Assembly: GCA_002328835.1 (NCBI GenBank)
Contig: DCWN01000042.1
Span: 1,086-65,085 of the forward strand
Direction: 5' to 3'
Length of the DNA stretch: 64,000 bases
Source: Acidobacteria bacterium UBA2161
Lineage (GTDB): Bacteria > Acidobacteriota > Vicinamibacteria > Vicinamibacterales > UBA823
Positions 1-64,000 of the stretch are shown here, piece by piece; the first letter of the stretch is position 1; each line of letters begins with the position of its first letter. Under the pieces are notes generated by a model. It did not search any database, was not told the DNA's origin, and was given only the letters and a program-made list of their open reading frames with translations. The translations under genes were made by a program, and so were the position numbers.

Positions 1-124
1 GTTCGCCCTTGATGATCACGGACGCGCCGATCGACGTGACGGCTTCGGCTGCTGGTTCGGAGGGAGGCAGTTCCGCCGTGGGATCGAACGGAACGACGCG
101 GCTGCCGGCCGCGGCTTTGGGCAT
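1..124 (-). CDS. partial CDS (N-terminus only), possibly a bactofilin-like polymer-forming protein
   Basis: ATG at 124-122 (minus strand) opens MPKAAAGSRVVPFDPTAELPPSEPAAEAVTSIGASVIIKGE... and runs off the window edge. The IGxxxIIKGE start resembles bactofilin cores. Only 41 codons are visible. Confidence 0.3.
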   Translation of the reverse strand, partial: MPKAAAGSRVVPFDPTAELPPSEPAAEAVTSIGASVIIKGE

Positions 125-206
125 CGGACGAAGCGATTGTGCCCGATTGGTTCGCGCGACGCAAGGCAGCGGCGACGGCCATTGTCAACACACGTGAGTT
201 CTGGGG

Positions 207-513
207 TTAGTGCCGAGGGTAGGACGATGTGTCGCGGGCGTCGACGATCAGCGGATGCAGCGCCGGGGTCAAGACGGTCCTCAAGATCCTCGAAACCCGG
301 AACCCTCTCAAAGTCGTAGAAGTATTGACACTGCGACTTCCATTCGCGTGCCCATGGACAAGACTTCGGCGTCGGTCCCAGTGTCGCAGGGCGAACAGAC
401 TGCTTGCGAAAGACGCCCCAAAAGCGAACGCGCGTCCCCTGGAGGCCACAGAACGCGACGATCTGGTCACAGTCGTGAAAAACGGGACGAGACTGGTAGC
501 CCTGATAGATCTC
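207..513 (-). pseudogene. frameshifted relic ORF of unknown family (island cargo remnant)
   Basis: Protein-like stretch EIYQGYQSRPVFHDCDQIVAFCGLQGTRVRFWGVF...CQYFYDFERVPGFEDLEDRL in one minus frame continues plausibly (...LHPLIVDARDTSSYPRH stop) only in a second minus frame (ORF 207..470). Its upstream part is antisense to the integrase fragment. Locally lower GC. Confidence 0.25.
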
Positions 514-780
514 CAATTTCACGATCTCCGACACGAAGCCGGCTCTCGCTTCCTCGAAGGCCGCATGCCGCTGCATCACGTGAGGGAGATGCTCGGCCAT
601 GCGAGCCTGTCCACGACCAACACCTACCTCAACGTCACGGGCCACGACCTTCGCGAGTCGATGCGACGGCTCGACAAAGAGCGAACATGTTGCAAGGTCG
701 TTGCAAGTTCGGGCAAACACGACCAACGGGTACCTTGCAACGAGGAAGTCGCGGAACCCGGTAACCGACTGACTCACTGA
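505..780 (+). pseudogene. tyrosine recombinase (phage integrase family), C-terminal catalytic fragment only
   Basis: LIDLQFHDLRHEAGSRFLEGRMPLHHVREMLGHASLSTTNTYLNV carries the HxLRH box, the second His and the catalytic Tyr of tyrosine recombinases. The upstream 90 codons of ORF 229..780 do not look like an integrase N-terminal or core-binding domain. It points at the 3' end of the tRNA-Gly. Confidence 0.6.
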
Positions 781-790
781 CGGTTAGATA

Positions 791-865
791 TGGAGCGGGA
801 GACGGGGATCGAACCCGCGACCAACGGCTTGGGAAGCCGTGACTCTACCACTGAGCTACTCCCGC
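791..865 (-). tRNA. tRNA-Gly (anticodon CCC), CCA encoded
   Basis: Reverse complement reads GCGGGAGTAGCTCAGTGGTAGAGTCACGGCTTCCCAAGCCGTTGGTCGCGGGTTCGATCCCCGTCTCCCGCTCCA. It has a cloverleaf with acceptor GCGGGAG/CTCCCGC, anticodon stem ACGGC/GCCGT, loop TTCCCAA and T-loop GGTTCGATCC. Confidence 0.9.
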
Positions 866-931
866 CCGAGTCCAGGTAGTGCATTGTAGCAGACGCCATG
901 CGGCGCCCGGACGCTACGGCACGGGTCACGA

Positions 932-2284
932 TTAGCGAATCAGCGCAAGAACTTCGTCGCGCTTCGCAGCCATGAGGTCTGGCGTTGAGCCCTCGAGATT
1001 CAGGCGGAGAAGCGGTTCAGTGTTCGACGGGCGAACGTTGAAGTGCCAGTCGGCGTAGTCCACCGAGAGGCCGTCCATTCGGTGTTGGGAACCGTCGGCG
1101 TAGTGCGCCGCGAGTTCGTCGAGCTTGGCGGCCACCATGTCCGCGCTTTCGAGATGAGTGTTGATCTCCCCGGAGATGAAGTAGCGGGTTCTGAGAGGTG
1201 CCAGGAGTTCGGCGAGCGTCGCCTTCCGCTTGGACATCAACTCGAGGATCAGGAGGGCTGGAATGAACCCGTTGTCCGCGAAGCCATTCTCGCGGAAATA
1301 GTAATGCCCGGTGACCTCGCCTCCGAAGACCGCGCCGACGTCGCGCATCCGCTGCTTGAAGAAGGCATGGCCGACGCGGTTCATCAGCGCGGTGCCGCCA
1401 CGCTCGGCGACGAGGTCGGGCACGGCATGGCTGGCGCGGACGTCGTACACGATGGTGGCGCCGGGTTGCTTGAGCAGGAAGGCCTCCGCCAGCAGGGCCG
1501 TGACGAAGTCACCCGGCACGAAGCCGCCCTCGCCATCGACGAAGAAGCAACGATCGGCATCGCCATCCCAGGCGATCCCGGCGTCGGCGCCGGTGTCGAC
1601 GACGGCCGCGACGAGATCTCGCCGATTCGCCTCGATGAGCGGGTTGGCTTCGTGGTTCGGAAACGTTCCGTCGATGTCGAAGCAGAGCCGGGTGGTTGTG
1701 CAAGGCAGTCCATCGAAGAGCCGGGGGGCGACCACGCCGGCCATGCCGCTGCCCGCATCGAGGACCAAGCGAAACGGGGTGATGGCCTCGAGATCGATGA
1801 ACGACAGTACGTGCGGGAGATAGCGCTCGAGAATATCGGCCTCCGAGCGCGCGCCGGGGGCCGGTGGAGGGGGCGGAACCGCGTTGCCCAGAATCATGTC
1901 GCGAATGTCGGCGATCCCGGCGTCACCGCTGAGCGGGACGGCACTCCGGCCGACCAGTTTGATTCCGTTGTATTGCTTCGGGTTGTGGGACGCCGTGATC
2001 TCGACGCCACCGTCGTGGTCGTCCTGGATCACGGCGCAGTACAGCATGTCGGTGCCGATCAGGCCGTAGTCGACGACATCGGCTCCCTGGTGCAGGGCGC
2101 CGGCAATGAAGGCTTCCGCGAGGGCGGGCGACGACAGTCGCATGTCGCGGCCGACGGCGATTCGGTGGGCACCCAAGTGGGCCACGAACGCGCGCCCGAT
2201 CTGCTCGGCGGCCGTTTCGTTGAACTCGTGGGGGTAGACCCCGCGGATGTCGTAGGCCTTGAAGATGTCCCTGGGCACGTTCAC
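932..2284 (-). CDS. phosphomannomutase/phosphoglucomutase (alpha-D-phosphohexomutase)
   Basis: 450 aa. N-terminus FKAYDIRGVY and active-site loop TASHNPKQYNGIK. Confidence 0.9.
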   Translation of the reverse strand: MNVPRDIFKAYDIRGVYPHEFNETAAEQIGRAFVAHLGAHRIAVGRDMRLSSPALAEAFIAGALHQGADVVDYGLIGTDMLYCAVIQDDHDGGVEITASHNPKQYNGIKLVGRSAVPLSGDAGIADIRDMILGNAVPPPPPAPGARSEADILERYLPHVLSFIDLEAITPFRLVLDAGSGMAGVVAPRLFDGLPCTTTRLCFDIDGTFPNHEANPLIEANRRDLVAAVVDTGADAGIAWDGDADRCFFVDGEGGFVPGDFVTALLAEAFLLKQPGATIVYDVRASHAVPDLVAERGGTALMNRVGHAFFKQRMRDVGAVFGGEVTGHYYFRENGFADNGFIPALLILELMSKRKATLAELLAPLRTRYFISGEINTHLESADMVAAKLDELAAHYADGSQHRMDGLSVDYADWHFNVRPSNTEPLLRLNLEGSTPDLMAAKRDEVLALIR

Positions 2285-2332
2285 GAACTAGCTCCGCTGC
2301 GAGGAATCGGCGGCGGCGCACTCACGGCACGG

Positions 2333-3397
2333 TTAGCGCCCCGAGCGACCGTACTCGGTGATGACCGACTTGTCGCCGAGGATGGTACCGGCACCAATGA
2401 TGGCATTCTCGCCGATCTGGCATCCGCGGCCGAGGATGGCGTCTGAGACGGTCGCGCCGGCCTCGACCTCGCCGTAGGGCCAGAGGATGGCGCCGTCGAG
2501 CCGCGCGCCTTCCTTGACCTTGCAGTCCCGACCCAGGACCGTGTACGGCCCGATCTGTGCGTCGGCCTTGACGGTCACGCCCTCGTCGATGAAGCAGGGG
2601 CCCTCCAGGCGGGCACCCGGGTCGACCTTGGCCGTCTTGGCGACGATGGCCGTCCCGGTCGCGCGATTACGGAACGGGGCGGCGGCGAACCGGCCATCCA
2701 TGATGTCACGATGGACCTGCCGGTACTTGTCGGGCGTGCCGATGTCGATCCAGTAGCCGCTCGAGACATACGCGACGAACCGTTCGCCGCGTTCGATCAG
2801 CGACGGGAAGTAGCTGCGCTCGATCGACCAGTGTGTCTCCTTGGGAATGCGGTCGAGCGTGTCGGGCTCGATGATGTAGATGCCTGCGTTGATCGTGTTG
2901 CAGGTGATCTCGTCAGCCTTGGGTTTCTCGAGGAATCGCTTCACATTGGCGTCGTCGTCGGTCTCGACGAGGCCGTACGCGGACGGATTCTCGACGGGTG
3001 AGAGCACGATCGTGGCCCTAGCCTCGCGCTCACGGTGTAGCCGGAGCACGGCGGCGAGGTCGATCTGGGTCAGGACGTCGCCGTTGAACACGACGACGGC
3101 GTCGTCCAGGTACGGTTCGGCGTACTTGACCGCTCCGCCGGTGCCCAGGGGCGCGGGTTCGACGACGTAGCGAATCTTCACGCCAAGGTCGTGCCCGTCG
3201 CCGATAAGGTCCTCGATGCGGCCAGGCTGGTAGTTCAGGCTCAGGATGACCTCGTCGATTGACGGAATCTGTCTGAGCAGATCGAGCTGGTACAGGAGGA
3301 ACGGCCGATTGAAGATCGGGACGATCGGCTTCGGCGTATGAAGCGTCAAGGGGCGGAGACGCGTGCCCTTGCCGCCGGCCAGGAGAATGGCCTTCAC
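2333..3397 (-). CDS. sugar-1-phosphate nucleotidyltransferase (mannose-1-phosphate guanylyltransferase-like) with C-terminal left-handed beta-helix
   Basis: MKAILLAGGKGTRLRPLT signature. The C-terminal hexapeptide-repeat-like region is GARLEGPCFIDEGVTV...GARLDGAILW. Confidence 0.85.
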   Translation of the reverse strand: MKAILLAGGKGTRLRPLTLHTPKPIVPIFNRPFLLYQLDLLRQIPSIDEVILSLNYQPGRIEDLIGDGHDLGVKIRYVVEPAPLGTGGAVKYAEPYLDDAVVVFNGDVLTQIDLAAVLRLHREREARATIVLSPVENPSAYGLVETDDDANVKRFLEKPKADEITCNTINAGIYIIEPDTLDRIPKETHWSIERSYFPSLIERGERFVAYVSSGYWIDIGTPDKYRQVHRDIMDGRFAAAPFRNRATGTAIVAKTAKVDPGARLEGPCFIDEGVTVKADAQIGPYTVLGRDCKVKEGARLDGAILWPYGEVEAGATVSDAILGRGCQIGENAIIGAGTILGDKSVITEYGRSGR

Positions 3398-3447
3398 CGC
3401 GGCCTCCGAGCGCCGCTGGGCGGCGCGTCGAGGGCGGCGTGGGTGGC

Positions 3448-3476
3448 TTGTTGGTGAGGATCGCCCGCGCTACAAT
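3448..3476 (+). promoter_or_regulatory. candidate sigma70-type promoter for pgsA (TTGTTG-N17-TACAAT)
   Basis: Hexamers at 3448-3453 and 3471-3476 with a 17-nt spacer, in the divergent intergenic region 30 nt upstream of pgsA. Confidence 0.3.
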
Positions 3477-3505
3477 GTCGCCGCGACGCCACTGCGTACT
3501 CCCAG

Positions 3506-4120
3506 ATGAATCTTCCCAATTCGTTGACGCTCGGCCGCATCTTTCTGATTCCGCTGCTCGTTGTCGTGCTGCTGACGAGATTCGAGGGTCGCATGATTCT
3601 CGGAATTCGCAAGGAACTCGTCGGCGCAGTGATCTTCGTGTTGGCTGCCGGCACCGATTGGCTCGACGGCTATCTGGCTCGACGCCGCGGCCAGGTGACG
3701 ACCCTCGGACAGTTGATGGATCCGCTCGCCGACAAACTGCTCATCACGGCGGCATTCGTCTCGCTCGTAGCGTTGGATCTGGCGCCGGCTTGGATGGTCG
3801 CCGTGATTCTGGGCCGGGAACTTGGGGTGACGGTTCTGCGGAGCGTGGCCTATTCCCGCGGCGTCACGATCGCCGCGTCCGCGCTTGGAAAAGTGAAGAT
3901 GGTCGCGGAGGTCGTGGCGATCGTCCTGCTGATCCTGGGCGGCGACTACCTGCCCCAGCTGTTCGTCGTTGGCCAGGCGGCGTTGTGGGTCGTGCTGGTT
4001 GCGGCGCTGCTGTCCGCCCTCGACTACTATCGCCGCTTCAATCACGTCATCAATCCGAAGGTCGCCGAGTTCGCCGCAGACCAGAAGCGTTCGTCAGAGA
4101 CGCGCGCGCGTAGCGGGTGA
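3506..4120 (+). CDS. pgsA: CDP-diacylglycerol--glycerol-3-phosphate 3-phosphatidyltransferase
   Basis: NLPNSLTLGRIFLIPL... and CDP-alcohol phosphatidyltransferase motif GTDWLDGYLARRRGQVTTLGQLMDPLADKLL. Confidence 0.9.
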   Translation: MNLPNSLTLGRIFLIPLLVVVLLTRFEGRMILGIRKELVGAVIFVLAAGTDWLDGYLARRRGQVTTLGQLMDPLADKLLITAAFVSLVALDLAPAWMVAVILGRELGVTVLRSVAYSRGVTIAASALGKVKMVAEVVAIVLLILGGDYLPQLFVVGQAALWVVLVAALLSALDYYRRFNHVINPKVAEFAADQKRSSETRARSG

Positions 4121-4127
4121 GCGCGGC

Positions 4128-4913
4128 TCATCGATGGGCGGCGAGGCGGTCGCCCGTGTAGACCGCGTCGGTCGTTCCGAAAATGCGAACGGTCGCGGTG
4201 CGCTCATCGACCAGCACCGCGAAGGCCTCGCCCAGATTGTGGACCGGACCGGGTGCGGCCGTGGTCTCCCGAAAGACCGTGAACCTGAGGCCCGGGACGA
4301 CGCCGTCCTCGCGGCCGTGGTCGATGACCACGAAGCGGTTGGGGCCGGCCGTGTAGCCGCCCTCCTCGGTGAAGAGGACACGAGCCGCCGACGCGTAGTC
4401 GGCCTCGGCGGGCGGGGAGCCCGCCGGCGGGTCGGCCGCTTCGAATGGTTCGATGTAGTCTCCGAGCAGCACTCCGTCGCACGCGTACGAAATGGTGGCA
4501 ATGGCCATTTCCTCCTCGACCGCGACAATGCGGAGCCATCCCGCCGTATGGAGAACGGCCGGCATCTCACCGTGCGGCACGACCGATGCGACGCGTGGAC
4601 GGTACTGTCGGCGAACGAAGAACTCCACGCCGACGGCGAGTCCGCGATTGCGACCCGCATCGAGAATGACCGCTTCTCCGGGGCCGAACATTCGCTTGGC
4701 GTTGCCTTCCTGCGAGGCGACGAGGGTAGTCGGGAGTTCAGGCGCGAGCCAGACGGCGCGCGGCGCGCAGAGGATCTCGACCGAACGTGCGACGGCGATG
4801 GCCGCGTCGGGCGTTCCGGCCCTGGGCTGGGCCGAGGCCGCGCCAGCCGATGCGAGCGCAAGGACGGCGCTGGCGGTGCACAGCCCGGACAGTCGGCGGA
4901 TAGGTCTCGTCAT
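4128..4913 (-). CDS. hypothetical exported protein
   Basis: 261 aa with signal peptide MTRPIRRLSGLCTASAVLALASAGAASA. 4-nt ATGA overlap with upstream bamD suggests co-translation. No family recognised. Confidence 0.6.
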   Translation of the reverse strand: MTRPIRRLSGLCTASAVLALASAGAASAQPRAGTPDAAIAVARSVEILCAPRAVWLAPELPTTLVASQEGNAKRMFGPGEAVILDAGRNRGLAVGVEFFVRRQYRPRVASVVPHGEMPAVLHTAGWLRIVAVEEEMAIATISYACDGVLLGDYIEPFEAADPPAGSPPAEADYASAARVLFTEEGGYTAGPNRFVVIDHGREDGVVPGLRFTVFRETTAAPGPVHNLGEAFAVLVDERTATVRIFGTTDAVYTGDRLAAHR

Positions 4914-5710
4914 GATCCGTCTCCTCTCAGCTCTTCGATCCGCGTTCGGGCCAACTCGAGATACTCGCTGGTCTCGAACTCGTTCACGAGTCGTTCGAAG
5001 TAGGGCAGCGCCTCTGGACCACGGCCGATCACCGTGAGCGCCTCGGCCAGGACGTAGTACACCGCATCACGTCGCGTGTACGCTGGGTCCTCAGCGAGGA
5101 CCGCGCGCATCCGCTGGATCGCACCCGGATACCAGCGCTGGCTGAAATAGAACTCGCCGACTTGAAAGTCGGCCTCGCTCAGCCGGTCGCGCACCTCGCG
5201 ATGACGGAGGCGCGCCTCCTCGGTGAGCTCGCTATCGGGATACAACTCGAAGAAGAGCTGAAACGCCTCCTCTGCCGACCGGCTCCAGGTCTGGTCGCGG
5301 TCGGGACCCAGCATCTGCGCATGATGCGCCATAGCGATCTGAAACTGGGCGTACGAAGCTCGCGGGTGGGTCGGGAAGAATCGGAGGAACTCGTCGTACT
5401 CGTTGACGGCCTGCACGTGGGCGGAGGCGCCGCCCTGCCCGAGAAAGGCGTCGCCGAGCGCCAACTTGGCATCGAAGCGGAACTGACTCTGCGGGAAGGC
5501 GTCAACGAGACGCTGGAACACGTTGCGCGCCGGAATCCAGTCCTCGTCCTCCAAGAACGCCGTACCGCGCTCGAAGAGGAACCGGTCGGGCTCTGGGGTG
5601 CCCGACGGCACGATCGTCGGATCCGGAGCGGTACAGGCGCCACCTAGCAGGCAGACAACCAGAAGCGCGGTCAGGGCGGGCGGCGAGCGATGTTCGAGCA
5701 GGGGGATCAT
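4910..5710 (-). CDS. bamD: outer membrane protein assembly factor BamD-like TPR lipoprotein
   Basis: Lipobox-like LLGGAC near the N-terminus. TPR-like repeats and BamD/YfiO-like sequences (QSQFRFDAKLALGDAF, FPTHPRASYAQFQIAMAH, YPDSELTEEA). Confidence 0.7.
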   Translation of the reverse strand: MIPLLEHRSPPALTALLVVCLLGGACTAPDPTIVPSGTPEPDRFLFERGTAFLEDEDWIPARNVFQRLVDAFPQSQFRFDAKLALGDAFLGQGGASAHVQAVNEYDEFLRFFPTHPRASYAQFQIAMAHHAQMLGPDRDQTWSRSAEEAFQLFFELYPDSELTEEARLRHREVRDRLSEADFQVGEFYFSQRWYPGAIQRMRAVLAEDPAYTRRDAVYYVLAEALTVIGRGPEALPYFERLVNEFETSEYLELARTRIEELRGDGS

Positions 5711-6657
5711 GAGGCGACGGCGGGCCGTGCGGCGAGCCAGGCATGCTCGGCGCGGAGGCCGTCCTCCAGAGAGACGCTCGGAGCGAAACCGAGGTCACGC
5801 CGTGCGAGCGACGTGTCGGCGTACGTGTCGCGCATGTCGCCGCGCTGGGCCGCTTCGTGGCGGACATCGAGCCGACGTCCGGTACACGACGCAATCAGAT
5901 CGACCGCCTCGTTCATGGAGATCCGCGAGCCTCCCCCGATGTTGTAGACCTGGCCGGGGATGCCCTGCAGTCCGGCTGCCACGGTCGCGCTCACGGCGTC
6001 CGCGACAAAAGTGAAATCACGGGTCTGCCGACCGTCACCGTAGAGATGGATCGGCTCGTCGCGCATGGCCGCCAGCAGGAAACGATGGAACGCCATGTCA
6101 GGGCGCTGGCGCGGCCCGTAGACCGTGAAGTAGCGAAGGGCGACCGCGGGCACGCCCGCATTGTGATGGTAGAGCATGCACAGCCGCTCCGCGGCAAGCT
6201 TCGTGACGCCGTAGGGCGAGACGGGGCGCGGGAGGGCGTCTTCGCGCATCGGCAGCGCGACGTGGTCACCGTAGACCGACGAGCTGGACGCGTAGACGAA
6301 CCGCTCGAGCGGACGTTCGACGCACGCTTCGAGCAGCACCTGCGTAGCGTCGAGATTGAGCGCCGTATAGATCCGAAAATCCTGCCCCCAGCTCTTCCGG
6401 ACACCAGCCTGAGCGGCGAGGTGAAAGACGTGGGTGACATCGTTCAGCAGACCCGGAAGATCCGCGTCGGTCAGGCTGACCTCAACGAACCGAAAGCCCT
6501 GGGACCCCAGCAGCGGCGAGAGGTTCGCGTCCTTCTGCGCCCGATCGTAGTAGTCGGTGAAACTATCGAGGCCGACGACCTCGGTGCCACGCGCGAGCAG
6601 GGCTTCGGCGAGATGTGAGCCGATGAAGCCTGCGGCGCCGGTGACCAGGGCCCTCAT
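5707..6657 (-). CDS. NAD-dependent epimerase/dehydratase (UDP-sugar 4-epimerase-like SDR)
   Basis: Start reset to ATG at 6657 (MRALVTGAAGFIGSHL Rossmann motif). The YxxxK motif is present (SPYGVTKLAAE). The upstream 88 codons of ORF 5707..6921 overlap the thioesterase gene and are Arg-rich noise. Confidence 0.85.
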   Translation of the reverse strand: MRALVTGAAGFIGSHLAEALLARGTEVVGLDSFTDYYDRAQKDANLSPLLGSQGFRFVEVSLTDADLPGLLNDVTHVFHLAAQAGVRKSWGQDFRIYTALNLDATQVLLEACVERPLERFVYASSSSVYGDHVALPMREDALPRPVSPYGVTKLAAERLCMLYHHNAGVPAVALRYFTVYGPRQRPDMAFHRFLLAAMRDEPIHLYGDGRQTRDFTFVADAVSATVAAGLQGIPGQVYNIGGGSRISMNEAVDLIASCTGRRLDVRHEAAQRGDMRDTYADTSLARRDLGFAPSVSLEDGLRAEHAWLAARPAVAS

Positions 6658-7046
6658 GCCAGCTCCGTGCGGATTTGCTCGGGCAGCCGACAGGGCCGCC
6701 CCCGATCGTTCATGGCGGCGTGGACCGTCCGCCCCACGGCGCTGACCGTGCCGTCGTGCTGGAGGACGTCGTAGTCGAACGCAAGACGGGCTGGCGAGAG
6801 GAGTGCGCCGCGCGTGGCGACCTCGAGTTCGTCGTCGTAGCGTGCCGGCCGGTGGTATTCGCAGTGCGCTTCGATGACCGGCAGCGAGACGCCGGCTTCC
6901 TCCATTTCGCGGTAGGTCCATCCCATCGTCCGAAGCAGATCCGTGCGCGCGACCTCGAACCAGACGAGATAGTTGGCGTAGTACACCACGCCCATTTTAT
7001 CGGTCTCGGCGTAGCGAACCCGCACGCTGGACGTGCTCGTGCGCAC
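6654..7046 (-). CDS. acyl-CoA thioesterase, YbgC/4HBT hot-dog family
   Basis: VRVRYAETDKMGVVYYANYLVWFEVARTDLLR is a typical YbgC N-terminus. GTG start at 7046, one nucleotide after the rpe stop. ATGA-type overlap with the downstream epimerase. Confidence 0.8.
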   Translation of the reverse strand: MRTSTSSVRVRYAETDKMGVVYYANYLVWFEVARTDLLRTMGWTYREMEEAGVSLPVIEAHCEYHRPARYDDELEVATRGALLSPARLAFDYDVLQHDGTVSAVGRTVHAAMNDRGRPCRLPEQIRTELA

Positions 7047-7047
7047 G

Positions 7048-7728
7048 CTAGGCCGACTCCTTCGTCGTGGCGGACAGGGCCGCGGCGCGAAGCGCGCGGG
7101 TGGCCGCCGCCGGGTCATCCTGGCTGAAGATGGCCGAGCCGGCCACCAGGACGTCAGCGCCGGCCGCAACGAGGTCGGCCGCATTGTTCCGGTCGACGCC
7201 TCCATCGACGGTGATGGGCGCCGGATTCTTCGCTCGGCTCAGCAGGGCGCGCGTCGCGTGGACCTTCTCGAGACTACGCGGGATGAACTGCTGTCCGCCG
7301 AAACCAGGGTTGACGGACATGACGATCACCAGGTCGACGTCGGCTGCGACCTCCTCGATGGCCGTGACCGACGTCGACGGATTCAAGGCGACGCCGGCTC
7401 GCATGCCGAGTGCCTTGATGGCGGCCAGGGTCCGGTGCAGATGCGTCGATGCCTCCACGTGCACCGACAGCAGGTCGGCACCGGCGTCGGCGAAGGCACT
7501 CAGATACCGGTCGGGCGCCTCGATCATCAGGTGCACGTCGAGCGGCACCTGCGCGGCGCGCTTGAGGGCTCGGACAACGGGCGGTCCGATCGTGAGATTG
7601 GGGACGAAGTGGCCATCCATGACGTCGATGTGGATGGCGTCGGCGCCTCCGCGCTCGGCCGCCCGGACGGCGTCACCCAGCGCGGCGAAGTCGGCGGAAA
7701 GAATCGACGGCGCGATCCGCACGCTCAT
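7048..7728 (-). CDS. rpe: ribulose-phosphate 3-epimerase
   Basis: MSVRIAPSILSADFAALG..., HIDVMDGHFVPN, MSVNPGFGGQQF. Confidence 0.95.
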   Translation of the reverse strand: MSVRIAPSILSADFAALGDAVRAAERGGADAIHIDVMDGHFVPNLTIGPPVVRALKRAAQVPLDVHLMIEAPDRYLSAFADAGADLLSVHVEASTHLHRTLAAIKALGMRAGVALNPSTSVTAIEEVAADVDLVIVMSVNPGFGGQQFIPRSLEKVHATRALLSRAKNPAPITVDGGVDRNNAADLVAAGADVLVAGSAIFSQDDPAAATRALRAAALSATTKESA

Positions 7729-8486
7729 CGGCTGACCTCGAGAGAGATCGGCTCTCCGGGCGAGATCTGAAATCCCGCCTGGGGGTACTGCCGCAGCACG
7801 ATACCCGGTGGCACGCTCGGATAGGGATGATCGCCGACGACCGTGACACGAAAACCCTGCGCGCGCAGGATATCGGCAGTCGCCGTGCCATCCGCGCCGA
7901 TCAGATCGGGCATGACATAGGTCGCCGCGCGTTCACCGCGATTCACGAGCAACGACACGGCGGTGCTCTCGGTCGCAGGCGGTGGCTCCTGCGCGACGAC
8001 GGTGCCACTCGGATAGCGGCCGGAGCGGATTTCGGCAACCCCCATCAGCTCGAGACGGTCTTCCTGCACTCGCAGCTGGGCACTGCGCGCGGACTGGCCG
8101 ACCAGCGCCGGGATCCGGCTTGGCCTCGAGCCGGCGCTGAGCCAGACCTTGATGGTGCGCTGCCGTCGGGCACTGACCCCGGGCGGTGGCTCCTGAAGCA
8201 TGACGCTGCCAGCTGGGACCGACGGGTGTAGTCGCTGGCCGGGTTCGACCCGGAGCAACAGGCCGAGGTCGCCCAGCGTCGCACTCGCGGCGGCAATCGT
8301 TTGACCGGAGACGTTGGGAACGGTGACTTCGCGGGTTCGAAGCGCGACACGCATGCCGGCGGCGGCGAAAAGCAGATACGTCGCCATCAGCGCGCCGGCC
8401 AGCAAGCAGACTTTCCCGACGCCCCACACCCGACTCGTTAGGGCCATCGAAGGGACCAAGTTAGCACAAGTCCTTGTTTTGCACAA
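7725..8486 (-). CDS. membrane-anchored protein with three PASTA domains (no kinase or PBP domain)
   Basis: One N-terminal TM helix (VCLLAGALMATYLLFAAAG), then three repeats of about 65 aa beginning VPNVSGQT, IPALVGQS and VMPDLIGAD, each ending in a PxG...V pattern typical of PASTA. The start is uncertain (8486 or 8447). Confidence 0.75.
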   Translation of the reverse strand: MCKTRTCANLVPSMALTSRVWGVGKVCLLAGALMATYLLFAAAGMRVALRTREVTVPNVSGQTIAAASATLGDLGLLLRVEPGQRLHPSVPAGSVMLQEPPPGVSARRQRTIKVWLSAGSRPSRIPALVGQSARSAQLRVQEDRLELMGVAEIRSGRYPSGTVVAQEPPPATESTAVSLLVNRGERAATYVMPDLIGADGTATADILRAQGFRVTVVGDHPYPSVPPGIVLRQYPQAGFQISPGEPISLEVSR

Positions 8487-8495
8487 GGTTGGCGC

Positions 8496-9896
8496 TTACT
8501 CGTGAACCAGCGCGGCGCCGAAGAACGCGTCGAGCGCGTGGGCGTGGGGATAGGTGCGCAGGTGCCCCGCCGCGTCGATGGTCGAGGTGAGGCCCACCCC
8601 ACCCTTGAAGTCCGATGGCTGCTGGCGGAAGGTCGGAGACGAGGCGAGGAAGGCCTCGACGACGCGTTCATTCTCCTCGGGCTCGCTGGAACAGGTGGCG
8701 TAGACGAGGCGACCGCCGGGGCGTACCGTCGCCGCGGCTGAGCGGAGCATCGCGAGTTGACGCGCGGCCAGGCGGTCGGGGTCGTCCGGGCCACGCCGCC
8801 AGCGAATCTCGGGATCGCGTCGGATGGTGCCGAGTCCGGTGCAGGGCGCATCGACCAGCACACCGTCGAACACGGGACCGAACGGTGCGCCGCGCGTGAG
8901 GTCGGCCGCGATGAGGTGCGCGACTCCGGCTCCGGCCTGTTCGACCGTTTCGGCGAGGAGCGCCAACCGGCGCTCCCGGGCGTCGCCCGCGACGAGGAGG
9001 CCACGGTTCGCCATCGCTGCGGCCATCGACACCGTCTTTCCCCCAGGGGCCGCGCAGGCGTCGAAGACCCGGTGTCCGGGCGCCGCGTGGACCAGCGGGG
9101 CGATGAGCTGGGAGGCTTCGTCCTGCACGAAGAAGTCGCCGCTGGAGGCAAGGTCGGTGAGCAGCGGATTGCCAGCGGTCACAACGAGGCCGTTCGGAGC
9201 GTATCGGGCGGGCTCGACGCTGACGGCCCGCTCTGCGAGGCGGGTCGTCAGCGTCTCGGCGTCGGTGCGCAGGGTGTTCACCCGAAGGCTCAGCCGCGCC
9301 GGGCGATTGTTGAATTCGGTCCACGCCACCGTCGCGGCGTACCCGTAGCGATCGAGCCAGCGCTCGACGAGCCAAGCTGGGTGGGACTGGGTGGTGCTCA
9401 GGAAGCGGACGGCGGTTTGTCGGAGTTGGTCTGGCCAGTTCGAGAAGGACAGGGATGCGACGGCGGCGAGCGCGTCCTCGGGTGGCGGCGGTGGCAGGGG
9501 AAGATCGGGCTGGGCTCGGGAGAGGGCGCGGAGAACGGCGTTGGTCAGCCCGGTGGCATGGCGACGGCCGGCCGTTCGGGTGATCTCCACCGCGTCGTTG
9601 ACAACGGCGGAGGTCGGCACGCGGTCGAGGTGAACGAGTTGGTAGACGCTGATGCGGAGGACGTCGCGCACGACCGGATCGAGCTTGGTGACGGGGCGGT
9701 CCGCGAAATGCGCGACGAGGTGATCGAGCGCAGCGAGCCAGCGCAGGGTGCCCGTAACGATTTCCCCGGTCAGCGCCCGATCGCGCCGATCAGGTAGACC
9801 GGATCGAACGCGATGCAGCGCATCCGGCAGGTCGGCAGCTCGGCTCGTGACCGCCTGCAGCGCCCGAAACGCCGCAATGCGCGCTGGAGCGATCAT
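8496..9896 (-). CDS. rsmB: 16S rRNA (cytosine967-C5)-methyltransferase RsmB/Sun
   Basis: NusB-like N-terminus, FFVQDEASQL, DACAAPGGKT, DAPCTGLGT motifs. Start reset to ATG 9896, which overlaps the fmt stop (ATGA). Confidence 0.9.
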   Translation of the reverse strand: MIAPARIAAFRALQAVTSRAADLPDALHRVRSGLPDRRDRALTGEIVTGTLRWLAALDHLVAHFADRPVTKLDPVVRDVLRISVYQLVHLDRVPTSAVVNDAVEITRTAGRRHATGLTNAVLRALSRAQPDLPLPPPPPEDALAAVASLSFSNWPDQLRQTAVRFLSTTQSHPAWLVERWLDRYGYAATVAWTEFNNRPARLSLRVNTLRTDAETLTTRLAERAVSVEPARYAPNGLVVTAGNPLLTDLASSGDFFVQDEASQLIAPLVHAAPGHRVFDACAAPGGKTVSMAAAMANRGLLVAGDARERRLALLAETVEQAGAGVAHLIAADLTRGAPFGPVFDGVLVDAPCTGLGTIRRDPEIRWRRGPDDPDRLAARQLAMLRSAAATVRPGGRLVYATCSSEPEENERVVEAFLASSPTFRQQPSDFKGGVGLTSTIDAAGHLRTYPHAHALDAFFGAALVHE

Positions 9897-10840
9897 CGGG
9901 GCGCCCGGGTGGTGAAGGTCGCGCCAGCCGCGAGCGCGTGCCCGGCCAGAAACGCGGCGGCCGACATGACGGCGCGGCCCTCGGGCTGGATCGCCAGGAC
10001 CTCGACGACCGTTGCCGCTCCGGCGGAGACGACGAGCCGACCGGAGCACTCGAGAATCTGGCCTGGGCGGCCCGTGGCGGGGTGTGTGGTCACGGCTGTG
10101 CGACGGAGCACGTAGCGGGTGCCGTCGAGGTGGGTGAAGGCGTGCGGCCAGGGATGCATCGCTCGGACGTGGTTGTGGATCGCCTGGGCCGGCTGGTGCC
10201 AGTCCACCTGTCCATCGGCCTTGACGAGGCGAGGCGCGTAGGTGGCGGCGGCCTCGTCTTGCGGCTCGCCGGTCAGGTCGCCGGCGACGAAGGCATCGAG
10301 GTGCTCCAGAAGCAGCGTTGCGCCGAGGCGGCCGAGCGCGGTCTCGACGTCGGCCGCGGTGTCATCCGGGCCGATCGAATGAGCGACGCGGGCGAGGATC
10401 GGGCCGGCGTCGAGGGCGGCGACAACCCGCATGAGCGTGATCCCCGTGACGGCATCACCCGACTGAACGGCGCGCTGGATCGGCGAGGCGCCGCGATAGG
10501 CGGGCAGCAGCGAAGCGTGCAGGTTGACGAGGCCACACCTCGGGAGGGTGAGCACTTCGTCCGGGAGGATCTTGCCGTACGCCGCCACGACGCCGACGTC
10601 GGGCGCGACCGCGGCGAGCGCGTCCAGAAACTGCGGATCGCTGAGTCGTTCGGGCGTTAGCGTCGTCACTCCGTGCGCCAGCGCGAGCGACTTGGTCTCG
10701 GAAGGTAAGAGACGGTTGCCGCGACCACGCCGTCGGTCGGGCTGGGTCACGAGCGCTACGACGTCGTGCGACGACGCGAGCAGAGCAGTGAGCGACGGAA
10801 GGGCAAAGGGCGGAGTCCCGAAGAACGCGACCGTCACCAT
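9893..10840 (-). CDS. fmt: methionyl-tRNA formyltransferase
   Basis: FFGTPPFALPSL, NLHASLLPAYRGASPIQ motif. Confidence 0.95.
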   Translation of the reverse strand: MVTVAFFGTPPFALPSLTALLASSHDVVALVTQPDRRRGRGNRLLPSETKSLALAHGVTTLTPERLSDPQFLDALAAVAPDVGVVAAYGKILPDEVLTLPRCGLVNLHASLLPAYRGASPIQRAVQSGDAVTGITLMRVVAALDAGPILARVAHSIGPDDTAADVETALGRLGATLLLEHLDAFVAGDLTGEPQDEAAATYAPRLVKADGQVDWHQPAQAIHNHVRAMHPWPHAFTHLDGTRYVLRRTAVTTHPATGRPGQILECSGRLVVSAGAATVVEVLAIQPEGRAVMSAAAFLAGHALAAGATFTTRAPR

Positions 10841-11343
10841 TTCCCGGTCCGTCGAAGCTTGCCAATGCGGCGGACGATCACATCGCGTTTGATTCCGCGC
10901 AGGCGGTCAACGAACAGCGTGCCATCCAAGTGGTCCATCTCGTGCTGGAGCGCGCGCGCCAGCAAGTCGCTCCCTTCGATTCTGAGCGGCTGTCCGTCAC
11001 GGTCGAGGCCGGTCACGACCACGCAGGCGGGCCGAGCGACCGTGGCGCTGAAGCCCGGGAGACTCAAGCAGCCCTCTTCCTCGAGTTGCATGCCATCCCG
11101 AGATTCGAACTGCGGGTTCACGAGAGCCAGCAGTTCGCTCACAGATTGTCCGACCGAGACATCGATGACGAAGACACGGCGGTCGACGCCGATCTGGGGC
11201 GCCGCGAGGCCCACGCCCGGGGCGGCGTACATGGTTTGGATCATGTCGTCGATCAGCGTGCGGACCTCGTCAGTCACCGCATCCACGGGTGAGGCAGGCT
11301 GCTGGAGGCCCCGGTCGCCGTACTTGAGAATCGGACGGATCAT
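10834..11343 (-). CDS. def: peptide deformylase
   Basis: GVGLAAPQIG, EGCLSLPG, HEMDHLDG metal-binding motifs. Confidence 0.95.
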   Translation of the reverse strand: MIRPILKYGDRGLQQPASPVDAVTDEVRTLIDDMIQTMYAAPGVGLAAPQIGVDRRVFVIDVSVGQSVSELLALVNPQFESRDGMQLEEEGCLSLPGFSATVARPACVVVTGLDRDGQPLRIEGSDLLARALQHEMDHLDGTLFVDRLRGIKRDVIVRRIGKLRRTGKW

Positions 11344-11364
11344 CGCGGCGCGTCGGACTGGCCG

Positions 11365-12594
11365 TCAGGACGTGGCGGTGCCGGCCGCGGCGTCGAGCCG
11401 CGTGCGTGTGAGCGTCGCCGAGGCGGCCACGTGCCGTGTGATCTCCTCGACGGAGTCGCCTCCGAACTTCTCGAGAAACGCGTCGGCGACAACCAGCGAG
11501 ACCATCGCCTCGGCTACGACGGCAGCGGCGGGCACCGCGCAGACGTCACTGCGTTCGACCGTGGCCTCCGCCTCGGTCATCGTGGCGAGATCGACCGAGC
11601 GCAACGGCTTCATCAACGTGGAGATCGGCTTCATGTAGCCCGAGACACGCAGGTCTTCACCGTTGGTCATGCCGCCTTCGAGACCGCCGGCGTTGTTGGT
11701 CGGCCGGACGACGCCGAACGGCCGAGGTGCGGCGTCGTCGGGCTTGGACGGCAGAACAATCTCATCGTGGACCTGCGAACCCGGCAAGGCCGCCGCTGCC
11801 GGGCCACGCCCGATCCCCACCGCCTTGATCGCGGGAATCGACATGACCGCTTGAGCCAGGCGGCCGTCCAGCTTCCGGTCCCATTGTACGTAGCTGCCAA
11901 GGCCCACGGGCAGGCCGCGGACGATCACCTCGAAGGTACCCCCCAGGGTGTCGCCAGCGTCGCGGGCGGCATCGATCGCGGCGATCATCTCGTGTTCGGT
12001 GTCGGGGTCGACACACTGCAGTGGCGCATCCATCGGGAGGGCTCGGACAGTCTCGAACGCCACGGTCGGGGCGTCGAGCGTGACGCCGCCGATGGCGATG
12101 ACGTGACTCGTGATGTCGATAGCGAAGGCTTCGAGGAGTTGCCGCGCGACGGCACCGGCCGCGACGCGGGCCGCGGTTTCCCTGGCACTGGCCCGCTCGA
12201 GGATGTCGCGGAGATCGCTCCGAGCGTACTTGATCGTACCCGCGAGGTCGGCGTGCCCGGGCCGAGGGCGGGACACCGGTGGCTTCCGGTTGGCGGCAGG
12301 CGCATCGGGTGGCGGCGACTCGACTGGCATCGTCTGTTCCCAGTTCGGCCAGTCCTTGTTGTTGACCTGCATGGCGATCGGGCCGCCGAGCGTTTGCCCG
12401 TCCCGGACGCCGGAAAGGATTGCAGCGCGATCAGATTCGATCGCCATGCGACGGCCGCGCCCATAGCCGCCCTGACGTCGACGCATCTGGGCGGTGATGG
12501 CGTCGAAGTCGAGTGCGAGGCCGGCAGGAACCCCTTCGAGGATGACGACGAGGCCACGGCCATGCGACTCGCCGGCCGTGAGAAATCTCAACAT
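11365..12594 (-). CDS. aroC: chorismate synthase
   Basis: Start reset to MLRFLTAGESHGRGL (12594). GGYGRGRRM and the rest is typical AroC. Confidence 0.95.
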   Translation of the reverse strand: MLRFLTAGESHGRGLVVILEGVPAGLALDFDAITAQMRRRQGGYGRGRRMAIESDRAAILSGVRDGQTLGGPIAMQVNNKDWPNWEQTMPVESPPPDAPAANRKPPVSRPRPGHADLAGTIKYARSDLRDILERASARETAARVAAGAVARQLLEAFAIDITSHVIAIGGVTLDAPTVAFETVRALPMDAPLQCVDPDTEHEMIAAIDAARDAGDTLGGTFEVIVRGLPVGLGSYVQWDRKLDGRLAQAVMSIPAIKAVGIGRGPAAAALPGSQVHDEIVLPSKPDDAAPRPFGVVRPTNNAGGLEGGMTNGEDLRVSGYMKPISTLMKPLRSVDLATMTEAEATVERSDVCAVPAAAVVAEAMVSLVVADAFLEKFGGDSVEEITRHVAASATLTRTRLDAAAGTATS

Positions 12595-12732
12595 CGTGGA
12601 TTCATTGTATACGAAGAATTTGCGTCTCTTTCGCCGCCGAGCAGGTGTGCGCAACGCGGCGCGCGACGTTTAGGCGTGAATGCGGCGGCAATCTTGCACT
12701 GAGTGTGTCGGGGCGATCATGAGCGACGGAAG

Positions 12733-13677
12733 ATGATCCAGGAAGACCTCGGAGCCTTCGGGATCGCAGGCGACAGCTCGGTCATTCGGGATCTACGACA
12801 AACGATTCGAGACGCGGCGACCTCACCGTACCCGGTCCTCGTGGAGGGTGAGAGCGGCAGCGGAAAGGAATTGGTCGCGAGTGCCGTGCATCGCTTGAGT
12901 CCTCGAGCCGCGCGTCCGCTCTGCCCGCTCAACTGCGCCGCCGTGACGGATGAACTGTTCGAAGCGGAGCTGTTTGGGTTCGCCCGGGGGGCCTTTACGG
13001 GTGCGGTGCGCGAACGTCGCGGCTTGTTCGAGGAGGCTGACTCGGGGGCCGTGTTCCTCGATGAGGTGGCGGAGTTGTCAGCCCGGGCGCAGGCGAAGCT
13101 TCTCAGGACGCTGCAGGAGGGCGAGATTCGACGCCTGGGTGAGAACAGGCCCCGCCGGGTCGACGTGCGGGTGATCGCCGCCACGAATCGGCCGCTCGCG
13201 GCCGAGGTCGACGCCGGCCGATTCCGGCGCGACCTCTGGTACCGGCTCGACGTCGTGCGTATCGCGGTGCCCGCGCTGCGGGACCAGCCGGGGGACGTGC
13301 GGCTCCTGGCGAGACGATTCTGGGGCGAGGCCGCTCGGGCCGTCGGAAACTGCGCCGTACTCGACTCAGAGGCGATCGACGTGCTGACAGGTTACTCGTG
13401 GCCTGGGAACGTCCGTGAATTGCAGAACGTGATGACCGCGCTGGCGGTCACTGGACCGCGCCGTGGCCGGGTTCGAGCGTGCAACCTCCCGCGGGTCATC
13501 GCTGACGGCCGTGGGCGAGTCGCGCTCACCCTGCACGAGGCGCGGCGAACGTTCGAGCGCCGCCATGTCCGTGAAGCGCTCGCGCAAGTGGGCGGCCACC
13601 GGGGCAAGGCGGCTCGCGCGCTCGGCGTCAGCCGCCAGGGGCTGGCCAAACTCATCAAGCGGCTGGAGGTTGCGTGA
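12733..13677 (+). CDS. sigma-54-dependent transcriptional activator, AAA+ plus Fis-type HTH only (PspF-like architecture)
   Basis: Walker A GESGSGKE, intact GAFTGA loop (FARGAFTGAV), Walker B VFLDEV, C-terminal HTH GKAARALGVSRQGLAKLIKRL. Only about 15-25 residues precede the AAA+ core. The ORF could also start at GTG 12703. Confidence 0.85.
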   Translation: MIQEDLGAFGIAGDSSVIRDLRQTIRDAATSPYPVLVEGESGSGKELVASAVHRLSPRAARPLCPLNCAAVTDELFEAELFGFARGAFTGAVRERRGLFEEADSGAVFLDEVAELSARAQAKLLRTLQEGEIRRLGENRPRRVDVRVIAATNRPLAAEVDAGRFRRDLWYRLDVVRIAVPALRDQPGDVRLLARRFWGEAARAVGNCAVLDSEAIDVLTGYSWPGNVRELQNVMTALAVTGPRRGRVRACNLPRVIADGRGRVALTLHEARRTFERRHVREALAQVGGHRGKAARALGVSRQGLAKLIKRLEVA

Positions 13678-13686
13678 AGGCCGACC

Positions 13687-14973
13687 TCACCCGAACATCG
13701 CGTTGACGATCGCGACGGCGGCGAGCACGCCTGCCAGGTCGGCAAGCAGACAGGCCGGCAAGGCGTGGCGGGTACGGACGATGCCGACGGCACCGAAATA
13801 GACCGCGAGGGTGTAGAAGGTCGTCTCGGTGCTGCCCTGGAAGGTGCTGACCATGTAGCCGATGAGCGAGTCCGGGCCATGGGCGGTCATCGCCTCGGCC
13901 ATGACCCCGAAGGCCCCCGAGCCCGTGAGTGGCCGGAGGACGGCCATCGGGAGCGCCTCCGCGGGCATGCCGATGAGGCTGGTCACCGGACCAACCACGG
14001 TCACCATGAGCTCGATGCCGCCCGATGCGCGGAGCATGCCGACGGCGACCAGGATCGCGACGAGGAACGGGATGATCCGCAGCGCGACGTCGAAGCCTTG
14101 CTTGGCGCCCGCGACGAGCGACTCGTAGACCGGGACACCGCGCTGCCATCCGTACAGGGTCAGCGCGGCCACCAGTGCGGGCAGCATCCAGAACGACGAC
14201 ACGCTACGCACGAGGCTCGTCGTCTCGTCGCTCACCCCGGACGCGGCCAGGAACCGAACGAGCAACGCCACGAAGACCAGCCAGAACAGCCAGACCGCCC
14301 ACCGTCGGCGCGAGTGGCCATCTGCCGAGTCGGGCGTCAGCGTCTCCGAGGCCGTGGTCGTGGCGACAGCGACGACGGGCGGCTCGGTCGCACGATAGCG
14401 CGGCAGCCGCGAGAGCAAGATCGCCGCCAGGATACCCACGACGGTGGCCGAGCCGCTGGCGACCCACGTGGGAAAGAAGATTCCGGCAGCATCCTGCGAG
14501 CCGAGTGACGCGCGCAACCCGACCACGCCTGAGGGCAGGATCGCCAGGCCCGCGGTGTTGATCGCGAGGAAGAGGACCATGGCGTTGCTGGCCGTGCCCT
14601 TGTTTCCGTTGAGCGAGTTCAACTCCTCCATGGCGCGGATGCCGAACGGCGTCGCCGCGTTCCCCAGGCCGAGCATGTTGCTCGAGATGTTCAGGATCAT
14701 CGCGCTCATCGCCGGATGATCGACCGGCACCTCCGGGAAGAGGCGCTGCAGCAGCGGGCCGATGGCGCGGGCGATGCGGCGGGCGAGTCCGCCGTCCTCC
14801 GCCACGCGCATCAGGCCCAGAAAGAACGCCATGACGCCGACCAGGCCGATGGCGAGCGTGACGGCGTCCCGAGCAGAGTCGATGATGGCCTGCGTCAGCA
14901 CCTCCATCCGCCCGGTGTACCCAGCGAGCAGGATCGAGGTAATGACGGCAAAAACGAAGAGGCCGTTGAGCAT
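13687..14973 (-). CDS. nucleoside-recognition (Gate) domain membrane protein, fused SpmA/SpmB-like
   Basis: 428 aa polytopic membrane protein with two Gate-like halves (LLQRLFPEVP..., ISSNMLGLGNAATPFG). Confidence 0.7.
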   Translation of the reverse strand: MLNGLFVFAVITSILLAGYTGRMEVLTQAIIDSARDAVTLAIGLVGVMAFFLGLMRVAEDGGLARRIARAIGPLLQRLFPEVPVDHPAMSAMILNISSNMLGLGNAATPFGIRAMEELNSLNGNKGTASNAMVLFLAINTAGLAILPSGVVGLRASLGSQDAAGIFFPTWVASGSATVVGILAAILLSRLPRYRATEPPVVAVATTTASETLTPDSADGHSRRRWAVWLFWLVFVALLVRFLAASGVSDETTSLVRSVSSFWMLPALVAALTLYGWQRGVPVYESLVAGAKQGFDVALRIIPFLVAILVAVGMLRASGGIELMVTVVGPVTSLIGMPAEALPMAVLRPLTGSGAFGVMAEAMTAHGPDSLIGYMVSTFQGSTETTFYTLAVYFGAVGIVRTRHALPACLLADLAGVLAAVAIVNAMFG

Positions 14974-14979
14974 GAACGG

Positions 14980-16251
14980 TCAGGGCGAGGGTGGCCGGCC
15001 AGCGGTCGGCGGCGCGATCTCATCCGCCAGGCGCAGCCAGCGCGCTTCGGCGGTGTCGTCGGCCAACTGGCCGGACAGTTCGCCCAGTCGGCGGGCCGCC
15101 GCGGCTCGGGCCATTGGCGTCATGGCATGCTGAGCCAGGGCGTCGTACGAGCTCAGCGCATCGCGAGCGGCACGGAGCTGGCCGGCCTGCAGCGCGAGGG
15201 CGGCCAGATGGCGGTAGGCGTCGGGGTCGATCGGAAAGCGCTGGCTGGCCGTCTGAAAGGCATCAAGCGCGCTGTCGAGATCATCGGCCAGCAGCAGCGC
15301 TCGCCCGCGGAGGACGTAGGCGGCACTGGTGTTCACGCCCTGGACGATTGATTCGTCGAGCGCTTCGAGGGCCTTCCCGAGAGCCGACGGGTCGGCGCGC
15401 TGGTCGGCCACATCGAGCCAGATTCTACCGAGGGCGACGTAGAAGTGGGGTTGATCGGGGTATCGCTCGGCAGCCCGGCCCAACGCCAGGACTGCCAGGT
15501 CCGAACGACCGGCATCCGCGTGCGCCAGACCTAGCGCGACCTGGTGCTGTGGGCGATCGAGATTGAGGGCCGCGAGGGCCTCGAGTTGATCGATCCGCTC
15601 CTCGTGGAGTCCGAGTGTCGAGAGCAGGTCCGCCAGCTCGAGTCGGCCCTCCGTCTCGGCCGGGGCCAGTCGAACGGCGACACGAAGCGCCGCGACGGCC
15701 GCATCGAGTTGATCTTGAGCGCGCAACGACAGGCCGAGGAGGTAGTGCGCCTCGGCGAGACGCGGGTCCAGGGCGACGGCGTCGCGGAGGGCGGAGACGG
15801 CCGTGGCGGCGTTGCCGTTGCGGTACCGACTGAGGCCCAGCTTGTACAGGATGCGCGGTGCTTCCGCGTCGAGGCGCAGGTAGTCGAGGAATCGGGCTTC
15901 GGCGTTCGCGTACTGGCCGAGCCCGGCGTTGACGTCGCCGAGTTGTTCGAGCGGACGAGTGGCCGTGGCGTCGAGCCGGGCGGCCGAACGCAGGTCGCGC
16001 AGCGCGGCGGCCAATTCACCGCGCCGGCGGTAGGTCTCGCCGCGCTTCAGGTGGGCCAGCATCGCGTCCGGTTTCCGCGCCACGGCACCGCTGAACGCTT
16101 CGATGGCCAGGAAGGTGTCTCCGGTGGCGACGGCCGCGTCGCCGTTGGCGATGAGGCGCCGATACTCGCGATCGTCACGGACGGCGGTGTACGCGAGGAC
16201 GCCCGCGATACCGGCTGCCAGCAGGATGCCGGCCATGACCACACGGTTCAC
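14980..16251 (-). CDS. membrane-anchored TPR repeat protein
   Basis: N-terminal TM helix, then repeated TPR-like 34-mers (AHLKRGETYRRRGELAAALRDL, YKLGLSRYRNGNAATAVSAL, HYLLGLSLRAQDQLDAAVAAL). Confidence 0.7.
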   Translation of the reverse strand: MNRVVMAGILLAAGIAGVLAYTAVRDDREYRRLIANGDAAVATGDTFLAIEAFSGAVARKPDAMLAHLKRGETYRRRGELAAALRDLRSAARLDATATRPLEQLGDVNAGLGQYANAEARFLDYLRLDAEAPRILYKLGLSRYRNGNAATAVSALRDAVALDPRLAEAHYLLGLSLRAQDQLDAAVAALRVAVRLAPAETEGRLELADLLSTLGLHEERIDQLEALAALNLDRPQHQVALGLAHADAGRSDLAVLALGRAAERYPDQPHFYVALGRIWLDVADQRADPSALGKALEALDESIVQGVNTSAAYVLRGRALLLADDLDSALDAFQTASQRFPIDPDAYRHLAALALQAGQLRAARDALSSYDALAQHAMTPMARAAAARRLGELSGQLADDTAEARWLRLADEIAPPTAGRPPSP

Positions 16252-16272
16252 GCCGCTATGGTAGCAAGAACC

Positions 16273-16300
16273 GGAACCTTTTCGGGTTCGGCTGGTCTAA
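16273..16300 (+). promoter_or_regulatory. candidate ECF-type autoregulatory promoter (GGAAC-N17-GTCTAA)
   Basis: GGAAC at 16273-16277 and GTCTAA at 16295-16300 resemble the RpoE-type -35/-10 consensus. About 55-70 nt upstream of the ECF sigma gene. Confidence 0.35.
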
Positions 16301-16352
16301 CGGTACAGGGTCGAACGAACGCTCCCGGAAACCGGGTAGATTCGAGGCGCGA

Positions 16353-16994
16353 GTGGTAAGATCCAGTTCGATGGGGGTGAGATCGGCGCGCGCGGCGGAG
16401 TGGACCGAGGTCGGTGAGGGCGAGGCGGCCTTGATCCAGCGATGCGCTCAGGGCGACGAGGACGCGTGCTCGGAGCTCGTCGAACAGCAGCAGCGGATGG
16501 TGTACGGCCTGGCGTACCACCTCCTGGGCGACCATCACGAGGCGCTGGACCTCTCACAGGAAGTCTTCCTCCGCGTCTTTCGCACCATTCACGGGTTCCG
16601 CGGCCAGTCAGCGCTGCGGACTTGGATCTACCGGATCGTCGTCAACCAGGCGCGGAACAGGCAGCGCTGGTGGCGGCGTCGACGTCGTGACGCCCAGGTG
16701 TCACTCGACGACCACATTCGAGCCAACGGCGAGTTGCGGACGAGCGCGAGCGAAGCCTCGCCCGACGGGGTGCTGCGACAGCGCGAGCTCGCCGAACGGC
16801 TCTGGACGGCCCTCGCGCGCCTGCCGTTCGAGCAGCGTTCGGCGATCGTGCTTCGCGAGGTCGACGGCCTGAGCTACGAGGAGATCGGCTTCTCACTCGG
16901 CGTGGCCGTCGGCACCGTGAAATCTCGGCTCGCACGCGCGCGCGGCACGCTGCGGGGTGAACTCAAGGAAGTGAGGGATGCATGGCGCGGATGA
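16353..16994 (+). CDS. RNA polymerase ECF-type sigma-70 factor
   Basis: Region 2 (LSQEVFLRVFRTIHGFRGQSALRTWIYRIVVNQARN) and region 4 (LPFEQRSAIVLREVDGLSYEEIGFSLGVAVGTVKSRLARAR). The start may be ATG 16371. Confidence 0.9.
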   Translation: MVRSSSMGVRSARAAEWTEVGEGEAALIQRCAQGDEDACSELVEQQQRMVYGLAYHLLGDHHEALDLSQEVFLRVFRTIHGFRGQSALRTWIYRIVVNQARNRQRWWRRRRRDAQVSLDDHIRANGELRTSASEASPDGVLRQRELAERLWTALARLPFEQRSAIVLREVDGLSYEEIGFSLGVAVGTVKSRLARARGTLRGELKEVRDAWRG

Positions 16995-17779
16995 CCTGCC
17001 GGCGGGTGCGCCGCATGTTGGGGGACTTCCACGACGGGGAACTGTCGGTAGGGCGGCAGATCGCGGTCGAGGCGCACCTGCACCACTGCCCGTCGTGCCA
17101 ACGTGCGCTGACCGGCGTCGCGGCGATCGGACAGAGCGTTCGGGATGGCTCGATCGGTCGCGATGTGACGCCCGAAGAACTCGCGGGTTTGGCGGGCGCG
17201 GTCGTCAGCCGGTTCAAGGCCGAAGAAGCGCAGACCCTCGGAAGCCGGATGAACCGGATGTTCGATGACATGCACCTGGTCTGGGCGGGCCTGGCTGGCA
17301 CGGTCGCGCTGTTGTGCTGCGTGGCGGCGATCTTCGGGCTGCTGTCGCTGTCGGCCTCGGGTCGGGACGATTCGCTCTCGGGCGTGATGCGGGCGATGGC
17401 CGTGGCCGTCGAGCCCCCGGCCGCGCGACCGTTCGATTGGCGAGTACGGTCAGCGCGGGTGAGTCCCGATGACGCGTTGCTCATGGTCCTGGGCCAGACG
17501 AGCACGTCTGGGCGCGAGTTTGCGGTCACTCTGTCGGGCGTTGTGACGCGTGAAGGCCGGATCGCCGATCTCGAGGTGCTGCTGTCGGACGATCGCGACC
17601 TCGATGTGCTGTTACAGGTGCTGAGTGCCGCGCCGGCGGCCCACTTCGAACCGGCCCGCGTGGCGGGAGCGCCGTTCTCCTCAAGCGTCATCTGGCTGCT
17701 GACCCACACGACGGTGCGAGCGCCGGGCCGCGTCGGCCCCGAGGCCGCCCTCCGGCTGCCACGACCCCACCAAACCTGA
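16982..17779 (+). CDS. anti-sigma factor with zf-HC2 (ZAS) N-terminus, one TM helix and a TonB-C-like extracytoplasmic domain
   Basis: HLHHCPSCQRAL contains H-x3-C-x2-C. It overlaps the sigma gene by 13 nt. TM segment LAGTVALLCCVAAIFGLL. The C-terminus GVVTREGRIADLEVL...EPARVAGAPFSSSVIWLL resembles TonB C-terminal folds. Confidence 0.8.
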   Translation: MARMTCRRVRRMLGDFHDGELSVGRQIAVEAHLHHCPSCQRALTGVAAIGQSVRDGSIGRDVTPEELAGLAGAVVSRFKAEEAQTLGSRMNRMFDDMHLVWAGLAGTVALLCCVAAIFGLLSLSASGRDDSLSGVMRAMAVAVEPPAARPFDWRVRSARVSPDDALLMVLGQTSTSGREFAVTLSGVVTREGRIADLEVLLSDDRDLDVLLQVLSAAPAAHFEPARVAGAPFSSSVIWLLTHTTVRAPGRVGPEAALRLPRPHQT

Positions 17780-17830
17780 AGAGATTCGCGGACACGACAG
17801 AAACCGGCCACACCGGCCCGACCCGGCGGG

Positions 17831-20041
17831 TCAGGGCGTGGTCGCGGTCGCGGTGTTGTTCATCGCGTCGGTGGCGCGAAGGATGGTCTGCGCGGGTTGA
17901 GCGCGCGGCGCCGTGATGGCGTAGCGTTCTGAGCGTGAGTCCGCAATGCCATCGAGCGGATAGACCGATTGCCATCGGCTGCCGTCCAACGAGAACTCCA
18001 CGCGTTCGATCATCGACTGCGCGTCCTGGACCGTGAAGGTCAGGCGGTCGTCGCCGACCCGCTCCGGATCAACGGCAATCCGCGGCGGCGTGTTGTCAAT
18101 GTCGAATACCCGACTGGCGCGACTGCCCGTGAGCGCCGTCTGGGGCGAGTTCGACGGGGCATCGGCGGCTTCGATTCGAACGAGATAGCTTCCGTCCGGC
18201 ACCGACGCTGTATCCCAGACGAAGATCGGCTCGACAAGCCCCTCGATCAGCGGCGTCCAGGCGGGGCTCCCCTCCGTGCGATACAGCACCGCGTAGGTGA
18301 GTCGCTCGTCGTCTGCGTCGCTGGCCGACCAGGCGAAGCTCTGGAGTCCCTTGCGATACGCGCGGCGGCCGAGCGTCGGCTGCCCCGACGGAGCAGTGGC
18401 GGCTGCTTCCAGCCGCGTGGTCGGCGCGCCGTCGACGGCGAGGGGATCGAAGCCGGCGAAGTCGGTTTCGGAGCCCGAGAAACTCCTCTGAAAGACGGTG
18501 CCTGCGGGGTGGACCGTGATCGATGCGATCGTTGGGCGGAGGTTTCGGGGCAGGTACGCCGCGGTCACGGACGTCAACGCCGGCGAGCCCTCTCCGAGCG
18601 TGAAGATCGCTCGCCACTGCAGGTAGCGGGCCTTCGGACTCGCAATCGGCGTGCCGGCGCTCAGGCCGTACGGTTCGGACCAGGTGCTCCACGTCTCGTC
18701 GGGTGTCTCGGTGTTCCCGGAGCGCGTGGAGAATTCGATACCGCTTCCCGACGGTTCAACGGAGCGCCAGCGGAGCGTTCCCCAACTCGCGATGGTCGTG
18801 GCATCGCGCACATCGGAGAGGTAGGTGCCCCGGGGAGCGATGGCGTCGGAGAGGGCAAACAGCTTCGCGGGATTCGCCGTGGCGAAGTGCAACCGGCCGC
18901 CCGGGCCGTAGGCCATCGTCGTGACCTGGCCGGCGGCGACACGCGTCAGCAGCGTCGCCGTTGCGGGGTCGCCCGTGAGCCTGTAGATCCGACCATCGGG
19001 CCCGGTGCCGACGAGGACGCCGCGGTCGTCGTCCATGCGGACGACGTAGGGCGCGTCGGTCGAAGATTCCCAGATGACGTCCCACACGCCGTCCGAACGT
19101 ACTCGAAGGACGGCACCCGCGGAGCCGGAGGACCCGCCGTTGCCCGGTGAGCCACCGAGCGGCGTTCCGACCTGCACGTCGGCGACCGACACGGTGACCT
19201 GGGTCGTGACGGTGGCGGTCGGAGAAGGCGTCGGCGTCGCGGCAGTCGGCAGCGGCACGGGGCCGTTGCCGGCGCCGCGAATGGCCGCGATGTAGATGGT
19301 GCCATCGTCGAGGGCGTGCAAGCTTCGGAGCTCGCCGTACTCCGAGTCGAGGACGATGAAGCCTCTGCCGTCAGCATCGACCCGGAACAGCCGGCCTGGC
19401 GAGTCGGTGCTTGCGAGGAGCTGTTCGTCGGAGTCGAAGGCGAGCGACAGTACGTTCGTCGCATTCGTCTCATAGAACGGGGCGGCGGTTCCGTCGGAGG
19501 CGACCCGGTAGATCGTGCCACGTGTTCCGGTTGCGACATACAGGGCGTCATCCGGGCCGACAACGAGGGCCCAGATGTACGCCTCCTCGGGCTCGAACAG
19601 CGTCGTCGCCTCGCCATCGGGTGCGACGGCGTAGACCTTGCCGTCGGGGCTCGTGCCGACGTAGAGGCCACCGCCGGGCCGTCGCGCCATGGCGTGCACC
19701 TCGGTTTCGACCGCGTCGAAGAAGACCCGAGACCCGCCGTCGGCCGCGACATGGTACACACGGCCCTCATCGCCCGTTGCCAGCCAGAAGCCGCCACGCT
19801 CGTCGGGCACTGCGCTCCAGATGAAGGGTGCGTTTGATTCGTGCAGCAGTTCGGCGCTGGGGGCCAGCGCCAGCCGGCCGGTCTCGTCGACCGACAGATG
19901 CTCGAACTCACCACGCAGCAACTCGGCCTGTGTCGAGACGTGCCAGAAGGTCGGCGACGCGGCGTGGAGTAACGGGACCGTCGCGAGGAGCAGCGTCAGG
20001 CTGGCCCCCAGGGCGCGCGACGGCGTCGCGGGCATCTTCAT
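17831..20041 (-). CDS. exported beta-propeller repeat protein with C-terminal Ig/FN3-like region
   Basis: Signal peptide MKMPATPSRALGASLTLLLATVPLLHAASP. Recurring blade motif GRVYHVAADG / GKVYAVAPDG / GTIYRVASDG / GRLFRVDADG / GRIYRLTGD. ATGA overlap with the upstream peptidase gene. Confidence 0.65.
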   Translation of the reverse strand: MKMPATPSRALGASLTLLLATVPLLHAASPTFWHVSTQAELLRGEFEHLSVDETGRLALAPSAELLHESNAPFIWSAVPDERGGFWLATGDEGRVYHVAADGGSRVFFDAVETEVHAMARRPGGGLYVGTSPDGKVYAVAPDGEATTLFEPEEAYIWALVVGPDDALYVATGTRGTIYRVASDGTAAPFYETNATNVLSLAFDSDEQLLASTDSPGRLFRVDADGRGFIVLDSEYGELRSLHALDDGTIYIAAIRGAGNGPVPLPTAATPTPSPTATVTTQVTVSVADVQVGTPLGGSPGNGGSSGSAGAVLRVRSDGVWDVIWESSTDAPYVVRMDDDRGVLVGTGPDGRIYRLTGDPATATLLTRVAAGQVTTMAYGPGGRLHFATANPAKLFALSDAIAPRGTYLSDVRDATTIASWGTLRWRSVEPSGSGIEFSTRSGNTETPDETWSTWSEPYGLSAGTPIASPKARYLQWRAIFTLGEGSPALTSVTAAYLPRNLRPTIASITVHPAGTVFQRSFSGSETDFAGFDPLAVDGAPTTRLEAAATAPSGQPTLGRRAYRKGLQSFAWSASDADDERLTYAVLYRTEGSPAWTPLIEGLVEPIFVWDTASVPDGSYLVRIEAADAPSNSPQTALTGSRASRVFDIDNTPPRIAVDPERVGDDRLTFTVQDAQSMIERVEFSLDGSRWQSVYPLDGIADSRSERYAITAPRAQPAQTILRATDAMNNTATATTP

Positions 20042-21870
20042 CGTGCGTCCAGATCCAGAGTCAGGACGCGCGAGCCGGAGATGGCCTCACTCGTGCTCAG
20101 CTCCCAGCCGTCGAGCGTGGCGCGACGGAGCGGTGTGACGGCGCCCCGACTCCGGTCGGCCTTATAGATGGCCAACGCCGATGGGGGCAGGGCGGTCAGC
20201 GGCTCACCGGCAACCAGCGCACCTGAATCGGCGGCGAGCAGGCGCACGTAGAGCCGATTGTTGCGGCGGGCATCGTTGAGTATCCGGATCAGCTGGTTCA
20301 GGTTGCGCGGCTGCACCCGGCCTTGCGTCTCTTGCCGTTCCAGCTGCGCCAGCTCGGTGCCGCCGGCGACAAACAGCGACACGGTCGAGGGCGCGTTTGC
20401 GGGGATGCGGATCGGCAGAGTATGCACCTCTTCCGTGCCGCGGTGTGACCGCGTGGCGATCTTGAGCGTCGCCTCTCGCCCCGGCCGAACCCTCCGCTCG
20501 TCGAGCCAGACCCGTTCGATCTGCGCGCGCTGATCGTCCTCCGAGGCGGAGATCTCGAGGTGCAGGCTGTCGAGCGTAATCGGGGCGAAGCCGTTCTGAA
20601 CGAGAAACGTGATCGGCGTCAGAACTGACGTGGCAGCCGCCAGCGACGGGCCGTTCCCCGCAAAGACGTCGTCGAAGCCGAGAGGGGCATGGTTCTGAAA
20701 CGTTGCCGTGCCCGACACCGCGAGCGTCGCAGCGCCGGAACCGCGCTCGTACGCCCGCAGCGTGTTGAGCACCGTGACGAAGGTGAGCAGGGGCGTCAAC
20801 ACCTGGTCGTCGACGATGTGGAACTGCAGCTCACGGATGGTCGTGTTGCCGGCGCTGGGCCGGAGCGTCACTGTCACGGGAATCTGCCTCGGCGCGGGGC
20901 CGAGGGTGCCGGCGATCGCCGTCAGCCGATCCTGCTCGAACGTGCCGATCGCCTCGCCTACCGTGGCAATCTTGGTGGACGACAGCAGGCTCGGCAGCAG
21001 GGCCTGGATGTAGGCCCGGTTCATGACGAACTGGGTCGGGCCGAGATTCTGAAACGGGTGGCCGAAGGCGTATACCCGGTCGTTCTCGACGAGCGTGACG
21101 GTGCCGGTTCCCGCGAGCGACAGGTCGCCGTCAATCAGCGAGACGCTGACCGCGTCTCCGCCTTGAAGCGGTTCGGCGGCCCCGGGCGCGGCACCCGCCT
21201 GGCCGCCGCCGAGCACGGGCACGAGTCCGGTCCCGTCGAGGGCGGAGGTCAACAGGTCGGCCACGTCGCGGTCGAATCCGCTCAGGCTCAGGGGCGTGGC
21301 GATCGGGCGGAGCATCGTGGCGACGCTCTGCACTTCGCGGAGCGGCGGGCCGATCCCGGCGACATCCCGGGTATGTTGCGCGAAGGCCGCCGTCGGACGC
21401 ATCGACGCGCGAAACAGCGCGACCAGACGGTCAGGCGAGAGGGGAACCTCGACGGGCGGCCGAGCGGCGGCGGGCCGGACGCCGGGCAGGTTGACGGCGT
21501 CCAGCATCTCCTCGATCGGCGTGATGCCGGCCAGCGGTTCGGTCGTGAACGAGCCCATCGCATAGGCGACGGCGCCGACGAGTCGACCATCGACGTACAC
21601 CGGGCTCCCGCTCATCCCGGCGATGACACCGGTGTCGGCGAGAGGGCCGCCGTCCAGGCGCGCGAGGATGAGATTCCGCTTCGGGCCGTTGATGTTGTGG
21701 AGGATGCCGATGATTTCGACGTCGAACTCCTCGCGCGTCGTGCCCTCGAACACCGTGACACCGACGCCGTGCATGCCGGGACGCACCTCGGCGAGCGGGA
21801 GGACGTCGGCCGCGACGGCAGGCGTCACGAAACCAGCGAGGATCAGGCCGGCGACGAGCAGGTTCTTCAT
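20038..21870 (-). CDS. SpoIVB-type serine peptidase (S55 family) domain protein, exported
   Basis: Start reset to MKNLLVAGLILAGFVTPAVA (21870). S55-like core GVTVFEGTTREEFDVEIIGIL...LILARLDGGPLADTGVIAGMSGSPVYVDGRLVGAVAYA. The upstream 157 codons of the 767-aa ORF run across the intergenic leader region. Confidence 0.7.
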   Translation of the reverse strand: MKNLLVAGLILAGFVTPAVAADVLPLAEVRPGMHGVGVTVFEGTTREEFDVEIIGILHNINGPKRNLILARLDGGPLADTGVIAGMSGSPVYVDGRLVGAVAYAMGSFTTEPLAGITPIEEMLDAVNLPGVRPAAARPPVEVPLSPDRLVALFRASMRPTAAFAQHTRDVAGIGPPLREVQSVATMLRPIATPLSLSGFDRDVADLLTSALDGTGLVPVLGGGQAGAAPGAAEPLQGGDAVSVSLIDGDLSLAGTGTVTLVENDRVYAFGHPFQNLGPTQFVMNRAYIQALLPSLLSSTKIATVGEAIGTFEQDRLTAIAGTLGPAPRQIPVTVTLRPSAGNTTIRELQFHIVDDQVLTPLLTFVTVLNTLRAYERGSGAATLAVSGTATFQNHAPLGFDDVFAGNGPSLAAATSVLTPITFLVQNGFAPITLDSLHLEISASEDDQRAQIERVWLDERRVRPGREATLKIATRSHRGTEEVHTLPIRIPANAPSTVSLFVAGGTELAQLERQETQGRVQPRNLNQLIRILNDARRNNRLYVRLLAADSGALVAGEPLTALPPSALAIYKADRSRGAVTPLRRATLDGWELSTSEAISGSRVLTLDLDAR

Positions 21871-21909
21871 CGGGAAATAGGGGCGCGGCTGGGCCAGGAA
21901 CCAAGATCC

Positions 21910-21939
21910 CTTATAGCGCCGGAAATGATTGACAGTCAA
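21910..21939 (-). promoter_or_regulatory. candidate sigma70-type promoter for the S55 peptidase operon (TTGACT-N18-TATAAG)
   Basis: On the minus strand, -35 is the reverse complement of 21934-21939 and -10 the reverse complement of 21910-21915. About 40 nt upstream of the ATG at 21870. Confidence 0.35.
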
Positions 21940-21999
21940 GGAGAAAACGGCCGCGGGCATGGCGTTGCGGCGCCGGATCCGGCACGGGAGTGGTGGAAA

Positions 22000-22028
22000 T
22001 TGACACCCGCTGGGCGCCCTGGTATCGT
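22000..22028 (+). promoter_or_regulatory. sigma70-type promoter of the aromatic supraoperon leader (TTGACA-N17-TATCGT)
   Basis: Perfect -35 at 22000-22005, 17-nt spacer, -10 TATCGT at 22023-22028. Predicted TSS near 22035. Confidence 0.55.
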
Positions 22029-22071
22029 GCCCTATTGCGCCGCGGGAGACGTTGGCGGTGTGGAGTTCGAG

Positions 22072-22203
22072 ATGACGTTCGCAGCGTGTGACCGGACGGC
22101 GGCGACCGACGGCCCGAGGGGCCGCGAGCGGGTTGCTCTGTCCTACTGGTGGTGGTTTTTCTACTTTACGAATCTGTCTGAGGAGGCAGCCGTGCGGGCC
22201 TGA
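22072..22203 (+). CDS. leader peptide of aromatic amino acid attenuator (43 aa, MTFAACDRTAATDGPRGRERVALSYWWWFFYFTNLSEEAAVRA)
   Basis: GGAG at 22062-22065, 6 nt before the ATG at 22072. Eight consecutive aromatic codons TAC TGG TGG TGG TTT TTC TAC TTT at 22144-22167. TGA at 22201. Followed by an intrinsic terminator and then the aro/trp genes. Confidence 0.75.
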   Translation: MTFAACDRTAATDGPRGRERVALSYWWWFFYFTNLSEEAAVRA

Positions 22204-22235
22204 AACGCCACACAGTTCACGAGCGAGTAGTTCTC

Positions 22236-22274
22236 GAGCCTCTTCAGCCTGTTCCGGTTGAGGAGGCTTTTTTT
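22236..22274 (+). terminator. intrinsic (rho-independent) attenuator terminator
   Basis: GCCUCUUCAGC (22238-22248) pairs with GUUGAGGAGGC (22257-22267). That gives 11 bp including 2 G-U pairs and an 8-nt loop, followed directly by UUUUUUU (22268-22274). 35 nt upstream of the aroDE ATG. Confidence 0.75.
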
Positions 22275-22309
22275 GTTGTGGCGGTGACGGTGAGTGGACG
22301 AGGCGAGGG

Positions 22310-23770
22310 ATGGGACACCCGCAGTTGTGCGTGACGGTCACCGCGGACAGTACCGCAGAGCTTCGACAGCGTCGTGACGCGACGGTCGACGCGGATCTGA
22401 TCGAGTTGCGGCTGGACGGCGTTCGGGACGTCGACGTGAGCGGCGCGATTCAGGGCCGGCGGACGCCGGTCATCGTGACCTGTCGGGGTGTGCGGGACGG
22501 CGGTCGATTCGACGGCAGCGAGGACGAGCGTCGGCGGATGATGGACGAGGCGCTGACGGGAGGCGCGGAGTTCGTGGACCTGGAGTGGACGGGCAGCCCG
22601 GACCCGAGGATCGCCGTGGATGCGTCGCGGGTCGTCTTGTCGACCCATCTGTCCGCCTTTGACGCCGGGGAGGTGGAACCCTGCTACCGGGCGATGCGGG
22701 CGACCGGAGCGGCGGTCGTGAAGATCGCTGCCCCCGTCGAGCACTTGATGGATCTCGTTCCCATGGCGGCGTTGGGCCGCCGGGCCGCCGCGAGCCGCGA
22801 GCGTGCGGTCTTGATTGGCATGGGTCCGGCGGGCGCGGCCTCGCGCCTGCTGGCCAACCGGTTCGGCGCCTGCTGGAGTTACGCGGGCTCGGCCGCACCG
22901 GGGCAGATCTCGGCGGCGCGGATGGTTCGGGAGTTCCGATATCGCGACGTCGGCGTCGACTGGGAACTGTACGGCGTCGTCGGTAAGCCCGTCGAGCATT
23001 CCTTGTCACCGGCGATGCACAACGCCGGGTTCCAGGCGGCCGGCCGTGATGCCGTCTACTTGCCGCTGGCGGCGGCGGATGCCGACGATTTCTTCGGGTT
23101 CGCGGAGTCGTTCGGCCTGGCTGGCGCCAGCGTCACGGCACCGTTCAAGGCCGCGGCCTTCGAGCGTACTGAGACGAGCGATGACATCGGACGCCGGATC
23201 GGCGCGGTCAACACGCTGCGCCGGCGCGGCGATGGCTGGCAGGGGATGAACAGTGACGTGACGGGGTTCCTCGAGCCCCTGACCGACCGTCTGGCCTTTG
23301 AAGGGCTGCGCGCCGCGGTCCTTGGAGCCGGCGGCGCGGCGCGGGCGGCCGCGCTCGCGTTGGTCGAGGGCGGTGCCTCTGTCGACGTGTGTGCTCGGGT
23401 CACGGCTCGCGCCGAGGAGACGGCCGCGGTCTGTGGCGCCCAGGTCGGGGCGTTTCCGCCCGGCCCGGGCTCGTGGGACCTGTTGGTGAATGCGACGTCC
23501 GTCGGGACGTCGCCGAAGAGCGACGTATCGCCGATGCCGTCGTCGGCGCTGGATGGGCGCTTCGTCTACGACCTGGTCTACAACCCAAATCCGACCCGGT
23601 TGATGCGCGAGGCCGCGGCGCGCGGCTGCGCCACCCTCGGCGGGCTGGAGATGCTCGTGGCGCAGGCGGAGCGACAGTTTGAATGGTGGACGGGTGCGCG
23701 TCCATCGGGATCGGTATTCGCCACGGCGGCGCAGGCGGGACTCATGGACAGGATGGAGCGCGGAGCATGA
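22310..23770 (+). CDS. aroDE: bifunctional 3-dehydroquinate dehydratase (type I) / shikimate 5-dehydrogenase fusion
   Basis: N-terminal half LCVTVTADSTAELRQRRD...DLIELRLD is AroD type I-like. The C-terminal half starts YGVVGKPVEHSLSPAMHNAGF and has GAGGAARAAA (AroE). Confidence 0.85.
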   Translation: MGHPQLCVTVTADSTAELRQRRDATVDADLIELRLDGVRDVDVSGAIQGRRTPVIVTCRGVRDGGRFDGSEDERRRMMDEALTGGAEFVDLEWTGSPDPRIAVDASRVVLSTHLSAFDAGEVEPCYRAMRATGAAVVKIAAPVEHLMDLVPMAALGRRAAASRERAVLIGMGPAGAASRLLANRFGACWSYAGSAAPGQISAARMVREFRYRDVGVDWELYGVVGKPVEHSLSPAMHNAGFQAAGRDAVYLPLAAADADDFFGFAESFGLAGASVTAPFKAAAFERTETSDDIGRRIGAVNTLRRRGDGWQGMNSDVTGFLEPLTDRLAFEGLRAAVLGAGGAARAAALALVEGGASVDVCARVTARAEETAAVCGAQVGAFPPGPGSWDLLVNATSVGTSPKSDVSPMPSSALDGRFVYDLVYNPNPTRLMREAAARGCATLGGLEMLVAQAERQFEWWTGARPSGSVFATAAQAGLMDRMERGA

Positions 23771-25254
23771 AGCAGACCTCGTTCGAGGAGTTCACGACGC
23801 TTGCAACGCAGGGCACGTTCGTCCCGGTCTACAAGGAGATCATGGCCGACCTGCTCACGCCGGTCTCGGCGTTCCTGAAGGTCGCGGAGCACTCGGATCA
23901 CGCGTTCCTGCTGGAGAGTGTCGAGGGCGGGGAGCACGTCGCGCGCTATTCGTTCCTGGGAAAGGACCCGTTCCTCGTTCTGCGTGCCACCGGCTCCCGC
24001 ACGAGGGTGGAGCGTGCCGGTGTGGTGACCGAGTCCGATCGGCCCTTCGTTGAGCTTCTGCGCGACGTCATGACCGACTATCGATCGCCCGAGGTGCCGG
24101 GGCTACCGCGATTCACCGGTGGCGCCGTCGGCTATCTCGGCTATGACGCGGCGCCATGGGTGGAGCCGAAGCTCGCTTCTGCCTGGGCGAGCGGGCCAGA
24201 AGCCGACGCGGGGGCAGCGGACGACGCGGCCTTCATGCTGTTCGATACCGTTCTGGCATTCGACCACGTCAAACATCGAATTCTGATCATCGCCAACGCG
24301 CGGGTCGAGTCGGGGGAGCCTCTGGAGTCGCTCTATCAGTTCGCATGCGCCAAGATCCAGTTCCTAGAACGCGAACTCGGCCGCGCGCTCTCGCGGCCCG
24401 AGCCCGTGGCGGCCGATCCCAGCGAGGTGACCTCGAACACGTCACAGGCGGTCTTCGAAGAGGCCGTGGCGCGCGCGAAGGCGCACATCGAGGCAGGCGA
24501 CGTGTTTCAGCTCGTCGTCTCGCAGCGTTTCGAAACCGAGCTGCAGGCCGACCCGTTCTCCGTCTACCGGGCACTTCGCTACGTCAACCCGTCGCCGTAC
24601 ATGTACTTCATCAGGCTGGGCGGAACGGCGATTGCCGGATCGTCGCCGGAGATGCTCGTGCGCGTGGAAGGTGGCCGCGTGGAGACGCATCCGATCGCCG
24701 GCACCCGCCCGCGGGGCGCAACCGAGGCCGAAGACGACCGGTTGGCGGACGAGCTGAAAGGAGACGAGAAGGAGCGCGCTGAGCATGTCATGCTCGTCGA
24801 TCTGGGCCGAAACGATCTGGGGCGCGTGTGTGAGTACGGGACCGTTCGGGTGCCGCAGTTCATGCGGCTCGAGCGGTATTCCCACGTGATGCACCTGGTC
24901 TCCAAGGTCGAAGGACGCCTGGCTGAGGAGGTCGATCGGCTCGACGCGCTGACGGCGTGCTTTCCGGCGGGGACGGTGTCGGGGGCCCCGAAAGTGCGTG
25001 CGATGGAACTGATTGCGGAGTTGGAGCCGACGCGACGCGGCATCTATGCCGGAGCGATCGGCTACCTCGACTTCGCAGGGAATCTTGACTGTTGCATCGG
25101 CATCAGGACCGTCACGGTGACCGACGGCGTCGCGTCGGTGCAGGCGGGAGCCGGCATCGTGGCCGACTCTGAGCCAACGGCCGAGTACGAAGAGACCCGT
25201 GCGAAGGCGCGGGCGATGCTGCGGGCGATCGAGATGGCGCAGGGCGCGGGGTAG
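23767..25254 (+). CDS. trpE: anthranilate synthase component I
   Basis: Start reset to MKQTSFEEF (ATG 23767, ATGA overlap with the aroDE stop). LLESVEGGE, chorismate-binding core GTVSGAPKVRAMELI, GGAIGY. Confidence 0.95.
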   Translation: MKQTSFEEFTTLATQGTFVPVYKEIMADLLTPVSAFLKVAEHSDHAFLLESVEGGEHVARYSFLGKDPFLVLRATGSRTRVERAGVVTESDRPFVELLRDVMTDYRSPEVPGLPRFTGGAVGYLGYDAAPWVEPKLASAWASGPEADAGAADDAAFMLFDTVLAFDHVKHRILIIANARVESGEPLESLYQFACAKIQFLERELGRALSRPEPVAADPSEVTSNTSQAVFEEAVARAKAHIEAGDVFQLVVSQRFETELQADPFSVYRALRYVNPSPYMYFIRLGGTAIAGSSPEMLVRVEGGRVETHPIAGTRPRGATEAEDDRLADELKGDEKERAEHVMLVDLGRNDLGRVCEYGTVRVPQFMRLERYSHVMHLVSKVEGRLAEEVDRLDALTACFPAGTVSGAPKVRAMELIAELEPTRRGIYAGAIGYLDFAGNLDCCIGIRTVTVTDGVASVQAGAGIVADSEPTAEYEETRAKARAMLRAIEMAQGAG

Positions 25255-25256
25255 CC

Positions 25257-25823
25257 ATGGTGCTCGTCCTGGATAACTACGACTCGTTCACCTACAACCT
25301 GGTTCAGTATCTGGGACACCTCGGGGCCTGTCCCGTGGTGTGTCGCAACGACCAGGTGACGGTCGATGAAGCCGAGGCGATGAGCCCCAGTCGGGTGGTG
25401 ATCTCGCCGGGACCGGGCCGTCCGGAACAGGCAGGGATTTCCGTTGAACTCATCCGCCGGTTGGCGCCACGGATGCCCGTCCTTGGCGTCTGCCTCGGCC
25501 ATCAGGCCATCGGGGTGGCCTTCGGCGGCACCGTGCGGCGTCACAGCGAGATCCGACACGGCAAGTGTTCGCCGGTGGCACACGATGGACGCGGCGTCTT
25601 CGACGGACTGGAGCAAGGCTTCGCTGCGGCGCGGTATCACTCGCTGGTGGTGTCCGAAGATGGACTGCCGGCCGACCTCGAGGTCGGCGCGCGAGCTTCG
25701 GACGACGGCGCCGTGATGGGCCTCAGGCATCAGCGCTGGCCGGCGCACGGCGTGCAGTTTCATCCCGAGTCGATTCTCACCGATGTCGGCTGCCGGCTCA
25801 TGCAGACGTTTCTGGAGATCTGA
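25257..25823 (+). CDS. trpG: anthranilate synthase component II (glutamine amidotransferase)
   Basis: MVLVLDNYDSFTYNLVQYL, catalytic GVCLGHQ, FHPES. Confidence 0.95.
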   Translation: MVLVLDNYDSFTYNLVQYLGHLGACPVVCRNDQVTVDEAEAMSPSRVVISPGPGRPEQAGISVELIRRLAPRMPVLGVCLGHQAIGVAFGGTVRRHSEIRHGKCSPVAHDGRGVFDGLEQGFAAARYHSLVVSEDGLPADLEVGARASDDGAVMGLRHQRWPAHGVQFHPESILTDVGCRLMQTFLEI

Positions 25824-26854
25824 TGTTTGCCGCCCTGTTGGAGAAGCTGTCGAAGCACTACGACTTGTCCGCTGACGAGGCGGCCGGCGCCATGGAGGAG
25901 ATCATGGCCGGGCGCGCCGCCCCCGCGCAGATTGGCGGGCTCCTCATCGGCCTCGCGATGAAGGGCGAGCGACCAGACGAGATCGTCGGATTGGCCCGGA
26001 CGATGCGGGCGAACGCGGTGCAATTGTCCACGCCGCACGCCAGCGTGTTCGACACCTGTGGAACCGGAGGAGATCGATCACACACGTTCAACGTCTCGTC
26101 GGTCGCGGCGCTCGCACTCGCCGGCTGCGGCGTGACGGTGGCGAAACACGGGAATCGTTCGGTCTCGAGCAAGTGCGGAAGCGCTGATCTGTTCGAGGTG
26201 CTGGGTGTCAACGTCGCGGCTCCACCCGCACAGGTGGAACGTTGCCTCGACGGCGCAGGGATCGGCTTCTTCTTCGCCCCGACGTTCCATCCATCGATGA
26301 AGCATGCCGGCCCCGCCCGCAAGGACCTGGGCGTGCGGACGGCGTTCAATCTGCTTGGGCCGGTGACGAACCCCGCCAGCGCGACTCGGCAACTGGTGGG
26401 CGTGCCCAGGCCGGAGTTCACGGAACTGGTGGCGAAGGCCTTGGCGCTGCTCGGTTCGGAACGCGCCTGGGTCGTGCACGGCGCCGACGGTCTCGATGAG
26501 ATCTCGACGACGGGATACACGAAGGTGTCCGAGTGCTGGCGGGGAGTGGTGAACACCTTCTACCTGCATCCCTCGGAGCACGGCGTGCCGCGCGCGGAAA
26601 TGGCGGCCCTGAAGGGTGGGACGGCGAAGGAGAACGCCGAGATCGCCCGATCAGTCCTGTCCGGCGCGGCGGGCTCGCCGCGTGATGTTGTGGCGTTGAA
26701 CGCCGGCGCGGGGCTCTTGATTGCGGGCCGAGTCGGAACCCTGCGAGAGGGCGTGGCGATGGCGTCGCGCTCGCTCGACGACGGCGCGGCGAGCCGAAAG
26801 CTCGAGCTGATGGTCGAATTGTCGAACCAAGCCGTCGGGGAGCCGGGATCGTGA
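25823..26854 (+). CDS. trpD: anthranilate phosphoribosyltransferase
   Basis: Start reset to MFAALLEKL (ATG 25823, sharing one nucleotide with the trpG TGA). DTCGTGGDRSHTFNVS, KHGNRSVSSKCGSAD. Confidence 0.95.
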   Translation: MFAALLEKLSKHYDLSADEAAGAMEEIMAGRAAPAQIGGLLIGLAMKGERPDEIVGLARTMRANAVQLSTPHASVFDTCGTGGDRSHTFNVSSVAALALAGCGVTVAKHGNRSVSSKCGSADLFEVLGVNVAAPPAQVERCLDGAGIGFFFAPTFHPSMKHAGPARKDLGVRTAFNLLGPVTNPASATRQLVGVPRPEFTELVAKALALLGSERAWVVHGADGLDEISTTGYTKVSECWRGVVNTFYLHPSEHGVPRAEMAALKGGTAKENAEIARSVLSGAAGSPRDVVALNAGAGLLIAGRVGTLREGVAMASRSLDDGAASRKLELMVELSNQAVGEPGS

Positions 26855-27708
26855 GCCGCGCGACTGACCCGGGCGCCATCGCCGCCTCCGGGGCGACGGG
26901 TCCGAGCAGGGGCTCCAGCGTGGACGTGGACCTGCTGGAATCGATCGTGGGCGCTGCGCGGGCGTCTGCCGACGAGCGGCGACGGGTGACGTCCGATCGT
27001 GAGATAGAGCGCGCCGCGGCCGCCAGGACGCCGAGAGCGGCGGAGTTCATGGCGCGCCTGGAGCGGTCGGACCAGGTGAACGTCATTGCGGAGTGCAAGC
27101 GCCGGTCGCCTTCCCAGGGTGTGTTGTGCCGCGACTACGACCCGGCGACCCTGGCGAAGGCCTACGCCCGGGGTGGTGCGGCGGCGATCTCGGTGCTGAC
27201 CGAGCCGACGTTCTTCGATGGCGCCCTCGAGCATCTCAGCGAAGTGCGAGCGATGGTGGAGCTGCCGATCCTTCGCAAAGACTTCATCGTGACGGAGTAT
27301 CAGCTCGTCGAGGCGCGTGCGGCCGGCGCCGACGCCGCACTGCTCATCGTGGGCGCGCTCGACGGCGCGATGCTCCGGCGGCTACAGGCCTCGGCGGACG
27401 CACTCGGCCTGGCCGCGCTGGTCGAGGTTCACGACGAAGCTGAACTGGAGCGTGCCGTCGAGGCCGGCGCCCGACTCGTCGGCGTGAATAACCGGAACCT
27501 GCGCACGCTGGAGGTCGTGGTCGATACGAGCGTGCGGCTCATCGAACGGATGCCGGAGGGGGTGTGCGCCGTGGCCGAGAGCGGCCTGCGGTCGCCTGAG
27601 GATCTCGCCAGGTTGCGGACCCTCGGGTACCAGGCGTTCCTGGTCGGTGAGGCTCTGGCGACTGAAGCCGACCCGACGGCCGCGCTGGAGGCGCTCCGCG
27701 GTGTCTAG
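26851..27708 (+). CDS. trpC: indole-3-glycerol phosphate synthase
   Basis: VIAECKRRSPSQG, ILRKDFIVTEYQ, VNNRNLRTL. GTGA overlap with the trpD stop. Confidence 0.95.
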   Translation: MSRATDPGAIAASGATGPSRGSSVDVDLLESIVGAARASADERRRVTSDREIERAAAARTPRAAEFMARLERSDQVNVIAECKRRSPSQGVLCRDYDPATLAKAYARGGAAAISVLTEPTFFDGALEHLSEVRAMVELPILRKDFIVTEYQLVEARAAGADAALLIVGALDGAMLRRLQASADALGLAALVEVHDEAELERAVEAGARLVGVNNRNLRTLEVVVDTSVRLIERMPEGVCAVAESGLRSPEDLARLRTLGYQAFLVGEALATEADPTAALEALRGV

Positions 27709-28363
27709 GCGTCCGTTCGTGAAGGTCTGCGGCATCACGACGCGGAACGACGCGGAGTGCGCCGCGGGCCTCGGAGCCGATGCGCTGGGGTTCGTCTTCT
27801 GGCCGAAGAGCCCTCGCTATATTCCGCCGGCCGCTGCCCGACGGATCATCGATGGGGTTGGTCCGTTGACGACGGCCGTGGGGATATTCGTGGACGCGAG
27901 GGTGGACGAGATCCATCGGGCGGTCCTCGACGCGCAGATCGACGTCGTGCAACTGCATGGCGACGAACCACGCGAGTTGCTGTCTCAGCTGACGCGGCCC
28001 GTCATCCGGGCGGTCGGGCTGCGGGCGGCCGGGCCGGTCACGCCGATCGAGTCGCTGCCGCCCGACGTCACCGTGTTGTTGGATGTACACGACCCGCGGC
28101 GGCGAGGGGGGACCGGCCGGCAAGTCGACTGGGCCGTCGCGGCCCGCTGGGCGCGCCAGCGGCGCGTGATGCTGTCCGGCGGGCTGCGGCCCGACAACGT
28201 CAGGACGGCGATCCGTCAGGTGGCCCCCTACGGCATTGACGTGTCGTCGGGTGTCGAGTCCACGCCCGGGACGAAGGACGCCGGGAAGCTACGCGCGTTC
28301 TTCACGGAGATCGAGGCGGAGCGCGGGTCCGCGGCGACGGACGTTGAGGTGAGCCATGACTGA
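27701..28363 (+). CDS. trpF: phosphoribosylanthranilate isomerase
   Basis: GTG 27701 gives [13 protein letters not shown]... [20 protein letters not shown]. Overlaps the trpC stop by 8 nt. Confidence 0.9.
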
Positions 28364-29603
28364 ATCGTCGGTGATCTCGGCCCCGGTGTTCGGTCAGCGG
28401 GACCCGGACGAGCGGGGCTACTTTGGTGCCTACGGCGGGCGCTACGTGCCGGAAACGCTGGTGGCGCCCGTCGAGGCACTCGAAGCGGCGTACCGCGAAG
28501 CCAGAAGCGACCCGGCGTTCGGGCGCGACCTGCAGCACCTCCTGACCAGCTATGTCGGTCGACCGACGCCCCTGGCGGCTGCCGGGCGGCTGAGCGCGGC
28601 CGTGGGCGGCGCTCAGATTCTGCTGAAGCGCGAAGACCTTGCGCACACCGGCGCGCACAAGATCAACAACGCGCTCGGACAGGCGTTGCTGGCCGTGCGG
28701 ATGGGAAAGCGACGCATCGTAGCCGAGACCGGCGCGGGCCAGCACGGCGTCGCCACGGCCACGGCTTGCGCGTTGCTCGGGCTCGACTGCGACGTCTACA
28801 TGGGCGCGGACGACATGGCGCGGCAGGCGCTCAACGTCGTGCGGATGCAGTTACTGGGCGCCTCGGTTCGGCGCGTCGAGGGCGGCAGTCGAACGCTGAA
28901 GGACGCCATCAACGAGGCGATGCGGGACTGGGTCACCAACGTGACGGACACCTACTATCTGTTGGGGTCGGTGCTCGGGCCCCATCCCTATCCCCTGATG
29001 GTGAGGGAGTTCCAGTCGGTGATCGGCCGCGAGGCGCGGGCGCAGTGCATCGAGGCGACCGGCGGCGTACCGGATGTGGTCGTGGCGTGTGTGGGCGGCG
29101 GGAGCAACGCCCTCGGGATCTTCGATGGCTTCCTGGACGATGCAGCGGTTCGACTCGTGGGGGTAGAGGCCGGCGGGGAGGCGATCGCTCCAGGCCGACA
29201 CGCGGCCCGGTTCGCGGGCGGGACGATGGGCGTGCTGCAGGGGACGCGCAGCTACGTGCTGCAGGATGCCCACGGCAACATCGAACGGACCCACTCGGTG
29301 TCGGCCGGTCTCGACTACGCGGCCGTCGGGCCGGAACACGCGTGGATGCGCGACCTCGGCCGTGCGGAGTACACCTGGGTGAGCGACGGGCAAGCACTCC
29401 ACGCGTTTCAGGAACTCTGTCGTCGCGAGGGCATCATGCCGGCGCTGGAGTCGGCACATGCGGTAGCGCATGCCATGACGCTGGCCGGAACGCTCGGTGC
29501 CTCGGCACGCATCCTGGTCAACCTCTCGGGACGGGGCGACAAGGACGTCGACAGCGTCGCCGCGCGACTCGACCATTCGTCGACAGCCGACGGCGGGGCC
29601 TAG
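28356..29603 (+). CDS. trpB: tryptophan synthase beta chain
   Basis: [37 protein letters not shown]. 8-nt overlap with the trpF end. Confidence 0.97.
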
Positions 29604-29614
29604 AAGGGCGGAGG

Positions 29615-30415
29615 ATGTCGAAGCTCGACGAGACGTTCAGCCGGATTCGGAGCGTGGAGCGCACGGGCCTCGTGACCTACGTGACCGCGGGCGACCCCGA
29701 CCTCGGACGCACCGGGTCGATTCTGCGCACCCTGGATGGGGCTGGAGCGGACGTGCTCGAGGTCGGCGTGCCCTTTTCCGATCCGCTGGCCGACGGCCCG
29801 GTGATCCAACGGGCGTCGGAGCGAGCACGGGCAGGCGGGACGACGCTCGGCGCGACGCTGAAGATGGTCGGTGACACGCGAGGCGCACTGCGCGCGCCGG
29901 TGGTGATCTTCAGCTACGCGAACCCGATCTTGGCGATGGGTAGCCAGACGTTCGCGGCGCGCGCCCGGGACGCGGGCGTCGATGGCGTCCTGGCCCTGGA
30001 CCTGCCGATCGAGGAGGCGGGCGACTTCAGAGCGACGATGCTCGACGCCGGGCTCGACACGATCTTTCTGTTGAGTCCGACGACGAGCGACGCGCGGATC
30101 AAGCGGGCGGCTGAACTGGGCCGGGGATTCCTCTACGGGATCTCCCGGCTGGGTGTGACCGGGGCGCGGACGCAGCTGGCGGACGGCGCAGAGCCGATGG
30201 CGGCGCGCATCCGGGCTCAGACCCAGATGCCCCTGGCGCTCGGGTTCGGCGTGTCGACAGCCGAGCACGTCACCGCCATCGGTCGTTGGGCCGATGCCGC
30301 GGTCGTGGGTAGTGCGATCGTGTCGGTCATCGAGAAGTCCGCCGGAGATGCGACGCTGGAGTCGGCACTGGCCGCCTACGTCCAAGAGTTGACGTCGGGG
30401 CATGAAGCCCCCTGA
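29615..30415 (+). CDS. trpA: tryptophan synthase alpha chain
   Basis: Start reset to MSKLDETF (29615). LEVGVPFSDPLADGPVIQ motif. Confidence 0.95.
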   Translation: MSKLDETFSRIRSVERTGLVTYVTAGDPDLGRTGSILRTLDGAGADVLEVGVPFSDPLADGPVIQRASERARAGGTTLGATLKMVGDTRGALRAPVVIFSYANPILAMGSQTFAARARDAGVDGVLALDLPIEEAGDFRATMLDAGLDTIFLLSPTTSDARIKRAAELGRGFLYGISRLGVTGARTQLADGAEPMAARIRAQTQMPLALGFGVSTAEHVTAIGRWADAAVVGSAIVSVIEKSAGDATLESALAAYVQELTSGHEAP

Positions 30416-30507
30416 TGCGCGAGAGAAGTCATTGATGACACCCGTCGGCTGCCCGGCCATCCGGGCGTGTAGCCGACCGACGGCAGGGAGTGAAGGGGAG
30501 TGAGGCC

Positions 30508-31557
30508 ATGATGATCGTCATGCAGGAACAGGCGTCGGAGAGTCAGATCGAGAAGGTGGTCGAGCACCTGGGGGAGCAGGGGTTCGACGTCCACCGGTCG
30601 ACCGGCGCGCTGCGCACGGTGCTGGGCGCGGTCGGCGGCAACCGGACGTTCGACTTCAGGCTGGTGGAGGTCATGGACGGGGTGTCGGAGGTCCATCGGA
30701 TCACCGAGCCGTACAAGCTGGCGAGCCGAACGTTCAAGAGCGAGCGGACCGTGATCCAGATCGACGACCTGCGCATCGGCGGAGACGAGGTCGTGGTGAT
30801 GGCGGGCCCGTGCTCGGCTGAAACCGAAGAACAGGTCGAGGCGACCGCCTCCGCCGTGAGGCGCGCCGGGGCCAAGGTGCTGCGCGGCGGAGCGTTCAAA
30901 CCCCGCAGCTCACCCTACAGCTTCCAGGGGCTGGGAGAGCAGGGGCTGCAGATGCTGCGTGGCGCGGCCGACCGGCATGACATGAAGCTGGTGTCGGAGG
31001 TGATGGACGTCAGCCAGATCGAGCTGGTCGGGAAGTACTCCGACATCTTGCAGGTCGGCGCTCGAAACATGCAGAACTACACCCTGTTGCGCGAGCTCGG
31101 CCGCACCGCGAAGCCCGTGCTGTTGAAGCGGGGCATCTCTGCGACGATCGAGGAGTGGCTGCTCTCGGCCGAGTACGTCCTGGCAGGGGGAAATGGCGAC
31201 GTCATGCTGTGCGAACGGGGGATCCGGACGTTCGAGAGCTACACCCGCAATACGCTCGACATCTCGGCGATCCCGGTCATCCACAAGCTGAGCCACCTGC
31301 CAATCGTCGCCGATCCGAGTCACGGTACCGGGCGCCGGGACAAGGTGGCGCCGATGGCGCGCGCCTCGGTGGCCGCGGGGGCGGACGCCCTGATCATCGA
31401 GGTGCACAACGATCCCGAGCGCGCGAAGAGCGACGGGGCGCAGTCGTTGTTCCCGGAGCAGTTCGATCGCCTGATGACCGAACTGCGGATCATCGCTCCA
31501 GCGATCGGGCGAAGCATCTGCCTCGAGCCAGTCGGAGGAAAGGCATGGGGCAGATGA
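30508..31557 (+). CDS. aroF: 3-deoxy-7-phosphoheptulonate (DAHP) synthase, type I-beta, with N-terminal ferredoxin-like/ACT-like regulatory domain
   Basis: GGGGAG sits 7 nt before ATG 30508. The N-terminal 70 aa or so ([31 protein letters not shown]...) resembles the regulatory domain of Thermotoga-type enzymes. Catalytic core [29 protein letters not shown]. Confidence 0.85.
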
Positions 31558-31575
31558 GGGTGGACACGCCGAGCG

Positions 31576-32292
31576 ATGGTCGATCGGAGACCGCTGCCGG
31601 TCGTTCCGGCCGGTGCGCCGCGCGCCGCGCCGGTCTTCGAGAAGGTCGGCATCGTCGGCTTGGGGCTCATCGGGGGGTCCATCGCACTGGCGGCCCGGGC
31701 GGCGTGGCCGAACGCGCTGGTCATCGGCGTCGATGGCAGCGAAGTACTCGAGCAGGCGATGGCGCTCCAGGCCGTTGACGTCGGCGCGGACGACGCCGTC
31801 GTGCTGTCCGAGGCCGACCTCGTCATCCTGGCCGCTCTCGGCGGGCAGAACCTCGAGATGCTGAACGTGGTGGCGGATCATGTCGGCGGGGCGGCGGTCG
31901 TTTCGGATGTTGGCAGCACGAAGCGCGCGATCGTCGAGGCGGCGCGGGCCTTACTACGGCGGCTTCGGTTCGTGGGAGGGCATCCGTTGGCCGGCGCCGC
32001 CGGCCAAGGGATAGGCCACGCCCGGGCTGACCTCTTCAAGGGCCGACCGTGGCTCCTGACGCCAGACGGTGACGCGCAAGGTGAAGCGCTGCTGCGTCTG
32101 GGAGCATTCATCGAGGCACTGGGGGCCGCGCCGCGGACGCTCGACGCCGAGGAGCACGACAGCCTGATGGCATCGCTGCGTCAGAAGTCTGGGCCCGGCG
32201 CGGGACTCTACGAACTCTTCGAATCGGCCAACGACTGGCGAGAGATTCTGACGAGCGCGTTGGACGCGGTCCCAGCGAAGCGAGAGACCTGA
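31576..32292 (+). CDS. tyrA: prephenate/arogenate dehydrogenase, unusually short C-terminal domain
   Basis: Rossmann VGIVGLGLIGGSIA, catalytic-region FVGGHPLAG, EEHD. After EEHD only about 45 residues remain and no SHLPH-type helix is visible. Confidence 0.7.
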   Translation: MVDRRPLPVVPAGAPRAAPVFEKVGIVGLGLIGGSIALAARAAWPNALVIGVDGSEVLEQAMALQAVDVGADDAVVLSEADLVILAALGGQNLEMLNVVADHVGGAAVVSDVGSTKRAIVEAARALLRRLRFVGGHPLAGAAGQGIGHARADLFKGRPWLLTPDGDAQGEALLRLGAFIEALGAAPRTLDAEEHDSLMASLRQKSGPGAGLYELFESANDWREILTSALDAVPAKRET

Positions 32293-32293
32293 C

Positions 32294-32707
32294 GTGGTGA
32301 TCGTTCGTTCGGCGGTCGATGAGATCGTTCGGCACGCCAAGGCGGAGAGTCCTGACGAGTGTTGTGGACTGCTCCTGGGAAACGAGGCGAAGATCGACAC
32401 CGCGACGCGGGCGCGGAATGATTCCCCAGACCCGGCCCGGTACCGCGTGAATCCCGAGGACCACTTCGGTGCGATTCATGCGGCGCGCGCGACCGGCCGC
32501 CGCGTCGTCGGGGTATATCATTCCCATCCTCGCAGCGTGGCGTCTCCCTCTCCCACGGATCTCGCGGAAGCCAGCTATTCCGAGTATCTCTACCTGATCG
32601 TCTCGCTCTCTGGGCACGACGAGGACGCGGTGCACACCGGCGGGCTCCGGGCTTACTGGCTGCGGGACGGCCGCGCGATCGTCGAGACCTTGCGAGTAGA
32701 GCCCTGA
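32294..32707 (+). CDS. Mov34/MPN+ (JAMM) family metalloprotease
   Basis: ESPDECCGLLLG (Glu) and HSHPRSVASPSPTD form a complete E...HxHx7SxxD JAMM motif. GTG start 1 nt after the tyrA stop. Confidence 0.85.
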   Translation: MVIVRSAVDEIVRHAKAESPDECCGLLLGNEAKIDTATRARNDSPDPARYRVNPEDHFGAIHAARATGRRVVGVYHSHPRSVASPSPTDLAEASYSEYLYLIVSLSGHDEDAVHTGGLRAYWLRDGRAIVETLRVEP

Positions 32708-32724
32708 CCGGTGGGCGAGCGCCG

Positions 32725-32730
32725 TATAAT
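32725..32730 (+). promoter_or_regulatory. perfect TATAAT -10 box 6 nt upstream of the pepA ATG (possible leaderless transcript)
   Basis: TATAAT at 32725-32730 and ATG at 32737. No Shine-Dalgarno sequence fits in between. The -35 is weak (cTGACc). Confidence 0.3.
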
Positions 32731-32736
32731 CTCCGG

Positions 32737-34269
32737 ATGCACGATGCGACGTTGCGGTCAGACTTGCGGGCGGTGAGTGGCACACCCTCGACTCTGGATG
32801 CCGAACTCCTCGTCCTGCCCACCTGGGATGGCGACGACCTCGCCGACGTTCCCGAACTCGACGTCGCGACGGCCGGTGCGTTGGCGGATGCCCGCGCCCG
32901 AGGGGAGTGGCGTGGAAAGGCGTACGCGACCTGTCTGGCCGCGCTGACGGATGCTGCGTGGCCCGCGCGTCGGGTGCTCCTGATTGGCACGGGGCCGGAC
33001 CGAGGATCGACCGGGCAGATCAGACGGGTCGCCGCCGCGGCCATGATTGAAGCCAGGGGCCGCCGTGTGGCCAGCCTCGCATTCTGTCTCCGTGCGCCGA
33101 GCCAGACGGTCGAGGCGGCTCAGGCAGCAGCGGAAGGGCTGACCCTGGGCGAGTTCGACGGGGGGAGCTATAAGACCGATGGCGACCATCACGTGGTCGA
33201 CCGTGTCCTCGTGGCGAGGGCGGGCGACGCGGGGGACGCCGAGCAGGCTGACGCCCTGGAGCGGGCCGTTGCGCGCGGGCGACTGCTGGGCACGTGCAGC
33301 AACGATGCGCGGGCGATGGCGAACGAGCCGGGCAACACGCTCACGCCAACCGTCTTCGCCGATCGAGCCAGACGTCTCGCGGAGGGCACGTCGCTGACGG
33401 TCGACGTGCTCGAGCAGCAGCAGATCGAAGAGCTGGGCATGGGGTTGTTGCTCGGCGTGGCGCGCGGAAGCGCCGAGCCGCCCCGACTGATTGTCGTCGA
33501 GCACGAACCGGATGGCGGGGCGGACGCGCCGGTTCTCGGTCTCGTCGGGAAGGGCATCACCTTCGACAGCGGCGGCATCTCGCTGAAGCCTCCCGAGTCG
33601 ATGGAGTTGATGAAGGACGACATGGCTGGCGGCGCGGCCGTGATTGCCGCGATGCGTGCGATCAGTCTCCTCGGTGTGCCGATTCGTGTGATCGGCGTCG
33701 TCCCCGCGACCGAGAACCTGCCGGGTGGGCGTGCCATCAAGCCTGGGGATGTCTTGCGGAGCGCGGACGGTCAGACCGTCGAAGTGACCAACACCGATGC
33801 GGAGGGACGCCTGATACTGGGAGATGCGCTGTGGTACGCGAAGCGGTGCGGCGCGACGCATCTCGTGGACGTCGCCACGTTGACCGGGGGATGCGTGGTG
33901 GCGCTGGGGAAGATCACGAGTGGTCTCTTCGGAGCCCCTGACCGCTGGGTCGACGCGGTGCGGCGAGCGGCGGGCGTCGCGGGCGACCGGGTGTGGCCGC
34001 TTCCGGTGTTCGACGAGTACGCCGATCAGATCAGAAGTGACATCGCAGATCTGAAGAACACCGGCGGGCGGGCAGCCTCACCGATCACGGCGGCGATGTT
34101 TCTCAAGGCGTTCATCGGTGATACGCCGTGGGCCCATCTGGATGTCGCCGGGACGGCCTGGAGCGAGGAGGCGCGGCCCTACCAGGCCAAGGGCCCCTCA
34201 GGCGTGGCCGTGCGGACGCTGGTGGAACTGGCCTGTGCGCACGCGGGATGGACCGGCATCGGCGGGTGA
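32737..34269 (+). CDS. pepA: leucyl aminopeptidase (M17)
   Basis: VGKGITFDSGGISLKP, NTDAEGRLILGDAL signature. Confidence 0.95.
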   Translation: MHDATLRSDLRAVSGTPSTLDAELLVLPTWDGDDLADVPELDVATAGALADARARGEWRGKAYATCLAALTDAAWPARRVLLIGTGPDRGSTGQIRRVAAAAMIEARGRRVASLAFCLRAPSQTVEAAQAAAEGLTLGEFDGGSYKTDGDHHVVDRVLVARAGDAGDAEQADALERAVARGRLLGTCSNDARAMANEPGNTLTPTVFADRARRLAEGTSLTVDVLEQQQIEELGMGLLLGVARGSAEPPRLIVVEHEPDGGADAPVLGLVGKGITFDSGGISLKPPESMELMKDDMAGGAAVIAAMRAISLLGVPIRVIGVVPATENLPGGRAIKPGDVLRSADGQTVEVTNTDAEGRLILGDALWYAKRCGATHLVDVATLTGGCVVALGKITSGLFGAPDRWVDAVRRAAGVAGDRVWPLPVFDEYADQIRSDIADLKNTGGRAASPITAAMFLKAFIGDTPWAHLDVAGTAWSEEARPYQAKGPSGVAVRTLVELACAHAGWTGIGG

Positions 34270-34290
34270 GCAGCGGGAGGACGCAGGCAG

Positions 34291-34509
34291 ATGGCCACTC
34301 AGCCTACGACGCCAATCATCATTCAGCTCCCCGACCCGCCAACGCCTGAAACCACCGTGGCGGATGTGCTCCTCCAGGCCATCGGCTTGACGGGCGCCTT
34401 CATCCTCGCCGCGTTGCTGGCCGGGATCGTCATCGGAGGCCTGCTGTTCCGGCTACGTCGCGGGCGCCGAGGAGACGCCGACGACGGGATGCAGCGGTTG
34501 GGCCTGTGA
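34291..34509 (+). CDS. small hypothetical membrane protein (72 aa)
   Basis: GGGAGGA upstream of the ATG. One clear TM helix LTGAFILAALLAGIVIGGLLF followed by RLRRGRRG. No family recognised. Confidence 0.4.
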   Translation: MATQPTTPIIIQLPDPPTPETTVADVLLQAIGLTGAFILAALLAGIVIGGLLFRLRRGRRGDADDGMQRLGL

Positions 34510-34528
34510 CGATGATCGAGGGCGAGAC

Positions 34529-36109
34529 CTAGGGCTGCGAGGCCACCTGGATGTTCTTCAAGGTGCGCTGGTACCGCAGGACCGCCTCGAACAGGGCCTG
34601 AGCGATCCGCTGGCGATAGTCATCCTGTTTGAGCAGGAGCGCTTCGCCGCGGTTGCTGAGGAACGAGACCTCGGCGAGCACGCTGGGCATGTCGGCCCTG
34701 ATCAGGACGACGAACGGGGCCTGCTTGACGCCGAGGTCGCGGAGTTGCGGATTGACGGGCCGGAGCTTCTGGTCGAGGGCCCCCTGCACCATCTCGGCAA
34801 ACTCACGCGATTCATCGAGCTTGTTGTTCAGCGCGATCGTCTGCACGAGGTCCTGCAGTCGGGCCATCGTGCGCCCTGACGACGCGTTCTCGCGAGCGGC
34901 GAGCGCCTCGGCGTCCGGGTTGGTGGCAAAGTTGAGGAAATAGGTTTCGATCCCGCGGGCCATTCGGTTCGTGCTGGCGTTGGCATGAATCGAGAGAAAA
35001 AGATCGGCCCGATGGCGGTTGGCGATCGCCGTGCGCTCTTCGAGCGGAATGAACCTGTCATTCTCGCGTGTCAGCAGCACGTTGGTGGACGGCTGGGAAG
35101 CGAGTAGTGCCTTCAGCCGCAGGGCAATGTCGAGCACCAGGGTGGCTTCCGACATTCCGGAGCCACGAGCGCCGGGGTCGCGGCCGCCGTGGCCCGGGTC
35201 GATGACGATGCGGCTGACCCCAAGGCCAAGCTGACGCGACAACGAGAAGTTGCCGGCGGCGTTGGCGGCCGGCGCGGCCGGTTCGCCACCCCGTGCCGTC
35301 AGTGGTTCTGGAGTCGGCGCGTCGGGGCCGCGGACGGCGTCGATCACTAGGCGGTACGGATTGTAGAGCGAGAAGACGCTGTAGTCCTCGACGTTGTCGA
35401 GGTCGAGCACGACGCGCGTGATGTGGTTCGGGTGACGTCCCAGCCGAATCTTTCTGACGACGTCGTCACTGAAGGAGAACGTGGCGTCGAGCAGTTCCGG
35501 AGCGGCTTCGGTACCCTGGAGGTCGAAGAACACCCTATCGGGATTCTCGAGCCGCTCGTGGCGGTAGCTGACCTCCGCGTCGAGCTGGATCGTCACCCTC
35601 ACGCCGGCGTCGAGACGCGTCCGCTCGATGGCGCTGATCGCGGTGGGACGCAGCCGTGCATGGGCGAGGGTAGCCAGGCGTTCGACGCGCTCGTCGACGC
35701 GCGCCACCAGGGAACTGCTGGGATACTCGCTGCGAAGCATGTCGAGTAGGCGCTCGCTATCGCGTCGGTCGCGCGTATTGCCGTAGTGCTGGAAGGCGGC
35801 GAGGGCAAGGCCGGAGGCCTGCCAGAGGGCGTTGTCGCTGTACCCGCTGCGGGGATACTGCCTCACGACCTCCTGATAGCGGCGAACCAGTGCCCGCAGC
35901 TCATCGAGGGAGGGCGGTTGCGGCCGCGTAGGAGCGCGGAGCGTGCGCTCCCGCGCGAGCGCGTCGGCGTAGAGTTCCCGCGCTGTGGCGGCCTCGACGG
36001 TCGGCGCGAAGAGCGCGGCGAGCGTGAGGACGATCGCCACGCAGGCAGCGAGGGCGCCGTGGGAGGCGGCGGCCGGGCTGAGCGAACGCAGATGCGCGGA
36101 GATGGTCAT
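34529..36109 (-). CDS. N-acetylmuramoyl-L-alanine amidase (AmiC-like) with AMIN domain
   Basis: AMIN-like VRVTIQLDAEVSYRHERLENPDRVFFDL...RVVLDL. Amidase_3 core IVIDPGHGGRDPGA, FLSIHANAS, LAEVSFLSN. Confidence 0.9.
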   Translation of the reverse strand: MTISAHLRSLSPAAASHGALAACVAIVLTLAALFAPTVEAATARELYADALARERTLRAPTRPQPPSLDELRALVRRYQEVVRQYPRSGYSDNALWQASGLALAAFQHYGNTRDRRDSERLLDMLRSEYPSSSLVARVDERVERLATLAHARLRPTAISAIERTRLDAGVRVTIQLDAEVSYRHERLENPDRVFFDLQGTEAAPELLDATFSFSDDVVRKIRLGRHPNHITRVVLDLDNVEDYSVFSLYNPYRLVIDAVRGPDAPTPEPLTARGGEPAAPAANAAGNFSLSRQLGLGVSRIVIDPGHGGRDPGARGSGMSEATLVLDIALRLKALLASQPSTNVLLTRENDRFIPLEERTAIANRHRADLFLSIHANASTNRMARGIETYFLNFATNPDAEALAARENASSGRTMARLQDLVQTIALNNKLDESREFAEMVQGALDQKLRPVNPQLRDLGVKQAPFVVLIRADMPSVLAEVSFLSNRGEALLLKQDDYRQRIAQALFEAVLRYQRTLKNIQVASQP

Positions 36110-36123
36110 CGGCAGCGACGGGG

Positions 36124-38405
<2,282 letters not shown>

Positions 38406-38406
<1 letters not shown>

Positions 38407-40091
38407 CAGATCTCCATCACGACGGGGACGACCATCGGGCGGCGTCCAGTCCGCTTCCTGAAGAAGCGCTGCAGTTCAGTGCGGATCCGCTCCCCGATGA
38501 GCGCCTGATCCGTCCGCTCCTCGACCGAGGCGTCGGCGACGGCCAAGCGCACCACCTCGGGCGCCTCGGCCAGCACGTCGTCGGTCAAGGCGTCGAGCAC
38601 GAGGCCACGCGTGATGATGTCTGGCGCTCCGGCGAGGGCGCCGTCCTGGCGGCTGATCGCCACCACGGGAACCGCGAGACCGTCGGTGGAGAGGTGGCGG
38701 CGGTCGCGCAGGACCTCGTCGCCGACCTCGCCGGTGCGAGTCCCGTCGATCAGGATCCGCCCGGCCCGCACATGGCCGGCCAAGCCGCCCGCGTTCCGGT
38801 CGAATCGCAGCAAATCGCCGTTTTGCACCGTCAGCACAGTGGTTTCGCCGTTCCCCAGCGCCGCCGCGACCCGTCCGTGATGGGCCAATTGGCGGTACTC
38901 CCCATGTATCGGCACGAAGTAGCGAGGTCTGACCAGGGCCAGCAGGAGTTTCAACTCCTCCTGGCTGGCGTGCCCTGAGACATGGACGTGTCGACTGTCC
39001 TCCGAGACGATGGCGGCACCCCGCCGGGCGATCTGGTTCATGACGCGCCCAATGGCCCGTTCGTTGCCGGGGATGGCGCGCGCCGAGAAGACCACCACGT
39101 CGTCGGGCAGCAGGCTGACATGGCGGTGGTCATCGAGGGCGATCCGCGACAGCGCGGCCATCGGCTCGCCCTGCGATCCGGTCACGATGCACAGGGCACG
39201 TTCCGGGGGCAGCGCCATGACGTGCGATTCGTGCACCGCGGTGTCGGGTGGGATCCGGAGATGGCCGAGGCGTTGGGCAATCTCGACGTTCTCGACGACC
39301 CCTCGGCCGACGAAGGCCACCTGTCGGCCGGCCTGCTGGGCCAAGTCGACCAGGAGTTGAATCCGGTGAAGACTGGACGCGAACAGGGCGACGACGACCT
39401 TGCCTTTCGCGTCGGCCAGGATCTCCTCGAAGGCTTCGCGAACGTCGATCTCCGATCCCGTAACGCCAGGACGGTCGGCGTTGGTGCTGTCACCGAACAT
39501 GACCAGGACGCCGCTCTGGCCCAGTTCGGCGAACCGATGGAGGTCGATCGTCTGCCCGTCGACGGGGCTGTGGTCGATCTTGAAATCGCCCGAATGGATG
39601 ATGACTCCGGCCGGCGTGTCGATGGCCAGCGCCAAACAGTCGGGCATGCTGTGCGTCACCCGCAGGCCCCGTACGGTCAGAGGACCGATCGGGATGGCGT
39701 CGCCGGGTTCGAGCGGCACGAGTCGGCCGGTCGGGTCGAAGCCGTGGGCGGTCAGCTTGCGCTCCACCAGGGCGAGCGTCAGTCGGGTGCCGTAGATGGG
39801 TCCGCCGAGCAACGGCCAGATGTAGGGCACCGCGCCGATGTGGTCTTCGTGACCGTGGGTCAGGAAGAGGGCTGCCAGCGGATCTGGGCGCTCCTCGAGA
39901 TACGACAGGTCGGGAATGATGAGATCGACCCCCGGCATGCCCGGCTCGGGAAACATCACCCCGGCGTCGATGAGGACCGTGGTCTCCGCACACGACAGCG
40001 CCAGCATATTCATGCCGAATTCGCCGACCCCGCCGAGCGGAGTGATGTCGACGACGCTCGCCCCGCCTAGGGAACCGACTGACTGTTGCAT
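38406..40091 (-). CDS. rnj: ribonuclease J (metallo-beta-lactamase/beta-CASP)
   Basis: Start reset to MQQSVGSLGG (40091). LTHGHEDHIG motif, beta-CASP region, HVSGHASQEEL. The stop shares one nucleotide with the ftsK start (TGATG). Confidence 0.9.
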
Positions 40092-40107
40092 CCTGCAGTA
40101 TCCACTC

Positions 40108-40148
40108 CGGCCGCCGTCGCCGGCCACGGCGATGTCCGACGGCGGCCG
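40108..40148 (-). promoter_or_regulatory. perfect 12-bp stem-loop in the RNase J 5' leader
   Basis: CGGCCGCCGTCG (40108-40119) and CGACGGCGGCCG (40137-40148) are exact reverse complements with a 17-nt loop, flanked by ATCCACT direct repeats. It lies 17-57 nt upstream of the rnj start codon. Confidence 0.45.
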
Positions 40149-40251
40149 TACATCCACTGATGCGCGAACGGCGACACGCCTCCCGGGAGATCGGTGTTCT
40201 GTGAGATTCAGCCTGCTGGGTGAGGCCTGAGGCGGGTTGTCCGGTGCCCAA

Positions 40252-41121
40252 CTATAGCACAGCACGCTCAGGGACGGCCTCGAGCACGCTGGCAAGTCGC
40301 GCCAATTCAGCAAGTTGGAGCGTCTCGGGTCGCCGCCTGCCGTCGAGATTCGCCCGATCGAGCCACTCCGCCGCGCCAACGCCGACGTCCTCGGAGAACG
40401 GTGCCAGCGCATTGGCCAGCATCTTTCTCCGGTGCTGAAAGAGCCGGCGCACGAGCGCTTCGAAGAGCGCGTAGTCGGGAATCTCCACCGGGCTCGGGCG
40501 GAAGGTCAATCCGACGACCGCCGAACGGACCCTCGGCATCGGCCGGAAGGCCCCAGGCGGCAGGCTGAGGAGCCGGGCGGTGTCAGCCTGGACCGCCGCC
40601 ATGATGGCGAGCGGACCGTAGCCGCGCGTCCCCGGCTGGGCGATGAGCCGATCGGCGACCTCGCGCTGCAACATCACGGTCGCGTCGTGAAATAGACCGC
40701 CATCTCGCTGTGCGGCGAGCATGCGGAAGAGTACCGGGGAGGAGATGTTGAAGGGCAGATTGCCCGCCAACCGAAGCCTTCCGTGAGGCTGGTCGTGCCG
40801 CGCGCGACGCCCGAGATCCCGCAGGTCCGTCTTCAGGACGTCGCCGACGACGATGGTGGTCCGTCCCAGGCCGCGCCCCGACAGTCCGGCCGCGAGGTCG
40901 CGGTCGATCTCGATCGCCACGACGTGAGCCGCGTGCGAGGCGAGCGCCGCGGTGAGCGCCCCTCGGCCTGGCCCTACCTCGACGAAGCAGTCCGACGGTA
41001 CCGGGGCGATGGCCGTGACGAGCTTCTTGGCCCAGGCAGGTTCGAGAAAATGCTGGCCAAACCGTCTGCGCGGACCAGGCGCGGCAGCGGGTCGACGTGC
41101 GGAGCGCTTCGCAATACTCAC
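40252..41121 (-). CDS. rsmA: 16S rRNA (adenine1518/1519-N6)-dimethyltransferase
   Basis: FGQHFL, VEVGPGRGALT, NLPFNISSP motifs (KsgA). Confidence 0.95.
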   Translation of the reverse strand: MSIAKRSARRPAAAPGPRRRFGQHFLEPAWAKKLVTAIAPVPSDCFVEVGPGRGALTAALASHAAHVVAIEIDRDLAAGLSGRGLGRTTIVVGDVLKTDLRDLGRRARHDQPHGRLRLAGNLPFNISSPVLFRMLAAQRDGGLFHDATVMLQREVADRLIAQPGTRGYGPLAIMAAVQADTARLLSLPPGAFRPMPRVRSAVVGLTFRPSPVEIPDYALFEALVRRLFQHRRKMLANALAPFSEDVGVGAAEWLDRANLDGRRRPETLQLAELARLASVLEAVPERAVL

Positions 41122-41127
41122 GAGCGA

Positions 41128-41832
41128 TCAACGTCTGGTGCGGCGTTTCGTAGGCGGCGTGCTCGGTGGGATGAACGCACACTCCTGCTGGACGCTGCAT
41201 CGGTCGCACAGCGGTTTCGGCTTGCACACTCGGCGCCCGTGCAGGATCAGCGTATCCGAGGCGCGTGTCCAGCCACGCCTGGGCAGGACGGCGCAGAGCT
41301 GCTCCTCCACGCGCTCCGGATCGTCACCGCGCGCGATCCCGAGTCGATTGGCGACACGGAGGACGTGGCGGTCGACCGGCATTGCGGGCTCGCCCATCGC
41401 ATGACCGAGGACGACGTTGGCCGTCTTCCGGCCGACCCCGGACAACGTGATCAGCGCGTCTCGACTTTGCGGCACCGTGCCGGCATGGTCCGCGACGACA
41501 CTTGCCGCCATCCCGCGCCGGGAACGCGCCTTGCTCCGGTAGAACCCTGTCGACTTGATGAGCACCTCGAGTGCGCCCTCATCGGCGGCCGCGAGGCTGG
41601 CGGCGTCTGGATACGCTGTGAACAGGGCCGGCGCGACCTCGTTGACGCGTTCGTCGGTGCATTGCGCCGAGAGAATCGTCGCGGCGAGGAGCTGAAAGGC
41701 GTTTTCGAAACGCAGCTCGGCATCAGCCTTGGGATGCTGGCGCCGCAGGTTGCCCATGATCCGGGGCGTCTTGGCTGCCGGTTGGGCGGGCCGAACGGTG
41801 GGGCGGCGGCGGACCATGACGGTGGCGCTCAC
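41128..41832 (-). CDS. nth: endonuclease III
   Basis: FQLLAATILSAQCTDERVN, HhH-GPD LSGVGRKTANVVLG, C-terminal 4-Cys cluster CKPKPLCDRCSVQQEC. Confidence 0.95.
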   Translation of the reverse strand: MSATVMVRRRPTVRPAQPAAKTPRIMGNLRRQHPKADAELRFENAFQLLAATILSAQCTDERVNEVAPALFTAYPDAASLAAADEGALEVLIKSTGFYRSKARSRRGMAASVVADHAGTVPQSRDALITLSGVGRKTANVVLGHAMGEPAMPVDRHVLRVANRLGIARGDDPERVEEQLCAVLPRRGWTRASDTLILHGRRVCKPKPLCDRCSVQQECAFIPPSTPPTKRRTRR

Positions 41833-41864
41833 GATGTCGCGATCGACCCATAGGGATCGGCGCG

Positions 41865-42188
41865 CTAGTGCACGGGTCCCTTGCCGGGTCCGGATGTCGT
41901 CGCGGGCGGGGCATCGCCGAGCGCGCGCACGTGCTCCTGGAGCGTGGTGATGAGATTAGGGACGAACTGCATCGGCAGGACGATCTTGGCGCGCACGGGC
42001 GCTCGGACTACACGGTCGCTCTTGGCGTCCTCGACGTCCTTCTGCGAGAGAGGCATGACCTCGCAGAACGTCAGCGTGACATCGAAGGGCGTGTGGGCGA
42101 TCGCGCAGAAATTCGCATAGGTGCGCGGCGCGTCGGAATCGTCGTCAGGCACGATCGTGAAATTGATCTGCTGCTTGTCTGCGCTCAT
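41865..42188 (-). CDS. DUF3467 family protein
   Basis: 107 aa. YANFCAIAHTPFDVTLTFCEV matches my recollection of the DUF3467 core (yaN...hs..EF.ldF). Function unknown. Confidence 0.6.
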   Translation of the reverse strand: MSADKQQINFTIVPDDDSDAPRTYANFCAIAHTPFDVTLTFCEVMPLSQKDVEDAKSDRVVRAPVRAKIVLPMQFVPNLITTLQEHVRALGDAPPATTSGPGKGPVH

Positions 42189-42228
42189 CGGGGTTCCTCG
42201 GCGGGTGCGGGTCAGGCGAGGCGGACGG

Positions 42229-42852
42229 TCAATACTTGCGCATCACGCCGACGACGACACCCTGGACTCGCAGGTCCGCGGCGTCGATCACAATCGGCTG
42301 CATCGTAGGATTCGCAGGCTGCAGCCGGACCCGGCCGTTCTCCCGAAAGAGCGTCTTGAGCGTCACATCCGTGCCGCCCAGCAGCGCGATCACCATCTCA
42401 CCGTTCTCGGCGGTCTTGCGGTCCTCGACGATGACGAAGTCACCGTCGCGAATGTGCTCGTCGATCATCGAGTCGCCGCGGACGCGGAGGACATACGTGT
42501 CCTGCTTGCCTGCGAGTGTCTCCGGCACAGCGATCGACTCTGCGGCGGCGACCGCCTCGATCGGCGCGCCCGCCGCCACGTAGCCCATCAGCGGGAGTTC
42601 GAGCGAGCGTGCCGTGACCTTCGTGGGGACGAGCTCGACCGATCGGCTGCGATTCCAGGAGCGGCGAATGAAGCCCTTCTCCTGCAGATTGGTCAGGTGC
42701 TTGTGAACGGTTGCGAGCGACGACAGGCCGAACCGTCGTCCTATCTCCCCGAGGCTCGGCGCGTAGCCGTGCTGCTGGATGAACTCATCGAGATAATCGA
42801 GGATCTCCCGCTGGCGCTTGGTCAGAGGTTGCACAAGTCCTCCCGTCATCAT
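42229..42852 (-). CDS. lexA: LexA repressor
   Basis: Start reset to MMTGGLVQPLTKRQREILDYL. wHTH SLGEIGRRFGLSSLATVHKHL, cleavage site VAAG, Ser/Lys dyad region RVRGDSM...ENGEMVIAL. Confidence 0.9.
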   Translation of the reverse strand: MMTGGLVQPLTKRQREILDYLDEFIQQHGYAPSLGEIGRRFGLSSLATVHKHLTNLQEKGFIRRSWNRSRSVELVPTKVTARSLELPLMGYVAAGAPIEAVAAAESIAVPETLAGKQDTYVLRVRGDSMIDEHIRDGDFVIVEDRKTAENGEMVIALLGGTDVTLKTLFRENGRVRLQPANPTMQPIVIDAADLRVQGVVVGVMRKY

Positions 42853-42997
42853 CGTTCTGGCGGCTGCACCGTGGTCGGTCGCGCGTCGGGCGACCGCCGG
42901 ATCCGAACCGGCGAGGCTACTGTACGCAAACAAAAGGCGAAAATCAACCCTCGTCGTTCAATCCGGGTCGATTCGGCATCTGCTAGCATCATCGGCC

Positions 42998-43954
42998 GTG
43001 AGACTTCGCGTCGGTCCGAAGCCAGCCGGCGACCTGCCGTTCGATGTCGTCGGCCTCGGTCTGAACAGCGTCGATCTGGTGGCGGCGATCGCGGGACCGT
43101 TACGCCCCGACGGGAAGCATCCGGCCGAAACGATGCGCCGCGTCGCCGGCGGACAGACGGCCACGGCGATGGCGACCTGCGCGAAGCTCGGGTGGCGAGC
43201 GCGATACGTCGGTCACTTCGGGGGAGACGATAACGGCCGCTTCTCGGAGTCGAGCCTGGCAGATGCTGGCGTTGATGTGTCGGCCTGCCGCCGCCTGCCG
43301 GCGACCACGAACCAGTTCGCGATCATCATGGTCGACCGGCAGAGCGGCCAACGGACCATCGTGTGGCAGCGGGACCCGGCGCTGCGGATGCGCACGGCGG
43401 ACGTCGAAGCCGAAGCCGTGACGGCAGGCCGGGTGCTCCTCGTCGATTGCGCGGAGACGGAGGCTGCGACCGAGGCGGCGCGGTTCGCGCGCGGAGCCGG
43501 CATTCCAACGATCATCGATGTGGAGCGAGTACGCCCGAAGATCGAAGCGCTCCTTGACGAAGTCGATGTGATCATCGCGGCGCAGGCGTTCCCATCGGCG
43601 TTCACCGGCGTCCCGGACCTCGGCCGGGCGATGCGCGAGCTGGCCTCCCGATTCGACGCCGCGCTGACGGCCGTGACGCTCGGGGCCGAGGGGAGCCTGG
43701 CGCTCGTCGGTGGCCAGGAGATCCGTTCACCGGGCCGGCCGGTCGACATCGTGGACACGACGGGCGCCGGCGACGCGTTTCGGGGCGGATTCATCGCGGG
43801 CTGGCTCGCCTCGGGGCCCCAGGCGGAGGTCGGCGATCTCCTGGCGTACGCGAACGCGGTCGGCGCGCTGAACTGTCGTGGGCTCGGTGCGCGTGGCGGG
43901 CTGCCGACGGCGCGCGAGGTCGACGCCCTGCTGGGCCGCGCACCGTCGCGTTAG
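42998..43954 (+). CDS. PfkB-family carbohydrate kinase
   Basis: GTG 42998 gives VRLRVGPKPAGDLPFDVVGLGLNSVD. C-terminal DTTGAGDAFRGGFIAGW signature. Confidence 0.8.
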   Translation: MRLRVGPKPAGDLPFDVVGLGLNSVDLVAAIAGPLRPDGKHPAETMRRVAGGQTATAMATCAKLGWRARYVGHFGGDDNGRFSESSLADAGVDVSACRRLPATTNQFAIIMVDRQSGQRTIVWQRDPALRMRTADVEAEAVTAGRVLLVDCAETEAATEAARFARGAGIPTIIDVERVRPKIEALLDEVDVIIAAQAFPSAFTGVPDLGRAMRELASRFDAALTAVTLGAEGSLALVGGQEIRSPGRPVDIVDTTGAGDAFRGGFIAGWLASGPQAEVGDLLAYANAVGALNCRGLGARGGLPTAREVDALLGRAPSR

Positions 43955-44006
43955 GCCGCGTGCTACACTCGATTTCCGAGGCGGTCAGCGCAGGAACGCG
44001 CCGTTC

Positions 44007-44612
44007 ATGTCCTTCCACTCACGTATGGCGAGCGGACTCGTCGTGATGGTGTTCGCGATCGCGTCCACCGGGTTCCCGCAGTCCAGCGGGACGCAGGAGG
44101 CGCCCGTGACGTCGATGGCTGCCAAGCTCGCCGACATCGTCGCGCACGGCTCGGCGCCGGCGGAGCGGCAAGCTGCGCGTGAGACCCGGGCGAGCGAAGC
44201 CGAGATGCGCGCGTTCCTGCTGGCCGGCGTGACGCTGCCCGACGGGGTCACCGATCCCGACCTTACGTTGGTCGGTGAAGGCACCGTGATTGCCGAGGCG
44301 GTCGTGGATCTCGACCGCGTTCGGTCCGGCCGGGCCGGCAGCTGGACCGACCCGCTCAGCTATCTGTCCGGTCGCCTGCCGGTACGGGCGAGCGGTGTCC
44401 TGCATGCCACCAGTGGAGTCGCGCGTATCGAGGTCGAGCGCGTCGAGGTGGGCGGCATCGGTGTGCCCCATCTGCTCCTGCGGGAGCTCGTCGCGGCCTA
44501 CACGCGCAGCGACGATCAGCCGGCAGGTCTGGACCTCGACGGTGAGTACCCACTGCCGTACCGGGTACAGGAGATTCGGATTCTCGCAGGTGAAGTCGTC
44601 GTCGTGCAGTAG
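44007..44612 (+). CDS. hypothetical exported protein
   Basis: Start reset to MSFHSRMASGLVVMVFAIASTGFP (signal peptide). No family recognised. Confidence 0.5.
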   Translation: MSFHSRMASGLVVMVFAIASTGFPQSSGTQEAPVTSMAAKLADIVAHGSAPAERQAARETRASEAEMRAFLLAGVTLPDGVTDPDLTLVGEGTVIAEAVVDLDRVRSGRAGSWTDPLSYLSGRLPVRASGVLHATSGVARIEVERVEVGGIGVPHLLLRELVAAYTRSDDQPAGLDLDGEYPLPYRVQEIRILAGEVVVVQ

Positions 44613-44663
44613 CCTCCCGGCAGACGGGCGCGGGCGAAGAACGCGACGGGCCATTCGAGGCCG

Positions 44664-46781
44664 ATGACTCCGGAGACCTACTTCGAGACACCCCTCCAGT
44701 ACCTCAAGGGCGTCGGCCCTCGTCGGGCTGAAGAGTTCACGCGCGCAGGCCTCACAACCATCGATGACCTGCTGCATCGGTTCCCGTTGCGGTACGAGGA
44801 CCGGAGCCGGCTGGACTCGGTCGCGTCACTCGAGCCTGGGGGCACCGCGTCGGTCATGGGCGAAGTGCTGCAGGGGGGCGTGCGTGCGACACGCCGCCGG
44901 GGCTTTGCCATCTTCGAATTGGCTCTGGCGGATGCCACCGGCGTGGTGAGGGCGGTGTTCATGAACCAGCCGTTCCTCCGCGACGTGCTGACCCCGGGCG
45001 CACGCGCCGTGCTGTTCGGCCCGGTGGAACCACGGCGGGGCGGAGGCCTTCAGTTCACGAACCCGCAGTTCGAACTCCTGGAGGCCGACGGGGGAGACCC
45101 CGCGGACGACGACGACGCCCGGATTCACACCGGGCGGATCGTGCCGGTGTACGAGCGCATAGGCGGCGTGTCGCCCAAGATGCTGCGTCGGATCGTCCAC
45201 GGCGCGCTGCAGCAACTCCCAGCCGCGGTCGCTGACCCGCTGCCGGCCGATCTCCGGACGGAGATGGACCTGCCCGGCATGCGCGACGCGATCTGCGACG
45301 TGCACTTCCCGCCGCCCGACAGCCCGGTCGAATCGCTGAACGCCTTTCGTGCCCCAGCGCAGGTGCGGATGATCTTCGAAGAGTTCTTCATCTTTCAGTT
45401 CGGCCTGCGGCTCCGGCGTCGGAGCCTGGACGCGGAACACAAGGCGCGGGTGCCGAAGGTCGACGACCGCATCCGCCAATCGGCCCTCCGCGTGTTGCCG
45501 TTCAAGCTCACTGAAGGACAGAAGCAGGCCCTGCAGGAGATCGTGGCCGACATGTGCCGTCCGCAACCGATGAACCGGCTGCTGCAGGGCGACGTTGGCG
45601 CGGGGAAGACGATCGTGGCGCTGCTGGCCGCGCTGGTCGCGATGGAGAACGGCCTGCAGGTCGCCCTCATGGCGCCGACCGAGATTCTCGCCGAACAGCA
45701 CCATCGGAACCTCTCACAGGTGCTGTCGGCGTCACGGTTCAAGATCGTCGCGCTCTCGGGAGGCATGGCGGCGGCGGCGCGGCGCGAGACGCTGAACGCG
45801 CTGAAGACCGGGGCCGCACAGTTCGTCGTCGGCACCCACGCACTGGTCCAGAACCCGGTCGAGTTCAAGGCGCTCGGCCTGGCCATCGTCGACGAGCAGC
45901 ATCGGTTCGGCGTCTGGCAGCGCGCGCTGCTGCGACACAAGGGCCTGTGCCCCGACGTGCTCGTGATGACCGCGACCCCGATTCCGCGGACACTGGCCTT
46001 GACCAGCTACGGCGACCTGGACGTGTCGACCATTCGCGAGCTGCCCCCAGGCCGGAGCCCGGTGCGCACGGTCGCGAAGCCGGAAGGCCGAAGGGCCGAG
46101 GTCCACCGGCTCATCGAGCGCGAACTGGGCGCGGGTCGACAGGCCTACATCGTGTACCCCTTGGTCGAGGAGTCAGAGAAGCTGAAGTTGAAGGCCGCCA
46201 CGGAGATGGCCGCTCACCTCGAGCAGGAGGTCTTCCCGGACCGTCGAGTCGCCTTGATTCACGGCCGCTTGAAGGAGGAGGCAAAGGACGAGGTCATGGC
46301 GGCCTTCGCGCGCGGGGAGTACGATCTGTTGGTGTCGACGACCGTCATCGAGGTGGGCGTCGACGTGCCGAACGCGACGGTGATGGTCGTCGAGCACGCC
46401 GAGCGGTTCGGCCTGGCTCAGCTTCACCAGCTTCGCGGGCGCGTCGGCCGCGGCTCCGAGCAGTCGCACTGCGTCCTCTTGTACGACCGGGCGGTGAGCC
46501 GGGCCGGCAGGGCACGCTTGAAGGCCGTGACGGAGAGCACCGATGGGTTCGTCCTGGCCGAGAAGGATCTCGAACTGCGGGGGCCTGGGGATTTCTTCGG
46601 CACTCGCCAGTCGGGCATCCCGACGCTCCGCGTGGGCGATCTGCTCCGCGACCAGTCGATCATGGAGCGGGCCCGAACTGAAGCCGAGCAGTGGCTGGAG
46701 TCCGGCCCCGCGGCTGCGGCCTTGGTCGACCTGGTGGAATCGACCTGGGCGCAGCGGTTCAAGCTCGTGGGGGTCGGGTGA
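44664..46781 (+). CDS. recG: ATP-dependent DNA helicase RecG
   Basis: Wedge domain N-terminus, LQGDVGAGKT Walker A, DEQHRFG, QLHQLRGRVGRG. Confidence 0.95.
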   Translation: MTPETYFETPLQYLKGVGPRRAEEFTRAGLTTIDDLLHRFPLRYEDRSRLDSVASLEPGGTASVMGEVLQGGVRATRRRGFAIFELALADATGVVRAVFMNQPFLRDVLTPGARAVLFGPVEPRRGGGLQFTNPQFELLEADGGDPADDDDARIHTGRIVPVYERIGGVSPKMLRRIVHGALQQLPAAVADPLPADLRTEMDLPGMRDAICDVHFPPPDSPVESLNAFRAPAQVRMIFEEFFIFQFGLRLRRRSLDAEHKARVPKVDDRIRQSALRVLPFKLTEGQKQALQEIVADMCRPQPMNRLLQGDVGAGKTIVALLAALVAMENGLQVALMAPTEILAEQHHRNLSQVLSASRFKIVALSGGMAAAARRETLNALKTGAAQFVVGTHALVQNPVEFKALGLAIVDEQHRFGVWQRALLRHKGLCPDVLVMTATPIPRTLALTSYGDLDVSTIRELPPGRSPVRTVAKPEGRRAEVHRLIERELGAGRQAYIVYPLVEESEKLKLKAATEMAAHLEQEVFPDRRVALIHGRLKEEAKDEVMAAFARGEYDLLVSTTVIEVGVDVPNATVMVVEHAERFGLAQLHQLRGRVGRGSEQSHCVLLYDRAVSRAGRARLKAVTESTDGFVLAEKDLELRGPGDFFGTRQSGIPTLRVGDLLRDQSIMERARTEAEQWLESGPAAAALVDLVESTWAQRFKLVGVG

Positions 46782-46818
46782 TTGCGATGCGCCCGCGCGG
46801 CGCCAGGAGCGACGCACG

Positions 46819-47406
46819 ATGCGCGTGATCGCCGGCGCGTTCAAGGGACGCCGGCTGACGACGCCGACCTGGGATGGACTGCGGCCCACGTCCGACCGGC
46901 TTCGCGAGACGCTGTTCGACATCCTGGGTGAGCGCGTGGTGGACGCCGAATTCATCGACGTCTTCGCGGGTACCGGCGCGGTCGGCATCGAGGCGCTCAG
47001 CCGTGGCGCCGCGCACGTGACGTTCGTGGAGGCGGACGGTCGAGCGGTTCGGCTGATCGCCGAGAACCTCCGCCGGTGCGGCCGGGAGGCCGGGTATACT
47101 ATGCTGCGTGGCCCGCTACGCCGTGCGTGGCGGCGGATGGGAGACCTCGCAGCCAACCTGATCTTTCTCGATCCGCCATACGAGTTTGAGGAACTCGACG
47201 ACGTGGTGACCGACGCAGCGGGACATCTGGCGGTCGACGGGCTGCTGGTCGTCGAGCATGCGACTCGCCGCGCGCTCGCCGACGACGCCGGCAGGCTGCG
47301 GCGAGTGCGCCGGGTGTCGGCGGGGGACAGCACGCTCAGCTTCTACGAGACGGCCACGGATGGGGCGTCGGGCGACGCACCTGAAGAGGGACGGGGGCAG
47401 CCATGA
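46819..47406 (+). CDS. rsmD: 16S rRNA (guanine966-N2)-methyltransferase
   Basis: Start reset to MRVIAGAFKGRRL. DVFAGTGAVGIEALSRGA, FLDPPY. Confidence 0.9.
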   Translation: MRVIAGAFKGRRLTTPTWDGLRPTSDRLRETLFDILGERVVDAEFIDVFAGTGAVGIEALSRGAAHVTFVEADGRAVRLIAENLRRCGREAGYTMLRGPLRRAWRRMGDLAANLIFLDPPYEFEELDDVVTDAAGHLAVDGLLVVEHATRRALADDAGRLRRVRRVSAGDSTLSFYETATDGASGDAPEEGRGQP

Positions 47407-47921
47407 CGAGTGCGAGCACCGGCCGGCGCATCGCCGTGTATCCCGGGTCGTTCGATCCGCTGACCAACGGCCACGTCGACATCATCGTGCGGGGATCCCG
47501 GCTCTTCGACCGGATCATCGTTGCGCTGCTCGTGAATGCCGACAAGGCGCCCCTGTTCACGCTGGCCGAGCGCGTGGAGATTGCTCGGGAGGTGTTCGCG
47601 TCCTACCCGAATGTCGAGGTCGACACGTTTGACGGACTGCTGATCGACTACGTCCGGCGGCGTGAGGCGAACGTCATCGTGCGGGGGCTCCGCGCCATCT
47701 CGGATTTCGAGTACGAACTGCAGATGGCGCTGATGAACCGCCGCCTGAACCCGGAGGCGGAGACGGTCTTCATGATGCCCGCCGAGCAATACACCTACCT
47801 GAGTTCTCGACTGGTGAAGGAGGTCTTCGCGCTCGGCGGCACGATCAGCGGGTTGGTGCCCGACACCGTGAAGGCGCACCTGCGACGGAAGCACGAGACG
47901 AAGGCCGGCGTTCGGATCTGA
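47403..47921 (+). CDS. coaD: phosphopantetheine adenylyltransferase
   Basis: AVYPGSFDPLTNGHVDII, ISDFEYE. ATGA overlap with rsmD. Confidence 0.95.
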   Translation: MTSASTGRRIAVYPGSFDPLTNGHVDIIVRGSRLFDRIIVALLVNADKAPLFTLAERVEIAREVFASYPNVEVDTFDGLLIDYVRRREANVIVRGLRAISDFEYELQMALMNRRLNPEAETVFMMPAEQYTYLSSRLVKEVFALGGTISGLVPDTVKAHLRRKHETKAGVRI

Positions 47922-47947
47922 CGCGGTACGAGGGAAGGGCACGCATC

Positions 47948-49162
47948 GTGAAGTTGGCGGATCGGACATCGCGGGTGGCGTCGTCGCCGACGCTGAAGGT
48001 CGGGTTGGAGGCGGCGCGCCTGAGGCGCACCGGAGCGGACGTGGTGGATTTCGGGGCGGGCGAGCCTGACTTCGCGACGCCCGAACATGCGAAGGCGGCG
48101 GCCCGCGATGCGATCGACGCAAACTTCACCAAGTACACGCCCAACGCCGGGGTCGAGGAGCTGAAGGTGGGTCTCGCGGCGCGCTATCGCACGGACTACG
48201 GCGTCGAGTACGAGCCGCAGCAGGTCATCGTCTCCGCGGGCGGGAAGCAGGCGCTGTACAACACGGCGATGGCGTTGTTCGGCCCGGGTGACGAGGTCGT
48301 GACCCACGCGCCCGGCTGGCCGACCATCGTCGAGCAGATCAAGCTCGCGGATGCGACGCCGGTGACGGTCAGGACGCACGCCGAGGACGGATTTCGCGTC
48401 GACCCGGCGGCGGTCATTTCGGCCCTGACCCCTCGAACGCGGGGCATCATCCTCAACTCGCCGGGAAACCCCACAGGCGCCGTGATCGCCGAAGCCGATC
48501 TGGCGGTAATCGCCGACGAGGCAGCCTCGCGCGGGCTCTGGGTCATCCTCGATCTCTGCTACGAGCGGCTGATCTACGAGGATGTGCCGCACAACCTGCC
48601 TCGCGTGTTGCAGGAGCGGATGCCGGACCGCACCGTGCTCACGGGTTCGATGTCGAAGGCGTATGCGATGACCGGGTGGCGATGTGGCTGGGTCATGGGA
48701 CCCGCGCCGGTCATCTCGGCGTGCGGCGCGATTCAGAGCCACGCCACGTCGAACGTCTGCTCGATCACCCAGCGCGCGGCGATCGGCGCGCTCGCCGGCC
48801 CGCAGGGCTGCGTCGGGGAGATGCTCGACGAGTATCGCTCCCGCCGGGACCAGGTATCCGAGTGGCTGCGGGCGGATCCTCGCATTCGCCTGGTCAAGCC
48901 CGCCGGAGCCTTTTACCTGTTCCCCGACGTCTCGGACCTGCTGTCGGTCGACGGCATCGTGACCTCAGCGGAGTTGGCGCAGGAGTTGCTCACCAAGGCC
49001 CATGTCGCCGTCACACCCGGCGAGGCGTTCGACGCGCCCGGGTTTTTACGAATCTCGTACGCCACGTCGATGGAACGGCTGCGGGAGGGCACCAGCCGGA
49101 TTCTCGAATTCATCCGGACGAGCGACCGAATCCCCAAACTCGACGCGCAGTCCGCTTCTTGA
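47948..49162 (+). CDS. PLP-dependent aminotransferase class I/II (aspartate aminotransferase-like)
   Basis: NSPGNPTG and the PLP-lysine region SMSKAYAMTGWRCGW. Confidence 0.85.
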   Translation: MKLADRTSRVASSPTLKVGLEAARLRRTGADVVDFGAGEPDFATPEHAKAAARDAIDANFTKYTPNAGVEELKVGLAARYRTDYGVEYEPQQVIVSAGGKQALYNTAMALFGPGDEVVTHAPGWPTIVEQIKLADATPVTVRTHAEDGFRVDPAAVISALTPRTRGIILNSPGNPTGAVIAEADLAVIADEAASRGLWVILDLCYERLIYEDVPHNLPRVLQERMPDRTVLTGSMSKAYAMTGWRCGWVMGPAPVISACGAIQSHATSNVCSITQRAAIGALAGPQGCVGEMLDEYRSRRDQVSEWLRADPRIRLVKPAGAFYLFPDVSDLLSVDGIVTSAELAQELLTKAHVAVTPGEAFDAPGFLRISYATSMERLREGTSRILEFIRTSDRIPKLDAQSAS

Positions 49163-49209
49163 CGACGCCCGGCCGACGTTACCTAGGCCGGAGCGATCGT
49201 GCGAACCGC

Positions 49210-50625
49210 ATGCTGGAGCCAGAGTTCATCGAGGCCATTCGGGCAGCGGTCGGGCCCGACGGGTATACGCAAGCGGCGGACGCCCTCGAGGAGTACGGCG
49301 CCGATGCGTCGAAACAGAGCGGGCCGGCTGAACTTGTTGCGCGGCCCAGGACCACGGACGAGGTCGCCGCGATCGCGCGACTCTGTCATCAGCATCGTGT
49401 CTCCCTGACCGTGCGCGGCGGTGGCACGGGGTATACCGGCGGGGCAGTGCCCGCGCTGGGCGGTGTCGTGCTGACGATGGAGCGGTTCACGCGGATTCTC
49501 GAGATCGACGAGGTGAATCTGCTGGCAGTCGTCGAGCCGAACGCCGTGACGGGCGACCTGCAGCGCGCGGTCGAGGCCGTCGGGTTGTTCTATCCGCCCG
49601 ATCCGGCGAGCCTCGACCAGTGCGCGCTCGGAGGCAACATCGCTGAGTGCGCGGGCGGCCCTCGGGCGTTCAAGTACGGTACGACGAGGCGGTACGTCCT
49701 TGGGTTGGAGGCCGTGTTGCCAACGGGCGAGATCGTGCGCACCGGCGGCAAGACGGTGAAGAACGTCGTCGGCTACGACCTGACCCAGACGCTGGTCGGC
49801 TCCGAGGGCACGCTGGCGATCATTACGAAGGCCATTCTCCGCCTGATCCCGCTGCCCCCGCACCGCGAAACGATCCAGGCGACGTTCGCGGAGGTCGACG
49901 GCGCGGTGCAGGCGGTCATTGAGCTGGTCAAGGCGCGCGTCGTGCCGGCGGCGTTGGAGTTAATCGACGGCGCGTCGCTCGATGCGGTCGCTCGCTATCT
50001 GAACGACCGCACACTCGCCCCGGAGGGCACGGGAGCGCTGCTGCTCCTCGAGGTCGACGGGTTGCCGGAAACCGTCCGCGAAGAGGCGGTTCGAGTCGAG
50101 GCGTCGTGCCGGCAGGCCGGTGCCATGACGGTGCGACATGCCACCAATGCGGCGACGCGAGACCAGTTGTGGCGCGTTCGGCGCGAGCTGTCGCCCTCGC
50201 TCAAGACGATCGCTGGCCTGAAGCTGAACCATGACGTCGTGGTGCCGAAAGCGCGCGTCCCTGACCTCTTCGCGTGTGTGGCGCGATTGCGCGAGGACCT
50301 GGCGTTGACGATCGCCTGCTTCGGACATGTGGGCGACGGCAACATTCACGTGAACATCATGGTCAACCCTGACGACGGCGGCGCGGTCGAGCGTGCGCGC
50401 GACGGGGAACGTCGCCTGTTCGAAGAGGTCGTGCGCCTCGAGGGTGCGATCAGCGGCGAGCACGGAATAGGCTTGTCGAAACGTTCGTTCATGACGCTCG
50501 CGCTGTCGGCGGAGGAGCTGGCGCTGATGCGTCGACTGAAGACTGCGTTCGATCCGCACGGGATCTTGAATCCTGGGAAGATCTTTCCGGATGCTGACGC
50601 GGATCCGGTCACCGCGTCAGACTGA
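49210..50625 (+). CDS. FAD-linked oxidase (GlcD/D-lactate dehydrogenase-like)
   Basis: Start reset to MLEPEFIEAIRAAVG. FAD-binding PCMH domain RGGGTGYTGGAVP. C-terminal GEHGIGLSKR, DPHGILNPGKIF. Confidence 0.85.
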   Translation: MLEPEFIEAIRAAVGPDGYTQAADALEEYGADASKQSGPAELVARPRTTDEVAAIARLCHQHRVSLTVRGGGTGYTGGAVPALGGVVLTMERFTRILEIDEVNLLAVVEPNAVTGDLQRAVEAVGLFYPPDPASLDQCALGGNIAECAGGPRAFKYGTTRRYVLGLEAVLPTGEIVRTGGKTVKNVVGYDLTQTLVGSEGTLAIITKAILRLIPLPPHRETIQATFAEVDGAVQAVIELVKARVVPAALELIDGASLDAVARYLNDRTLAPEGTGALLLLEVDGLPETVREEAVRVEASCRQAGAMTVRHATNAATRDQLWRVRRELSPSLKTIAGLKLNHDVVVPKARVPDLFACVARLREDLALTIACFGHVGDGNIHVNIMVNPDDGGAVERARDGERRLFEEVVRLEGAISGEHGIGLSKRSFMTLALSAEELALMRRLKTAFDPHGILNPGKIFPDADADPVTASD

Positions 50626-51741
50626 CGTCAGCGGAATCCAACCGTCGGAGGCTGGCCGGTAGGGCGCCGAGGCCGCCTGCCCAGAGAACCGTTCGGCCCA
50701 CCGCCCGGGAATCGCGCGGTCGCAATTCGGGCAGCGGCCGGTGGCGGTCAGGCGGTATTCACGAATCGAGAAGCCGGTGCGCGCGATCAGCGTTGCGGCG
50801 CACCCGGGGCAGCGCGTGTCTTCGAGCGGCCCGACCTCTCCGGGGCGATTTCCGGCATAGACGAAGTTGAGTCCGTTCCGTGCGCCGATCGCGGCGGCGC
50901 GCTCGAGCGCGGCCGGGCGCGTGTCGCCGGGTGCCGTCATCTTGTAGTCCCTGTGGAACGCCGTCACATGCCACGGGATATCGGGTGAGACGTCGGCGAG
51001 GAAGCTGGTCAGCGCGTCAATCTCTTCATCCGTGTCGTTGAAGCCCGGAATCAGCAGCGTCACGACTTCGAGCCAGACGCCCATCGCGACCAGGGTCCGA
51101 ATCGATTCGAGCACCGGAGCGAGGCGGCCGCCGAGACGCCGGTACTGGCGATCGTCGAAGCTCTTGAGGTCGATCTTGTAGAGGTCGAGGCGCGGGCGCA
51201 GACGCTCGATCACCTCGGGCGTGGCGTTGCCGTTCGACACGAACGCCGTGCGAAGCCCCTCCGCGCGCGCCGCGTCGAAGACCGCCGCTCCCCATTCGGC
51301 CGTAATCAACGGTTCGTTGTAGGTGCTGACGACGACCTGTGCCCCGAGGGTGACGGCGTCCCGCGCGATCTGCTCCGGCGTGGCGGCTGCCGGTGTCATC
51401 ACGGCCGCCGGGTCACGCAGCGCTTGAGAGGTCACCCAGTTCTGGCAGTAGTCGCAGTGCAGATCGCAGCCAAGCATCCCGAAGCTGTACGCGAGCGCAC
51501 CGGGATAGGCGTGGAAGAACGGCTTCTTCTCGATCGGGTCGCACTGGACGCCGGCGACATAGTCCCAGGGCACGAATAGCCGGCCGCCGCGATTGAACCG
51601 CACCTTGCAGACGCCGACGGCACCGTCCGGCAGCGGGCAGCGGTGCCCGCAGGCGAGGCAGACGATTCGTCCGTCGGGGAGACGCGAGCACAGGTCACTC
51701 TCGCGGGCATGGCCCGCCAGCAGGTCGGCAAGCGCGGGCAC
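50617..51741 (-). CDS. amrS: AmmeMemoRadiSam system radical SAM enzyme
   Basis: N-terminal Cys-rich CLACGHRC...GVCKVRFN, radical SAM CDLHCDYCQNW, C-terminal Cys pair CPGC...CPNC. Overall matches my recollection of TIGR04337-type proteins. Confidence 0.75.
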   Translation of the reverse strand: MPALADLLAGHARESDLCSRLPDGRIVCLACGHRCPLPDGAVGVCKVRFNRGGRLFVPWDYVAGVQCDPIEKKPFFHAYPGALAYSFGMLGCDLHCDYCQNWVTSQALRDPAAVMTPAAATPEQIARDAVTLGAQVVVSTYNEPLITAEWGAAVFDAARAEGLRTAFVSNGNATPEVIERLRPRLDLYKIDLKSFDDRQYRRLGGRLAPVLESIRTLVAMGVWLEVVTLLIPGFNDTDEEIDALTSFLADVSPDIPWHVTAFHRDYKMTAPGDTRPAALERAAAIGARNGLNFVYAGNRPGEVGPLEDTRCPGCAATLIARTGFSIREYRLTATGRCPNCDRAIPGRWAERFSGQAASAPYRPASDGWIPLTSV

Positions 51742-51765
51742 TCGTTCATTGTACCGGAGGCGAGG

Positions 51766-53478
51766 TCAGCGGTTCGTGACGATCAGAACGCGTTGCCGGA
51801 CACTCTCCAGATCGGGGTGCAGCAGGTCGCCGATCCGCAGTGCGGCGGTGTCGACGTAGTCGATTCGATCGAGGCGGCGCAAGGGTCCGGCGATACGTGA
51901 CTCGAGCGGCGCGAGGTCACGGCGCCGAATGACGGCGATGGCGGGAGCCGGACTCTCGAGAAAGTCGACGACCTGGTCGGGCGTGACGAGTTCGCGGCGA
52001 GGCAGGCCGGAGTAGAAGATCTGGTTCCTTCCGAAGGCGCGGTGCGTCCCGAGGGTGTGGCCCTCACGCCACGCCTCGCTCAAGGTGGCGGCGGCGCGCT
52101 CGACCGGCGAGGGGCGCGGCGGAGAGAGGACCTGAAAATGTAGTGACAAGAGCGTGACGGCGCCGCCGAGGACGACCGCGAGCGGCGCCGTGTTGAGGCG
52201 GCCCGTCGCAACGGCGGCGCCCAGCACAACCGCCGCTCCGAGAAACGCGGTCGCGGGTATGAGCGGCTGCGGCATCCCGGCCGCCGCGAGGACAGGGGCG
52301 CCACGGAACATCAGCCAGGCCAGGGCCAGCCAGCACATGACGACGCCAGCCGCTGACATCCGGAGACGCCTGGCATGGCGCGGTTCGGCCCGTGCGTCAA
52401 GGTGCTCGCGGATGCTGCGGGCGAGAAGGATGGCCACGGGAGGCAGGAGCGGCAGGATGTATCGCGGCTGCTTGCCGACCGACGCGCTGTAGAAGAGCAG
52501 TGGGGCCAGAGTCCAGACGATCAAGCGCAGGTCGACCAGTTGCGGGACGACGCGAGTGCGGATCGCGCGAGCGATTCCCGGAGCCCAGAGTACCGCGAAC
52601 GGCGTCCAGGGCAGTAGGCCCCCGGCCAGGATCGGCACGTAGAACCAGAAAGGCCGGGGATCGTTGAATTCCGGGGTGGCGAATCGGGTGAGGTTCTCAC
52701 CAACGAAGAAACGGACGAGGTAGGCCGCGCCGTGGACCTGCGCCATCGCGGCGAACCAGGGCACCGCGACGGCGAGAAACACGCCGAGGGCCGCGGCGAC
52801 CGTCGCCATCGTCAGGCCGGCAGGCGCGCGCAGGTGCCAGGCCGTCCCGGCCGGGCCACGATGCTCCCAGCACGCCAGCGGTAAAACCACCAACGCGGGC
52901 AGGACGATCCCAATCGGGCCCTTGGTCAAACAGGCGAGCGCGGCGGCGAACGCCGCGACAACGAGCCAGGCTCGACGGTGCCCCGGAGCGTCGATCGGCC
53001 ACGTCCCGGCGTCGCGTCGGTCGGACGACAGAGCGCGAACCAGAGCCCACGTGGCGAACGTGATGAGCGCGGTGACGGGGAGATCTGGCAGGGCCTGCCA
53101 GGCCATCGCCGCACACCCGAAGGTCGTCGCGACGATCGCTCCAGCCAGGGTGCCCGTCGCGCGATCGTACCAGCGACTAGCGACGGCGTAGGTCAGCAAC
53201 ACCAGGGCCAGGCCGGCGAGCGCCGAGGGCAGTCGGGCGGCGGCCTCGGTGACGCCACCGACGCCATAGGCCGCGGCGATGAGCCAGTACATCAGTACCG
53301 GTTTCTCGAAGCGGACCTCGGCGTTGTACTGCGGCGTTAGCCAGTCCCCGGACACGATCATCTGCCGGGCCGATTCGGCGTAGAACGCCTCGTCCGAGTC
53401 GGTCACGGCGCTCCGGCCCAGGCCGAGAAGCAGCGTCACGACACAGAGGACGAGCAGCCAGCGAACCGGGGGCGGCAC
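51766..53478 (-). CDS. glycosyltransferase family 39 (ArnT/PMT-like) membrane protein
   Basis: 570 aa polytopic. N-terminal DEAFYAESARQMIVSGDWLTPQYNAEVRFEKPVLMYW is typical of ArnT-like enzymes. Confidence 0.8.
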   Translation of the reverse strand: MPPPVRWLLVLCVVTLLLGLGRSAVTDSDEAFYAESARQMIVSGDWLTPQYNAEVRFEKPVLMYWLIAAAYGVGGVTEAAARLPSALAGLALVLLTYAVASRWYDRATGTLAGAIVATTFGCAAMAWQALPDLPVTALITFATWALVRALSSDRRDAGTWPIDAPGHRRAWLVVAAFAAALACLTKGPIGIVLPALVVLPLACWEHRGPAGTAWHLRAPAGLTMATVAAALGVFLAVAVPWFAAMAQVHGAAYLVRFFVGENLTRFATPEFNDPRPFWFYVPILAGGLLPWTPFAVLWAPGIARAIRTRVVPQLVDLRLIVWTLAPLLFYSASVGKQPRYILPLLPPVAILLARSIREHLDARAEPRHARRLRMSAAGVVMCWLALAWLMFRGAPVLAAAGMPQPLIPATAFLGAAVVLGAAVATGRLNTAPLAVVLGGAVTLLSLHFQVLSPPRPSPVERAAATLSEAWREGHTLGTHRAFGRNQIFYSGLPRRELVTPDQVVDFLESPAPAIAVIRRRDLAPLESRIAGPLRRLDRIDYVDTAALRIGDLLHPDLESVRQRVLIVTNR

Positions 53479-53540
53479 GCGCGGATTGTATCCCGGCCGG
53501 GTGTGCGAGACGGCGCGCGGCGACTATCCGGAACACCAAG

Positions 53541-53569
53541 TTGACAGGTCGCAACGGCTTCCGTATACT
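53541..53569 (+). promoter_or_regulatory. near-consensus sigma70 promoter for rho (TTGACA-N17-TATACT)
   Basis: TTGACA at 53541-53546, 17-nt spacer, TATACT at 53564-53569. About 110 nt upstream of the rho ATG. Confidence 0.6.
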
Positions 53570-53679
53570 CGGATTGCGTTCGGCTCCAATCCGAACCTCG
53601 ACTGAACGGACTGCGGGGCTCCCGGTCCCGCGCCCACAACCCACATCCCCCATACCTTCGACTTACGGTTTGCGGTTCA

Positions 53680-55047
<1,368 letters not shown>

Positions 55048-55063
55048 TCCTGCGACTGGCGCG

Positions 55064-55303
55064 ATGACGACGATCAAGGTGCGCAAGAACGGCCCGTATC
55101 GCGTCATCGCTGACGGTGACGGCGACGACGTCACCATCATCGATTGGAACGGCCGCGAGTACCCCGCCCCCGACCGCCCGATCGCGCTCTGTCGGTGCGG
55201 CGTGTCCGCCACGAAGCCCTTCTGCGACAAGAGCCACGCGCGCGCCGGCTTCACCCCTGACGAAGACACGGACGACGCCGGCGGCGGCCCGGCGGCGGGG
55301 TAG
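55064..55303 (+). CDS. CDGSH iron-sulfur domain protein
   Basis: CRCGVSATKPFCDKSH fits the C-x-C-x2-S-x5-C-D-x-S-H pattern. Confidence 0.8.
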   Translation: MTTIKVRKNGPYRVIADGDGDDVTIIDWNGREYPAPDRPIALCRCGVSATKPFCDKSHARAGFTPDEDTDDAGGGPAAG

Positions 55304-55306
55304 CCC

Positions 55307-57922
55307 CTAGGATGTCGCGGACACGCTGGGGGGCTTGTCGAACCTCAGCTCGCCATCGGCCGCGTCCACGACGACGGCCTCGCCCTCGGCGAACTCTCCC
55401 TCCAGGATCTTCAGAGCCAACGGATCCAGGATCCGGCGTTGCAGCACCCGCTTGAGCGGGCGGGCGCCGTAGGTCGGGTCGTAGCCCTCGGCGATCAGCA
55501 GATCTTTCGAACTCTGGGTCAGCGTCAGCTCCAGCTTGCGCCGCGCCAGCCGCGCCGCGAGCTGCTCGAGCTGGATGTCGATCACCGCCCGCAGGTGGTC
55601 TCGGCCGAGCACGTGGAAGAAGATCACCTCGTCGATCCGATTCAGCAGTTCGGGCCTGAAATGCTCCCGCAGCGCGACGGTCACGCGTTCCCGCGTGGCC
55701 TCGTCCAGGTCGCCCTCCGCACTCGCCGGATGCGCCGCGATGTACTGACTGCCCAGGTTTGAAGTCATGATGACGACGGCGTTCCTGAAGTCGACGTGGC
55801 GGCCCTTGCTGTCGGTCAGCCGTCCGTCGTCGAGCAGCTGGAGCAGGATGTTGAGCACCTCGGGATGCGCCTTCTCGATTTCATCGAGCAGAATGACCGA
55901 GTAGGGCCGGCGTCGCGCGGCTTCGGTCAACTGTCCGGCCTCGTCGTACCCCACGTAGCCGGGCGGGGCGCCGATGAGGCGAGAGACCGAGTGCTTCTCC
56001 TGGAATTCGGACATGTCCACGCGAATCATCGCCTGCTCGTCGTCGAACAGAAACTCGGCGAGCGCGCGCGCCAGCTCGGTCTTGCCGACGCCTGTCGGGC
56101 CAAGGAGCATGAAGCTGCCGAGCGGACGGTTCGGATCTTGTAGCCCGGCTCGGGCGCGACGAACGGCGTTGGCGACCGCGGTGATCGCGTCGTCCTGACC
56201 GACCACGCGGCGCCGCAGACGATCCTCCATGGCGATCAGCTTCTGCACTTCGCCCTCGACGAGCCGCGAGACCGGAATTCGCGTCCACCGACTGACGACG
56301 GCGGCGATGTCGTCCTCGTCGACCTCCTCGCGTAGCATGCGCGTTCCGGCCTGCAACTCGGCGAGTCGCTCGGCGGCGGCCTGCACGTCGGCCTCCAGCG
56401 CCGGCACCTTTCCGTACTGCAGCTCGGAGGCCTTTGCGTAGTCACCCGCCCGCTGGGCGTGCTCGATCTCGTGCCTGGCTTGCTCCAGGCGTTCCTTCAA
56501 GCGGCGCCCGGACTGGATCTCGGTCTTCTCCTGCTGCCACTGGCCCTGGAGCGTCGCGCTCTCGGCGGTCAGCGTGGTGAGCTCGTCTTCGAGCCGGGCA
56601 AGCCGCTCGCGTGATGCCGGGTCGTGCTCCTTGCGCAGCGCCTCGCGCTCGATCTCGAGCTGCATGATCCGGCGCCGAGCCTCGTCGAGTTCGGCGGGCA
56701 TCGAGTCGATCTCGGTTCTGAGCTTCGCCGCAGCTTCATCGACGAGATCGATCGCCTTGTCCGGGAGAAACCGGTCGGCAATGTAGCGATGAGAGAGCAC
56801 CGCCGCGGCCACCAGGCCGGCGTCCTTGAGCTTCACGCCATGGTGAATCTCGTAGCGCTCCCGTAGCCCTCGGAGAATGCTGATCGTGTCCTCGACGGTC
56901 GGCTCGCCGACCTGGACCGGCTGGAACCGACGTTCGAGGGCGGCATCCTTCTCGATGTGCTTCCGGTACTCGTCGAGCGTCGTCGCGCCGATCGTGTGCA
57001 GCTCGCCCCGCGCGAGCATCGGCTTCAGCATGTTGGAGGCGTCGACGGCGCCTTCCGCCGGCCCGGCGCAGACGACGGTGTGCAACTCGTCGATGAAGAG
57101 CACGACCTGGCCGTCCGACTCGGTGATCTCCTTCAGGACCGCCTTCAAGCGCTCTTCGAACTCGCCACGGAACTTGGCGCCCGCGATGAGGGCGCCCATG
57201 TCGAGCCCGACGATGCGCTTCTCCTTGAGCCCCTCCGGCACGTCGCCCCTGACGATGCGCTGCGCGAGTCCCTCGACGATGGCGGTCTTGCCGACGCCGG
57301 GCGCGCCGATGAGCACCGGGTTGTTCTTCGTCCGCCGCGACAGCACCTGGATGACCCGGCGGATCTCCTCGTCGCGGCCGATGACCGGATCGAGCTTGTC
57401 CCGCCGGGCGTCGTCGGTGAGATCCCGCCCGTAGCGCTCGAGCGCTTGATACTTATCTTCCGGATTCTGATCGACGACGCGCTGCGTCCCCCGCACCGCG
57501 ACCAGGGCCTCGAGGATCCGGTCGGGCGTGATGCCGTGGGCGCCCAGCACCGCGCCGTCCTCGGCCCCGACGCCGAGCAGTAGATGCTCCGTGCTGATGT
57601 AGTCGTCCTTGAGCCGATCAGCTTCATCCTCGGCATGCTGCATCACCGGCCGCATCCGAGGCGAGAGGGCAGGCGGGTCACCGCCCTCGGCCGTCGGAAG
57701 CTGTTCCAGGCGCGCCTCGACGGCGGCCGCCAGGCTCGCGGCGTCGACGCGCATCTTGCCCAGCAGCGCAGGGACCACGCCGTCGGCCTGAGCCAGCAGG
57801 GCGGCCAGGAGATGCTCGGGTTCGAGCTGCGGATGGTGGGCGCGGCTGGCTCGACGCTCTGCGTCGAGAAAGGCCTCCTGTGCCTTCTGAGTGTAGCGGT
57901 TGATGTTCATCATGTCGTGCAC
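55307..57922 (-). CDS. clpB: ATP-dependent chaperone ClpB
   Basis: 871 aa. Two AAA+ modules ([16 protein letters not shown]), long coiled-coil middle domain, Clp N-domain. Confidence 0.97.
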
Positions 57923-57949
57923 CCGATAAAGAGTGTCCGGCCGGCGCTG

Positions 57950-58942
57950 TCACGCATTCGACCGAGCACGGCGTTTCTTGCGCCCGGACTTGCCGGGCCG
58001 TTCGATCTCGGCCAACGCTTCGTAGTGCTCCCGTTGTTCGTCGCTGAGCCGGCGCGGCACCTCGATGGTCACCGTCGCGTAGAGCGCGCCGCGTTCGCCA
58101 TGCGATCGCACCCCGGGCATGCCCTGGCCCTTCAGACGAAAGACCTGGCCAGGTTGCGTGGCCGGCGGGATCTTGAGCGTGAGGCTCGGCCCCTCGAGCG
58201 TCGGCACCTCGACCGTGCCGCCCAGCACGGCCGTGGTCAACGCCACGTCCACCGGCGTATGCAGGTCGCGCCCCTCTCGCCGGAATTTCGGGTGCTCGGC
58301 GATCCGAACGCGGAGGAAGACGTCGCCCGCGGCCGCTCCGCCGACGCCGGCCTCGCCCTCGCCGGCGATCCGAACCCGCGACCCGTCACTCACGCCGGGC
58401 GGAATCTTCACGTCCACGGTTCGGGCCTGCCCGCGCGTCGCGATCGAGAACCGGCGTTGGACCCCGTGCAGCGCCTCCTCGAGCGTGAGGTCGATCGATT
58501 GCTCGACGTCACGGCCCTTGTTCCTGGGGGCGCGGCGACGCTGTGGCTCGTGGGCGCCGCCGAAGAACGTGTGAAAGAAATCTGAGAACGGATCGCCGGC
58601 CCCGCCGGCCCGCGCCTCGGCGCCGCCCATGTTGACCGTCCAGCGCCCATCCCCGAACGGCCAGCCGCTGCCGAACGGGTTCGCGCCGCCGCCCGGTCCA
58701 CCGGGGGCCTGCTCGTACTGTCGCCAGTTCGCGCCCAGTTCGTCGTACTTCCGCCGCGTCTCCGCGTTGCCGAGAACCTCATAGGCTTCGGTGATGTCCT
58801 TGAACTTGGACTCGGAGGTCGCGTCGCCCGGGTTGACGTCGGGATGGTGCTTGCGCGCGAGCTTCCGGTACGCCTGCTTGATCTCCTTCGCGCTGGCGGA
58901 CTTGGCGATCCCGAGCGTCTGGTAGTAGTCCTTGAAATCCAT
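57950..58942 (-). CDS. cbpA: DnaJ-class co-chaperone without zinc-finger domain (CbpA-like)
   Basis: J-domain DYYQTLGIAKSASAKEIKQAYRKLARKHHPDVNP, Gly-rich linker, no CxxCxGxG repeats, DnaJ C-terminal domains. Confidence 0.85.
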   Translation of the reverse strand: MDFKDYYQTLGIAKSASAKEIKQAYRKLARKHHPDVNPGDATSESKFKDITEAYEVLGNAETRRKYDELGANWRQYEQAPGGPGGGANPFGSGWPFGDGRWTVNMGGAEARAGGAGDPFSDFFHTFFGGAHEPQRRRAPRNKGRDVEQSIDLTLEEALHGVQRRFSIATRGQARTVDVKIPPGVSDGSRVRIAGEGEAGVGGAAAGDVFLRVRIAEHPKFRREGRDLHTPVDVALTTAVLGGTVEVPTLEGPSLTLKIPPATQPGQVFRLKGQGMPGVRSHGERGALYATVTIEVPRRLSDEQREHYEALAEIERPGKSGRKKRRARSNA

Positions 58943-58954
58943 ACGGTCGACGCC

Positions 58955-59296
58955 TTAGAGCCCGAGCAGTCCGCACAAGTGTTCGACTTCATGGGTCAGC
59001 CGACGCCGGCGATCCGGCCGCGCCAGCCCGCCCGCGTCGGTCAGTTCCCGCATCCGCTGGGCGACATCGGCGATCGAGAGCAATTGCTGCACGCCCGCCA
59101 GGTTGATCCCGCACTCGTCGACCAGATACTTGATGACGCGCAGCCGCGCCAGTTCGTCCTCCGAGTAGACGCGCATACTGCCGAGCGTGCGGGGAGGCCG
59201 GACGAGACCGAGACGCTCGTATTTCCGCAAGGTCTGCGGATGCATTCCGAGGCGACGCGCCGCCACGCTGATGAAGATCACCTCGTCCACGGTCAC
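58955..59296 (-). CDS. hspR: MerR-family heat-shock repressor HspR
   Basis: ISVAARRLGMHPQTLRKYERLGLVRPPRT...MRVYSEDELARLRVIKYLVDECGINLAGV. First gene of an hspR-cbpA-clpB string. The start may be GTG 59290 (GAGG 5 nt upstream). Confidence 0.8.
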   Translation of the reverse strand: MTVDEVIFISVAARRLGMHPQTLRKYERLGLVRPPRTLGSMRVYSEDELARLRVIKYLVDECGINLAGVQQLLSIADVAQRMRELTDAGGLARPDRRRRLTHEVEHLCGLLGL

Positions 59297-59336
59297 CTCA
59301 GGGCAAGGGAAACATGAAGTTAAGTCGCTCCAAGTA

Positions 59337-59365
59337 TAGGCATTGATACGGCGCGTGTCAACTCT
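59337..59365 (-). promoter_or_regulatory. near-consensus sigma70 promoter for hspR-cbpA-clpB (TTGACA-N17-TATACT)
   Basis: On the minus strand, -35 is the reverse complement of 59360-59365 and -10 the reverse complement of 59337-59342, with a 17-nt spacer. About 35-40 nt upstream of the hspR start. Confidence 0.6.
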
Positions 59366-59440
59366 GCCGGCCAGCCTCAGGCTCGCGCCGGGCGGGCTGG
59401 TATAGACTCGTCCGGCGTTCAGCGCTGCGCGGAGGTAGAA

Positions 59441-60907
59441 CTGTCGACTCGAGAGACGTTCTCATCCCGGTGGGGGCTCATCCTGGCGGGCCTGGGCATG
59501 GCCGTCGGAACCGGGAATCTCTGGCGGTTTCCGCGAATTGCGGCCCAGAACGGCGGCGCGGCGTTCCTCATCCCTTGGTTCATCTTCCTCTTCGTCTGGT
59601 CGTTGCCGTTGATCATCGCCGAGTTCGGTATCGGTCGTGGCGCCCGCCGCGGTGTGGTCGGCGCTTTCAGCTCGCTGATCGGCGGGCGGTTCGCCTGGAT
59701 GGGCGGATTCATCGCTGTCACGACGGTGATGATCCTCTTCTACTACTCGGTCGTCACTGGTTGGGCGCTGAAGTACTTCCTCCTGAGCGCCAGTGGCGGC
59801 CTCGCGGGCCAGGCCCCGGCGGCGTACTGGGACGCCTACAGCAGCTCGATCTGGCAGCCGATCGCATTCCACCTGGCCGCCGTCGGGATCGGGGCCGCGG
59901 TCATCCTGCGCGGTGTCGTCTCGGGAATCGAGCGCGCGAACCGGGTGCTGATTCCGACCCTGTTCGTCTTGCTCATCGTGGCCGTCGCGCGCTCGGTGAC
60001 GCTGCCTGGCGCCGATCGAGGCTTGGAGTTTCTGTTCAATCCAGACCTCTCGACGCTGACGAACTATCGAACATGGCTCGAAGCCCTGACGCAGTCGGCG
60101 TGGTCGACCGGCGCCGGGTGGGGGATGATTCTGACCTACGCCACCTACATGCGGAAGAGCGATGACGTGGTCCTGAACGCCACGATCATTGGCTTCGGTG
60201 ACAACTCCGCGTCGCTCCTGGCGGGCATGGCGGTCGTCCCGACGGCGTTCGCGATCCTCTCGACCGAAGAGGCGATGACGGTGATGGCGTCGAGCAACTA
60301 CGGCCTGACGTTCATCTGGATCCCGCAGCTGTTCGAGCGGGTGCCGGGGGGTGCGATCTTCCTGCCACTGTTCTTCCTCGCCCTATTCTCGGCGGCCCTG
60401 TCCTCCCTCATCGCCATGATCGAACTCGCCACGCGCATTCTCATCGACGGAGGGATGGTCCGGCGGCGGGCGGTGCGTTTGGTCGCCGGGGCGGTCGCGG
60501 TGTGCGGCATTCCCTCGGCCGTGAACGTCAACATCCTCGAGAACCAGGACTGGGTCTGGGGCATCGCCCTGATGATCAGCGGGTTGTTCATTTCGATTGC
60601 GGCGACGCAGTACGGGCAGGAGCGATTCCGCGATGAGTTGGTCAACGTGCCGGGGAACGACTTCAACCTGGGGCGCGTGTACAGCTGGATCCTGAAGTAT
60701 CTCGTCCCGGCGGAGTTCGTCGCGATGTTCGCCTGGTGGATGTATCAGGCGGCGACCGTCTACGATCCCGACGGGTGGTGGAATCCGACGCACACCTTTT
60801 CGGTCGGCACCTGCCTCGTGCAGTGGGGCCTGGCGCTCGTGCTGTTGATCAGTTTCAACAAACGGATGGCGCGGGCCAGCGTCGCCGGCTCGGCGGAGGC
60901 CGCATGA
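59441..60907 (+). CDS. sodium-dependent transporter, NSS (SNF) family; N-terminus extended to a probable CTG start
   Basis: RETFSSRWGLILAGLGMAVGTGNLWRFPRIAAQNGGAAF aligns with the NSS N-terminus (LeuT [39 protein letters not shown]). The first ATG (59498) would delete TM1. GGAGG at 59431-59435 lies 5 nt before CTG 59441. Confidence 0.8.
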   Translation: MSTRETFSSRWGLILAGLGMAVGTGNLWRFPRIAAQNGGAAFLIPWFIFLFVWSLPLIIAEFGIGRGARRGVVGAFSSLIGGRFAWMGGFIAVTTVMILFYYSVVTGWALKYFLLSASGGLAGQAPAAYWDAYSSSIWQPIAFHLAAVGIGAAVILRGVVSGIERANRVLIPTLFVLLIVAVARSVTLPGADRGLEFLFNPDLSTLTNYRTWLEALTQSAWSTGAGWGMILTYATYMRKSDDVVLNATIIGFGDNSASLLAGMAVVPTAFAILSTEEAMTVMASSNYGLTFIWIPQLFERVPGGAIFLPLFFLALFSAALSSLIAMIELATRILIDGGMVRRRAVRLVAGAVAVCGIPSAVNVNILENQDWVWGIALMISGLFISIAATQYGQERFRDELVNVPGNDFNLGRVYSWILKYLVPAEFVAMFAWWMYQAATVYDPDGWWNPTHTFSVGTCLVQWGLALVLLISFNKRMARASVAGSAEAA

Positions 60908-61047
60908 GCGGTCGAACGTGGCTGATGATGGCGCTCATGCTCGGCCTCAACTGGGGCGGATTCATCGCCCTGCTCCTCTTCGGCATCCGACGCGAGGCGC
61001 AGAAACGCCGGTCCGCCGCCGTGGAGCAGGATTCCTTCACCGACTGA
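60904..61047 (+). CDS. MetS-like NSS transporter small subunit (47 aa)
   Basis: MSGRTWLMMALMLGLNWGGFIALLLFGIRREAQKRR: a single TM helix with a WGG motif and basic tail. ATGA overlap with the NSS gene stop. Confidence 0.6.
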   Translation: MSGRTWLMMALMLGLNWGGFIALLLFGIRREAQKRRSAAVEQDSFTD

Positions 61048-61750
61048 AGCGATCGTTGCGCCACGGCTCGGCCGTGTCCGAGTAGCCTCGGCTCTCCCAG
61101 AAGCCCTTTCGATCCGCATCCGCGAACTCAATCGCGCGGATCCATTTCGTGCCTTTCCATGCATAGAGCTTCGGCGTGATCATGCGACAGGGCCCGCCGT
61201 GCTCCCGCGGCAGCGGTTGCTCCTCCCAGGTGTGAGCGAGCAGCACGTCGTCCTCGACGGCGCGAGCGAGCGGGAGATTGGTCGTGTAGGGCGTCCCGCT
61301 GCTCGGATCGACGTCGGCGCCGGTGCAGATGACGAACGCCGCGTCCGGCCGCGGCACGACGAGTTCGGCGATCTGGCGGAAGCGAACGCCCCGCCAGCGG
61401 TTGTCGAACCGGCTCCACGTGGTCACGCAGTGGAAGTCACTGACGTCGTCGACCTGTGGCAGGGCCATGAAGTCGTCCCAGGTCAGAGTGAGCGGGTTGT
61501 CGATGAGGCCGCGCAGTTCGAGGCGCCAGGCGCCGCAGGTGACCTCGGGGTGCACGCCGAGATCGAGGACCGGCCAGTTCGAGACGACGCGTTGACCCAC
61601 GGGGAGCTGCGGCATGCCATGCCGATTGGTGGGCCCGCTGCCTTCTGGCGGTCCGGTTGCATCGGCGTCGGCGACGCCGTGTCGAAGCGCGCGCTGACGG
61701 TCGATGTAGCGCTGGCGACGGGCGACGAGTGACGATGGTTCGGTCGGCAT
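61037..61750 (-). CDS. sulfite oxidase-like molybdopterin-binding oxidoreductase
   Basis: WRLELRGLIDNPLTLTWDDFMALPQVDDVSDFHCVTTWSRFDNRWRGVRF is a typical Oxidored_molyb core. Confidence 0.8.
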   Translation of the reverse strand: MPTEPSSLVARRQRYIDRQRALRHGVADADATGPPEGSGPTNRHGMPQLPVGQRVVSNWPVLDLGVHPEVTCGAWRLELRGLIDNPLTLTWDDFMALPQVDDVSDFHCVTTWSRFDNRWRGVRFRQIAELVVPRPDAAFVICTGADVDPSSGTPYTTNLPLARAVEDDVLLAHTWEEQPLPREHGGPCRMITPKLYAWKGTKWIRAIEFADADRKGFWESRGYSDTAEPWRNDRFSR

Positions 61751-61833
61751 GGCCCCAGCATATCGGATGTGCGCGAGGGCGAGGCGCCGACCGCCGTGCT
61801 ATCGTGGGACGTCGAAGCTGAAAGGAGCGCTAC

Positions 61834-62274
61834 GTGATGGGGTATCCCGAGTTCATGATCGCGCCGATGCGCGAGGAACTGACCCGGTTGGGCGTGCGGG
61901 AACTGCGGACGCCCGCCGATGTTGATTCCATCGTCCGAGACACGGACGGCACGGTGATGGTCGTCGTCAACTCCGTCTGTGGGTGCGCGGCGGGCAAGGC
62001 CCGGCCGGGCGTGGCCCTCGCCCTCCAGCACTCGACCACACCCGACGTCGTGGCGACCGTGTTCGCGGGCGCGGATACCGAAGCGACCGAACAGGCGCGG
62101 GCGCTGTTTGCCGGATATCCGCCGTCGTCACCGGCGATCGGTCTGCTGCGGAAGGGCCAATTGGTTTACATGATGGAACGTCACCAGATCGAAGGCCAGG
62201 AAGCCCCCGCCATCGCGCGTCAGTTGATCGACGCGTTTGACGAGCATTGTTCGAAGGCCGCAGTCGACGGATAG
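61834..62274 (+). CDS. bacilliredoxin BrxA/BrxB (YphP/YqiW, DUF1094) family
   Basis: YPEFMIAPMREELTRLGVRELRTPADVD...VVNSVCGCAAGKARP carries the CGC redox motif. AAGGAG upstream. Confidence 0.8.
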   Translation: MMGYPEFMIAPMREELTRLGVRELRTPADVDSIVRDTDGTVMVVVNSVCGCAAGKARPGVALALQHSTTPDVVATVFAGADTEATEQARALFAGYPPSSPAIGLLRKGQLVYMMERHQIEGQEAPAIARQLIDAFDEHCSKAAVDG

Positions 62275-62295
62275 CGGCCCTTCCAAGCACGGGGC

Positions 62296-62324
62296 ACGAC
62301 AGGCGGTGCGCGGCGCCGCCTGTC
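62296..62324. terminator. GC-rich hairpin between convergent genes (possible bidirectional terminator)
   Basis: CGACAGGCGG (62296-62305) and CCGCCTGTCG (62315-62324) are perfect 10-bp inverted repeats with a 9-nt loop. No clear U-tract. Confidence 0.4.
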
Positions 62325-62340
62325 GTCTGTACGGGCGAGG

Positions 62341-63330
62341 TCAGACGGCCGGGGGCAGGAGGGCCAGCGGAACGCGATGAGCGTGGCGCTCGAGGGTGGC
62401 ACGCACCACGTCGGCCATGCCATCGAGAAAGCGGGGGGCGTCGTTGACGGCGGCCGCGCGCACCACGGAAAGGCCGATCTCGCTGCACAGCCCAACCGCC
62501 TCCACGTCGAGGTCGTAGAGCACCTCGACATGATCGGCAACGAAGCCGATCGGGCAGAGGATCGCCGCCTCGAGGCCGGTGGTGCGGGCGTCGCGAAGGT
62601 AGTCGCAGACGTCGGGTTCGAGCCAGGGATCGCCGGGTCGGCCGCTCCGGCTCTGATACACCAACGCCCAGTCCCGACCTTTGACCCGTTGGGCCACGGC
62701 CGCACACGACTCGCCGAGCTGGGCTTCGTAGAGGCTGTTTTGTGCCATCTCCTGTGGGATGCTGTGGGCCGTGAAGACGAGTCGGGCACGAGGGCGCAGG
62801 TGTTCGGGTAATCCGCCCTCCGCCGCCCGAATGCGATCGGCCAGCGTCTCCACGAAGCCGGGATGGGTATGCCAGGGCCCGACGTAGGTGACCTTCACAT
62901 CGACATCGCCACGCTCGGCGAGTTGCTGCCGGGCATCGGTCACGTTCCGCCGGTATTGTTCGCAGCTCGAATAGGAGGCGTGCGGGGCCATGATGAACCC
63001 GATCGCGTGCCGCACGCCGGCGTGTGACATCTCGAGCAGCGTGTCAGCGAGGAACGGATGCCAGTTGCGCATGCCAACGTACACCGGCAGGCGCTGGCCG
63101 GCATCGGCGAGGCGCGCGCTCAGACCACCGGCTTGTTGGCGCGTGAGTTCGGTGATGGGTGAGACGCCATTGAAGTGGTCGTAGTGCGCGGCGACCTCCT
63201 CGACGCGGGCCTCGCTGACACGCCGACCGCGGAGCACGTTGGCGAGAAACGGGCGGACATCGTCGGGCCCGTTGGGCCCGCCGAACGAGATCACCAAGAC
63301 GGCATCGAACGGATGTGAGCGGTCGACCAT
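62341..63330 (-). CDS. hemH: ferrochelatase
   Basis: VLVISFGGP, FTAHSIP, typical HemH layout. Confidence 0.9.
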   Translation of the reverse strand: MVDRSHPFDAVLVISFGGPNGPDDVRPFLANVLRGRRVSEARVEEVAAHYDHFNGVSPITELTRQQAGGLSARLADAGQRLPVYVGMRNWHPFLADTLLEMSHAGVRHAIGFIMAPHASYSSCEQYRRNVTDARQQLAERGDVDVKVTYVGPWHTHPGFVETLADRIRAAEGGLPEHLRPRARLVFTAHSIPQEMAQNSLYEAQLGESCAAVAQRVKGRDWALVYQSRSGRPGDPWLEPDVCDYLRDARTTGLEAAILCPIGFVADHVEVLYDLDVEAVGLCSEIGLSVVRAAAVNDAPRFLDGMADVVRATLERHAHRVPLALLPPAV

Positions 63331-63438
63331 GACACTGCGGAGCCACGCGGATTCTATACCAGCGATTCCGCCGGGCGCGTGTTGTTGCGCCGGCGCTCCG
63401 CCTCACGATATGGTCACGGGACCGCCTTCGCCTTGCAC

Positions 63439-64000
63439 ATGACGATGAGTAGGACGCTACGTAGCGCGACTGTTGCGGCGCTCGTGGGCGTATGCGCCGC
63501 TTCGGCCGCCGCACAGCCCGAACGGCTGACCATCGACCGCGGCGCCCTCGGCGCCTGGCACGCGCTGCAGCGGCTGCGAACGTTCGGCAGCGTCCTGCAC
63601 ACGACGGCGCACCCGGATGACGAACACGGTGGCGTCCTGACCTGGTTGAGCCGGGGGCAGGGGGTCCGCGTGAGTCTGCTGACCCTGACACGGGGCGAAG
63701 GCGGGGACAACGCGATCGGTCCAGAACTGTTCGATGCGCTTGGCCTGATCCGCACCGAAGAGCTGCTGGCGGCGAATCGGTACTACGGCGTCGACCGGCA
63801 GTACTTCACCTCGATGGTCGACTACGGCTTCTCCAAACGTCTGGAAGAGGCCTGGGAGAAGTGGGATCGCCGAACGCTGCTCGGAGAAGTCGTGGCCGTG
63901 CTTCGCACCGAACGGCCTGTCGTGGTCCTGTCGCGATTTCAGGGGGCGCCGCGCGATGGCCACGGCAACCACATGGCCGCAGGGGCCATCACGCGCGAGG
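63439..64000 (+). CDS. PIG-L/LmbE-family deacetylase, exported, partial (continues past the window end)
   Basis: ATG 63439 gives MTMSRTLRSATVAALVGVCAASAAAQP (signal peptide). AHPDDE motif (TTAHPDDEHGG), LTRGEGG. The ORF is open to the window end and is absent from the ORF track because it has no stop. Confidence 0.75.
   Translation, partial: MTMSRTLRSATVAALVGVCAASAAAQPERLTIDRGALGAWHALQRLRTFGSVLHTTAHPDDEHGGVLTWLSRGQGVRVSLLTLTRGEGGDNAIGPELFDALGLIRTEELLAANRYYGVDRQYFTSMVDYGFSKRLEEAWEKWDRRTLLGEVVAVLRTERPVVVLSRFQGAPRDGHGNHMAAGAITRE

Follow-up and report, generated by a model that had tools for sequence, protein, structure and literature searches.

The 64-kb window, by which we mean the whole stretch of DNA that was analysed, comes from a genome of the Vicinamibacterales (Acidobacteriota), an order of abundant soil and sediment Acidobacteriota that are seldom cultured. 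It carries a supraoperon of about 10 kb with the order aroDE-trpEGDCFBA-DAHP synthase-tyrA, which combines enzymes of the common pathway of aromatic synthesis with those of the Trp and Tyr branches:

22310 to 23770, + strand: aroDE, the first structural gene, a fused type I 3-dehydroquinate dehydratase/shikimate dehydrogenase (PF01487, PF08501, PF18317)
23683 to 30415, + strand: trpE, trpG, trpD, trpC, trpF, trpB, and trpA (TIGR00564, TIGR00566, TIGR01245, NF001377, NF002298, TIGR00263, and TIGR00262)
30490 to 31557, + strand: DAHP synthase
31576 to 32292, + strand: TyrA-family prephenate/arogenate dehydrogenase, with an internal deletion

The trpEGDCFBA genes are tightly packed or overlapping, and the mechanically assigned ORF starts of trpE, trpD, trpF, and trpA probably lie too far upstream. 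No strong internal terminator or promoter was found between 22280 and 34600, and the gene order from aroDE to tyrA is also found in relatives.

Upstream of aroDE, an earlier reading of the DNA letters (hereafter the sequence-only reading) had placed a promoter, a leader ORF, and a terminator, and had proposed that they form a leader-peptide attenuator. We recovered these elements at the same positions and extended the description of several of them:

22000 to 22028, + strand: sigma-70-type promoter, with -35 box TTGACA (22000 to 22005), a 17-nt spacer, and -10 box TATCGT (22023 to 22028)
22062 to 22065, + strand: Shine-Dalgarno (SD) sequence GGAG, 6 nt 5' of the leader ATG (22072)
22072 to 22203, + strand: leader ORF of 43 codons, translation MTFAACDRTAATDGPRGRERVALSYWWWFFYFTNLSEEAAVRA
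22144 to 22167, + strand: regulatory codon run YWWWFFYF, codons 25 to 32 (TAC TGG TGG TGG TTT TTC TAC TTT), the proposed ribosome stall site
22178 to 22187, + strand: 5' arm of the antiterminator (segment 2), CUGAGGAGGC, which resembles an SD sequence and duplicates the terminator 3' arm within the ORF
22201 to 22203, + strand: leader stop codon UGA, 13 nt beyond the end of the segment-2 core
22204 to 22216, + strand: post-stop CCAC box, AACGCCACACAGU, predicted to pair with the Trp codon region 22145 to 22158 and a tentative candidate anti-antiterminator
22236 to 22274, + strand: intrinsic terminator, with 5' arm 22236 to 22249 (segment 3), loop 22250 to 22255, 3' arm 22256 to 22269 (segment 4), and seven U residues at 22268 to 22274

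The promoter matches the consensus at 10 of 12 positions, has a TG extended -10 motif within its spacer, and is the sole promoter-like site between 21000 and 24000, where shuffled sequences lead to an expectation of 0.2. Its position would put the transcription start near 22035 to 22037, and the leader would then have a 5' UTR of about 36 nt that includes the GGAG. The GGAG-preceded 43-codon frame stands as it had been described; gene finders miss it. In this DNA of 68% GC, stop codons are rare, and the leader frame has none in the 1.5 kb upstream. The aromatic run is the only one of at least five codons in all six frames of the window, for which the expected number of runs of at least eight is 6e-7. 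The distance from the U-tract to the start of aroDE, 35 nt, also agrees with the earlier claim.

The terminator and its seven U residues were likewise borne out; its stem measures 14 pairs (22236 to 22269), seven of them G-C, around a loop of 6 nt, and the isolated hairpin folds at -24.3 kcal/mol. The copy of the terminator 3' arm within the ORF pairs as had been claimed: CUGAGGAGGC at 22178 to 22187 and GCCUCUUCAG at 22238 to 22247 form 10 bp with one G-U and a duplex energy of -18.4 kcal/mol. Because this antiterminator uses the terminator 5' arm, the 2:3 and 3:4 pairings are mutually exclusive. The 8-nt core of segment 2 begins 12 nt past the last aromatic codon.

We surveyed 80 related loci for the leader, of which 78 have usable upstream sequence (L068 and L070 have too little). 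An aromatic leader is present in all 78; it is obvious in 72 and was recognized on inspection in six more, some of them weaker, as it was in the newly fetched L082 and L083. Leaders below the threshold of the first scan (L003, L023, L036, L057, L061, L062, and L071; e.g., WRYRF, WWY..., and WRFNSF) are followed by the same box and terminator, and the leader of L063 (WWWW) is too divergent for a nucleotide profile. The shared layout comprises a promoter, a short ORF with an aromatic run, an SD-like GARGAGGC box, an in-frame stop codon, and a terminator. In 82 of 84 sources, a nucleotide profile of the region from the run to the terminator gave one forward-strand match per locus, immediately 5' of aroDE. 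Chance is far from accounting for the features of the leader, since all the related genomes examined have this entire arrangement ahead of aroDE.

With its own promoter and a strong terminator, this unit would release an RNA of about 240 nt, and it could be mainly a stand-alone small RNA gene, a gene for an aromatic peptide acting in trans, or both, with read-through into aroDE as a secondary matter. There is precedent for such a role in Sinorhizobium, where the trp attenuator RNA rnTrpL and the peptide peTrpL reportedly act in trans (PMC6614838, PMC7298713). In an Rfam cmscan of 21800 to 22400 at E-values up to 10, a Burkholderia small RNA model matched 22168 to 22274 alongside three chance-level matches, but its 23.6 bits compare with a gathering score of 40, and the match is essentially the terminator hairpin. 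Moreover, within the loci and the window the unit is found only immediately ahead of aroDE, always in the same orientation as that gene, and conservation of the peptide is confined to the aromatic run and the codons that overlap the RNA box. A function mainly in trans therefore seems very unlikely to us, and such a function need not compete with attenuation, with which it is compatible.

The leader ORFs of relatives have a median of 38 codons, start with ATG or GTG, and vary at the N-terminus, whereas the aromatic run and a C-terminal ..EEA..A before the stop codon are kept. The family consensus of the run is W-W-Y-W (TGG TGG TAY TGG), and UGGUGGU and GARGAGGC are near-invariant boxes. At least two Trp codons occur in 71/72 leaders and at least one Tyr codon in 71/72, while Phe codons occur in 31/72 and number two or more in 11/72. 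Judged by this codon content, Trp and Tyr are what the family typically uses, and Phe codons were added in a sub-lineage. The single sensor of the Trp, Phe, and Tyr pools that the sequence-only reading had envisaged thus fits the codons of the sub-lineage to which the window belongs, but it is not a trait of the family.

The arrangement of these codons also bears on the possibility that the choice between terminator and antiterminator is set by a factor acting in trans, such as an RNA-binding protein resembling TRAP or PyrR, uncharged tRNA (the T-box principle), or a small-molecule riboswitch ligand, and that the ORF is incidental. The aromatic supraoperon of Bacillus subtilis, aroFBH-trpEDCFBA-hisC-tyrA-aroE, is under TRAP control, as are Bacillus aromatic supraoperons in general. 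It resembles the locus studied here in its clustering of common-pathway, Trp-branch, and tyrA genes and in the choice between terminator and antiterminator in its leader; there, Trp-activated TRAP binds 11 (G/U)AG repeats and no translating ribosome takes part. The near-invariant UGGUGGU and GARGAGGC boxes could in principle be binding sites, and conservation of the anti-antiterminator expected under the classical ribosome model is unclear (see below). However, a TRAP-type site consists of nine to eleven (G/U)AG triplets spaced by 2 to 3 nt and overlapping the antiterminator, whereas the window leader has 13 scattered, irregularly spaced GAG/TAG triplets and no array. At E-values up to 10, no T-box, riboswitch, Trp_leader, Phe_leader, other amino-acid leader, or other Rfam family matched the leader apart from the hits already given, and a scan of the whole window at gathering thresholds returned only a tRNA.

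A site for a protein or ligand would, in addition, leave several features of the alignment unexplained. The aromatic residues are retained while their order and synonymous codons vary. The spacing between the run and segment 2 is 9 or 12 nt in 61/69 relatives and a multiple of 3 in 67/69; the spacing from segment 2 to the stop codon is 13 nt in 51/69, and the others differ from it by multiples of 3. Always present as well, and equally unexplained by such a site, are a start codon and a stop codon that lie in frame at a constant distance; the stop is kept despite the scarcity of stop codons in DNA of this GC content. We consider control by a factor in trans to be improbable to much the same degree as a function mainly in trans, and ribosome-mediated attenuation to account for these features.

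Support for the two exclusive RNA structures came from an alignment of 71 sequences. The terminator has 94.6% of cells paired and compensatory changes at five pairs. The antiterminator has 92.1% of cells paired, compared to 41 to 53% in slid controls, and also shows compensatory changes at five pairs; column 193:267, for example, is AU in 34, GU in 25, and GC in 10 sequences. An RNAalifold consensus of the whole alignment contains only the terminator; since RNAalifold is unable to show alternative structures, the antiterminator was tested by pair counts for named structures. Shuffle controls overstate significance because the sequences are related. Comparison with relatives yielded both an aromatic-rich leader ORF in all 78 loci and compensatory changes in the stems, the two outcomes that the sequence-only reading had asked to be looked for.

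We then considered how a ribosome on the leader would affect the choice between these structures. Equilibrium folding of the full transcript with ribosome masks could not discriminate between states, with the terminator winning in every state and in every relative. Because the terminator is always favoured at equilibrium, the switch would have to be kinetic, as in E. coli trp. Instead, we folded the nascent transcript, truncated ahead of the terminator 3' arm, with ribosome masks applied. For the window, the antiterminator probability was 0.00 in ribosome-free RNA and 0.99 to 1.00 when a ribosome occupied either the first or the last aromatic codon. It was again 0.00 when the ribosome occupied the stop codon, a zero that arises partly by construction because five of the eight core bases are then masked. 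The probability was 1.00 at all eight codons when the RNA 5' of the ribosome was blocked, and it dropped to 0.0 to 0.5 if the leader 5' end was allowed to pair across the stalled ribosome. With a stalled ribosome, it exceeded 0.5 in 56/69 relatives. Folding thus bears out the proposed antiterminator for nascent RNA with a stalled ribosome and the RNA behind it blocked; the 1:2 helix proposed with it did not appear in the predicted fold.

That helix had been proposed to join 22131 to 22144 with 22181 to 22191, to hold the aromatic codons in its loop, and to occupy segment 2 when no ribosome is stalled. The complementarity exists (11 pairs; duplex -15.7 kcal/mol), but forcing the helix costs 12 kcal/mol relative to the minimum free energy (MFE) structure. 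In relatives, pairing of this type, in which the box pairs with the 32 nt that precede the run, was no better than in shuffled sequences (mean z -0.08; p<=0.05 in 14%). In the ribosome-free MFE structure of the window, segment 2 is instead held by a local hairpin (22174 to 22179 with 22184 to 22189) together with a helix between the Trp codons and the post-stop CCAC box. The duplex between the Trp codons and the CCAC box has an energy of -14.9 kcal/mol. A CCAC/CCGCC box follows the stop codon in 44/72 leaders, compared to a background of 14%, and pairing between Trp codons and the post-stop region averages -14.0 versus -11.7 kcal/mol (mean z -0.56), but it is significant in just 15/72. We therefore rejected this helix as a universal anti-antiterminator and kept it as a tentative, lineage-dependent one that is enriched in the family. 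Neither candidate pairing is general across relatives, and the nascent-RNA folding formed the antiterminator even without a ribosome in 45/69 of them.

The stop codon is placed such that a terminating ribosome would cover only the few 3' bases of segment 2, given the 13 nt between them. The SD-like antiterminator box (GGAGG/GAGAGG) would lie 10 to 11 nt 5' of the P site once a ribosome has reached the stop codon. This spacing raises the idea that the anti-SD of the terminating ribosome might hold the SD-like arm and so help commit the leader to termination.

Translation of the leader could also act by another route, such as Rho-dependent polarity or translational coupling and reinitiation, with the hairpin and U-tract serving as a constitutive partial terminator or an RNA-stabilizing element. 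The stability of the terminator at equilibrium in all states agrees with such a role, and leader genes that boost translation by reinitiation have been proposed in several phyla, including Acidobacteria (PMC4833913). However, the leader stop codon lies 106 nt before aroDE in the window and no closer to it than 55 nt in any of the relatives checked, far beyond a peak of 10 to 16 nt for such leader genes (PMC4833913), and the covarying antiterminator complementarity would have no role in a route of this kind. We judge it exceedingly unlikely, and return to ribosome-mediated attenuation.

Among relatives, 53/72 have a TTGAC(A/G)-N16-18-TAnnnT site ahead of the leader ORF, and an SD-like sequence precedes the ORF in just 24/72. 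In many, the -10 box is only 10 to 15 nt before the leader ATG and there is no SD sequence, and many family members thus appear, from this spacing, to be translated from leaderless or near-leaderless RNAs.

Taken together, the conservation of the leader in 78/78 loci, the covarying terminator and antiterminator, the folding with a stalled ribosome, and the content of the operon argue strongly for the central claim of the sequence-only reading, and the region upstream of aroDE is very probably a ribosome-mediated (leader-peptide) transcription attenuator of the aromatic supraoperon of this Vicinamibacterales acidobacterium. According to this model, transcription would start near 22036 and a ribosome would translate the 43-codon leader. 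When charged tRNA-Trp, tRNA-Phe, or tRNA-Tyr is scarce, the ribosome would stall in the YWWWFFYF run (22144 to 22167), with its 3' edge ending just short of segment 2 (22178 to 22187), and would melt the structures that otherwise hold segment 2. Segment 2 could then pair with the terminator 5' arm (22238 to 22247) once this is made, the terminator would not form, and RNA polymerase would enter aroDE. When all three tRNAs are charged, the ribosome would reach the UGA at 22201 to 22203 and cover the CCAC box along with the 3' portion of segment 2; upon its release the leader would refold locally, segment 3 would pair with segment 4, and transcription would stop at the U-tract (22268 to 22274).

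The mechanism itself is that of textbook attenuators, and leaders that sense several amino acids, including mixed-aromatic ones, are already known. Like E. coli trpL (Rfam Trp_leader), the window contains a short ORF that includes Trp codons, 2:3 and 3:4 hairpins of which only one can form at a time, and a U-tract just before trpE-type genes; in both, the Trp codons lie in a segment able to pair downstream, and the terminator is more stable than the antiterminator, so that the choice would be kinetic. In contrast to trpL, which has 14 codons with two Trp, the window leader is 43 codons long and contains an unbroken run of eight codons for three aromatic amino acids, and it shows no sequence or covariance-model match to trpL. 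Its operon begins with aroDE and also contains DAHP synthase and tyrA, unlike E. coli trp, and the acidobacterial family lacks a clearly conserved anti-antiterminator and has many members that are seemingly leaderless or near-leaderless. E. coli pheL (pheA) and pheM (pheST) share the Phe-codon runs, with an occasional Tyr in pheM, and the terminator/antiterminator switch, but they sense one amino acid, control a single gene or a synthetase operon, and have no Rfam match here. The enterobacterial leaders thrL (Thr and Ile) and ilvL/ivbL (Ile, Leu, and Val) also read several aminoacyl-tRNA pools through one leader for a branched pathway; their amino acids and pathways differ, and their sequences and structures are unrelated.

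The aroR leader upstream of aroF in Corynebacterium glutamicum (Neshat et al., 2014) is a ribosome-mediated attenuator with a Phe-Tyr-Phe run that controls a common-pathway gene, that for DAHP synthase, as summarized in PMC11802643. Its mixed run offers a precedent for sensing multiple aromatic tRNA pools through a single leader. In C. glutamicum, Phe limitation was the only condition with an effect (PMC11802643), which implies that not every type of codon in a run need be sensed, and the window leader may likewise respond to fewer amino acids than its codons suggest. The aroR leader is from another phylum, is unrelated in sequence, has three aromatic codons and no Trp, and is separate from C. 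glutamicum trpL, whereas the single leader of the window carries Trp, Tyr, and Phe codons and precedes the trp genes too. Putative attenuators with leaderless leader peptides, including a trpEGD leader, have been described in Deinococcus deserti, where they are translated from transcripts that begin at the start codon or immediately beside it (PMC4007540). They resemble many relatives of the window (-10 box 10 to 15 nt before the ATG and no SD sequence) and belong to a phylum outside the Proteobacteria and Actinobacteria, but the leader in the window has GGAG within a 5' UTR of some 36 nt, its family is unrelated to them in sequence, and the transcription starts here are placed from promoter positions.

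The novelty that the sequence-only reading had suspected is therefore smaller than it implied, since mixed-aromatic leaders (PMC11802643) and leader peptides outside the Proteobacteria and Actinobacteria (PMC2965389, PMC4007540) were already known, but it stands insofar as we found no description of an acidobacterial trp or aromatic leader in a literature search confined largely to papers outside subscription journals, which is weak evidence. Hardly any cis-regulatory RNA of the Vicinamibacterales has been given a function, a point made for the Acidobacteria as a phylum in PMC2965389. As far as alignments and Rfam scans indicate, the version of the attenuator found in the window matches no Rfam family and is conserved across the order Vicinamibacterales. 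A wider reading, which we put forward tentatively as a possibility somewhat short of even, is that the window holds the founding member of a family of aromatic leader-peptide attenuators that spans the order and is missing from the catalogues, and possibly the first documented leader-peptide attenuator of the phylum Acidobacteriota. Such a family would form a lineage-tuned sensor with a Trp-Trp-Tyr-Trp core, to which Phe codons were added in the clade of the window to give the eight-codon Trp/Phe/Tyr run, and one stall site would read two or three aminoacyl-tRNA pools to control common-pathway, Trp, and Tyr genes; within this reading, many members may be translated from leaderless or near-leaderless transcripts.

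These results leave the understanding of the attenuation mechanism itself unchanged. They offer a specific mechanism, open to testing, by which the Vicinamibacterales may regulate the synthesis of aromatic amino acids, and the alignment of 71 sequences could seed a new RNA/leader family for genome annotation. The leaders also form a natural series of variants (WWYW, WWYYGF, WWFFYF, and YWWWFFYF, down to WRYRF) that could serve to examine how the sensitivity and specificity of attenuation depend on how many regulatory codons there are and of which kinds.

All the parts of the leader-peptide transcription attenuator that the sequence-only reading proposed upstream of aroDE were found in the window. 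The TTGACA-N17-TATCGT promoter at 22000-22028 also has a TG extended -10; no other site in 21000-24000 looks like a promoter, with 0.2 such sites expected. The leader ORF starts at ATG 22072 behind a GGAG (22062-22065) and reads MTFAACDRTAATDGPRGRERVALSYWWWFFYFTNLSEEAAVRA to its stop, with TAC TGG TGG TGG TTT TTC TAC TTT as codons 25-32. This run is the single one of at least five aromatic codons across the six frames of the 64-kb window, and about 6e-7 runs of at least eight would be expected from triplet frequencies. The terminator stem (22236-22269; 14 pairs, loop of 6; folding energy -24.3 kcal/mol) runs into T7 at 22268-22274, and aroDE starts at 22310, 35 nt past the U-tract. A copy of the terminator 3' arm inside the ORF, CUGAGGAGGC (22178-22187; the box, or segment 2), is complementary to GCCUCUUCAG (22238-22247) in the terminator 5' arm; the duplex is worth -18.4 kcal/mol. 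The flanking genes, those downstream of the leader named from NCBIfam and Pfam, are as follows.

Genes around the leader
ATG 21870, minus strand: S55-family peptidase gene, divergent, upstream of the leader
22310-23770: aroDE, fused type I dehydroquinase / shikimate dehydrogenase
to 25254: trpE
25257-25823: trpG
to 26854: trpD
26851-27708: trpC
to 28363: trpF
28356-29603: trpB
to 30415: trpA
30490-31557: Bacillus-type DAHP synthase gene
31576-32292, plus strand: TyrA-family dehydrogenase gene

Because the peptidase gene is divergent, the 22236-22269 terminator does not belong to it. No strong promoter or terminator was seen inside 22280-34600 of this 67.8% G+C window. By the names of the AroDE proteins and contigs nearest to it, the window is from a Vicinamibacterales (Acidobacteriota) genome. 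Gene order, including the divergent peptidase, is the same in 3/3 relatives fetched with 10-kb flanks; in two of them a chorismate mutase gene separates trpA from the DAHP synthase gene. This CM_2 gene lies at 18136-18456 in locus L081 and 17982-18299 in L082, and is absent from the window (30416-30489) and from the third locus, L083. The L082 (WWYW) and L081 (YQWWYHWF) leaders have at most one Phe codon each, and those of the window and L083 have an FFYF run; with four loci only, we treat this as a lead and claim no correlation. The window tyrA-family gene is short, at 238 codons: when it is aligned to the 307-residue TyrA of a relative, residues 5-203 match before a jump to 268-307, so that about 65 PDH_C residues are missing in frame, and Pfam finds PDH_N only. 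Gene decay, a naturally short variant or an assembly artefact could account for this. The divergent intergenic region contains a conserved palindromic TTGACAGTCAA (21929-21939) and CTTATAG (21910-21916), a motif also present in L003, L036, L062 and L083. On the minus strand 21910-21939 reads TTGACT-N18-TATAAG, which is likely the promoter of the divergent S55-peptidase gene and was missed by the consensus scanner because its final -10 base is G.

The leader is conserved upstream of aroDE in relatives. We fetched 80 loci from species-representative genomes using a 34-homologue AroDE alignment (AroDE identity 49-87%) and scanned 600-700 nt upstream of aroDE. A short aromatic-rich ORF was present in 72/80; six further loci had weaker runs (e.g. 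WRYRF, WWY.., WRFNSF) with unchanged downstream elements, and the remaining two had no upstream sequence. Thus, the element occurs in 78/78 judgeable loci. A nucleotide profile from run to terminator gave one forward-strand match per locus, directly 5' of aroDE, in 82/84 sources, and one match in the window (22148-22274, E = 1.7e-17). The public records of L008, L035, L037, L040, L050, L073, L079 and L080 are MAGs with a Vicinamibacterales-type locus whose labels include Bifidobacterium, Bifidobacteriaceae, Woeseiaceae and Acidimicrobiia; mislabelling or contamination of the bins is the probable reason.

Evidence that the ORF is translated comes from what these leaders keep. Stops are rare in the window DNA, the leader frame being open for 1.5 kb upstream, and the N-terminal halves of the peptides are not conserved and vary in length (median 38 codons). 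Across relatives the aromatic residues are kept although their order and synonymous codons change. Counted from the last aromatic codon, the conserved 8-nt box lies 9 or 12 nt away in 61/69 leaders and at a multiple of three in 67/69; the in-frame stop lies 13 nt past the box in 51/69, and the others are off by multiples of three. A promoter-like site precedes the ORF in 53/72. The window leader follows a UTR of about 36 nt that contains GGAG; the SD is missing in 48/72. In about 30 relatives (L007-L014, L015, L026, L032, L034, L042, L046, L054, L064, L072 and L073 among them) the -10 box of the conserved promoter (e.g. TTGACGCC..TCTGTTAGCCT) ends 10-15 nt before the ATG without an SD, from which leaderless or near-leaderless translation would follow. 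The L034 leader (~3855-3880) ends early (..AWRWYWS, then stop), where a one-base gap relative to its neighbours places TGA just 5' of the box and would put a terminating ribosome directly on it; either a sequencing error or natural variation that alters regulation may explain this.

RNAalifold on the 71-sequence leader alignment A2 returned the terminator, with compensatory changes in 6/10 predicted pairs. Compensatory changes were present in both alternative stems.

Pairing in alignment A2
Columns 261-270 with 288-297: terminator; 94.6% of cells paired, slid controls 39-58%; 5 pairs changed on both sides
Columns 190-199 with 261-270: antiterminator; 92.1% of cells paired, slid controls 41-53%; 5 pairs changed on both sides

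At antiterminator column 193:267 the pair is AU in 34 sequences, with 25 GU and 10 GC; the GC sequences are lineages with box CUGGAGAGGC and terminator arm GCCUCUCCAG. The retention of this pairing with covariation implies that the in-ORF box follows the terminator 5' arm no less faithfully than the 3' arm, which is exactly what a switch between antiterminator (2:3) and terminator (3:4) predicts. Since the sequences are related, shuffle statistics overstate independence, and more weight can be put on the slid controls and on co-variation seen in separate clades. The antiterminator arm (columns 190-199) is also SD-like in the window and all relatives (GGAGG, GAGAGG or GAAGAGG), and the terminator 5' arm resembles an anti-SD (CCUC). 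With the ribosomal A site on the stop, 10 nt separate the end of the box from the P-site codon, which makes anti-SD contact of the terminating ribosome with the box geometrically conceivable.

In ribosome-mask folding of the complete leader, the terminator dominated in every state and every relative, implying that the decision must be kinetic, as in E. coli trp. We therefore consider nascent RNA cut just before the terminator 3' arm. For the window, P(antiterminator) was 0.00 without a ribosome, 0.99-1.00 with the A site on the first or last aromatic codon, and 0.00 with the ribosome at the stop, the last value partly by construction, as the mask covers 5/8 core bases. Among relatives it exceeded 0.5 in 56/69 stalled and 45/69 ribosome-free cases. 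The outcome is sensitive to the assumptions made: when window folding began at the predicted transcription start (22036) and pairing across the stalled ribosome was allowed, P(antiterminator) dropped to 0.0-0.5, with the GGAG/start region (22062-22066) competing for the terminator arm; with RNA behind the ribosome blocked, it was 1.00 at all eight codons. In the full-length MFE, the entire leader is closed by a long-range helix between the SD/start region (22062-22085) and 22216-22243, a stretch just 5' of and overlapping the terminator 5' arm. The mask models have this helix competing with the antiterminator. It might prevent re-initiation on terminated leader RNA, or be a folding artefact.

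The anti-antiterminator (1:2) proposed earlier, 22131-22144 with 22181-22191, was not supported. It is not in the ribosome-free window fold; over 22036-22254, forcing it gave -79.8, compared to -91.9 for the MFE and -85.5 with the antiterminator forced. Instead, that fold pairs 22145-22154, a stretch in the first Tyr and the three Trp codons, with 22206-22216 immediately past the stop, and has segment 2 in a local hairpin (22174-22179 with 22184-22189). Neither type of pairing is general in the family (mean z across relatives -0.08 for the earlier 1:2 type and -0.56 for Trp codons with post-stop sequence). A CCAC/CCGCC box follows the stop in 44/72 leaders compared to 14% of background windows, and the Trp-codon:post-stop duplex is significantly good in 15/72. 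By these predictions the helix is likely in some lineages, including that of the window; as a family-wide feature it is unproven.

The family consensus of the run is TGG TGG TAY TGG (W-W-Y-W). The window YWWWFFYF is common to its 87% relative (NWWWFFYF) and similar to a clade with WWFFYF, WWRFFYF or WFWF(I/L)YF. Leaders average 2.8 Trp, 1.4 Tyr and 0.7 Phe codons; at least two Trp codons occur in 71/72 and at least one Tyr codon in 71/72, and Phe codons number at least one in 31/72 and at least two in 11/72. In the window leader and 71 loci, which are not independent sequences, the rarer A/T-ending codons are favoured (TAT 60% of Tyr, TTT 72% of Phe, compared to 29% for each in the neighbouring aroDE genes). 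Such a preference could sharpen tRNA-charging sensitivity or mirror RNA-structure constraints.

What the sequences show are the elements and the order they come in, how well these are conserved, two pairings that exclude each other, and spacings that keep the reading frame. The feature is real, and the attenuator interpretation was essentially right. Most likely, it is a classical ribosome-mediated attenuator, with the same mode of working as E. coli trpL and pheL and the actinobacterial trp and aroR leaders. Transcription would start at the predicted start upstream of the ORF; a ribosome would stall at hungry codons, and segment 2 would kinetically capture the terminator arm, and a ribosome reaching the stop would lead to termination. 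One or more of Trp, Tyr and Phe would presumably be the regulating amino acids. Sensing of several amino acids by one leader has precedent in thrL and ilvL, and a mixed aromatic run in aroR. C. glutamicum aroR (Phe-Tyr-Phe) responded to Phe limitation only (PMC11802643). Outside Proteobacteria and Actinobacteria, leaders are described for Firmicutes his genes (PMC2965389) and, as leaderless leaders including trpEGD, for Deinococcus (PMC4007540).

At gathering threshold, Rfam matches nothing in the window except a tRNA gene (794-865, minus strand). Rfam models give no match to the leader, which therefore falls outside every Rfam leader family. The sequence-only reading was not aware of such an attenuator in this lineage, and we found no description of the element in Acidobacteriota or Vicinamibacterales in the searchable literature, weak evidence of absence with most subscription journals outside it. 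We conclude that the leader adds a new member, indeed a whole conserved family, to a well-known class of regulators; it is unsurprising in mechanism, and useful in annotation and as a series of natural variants.
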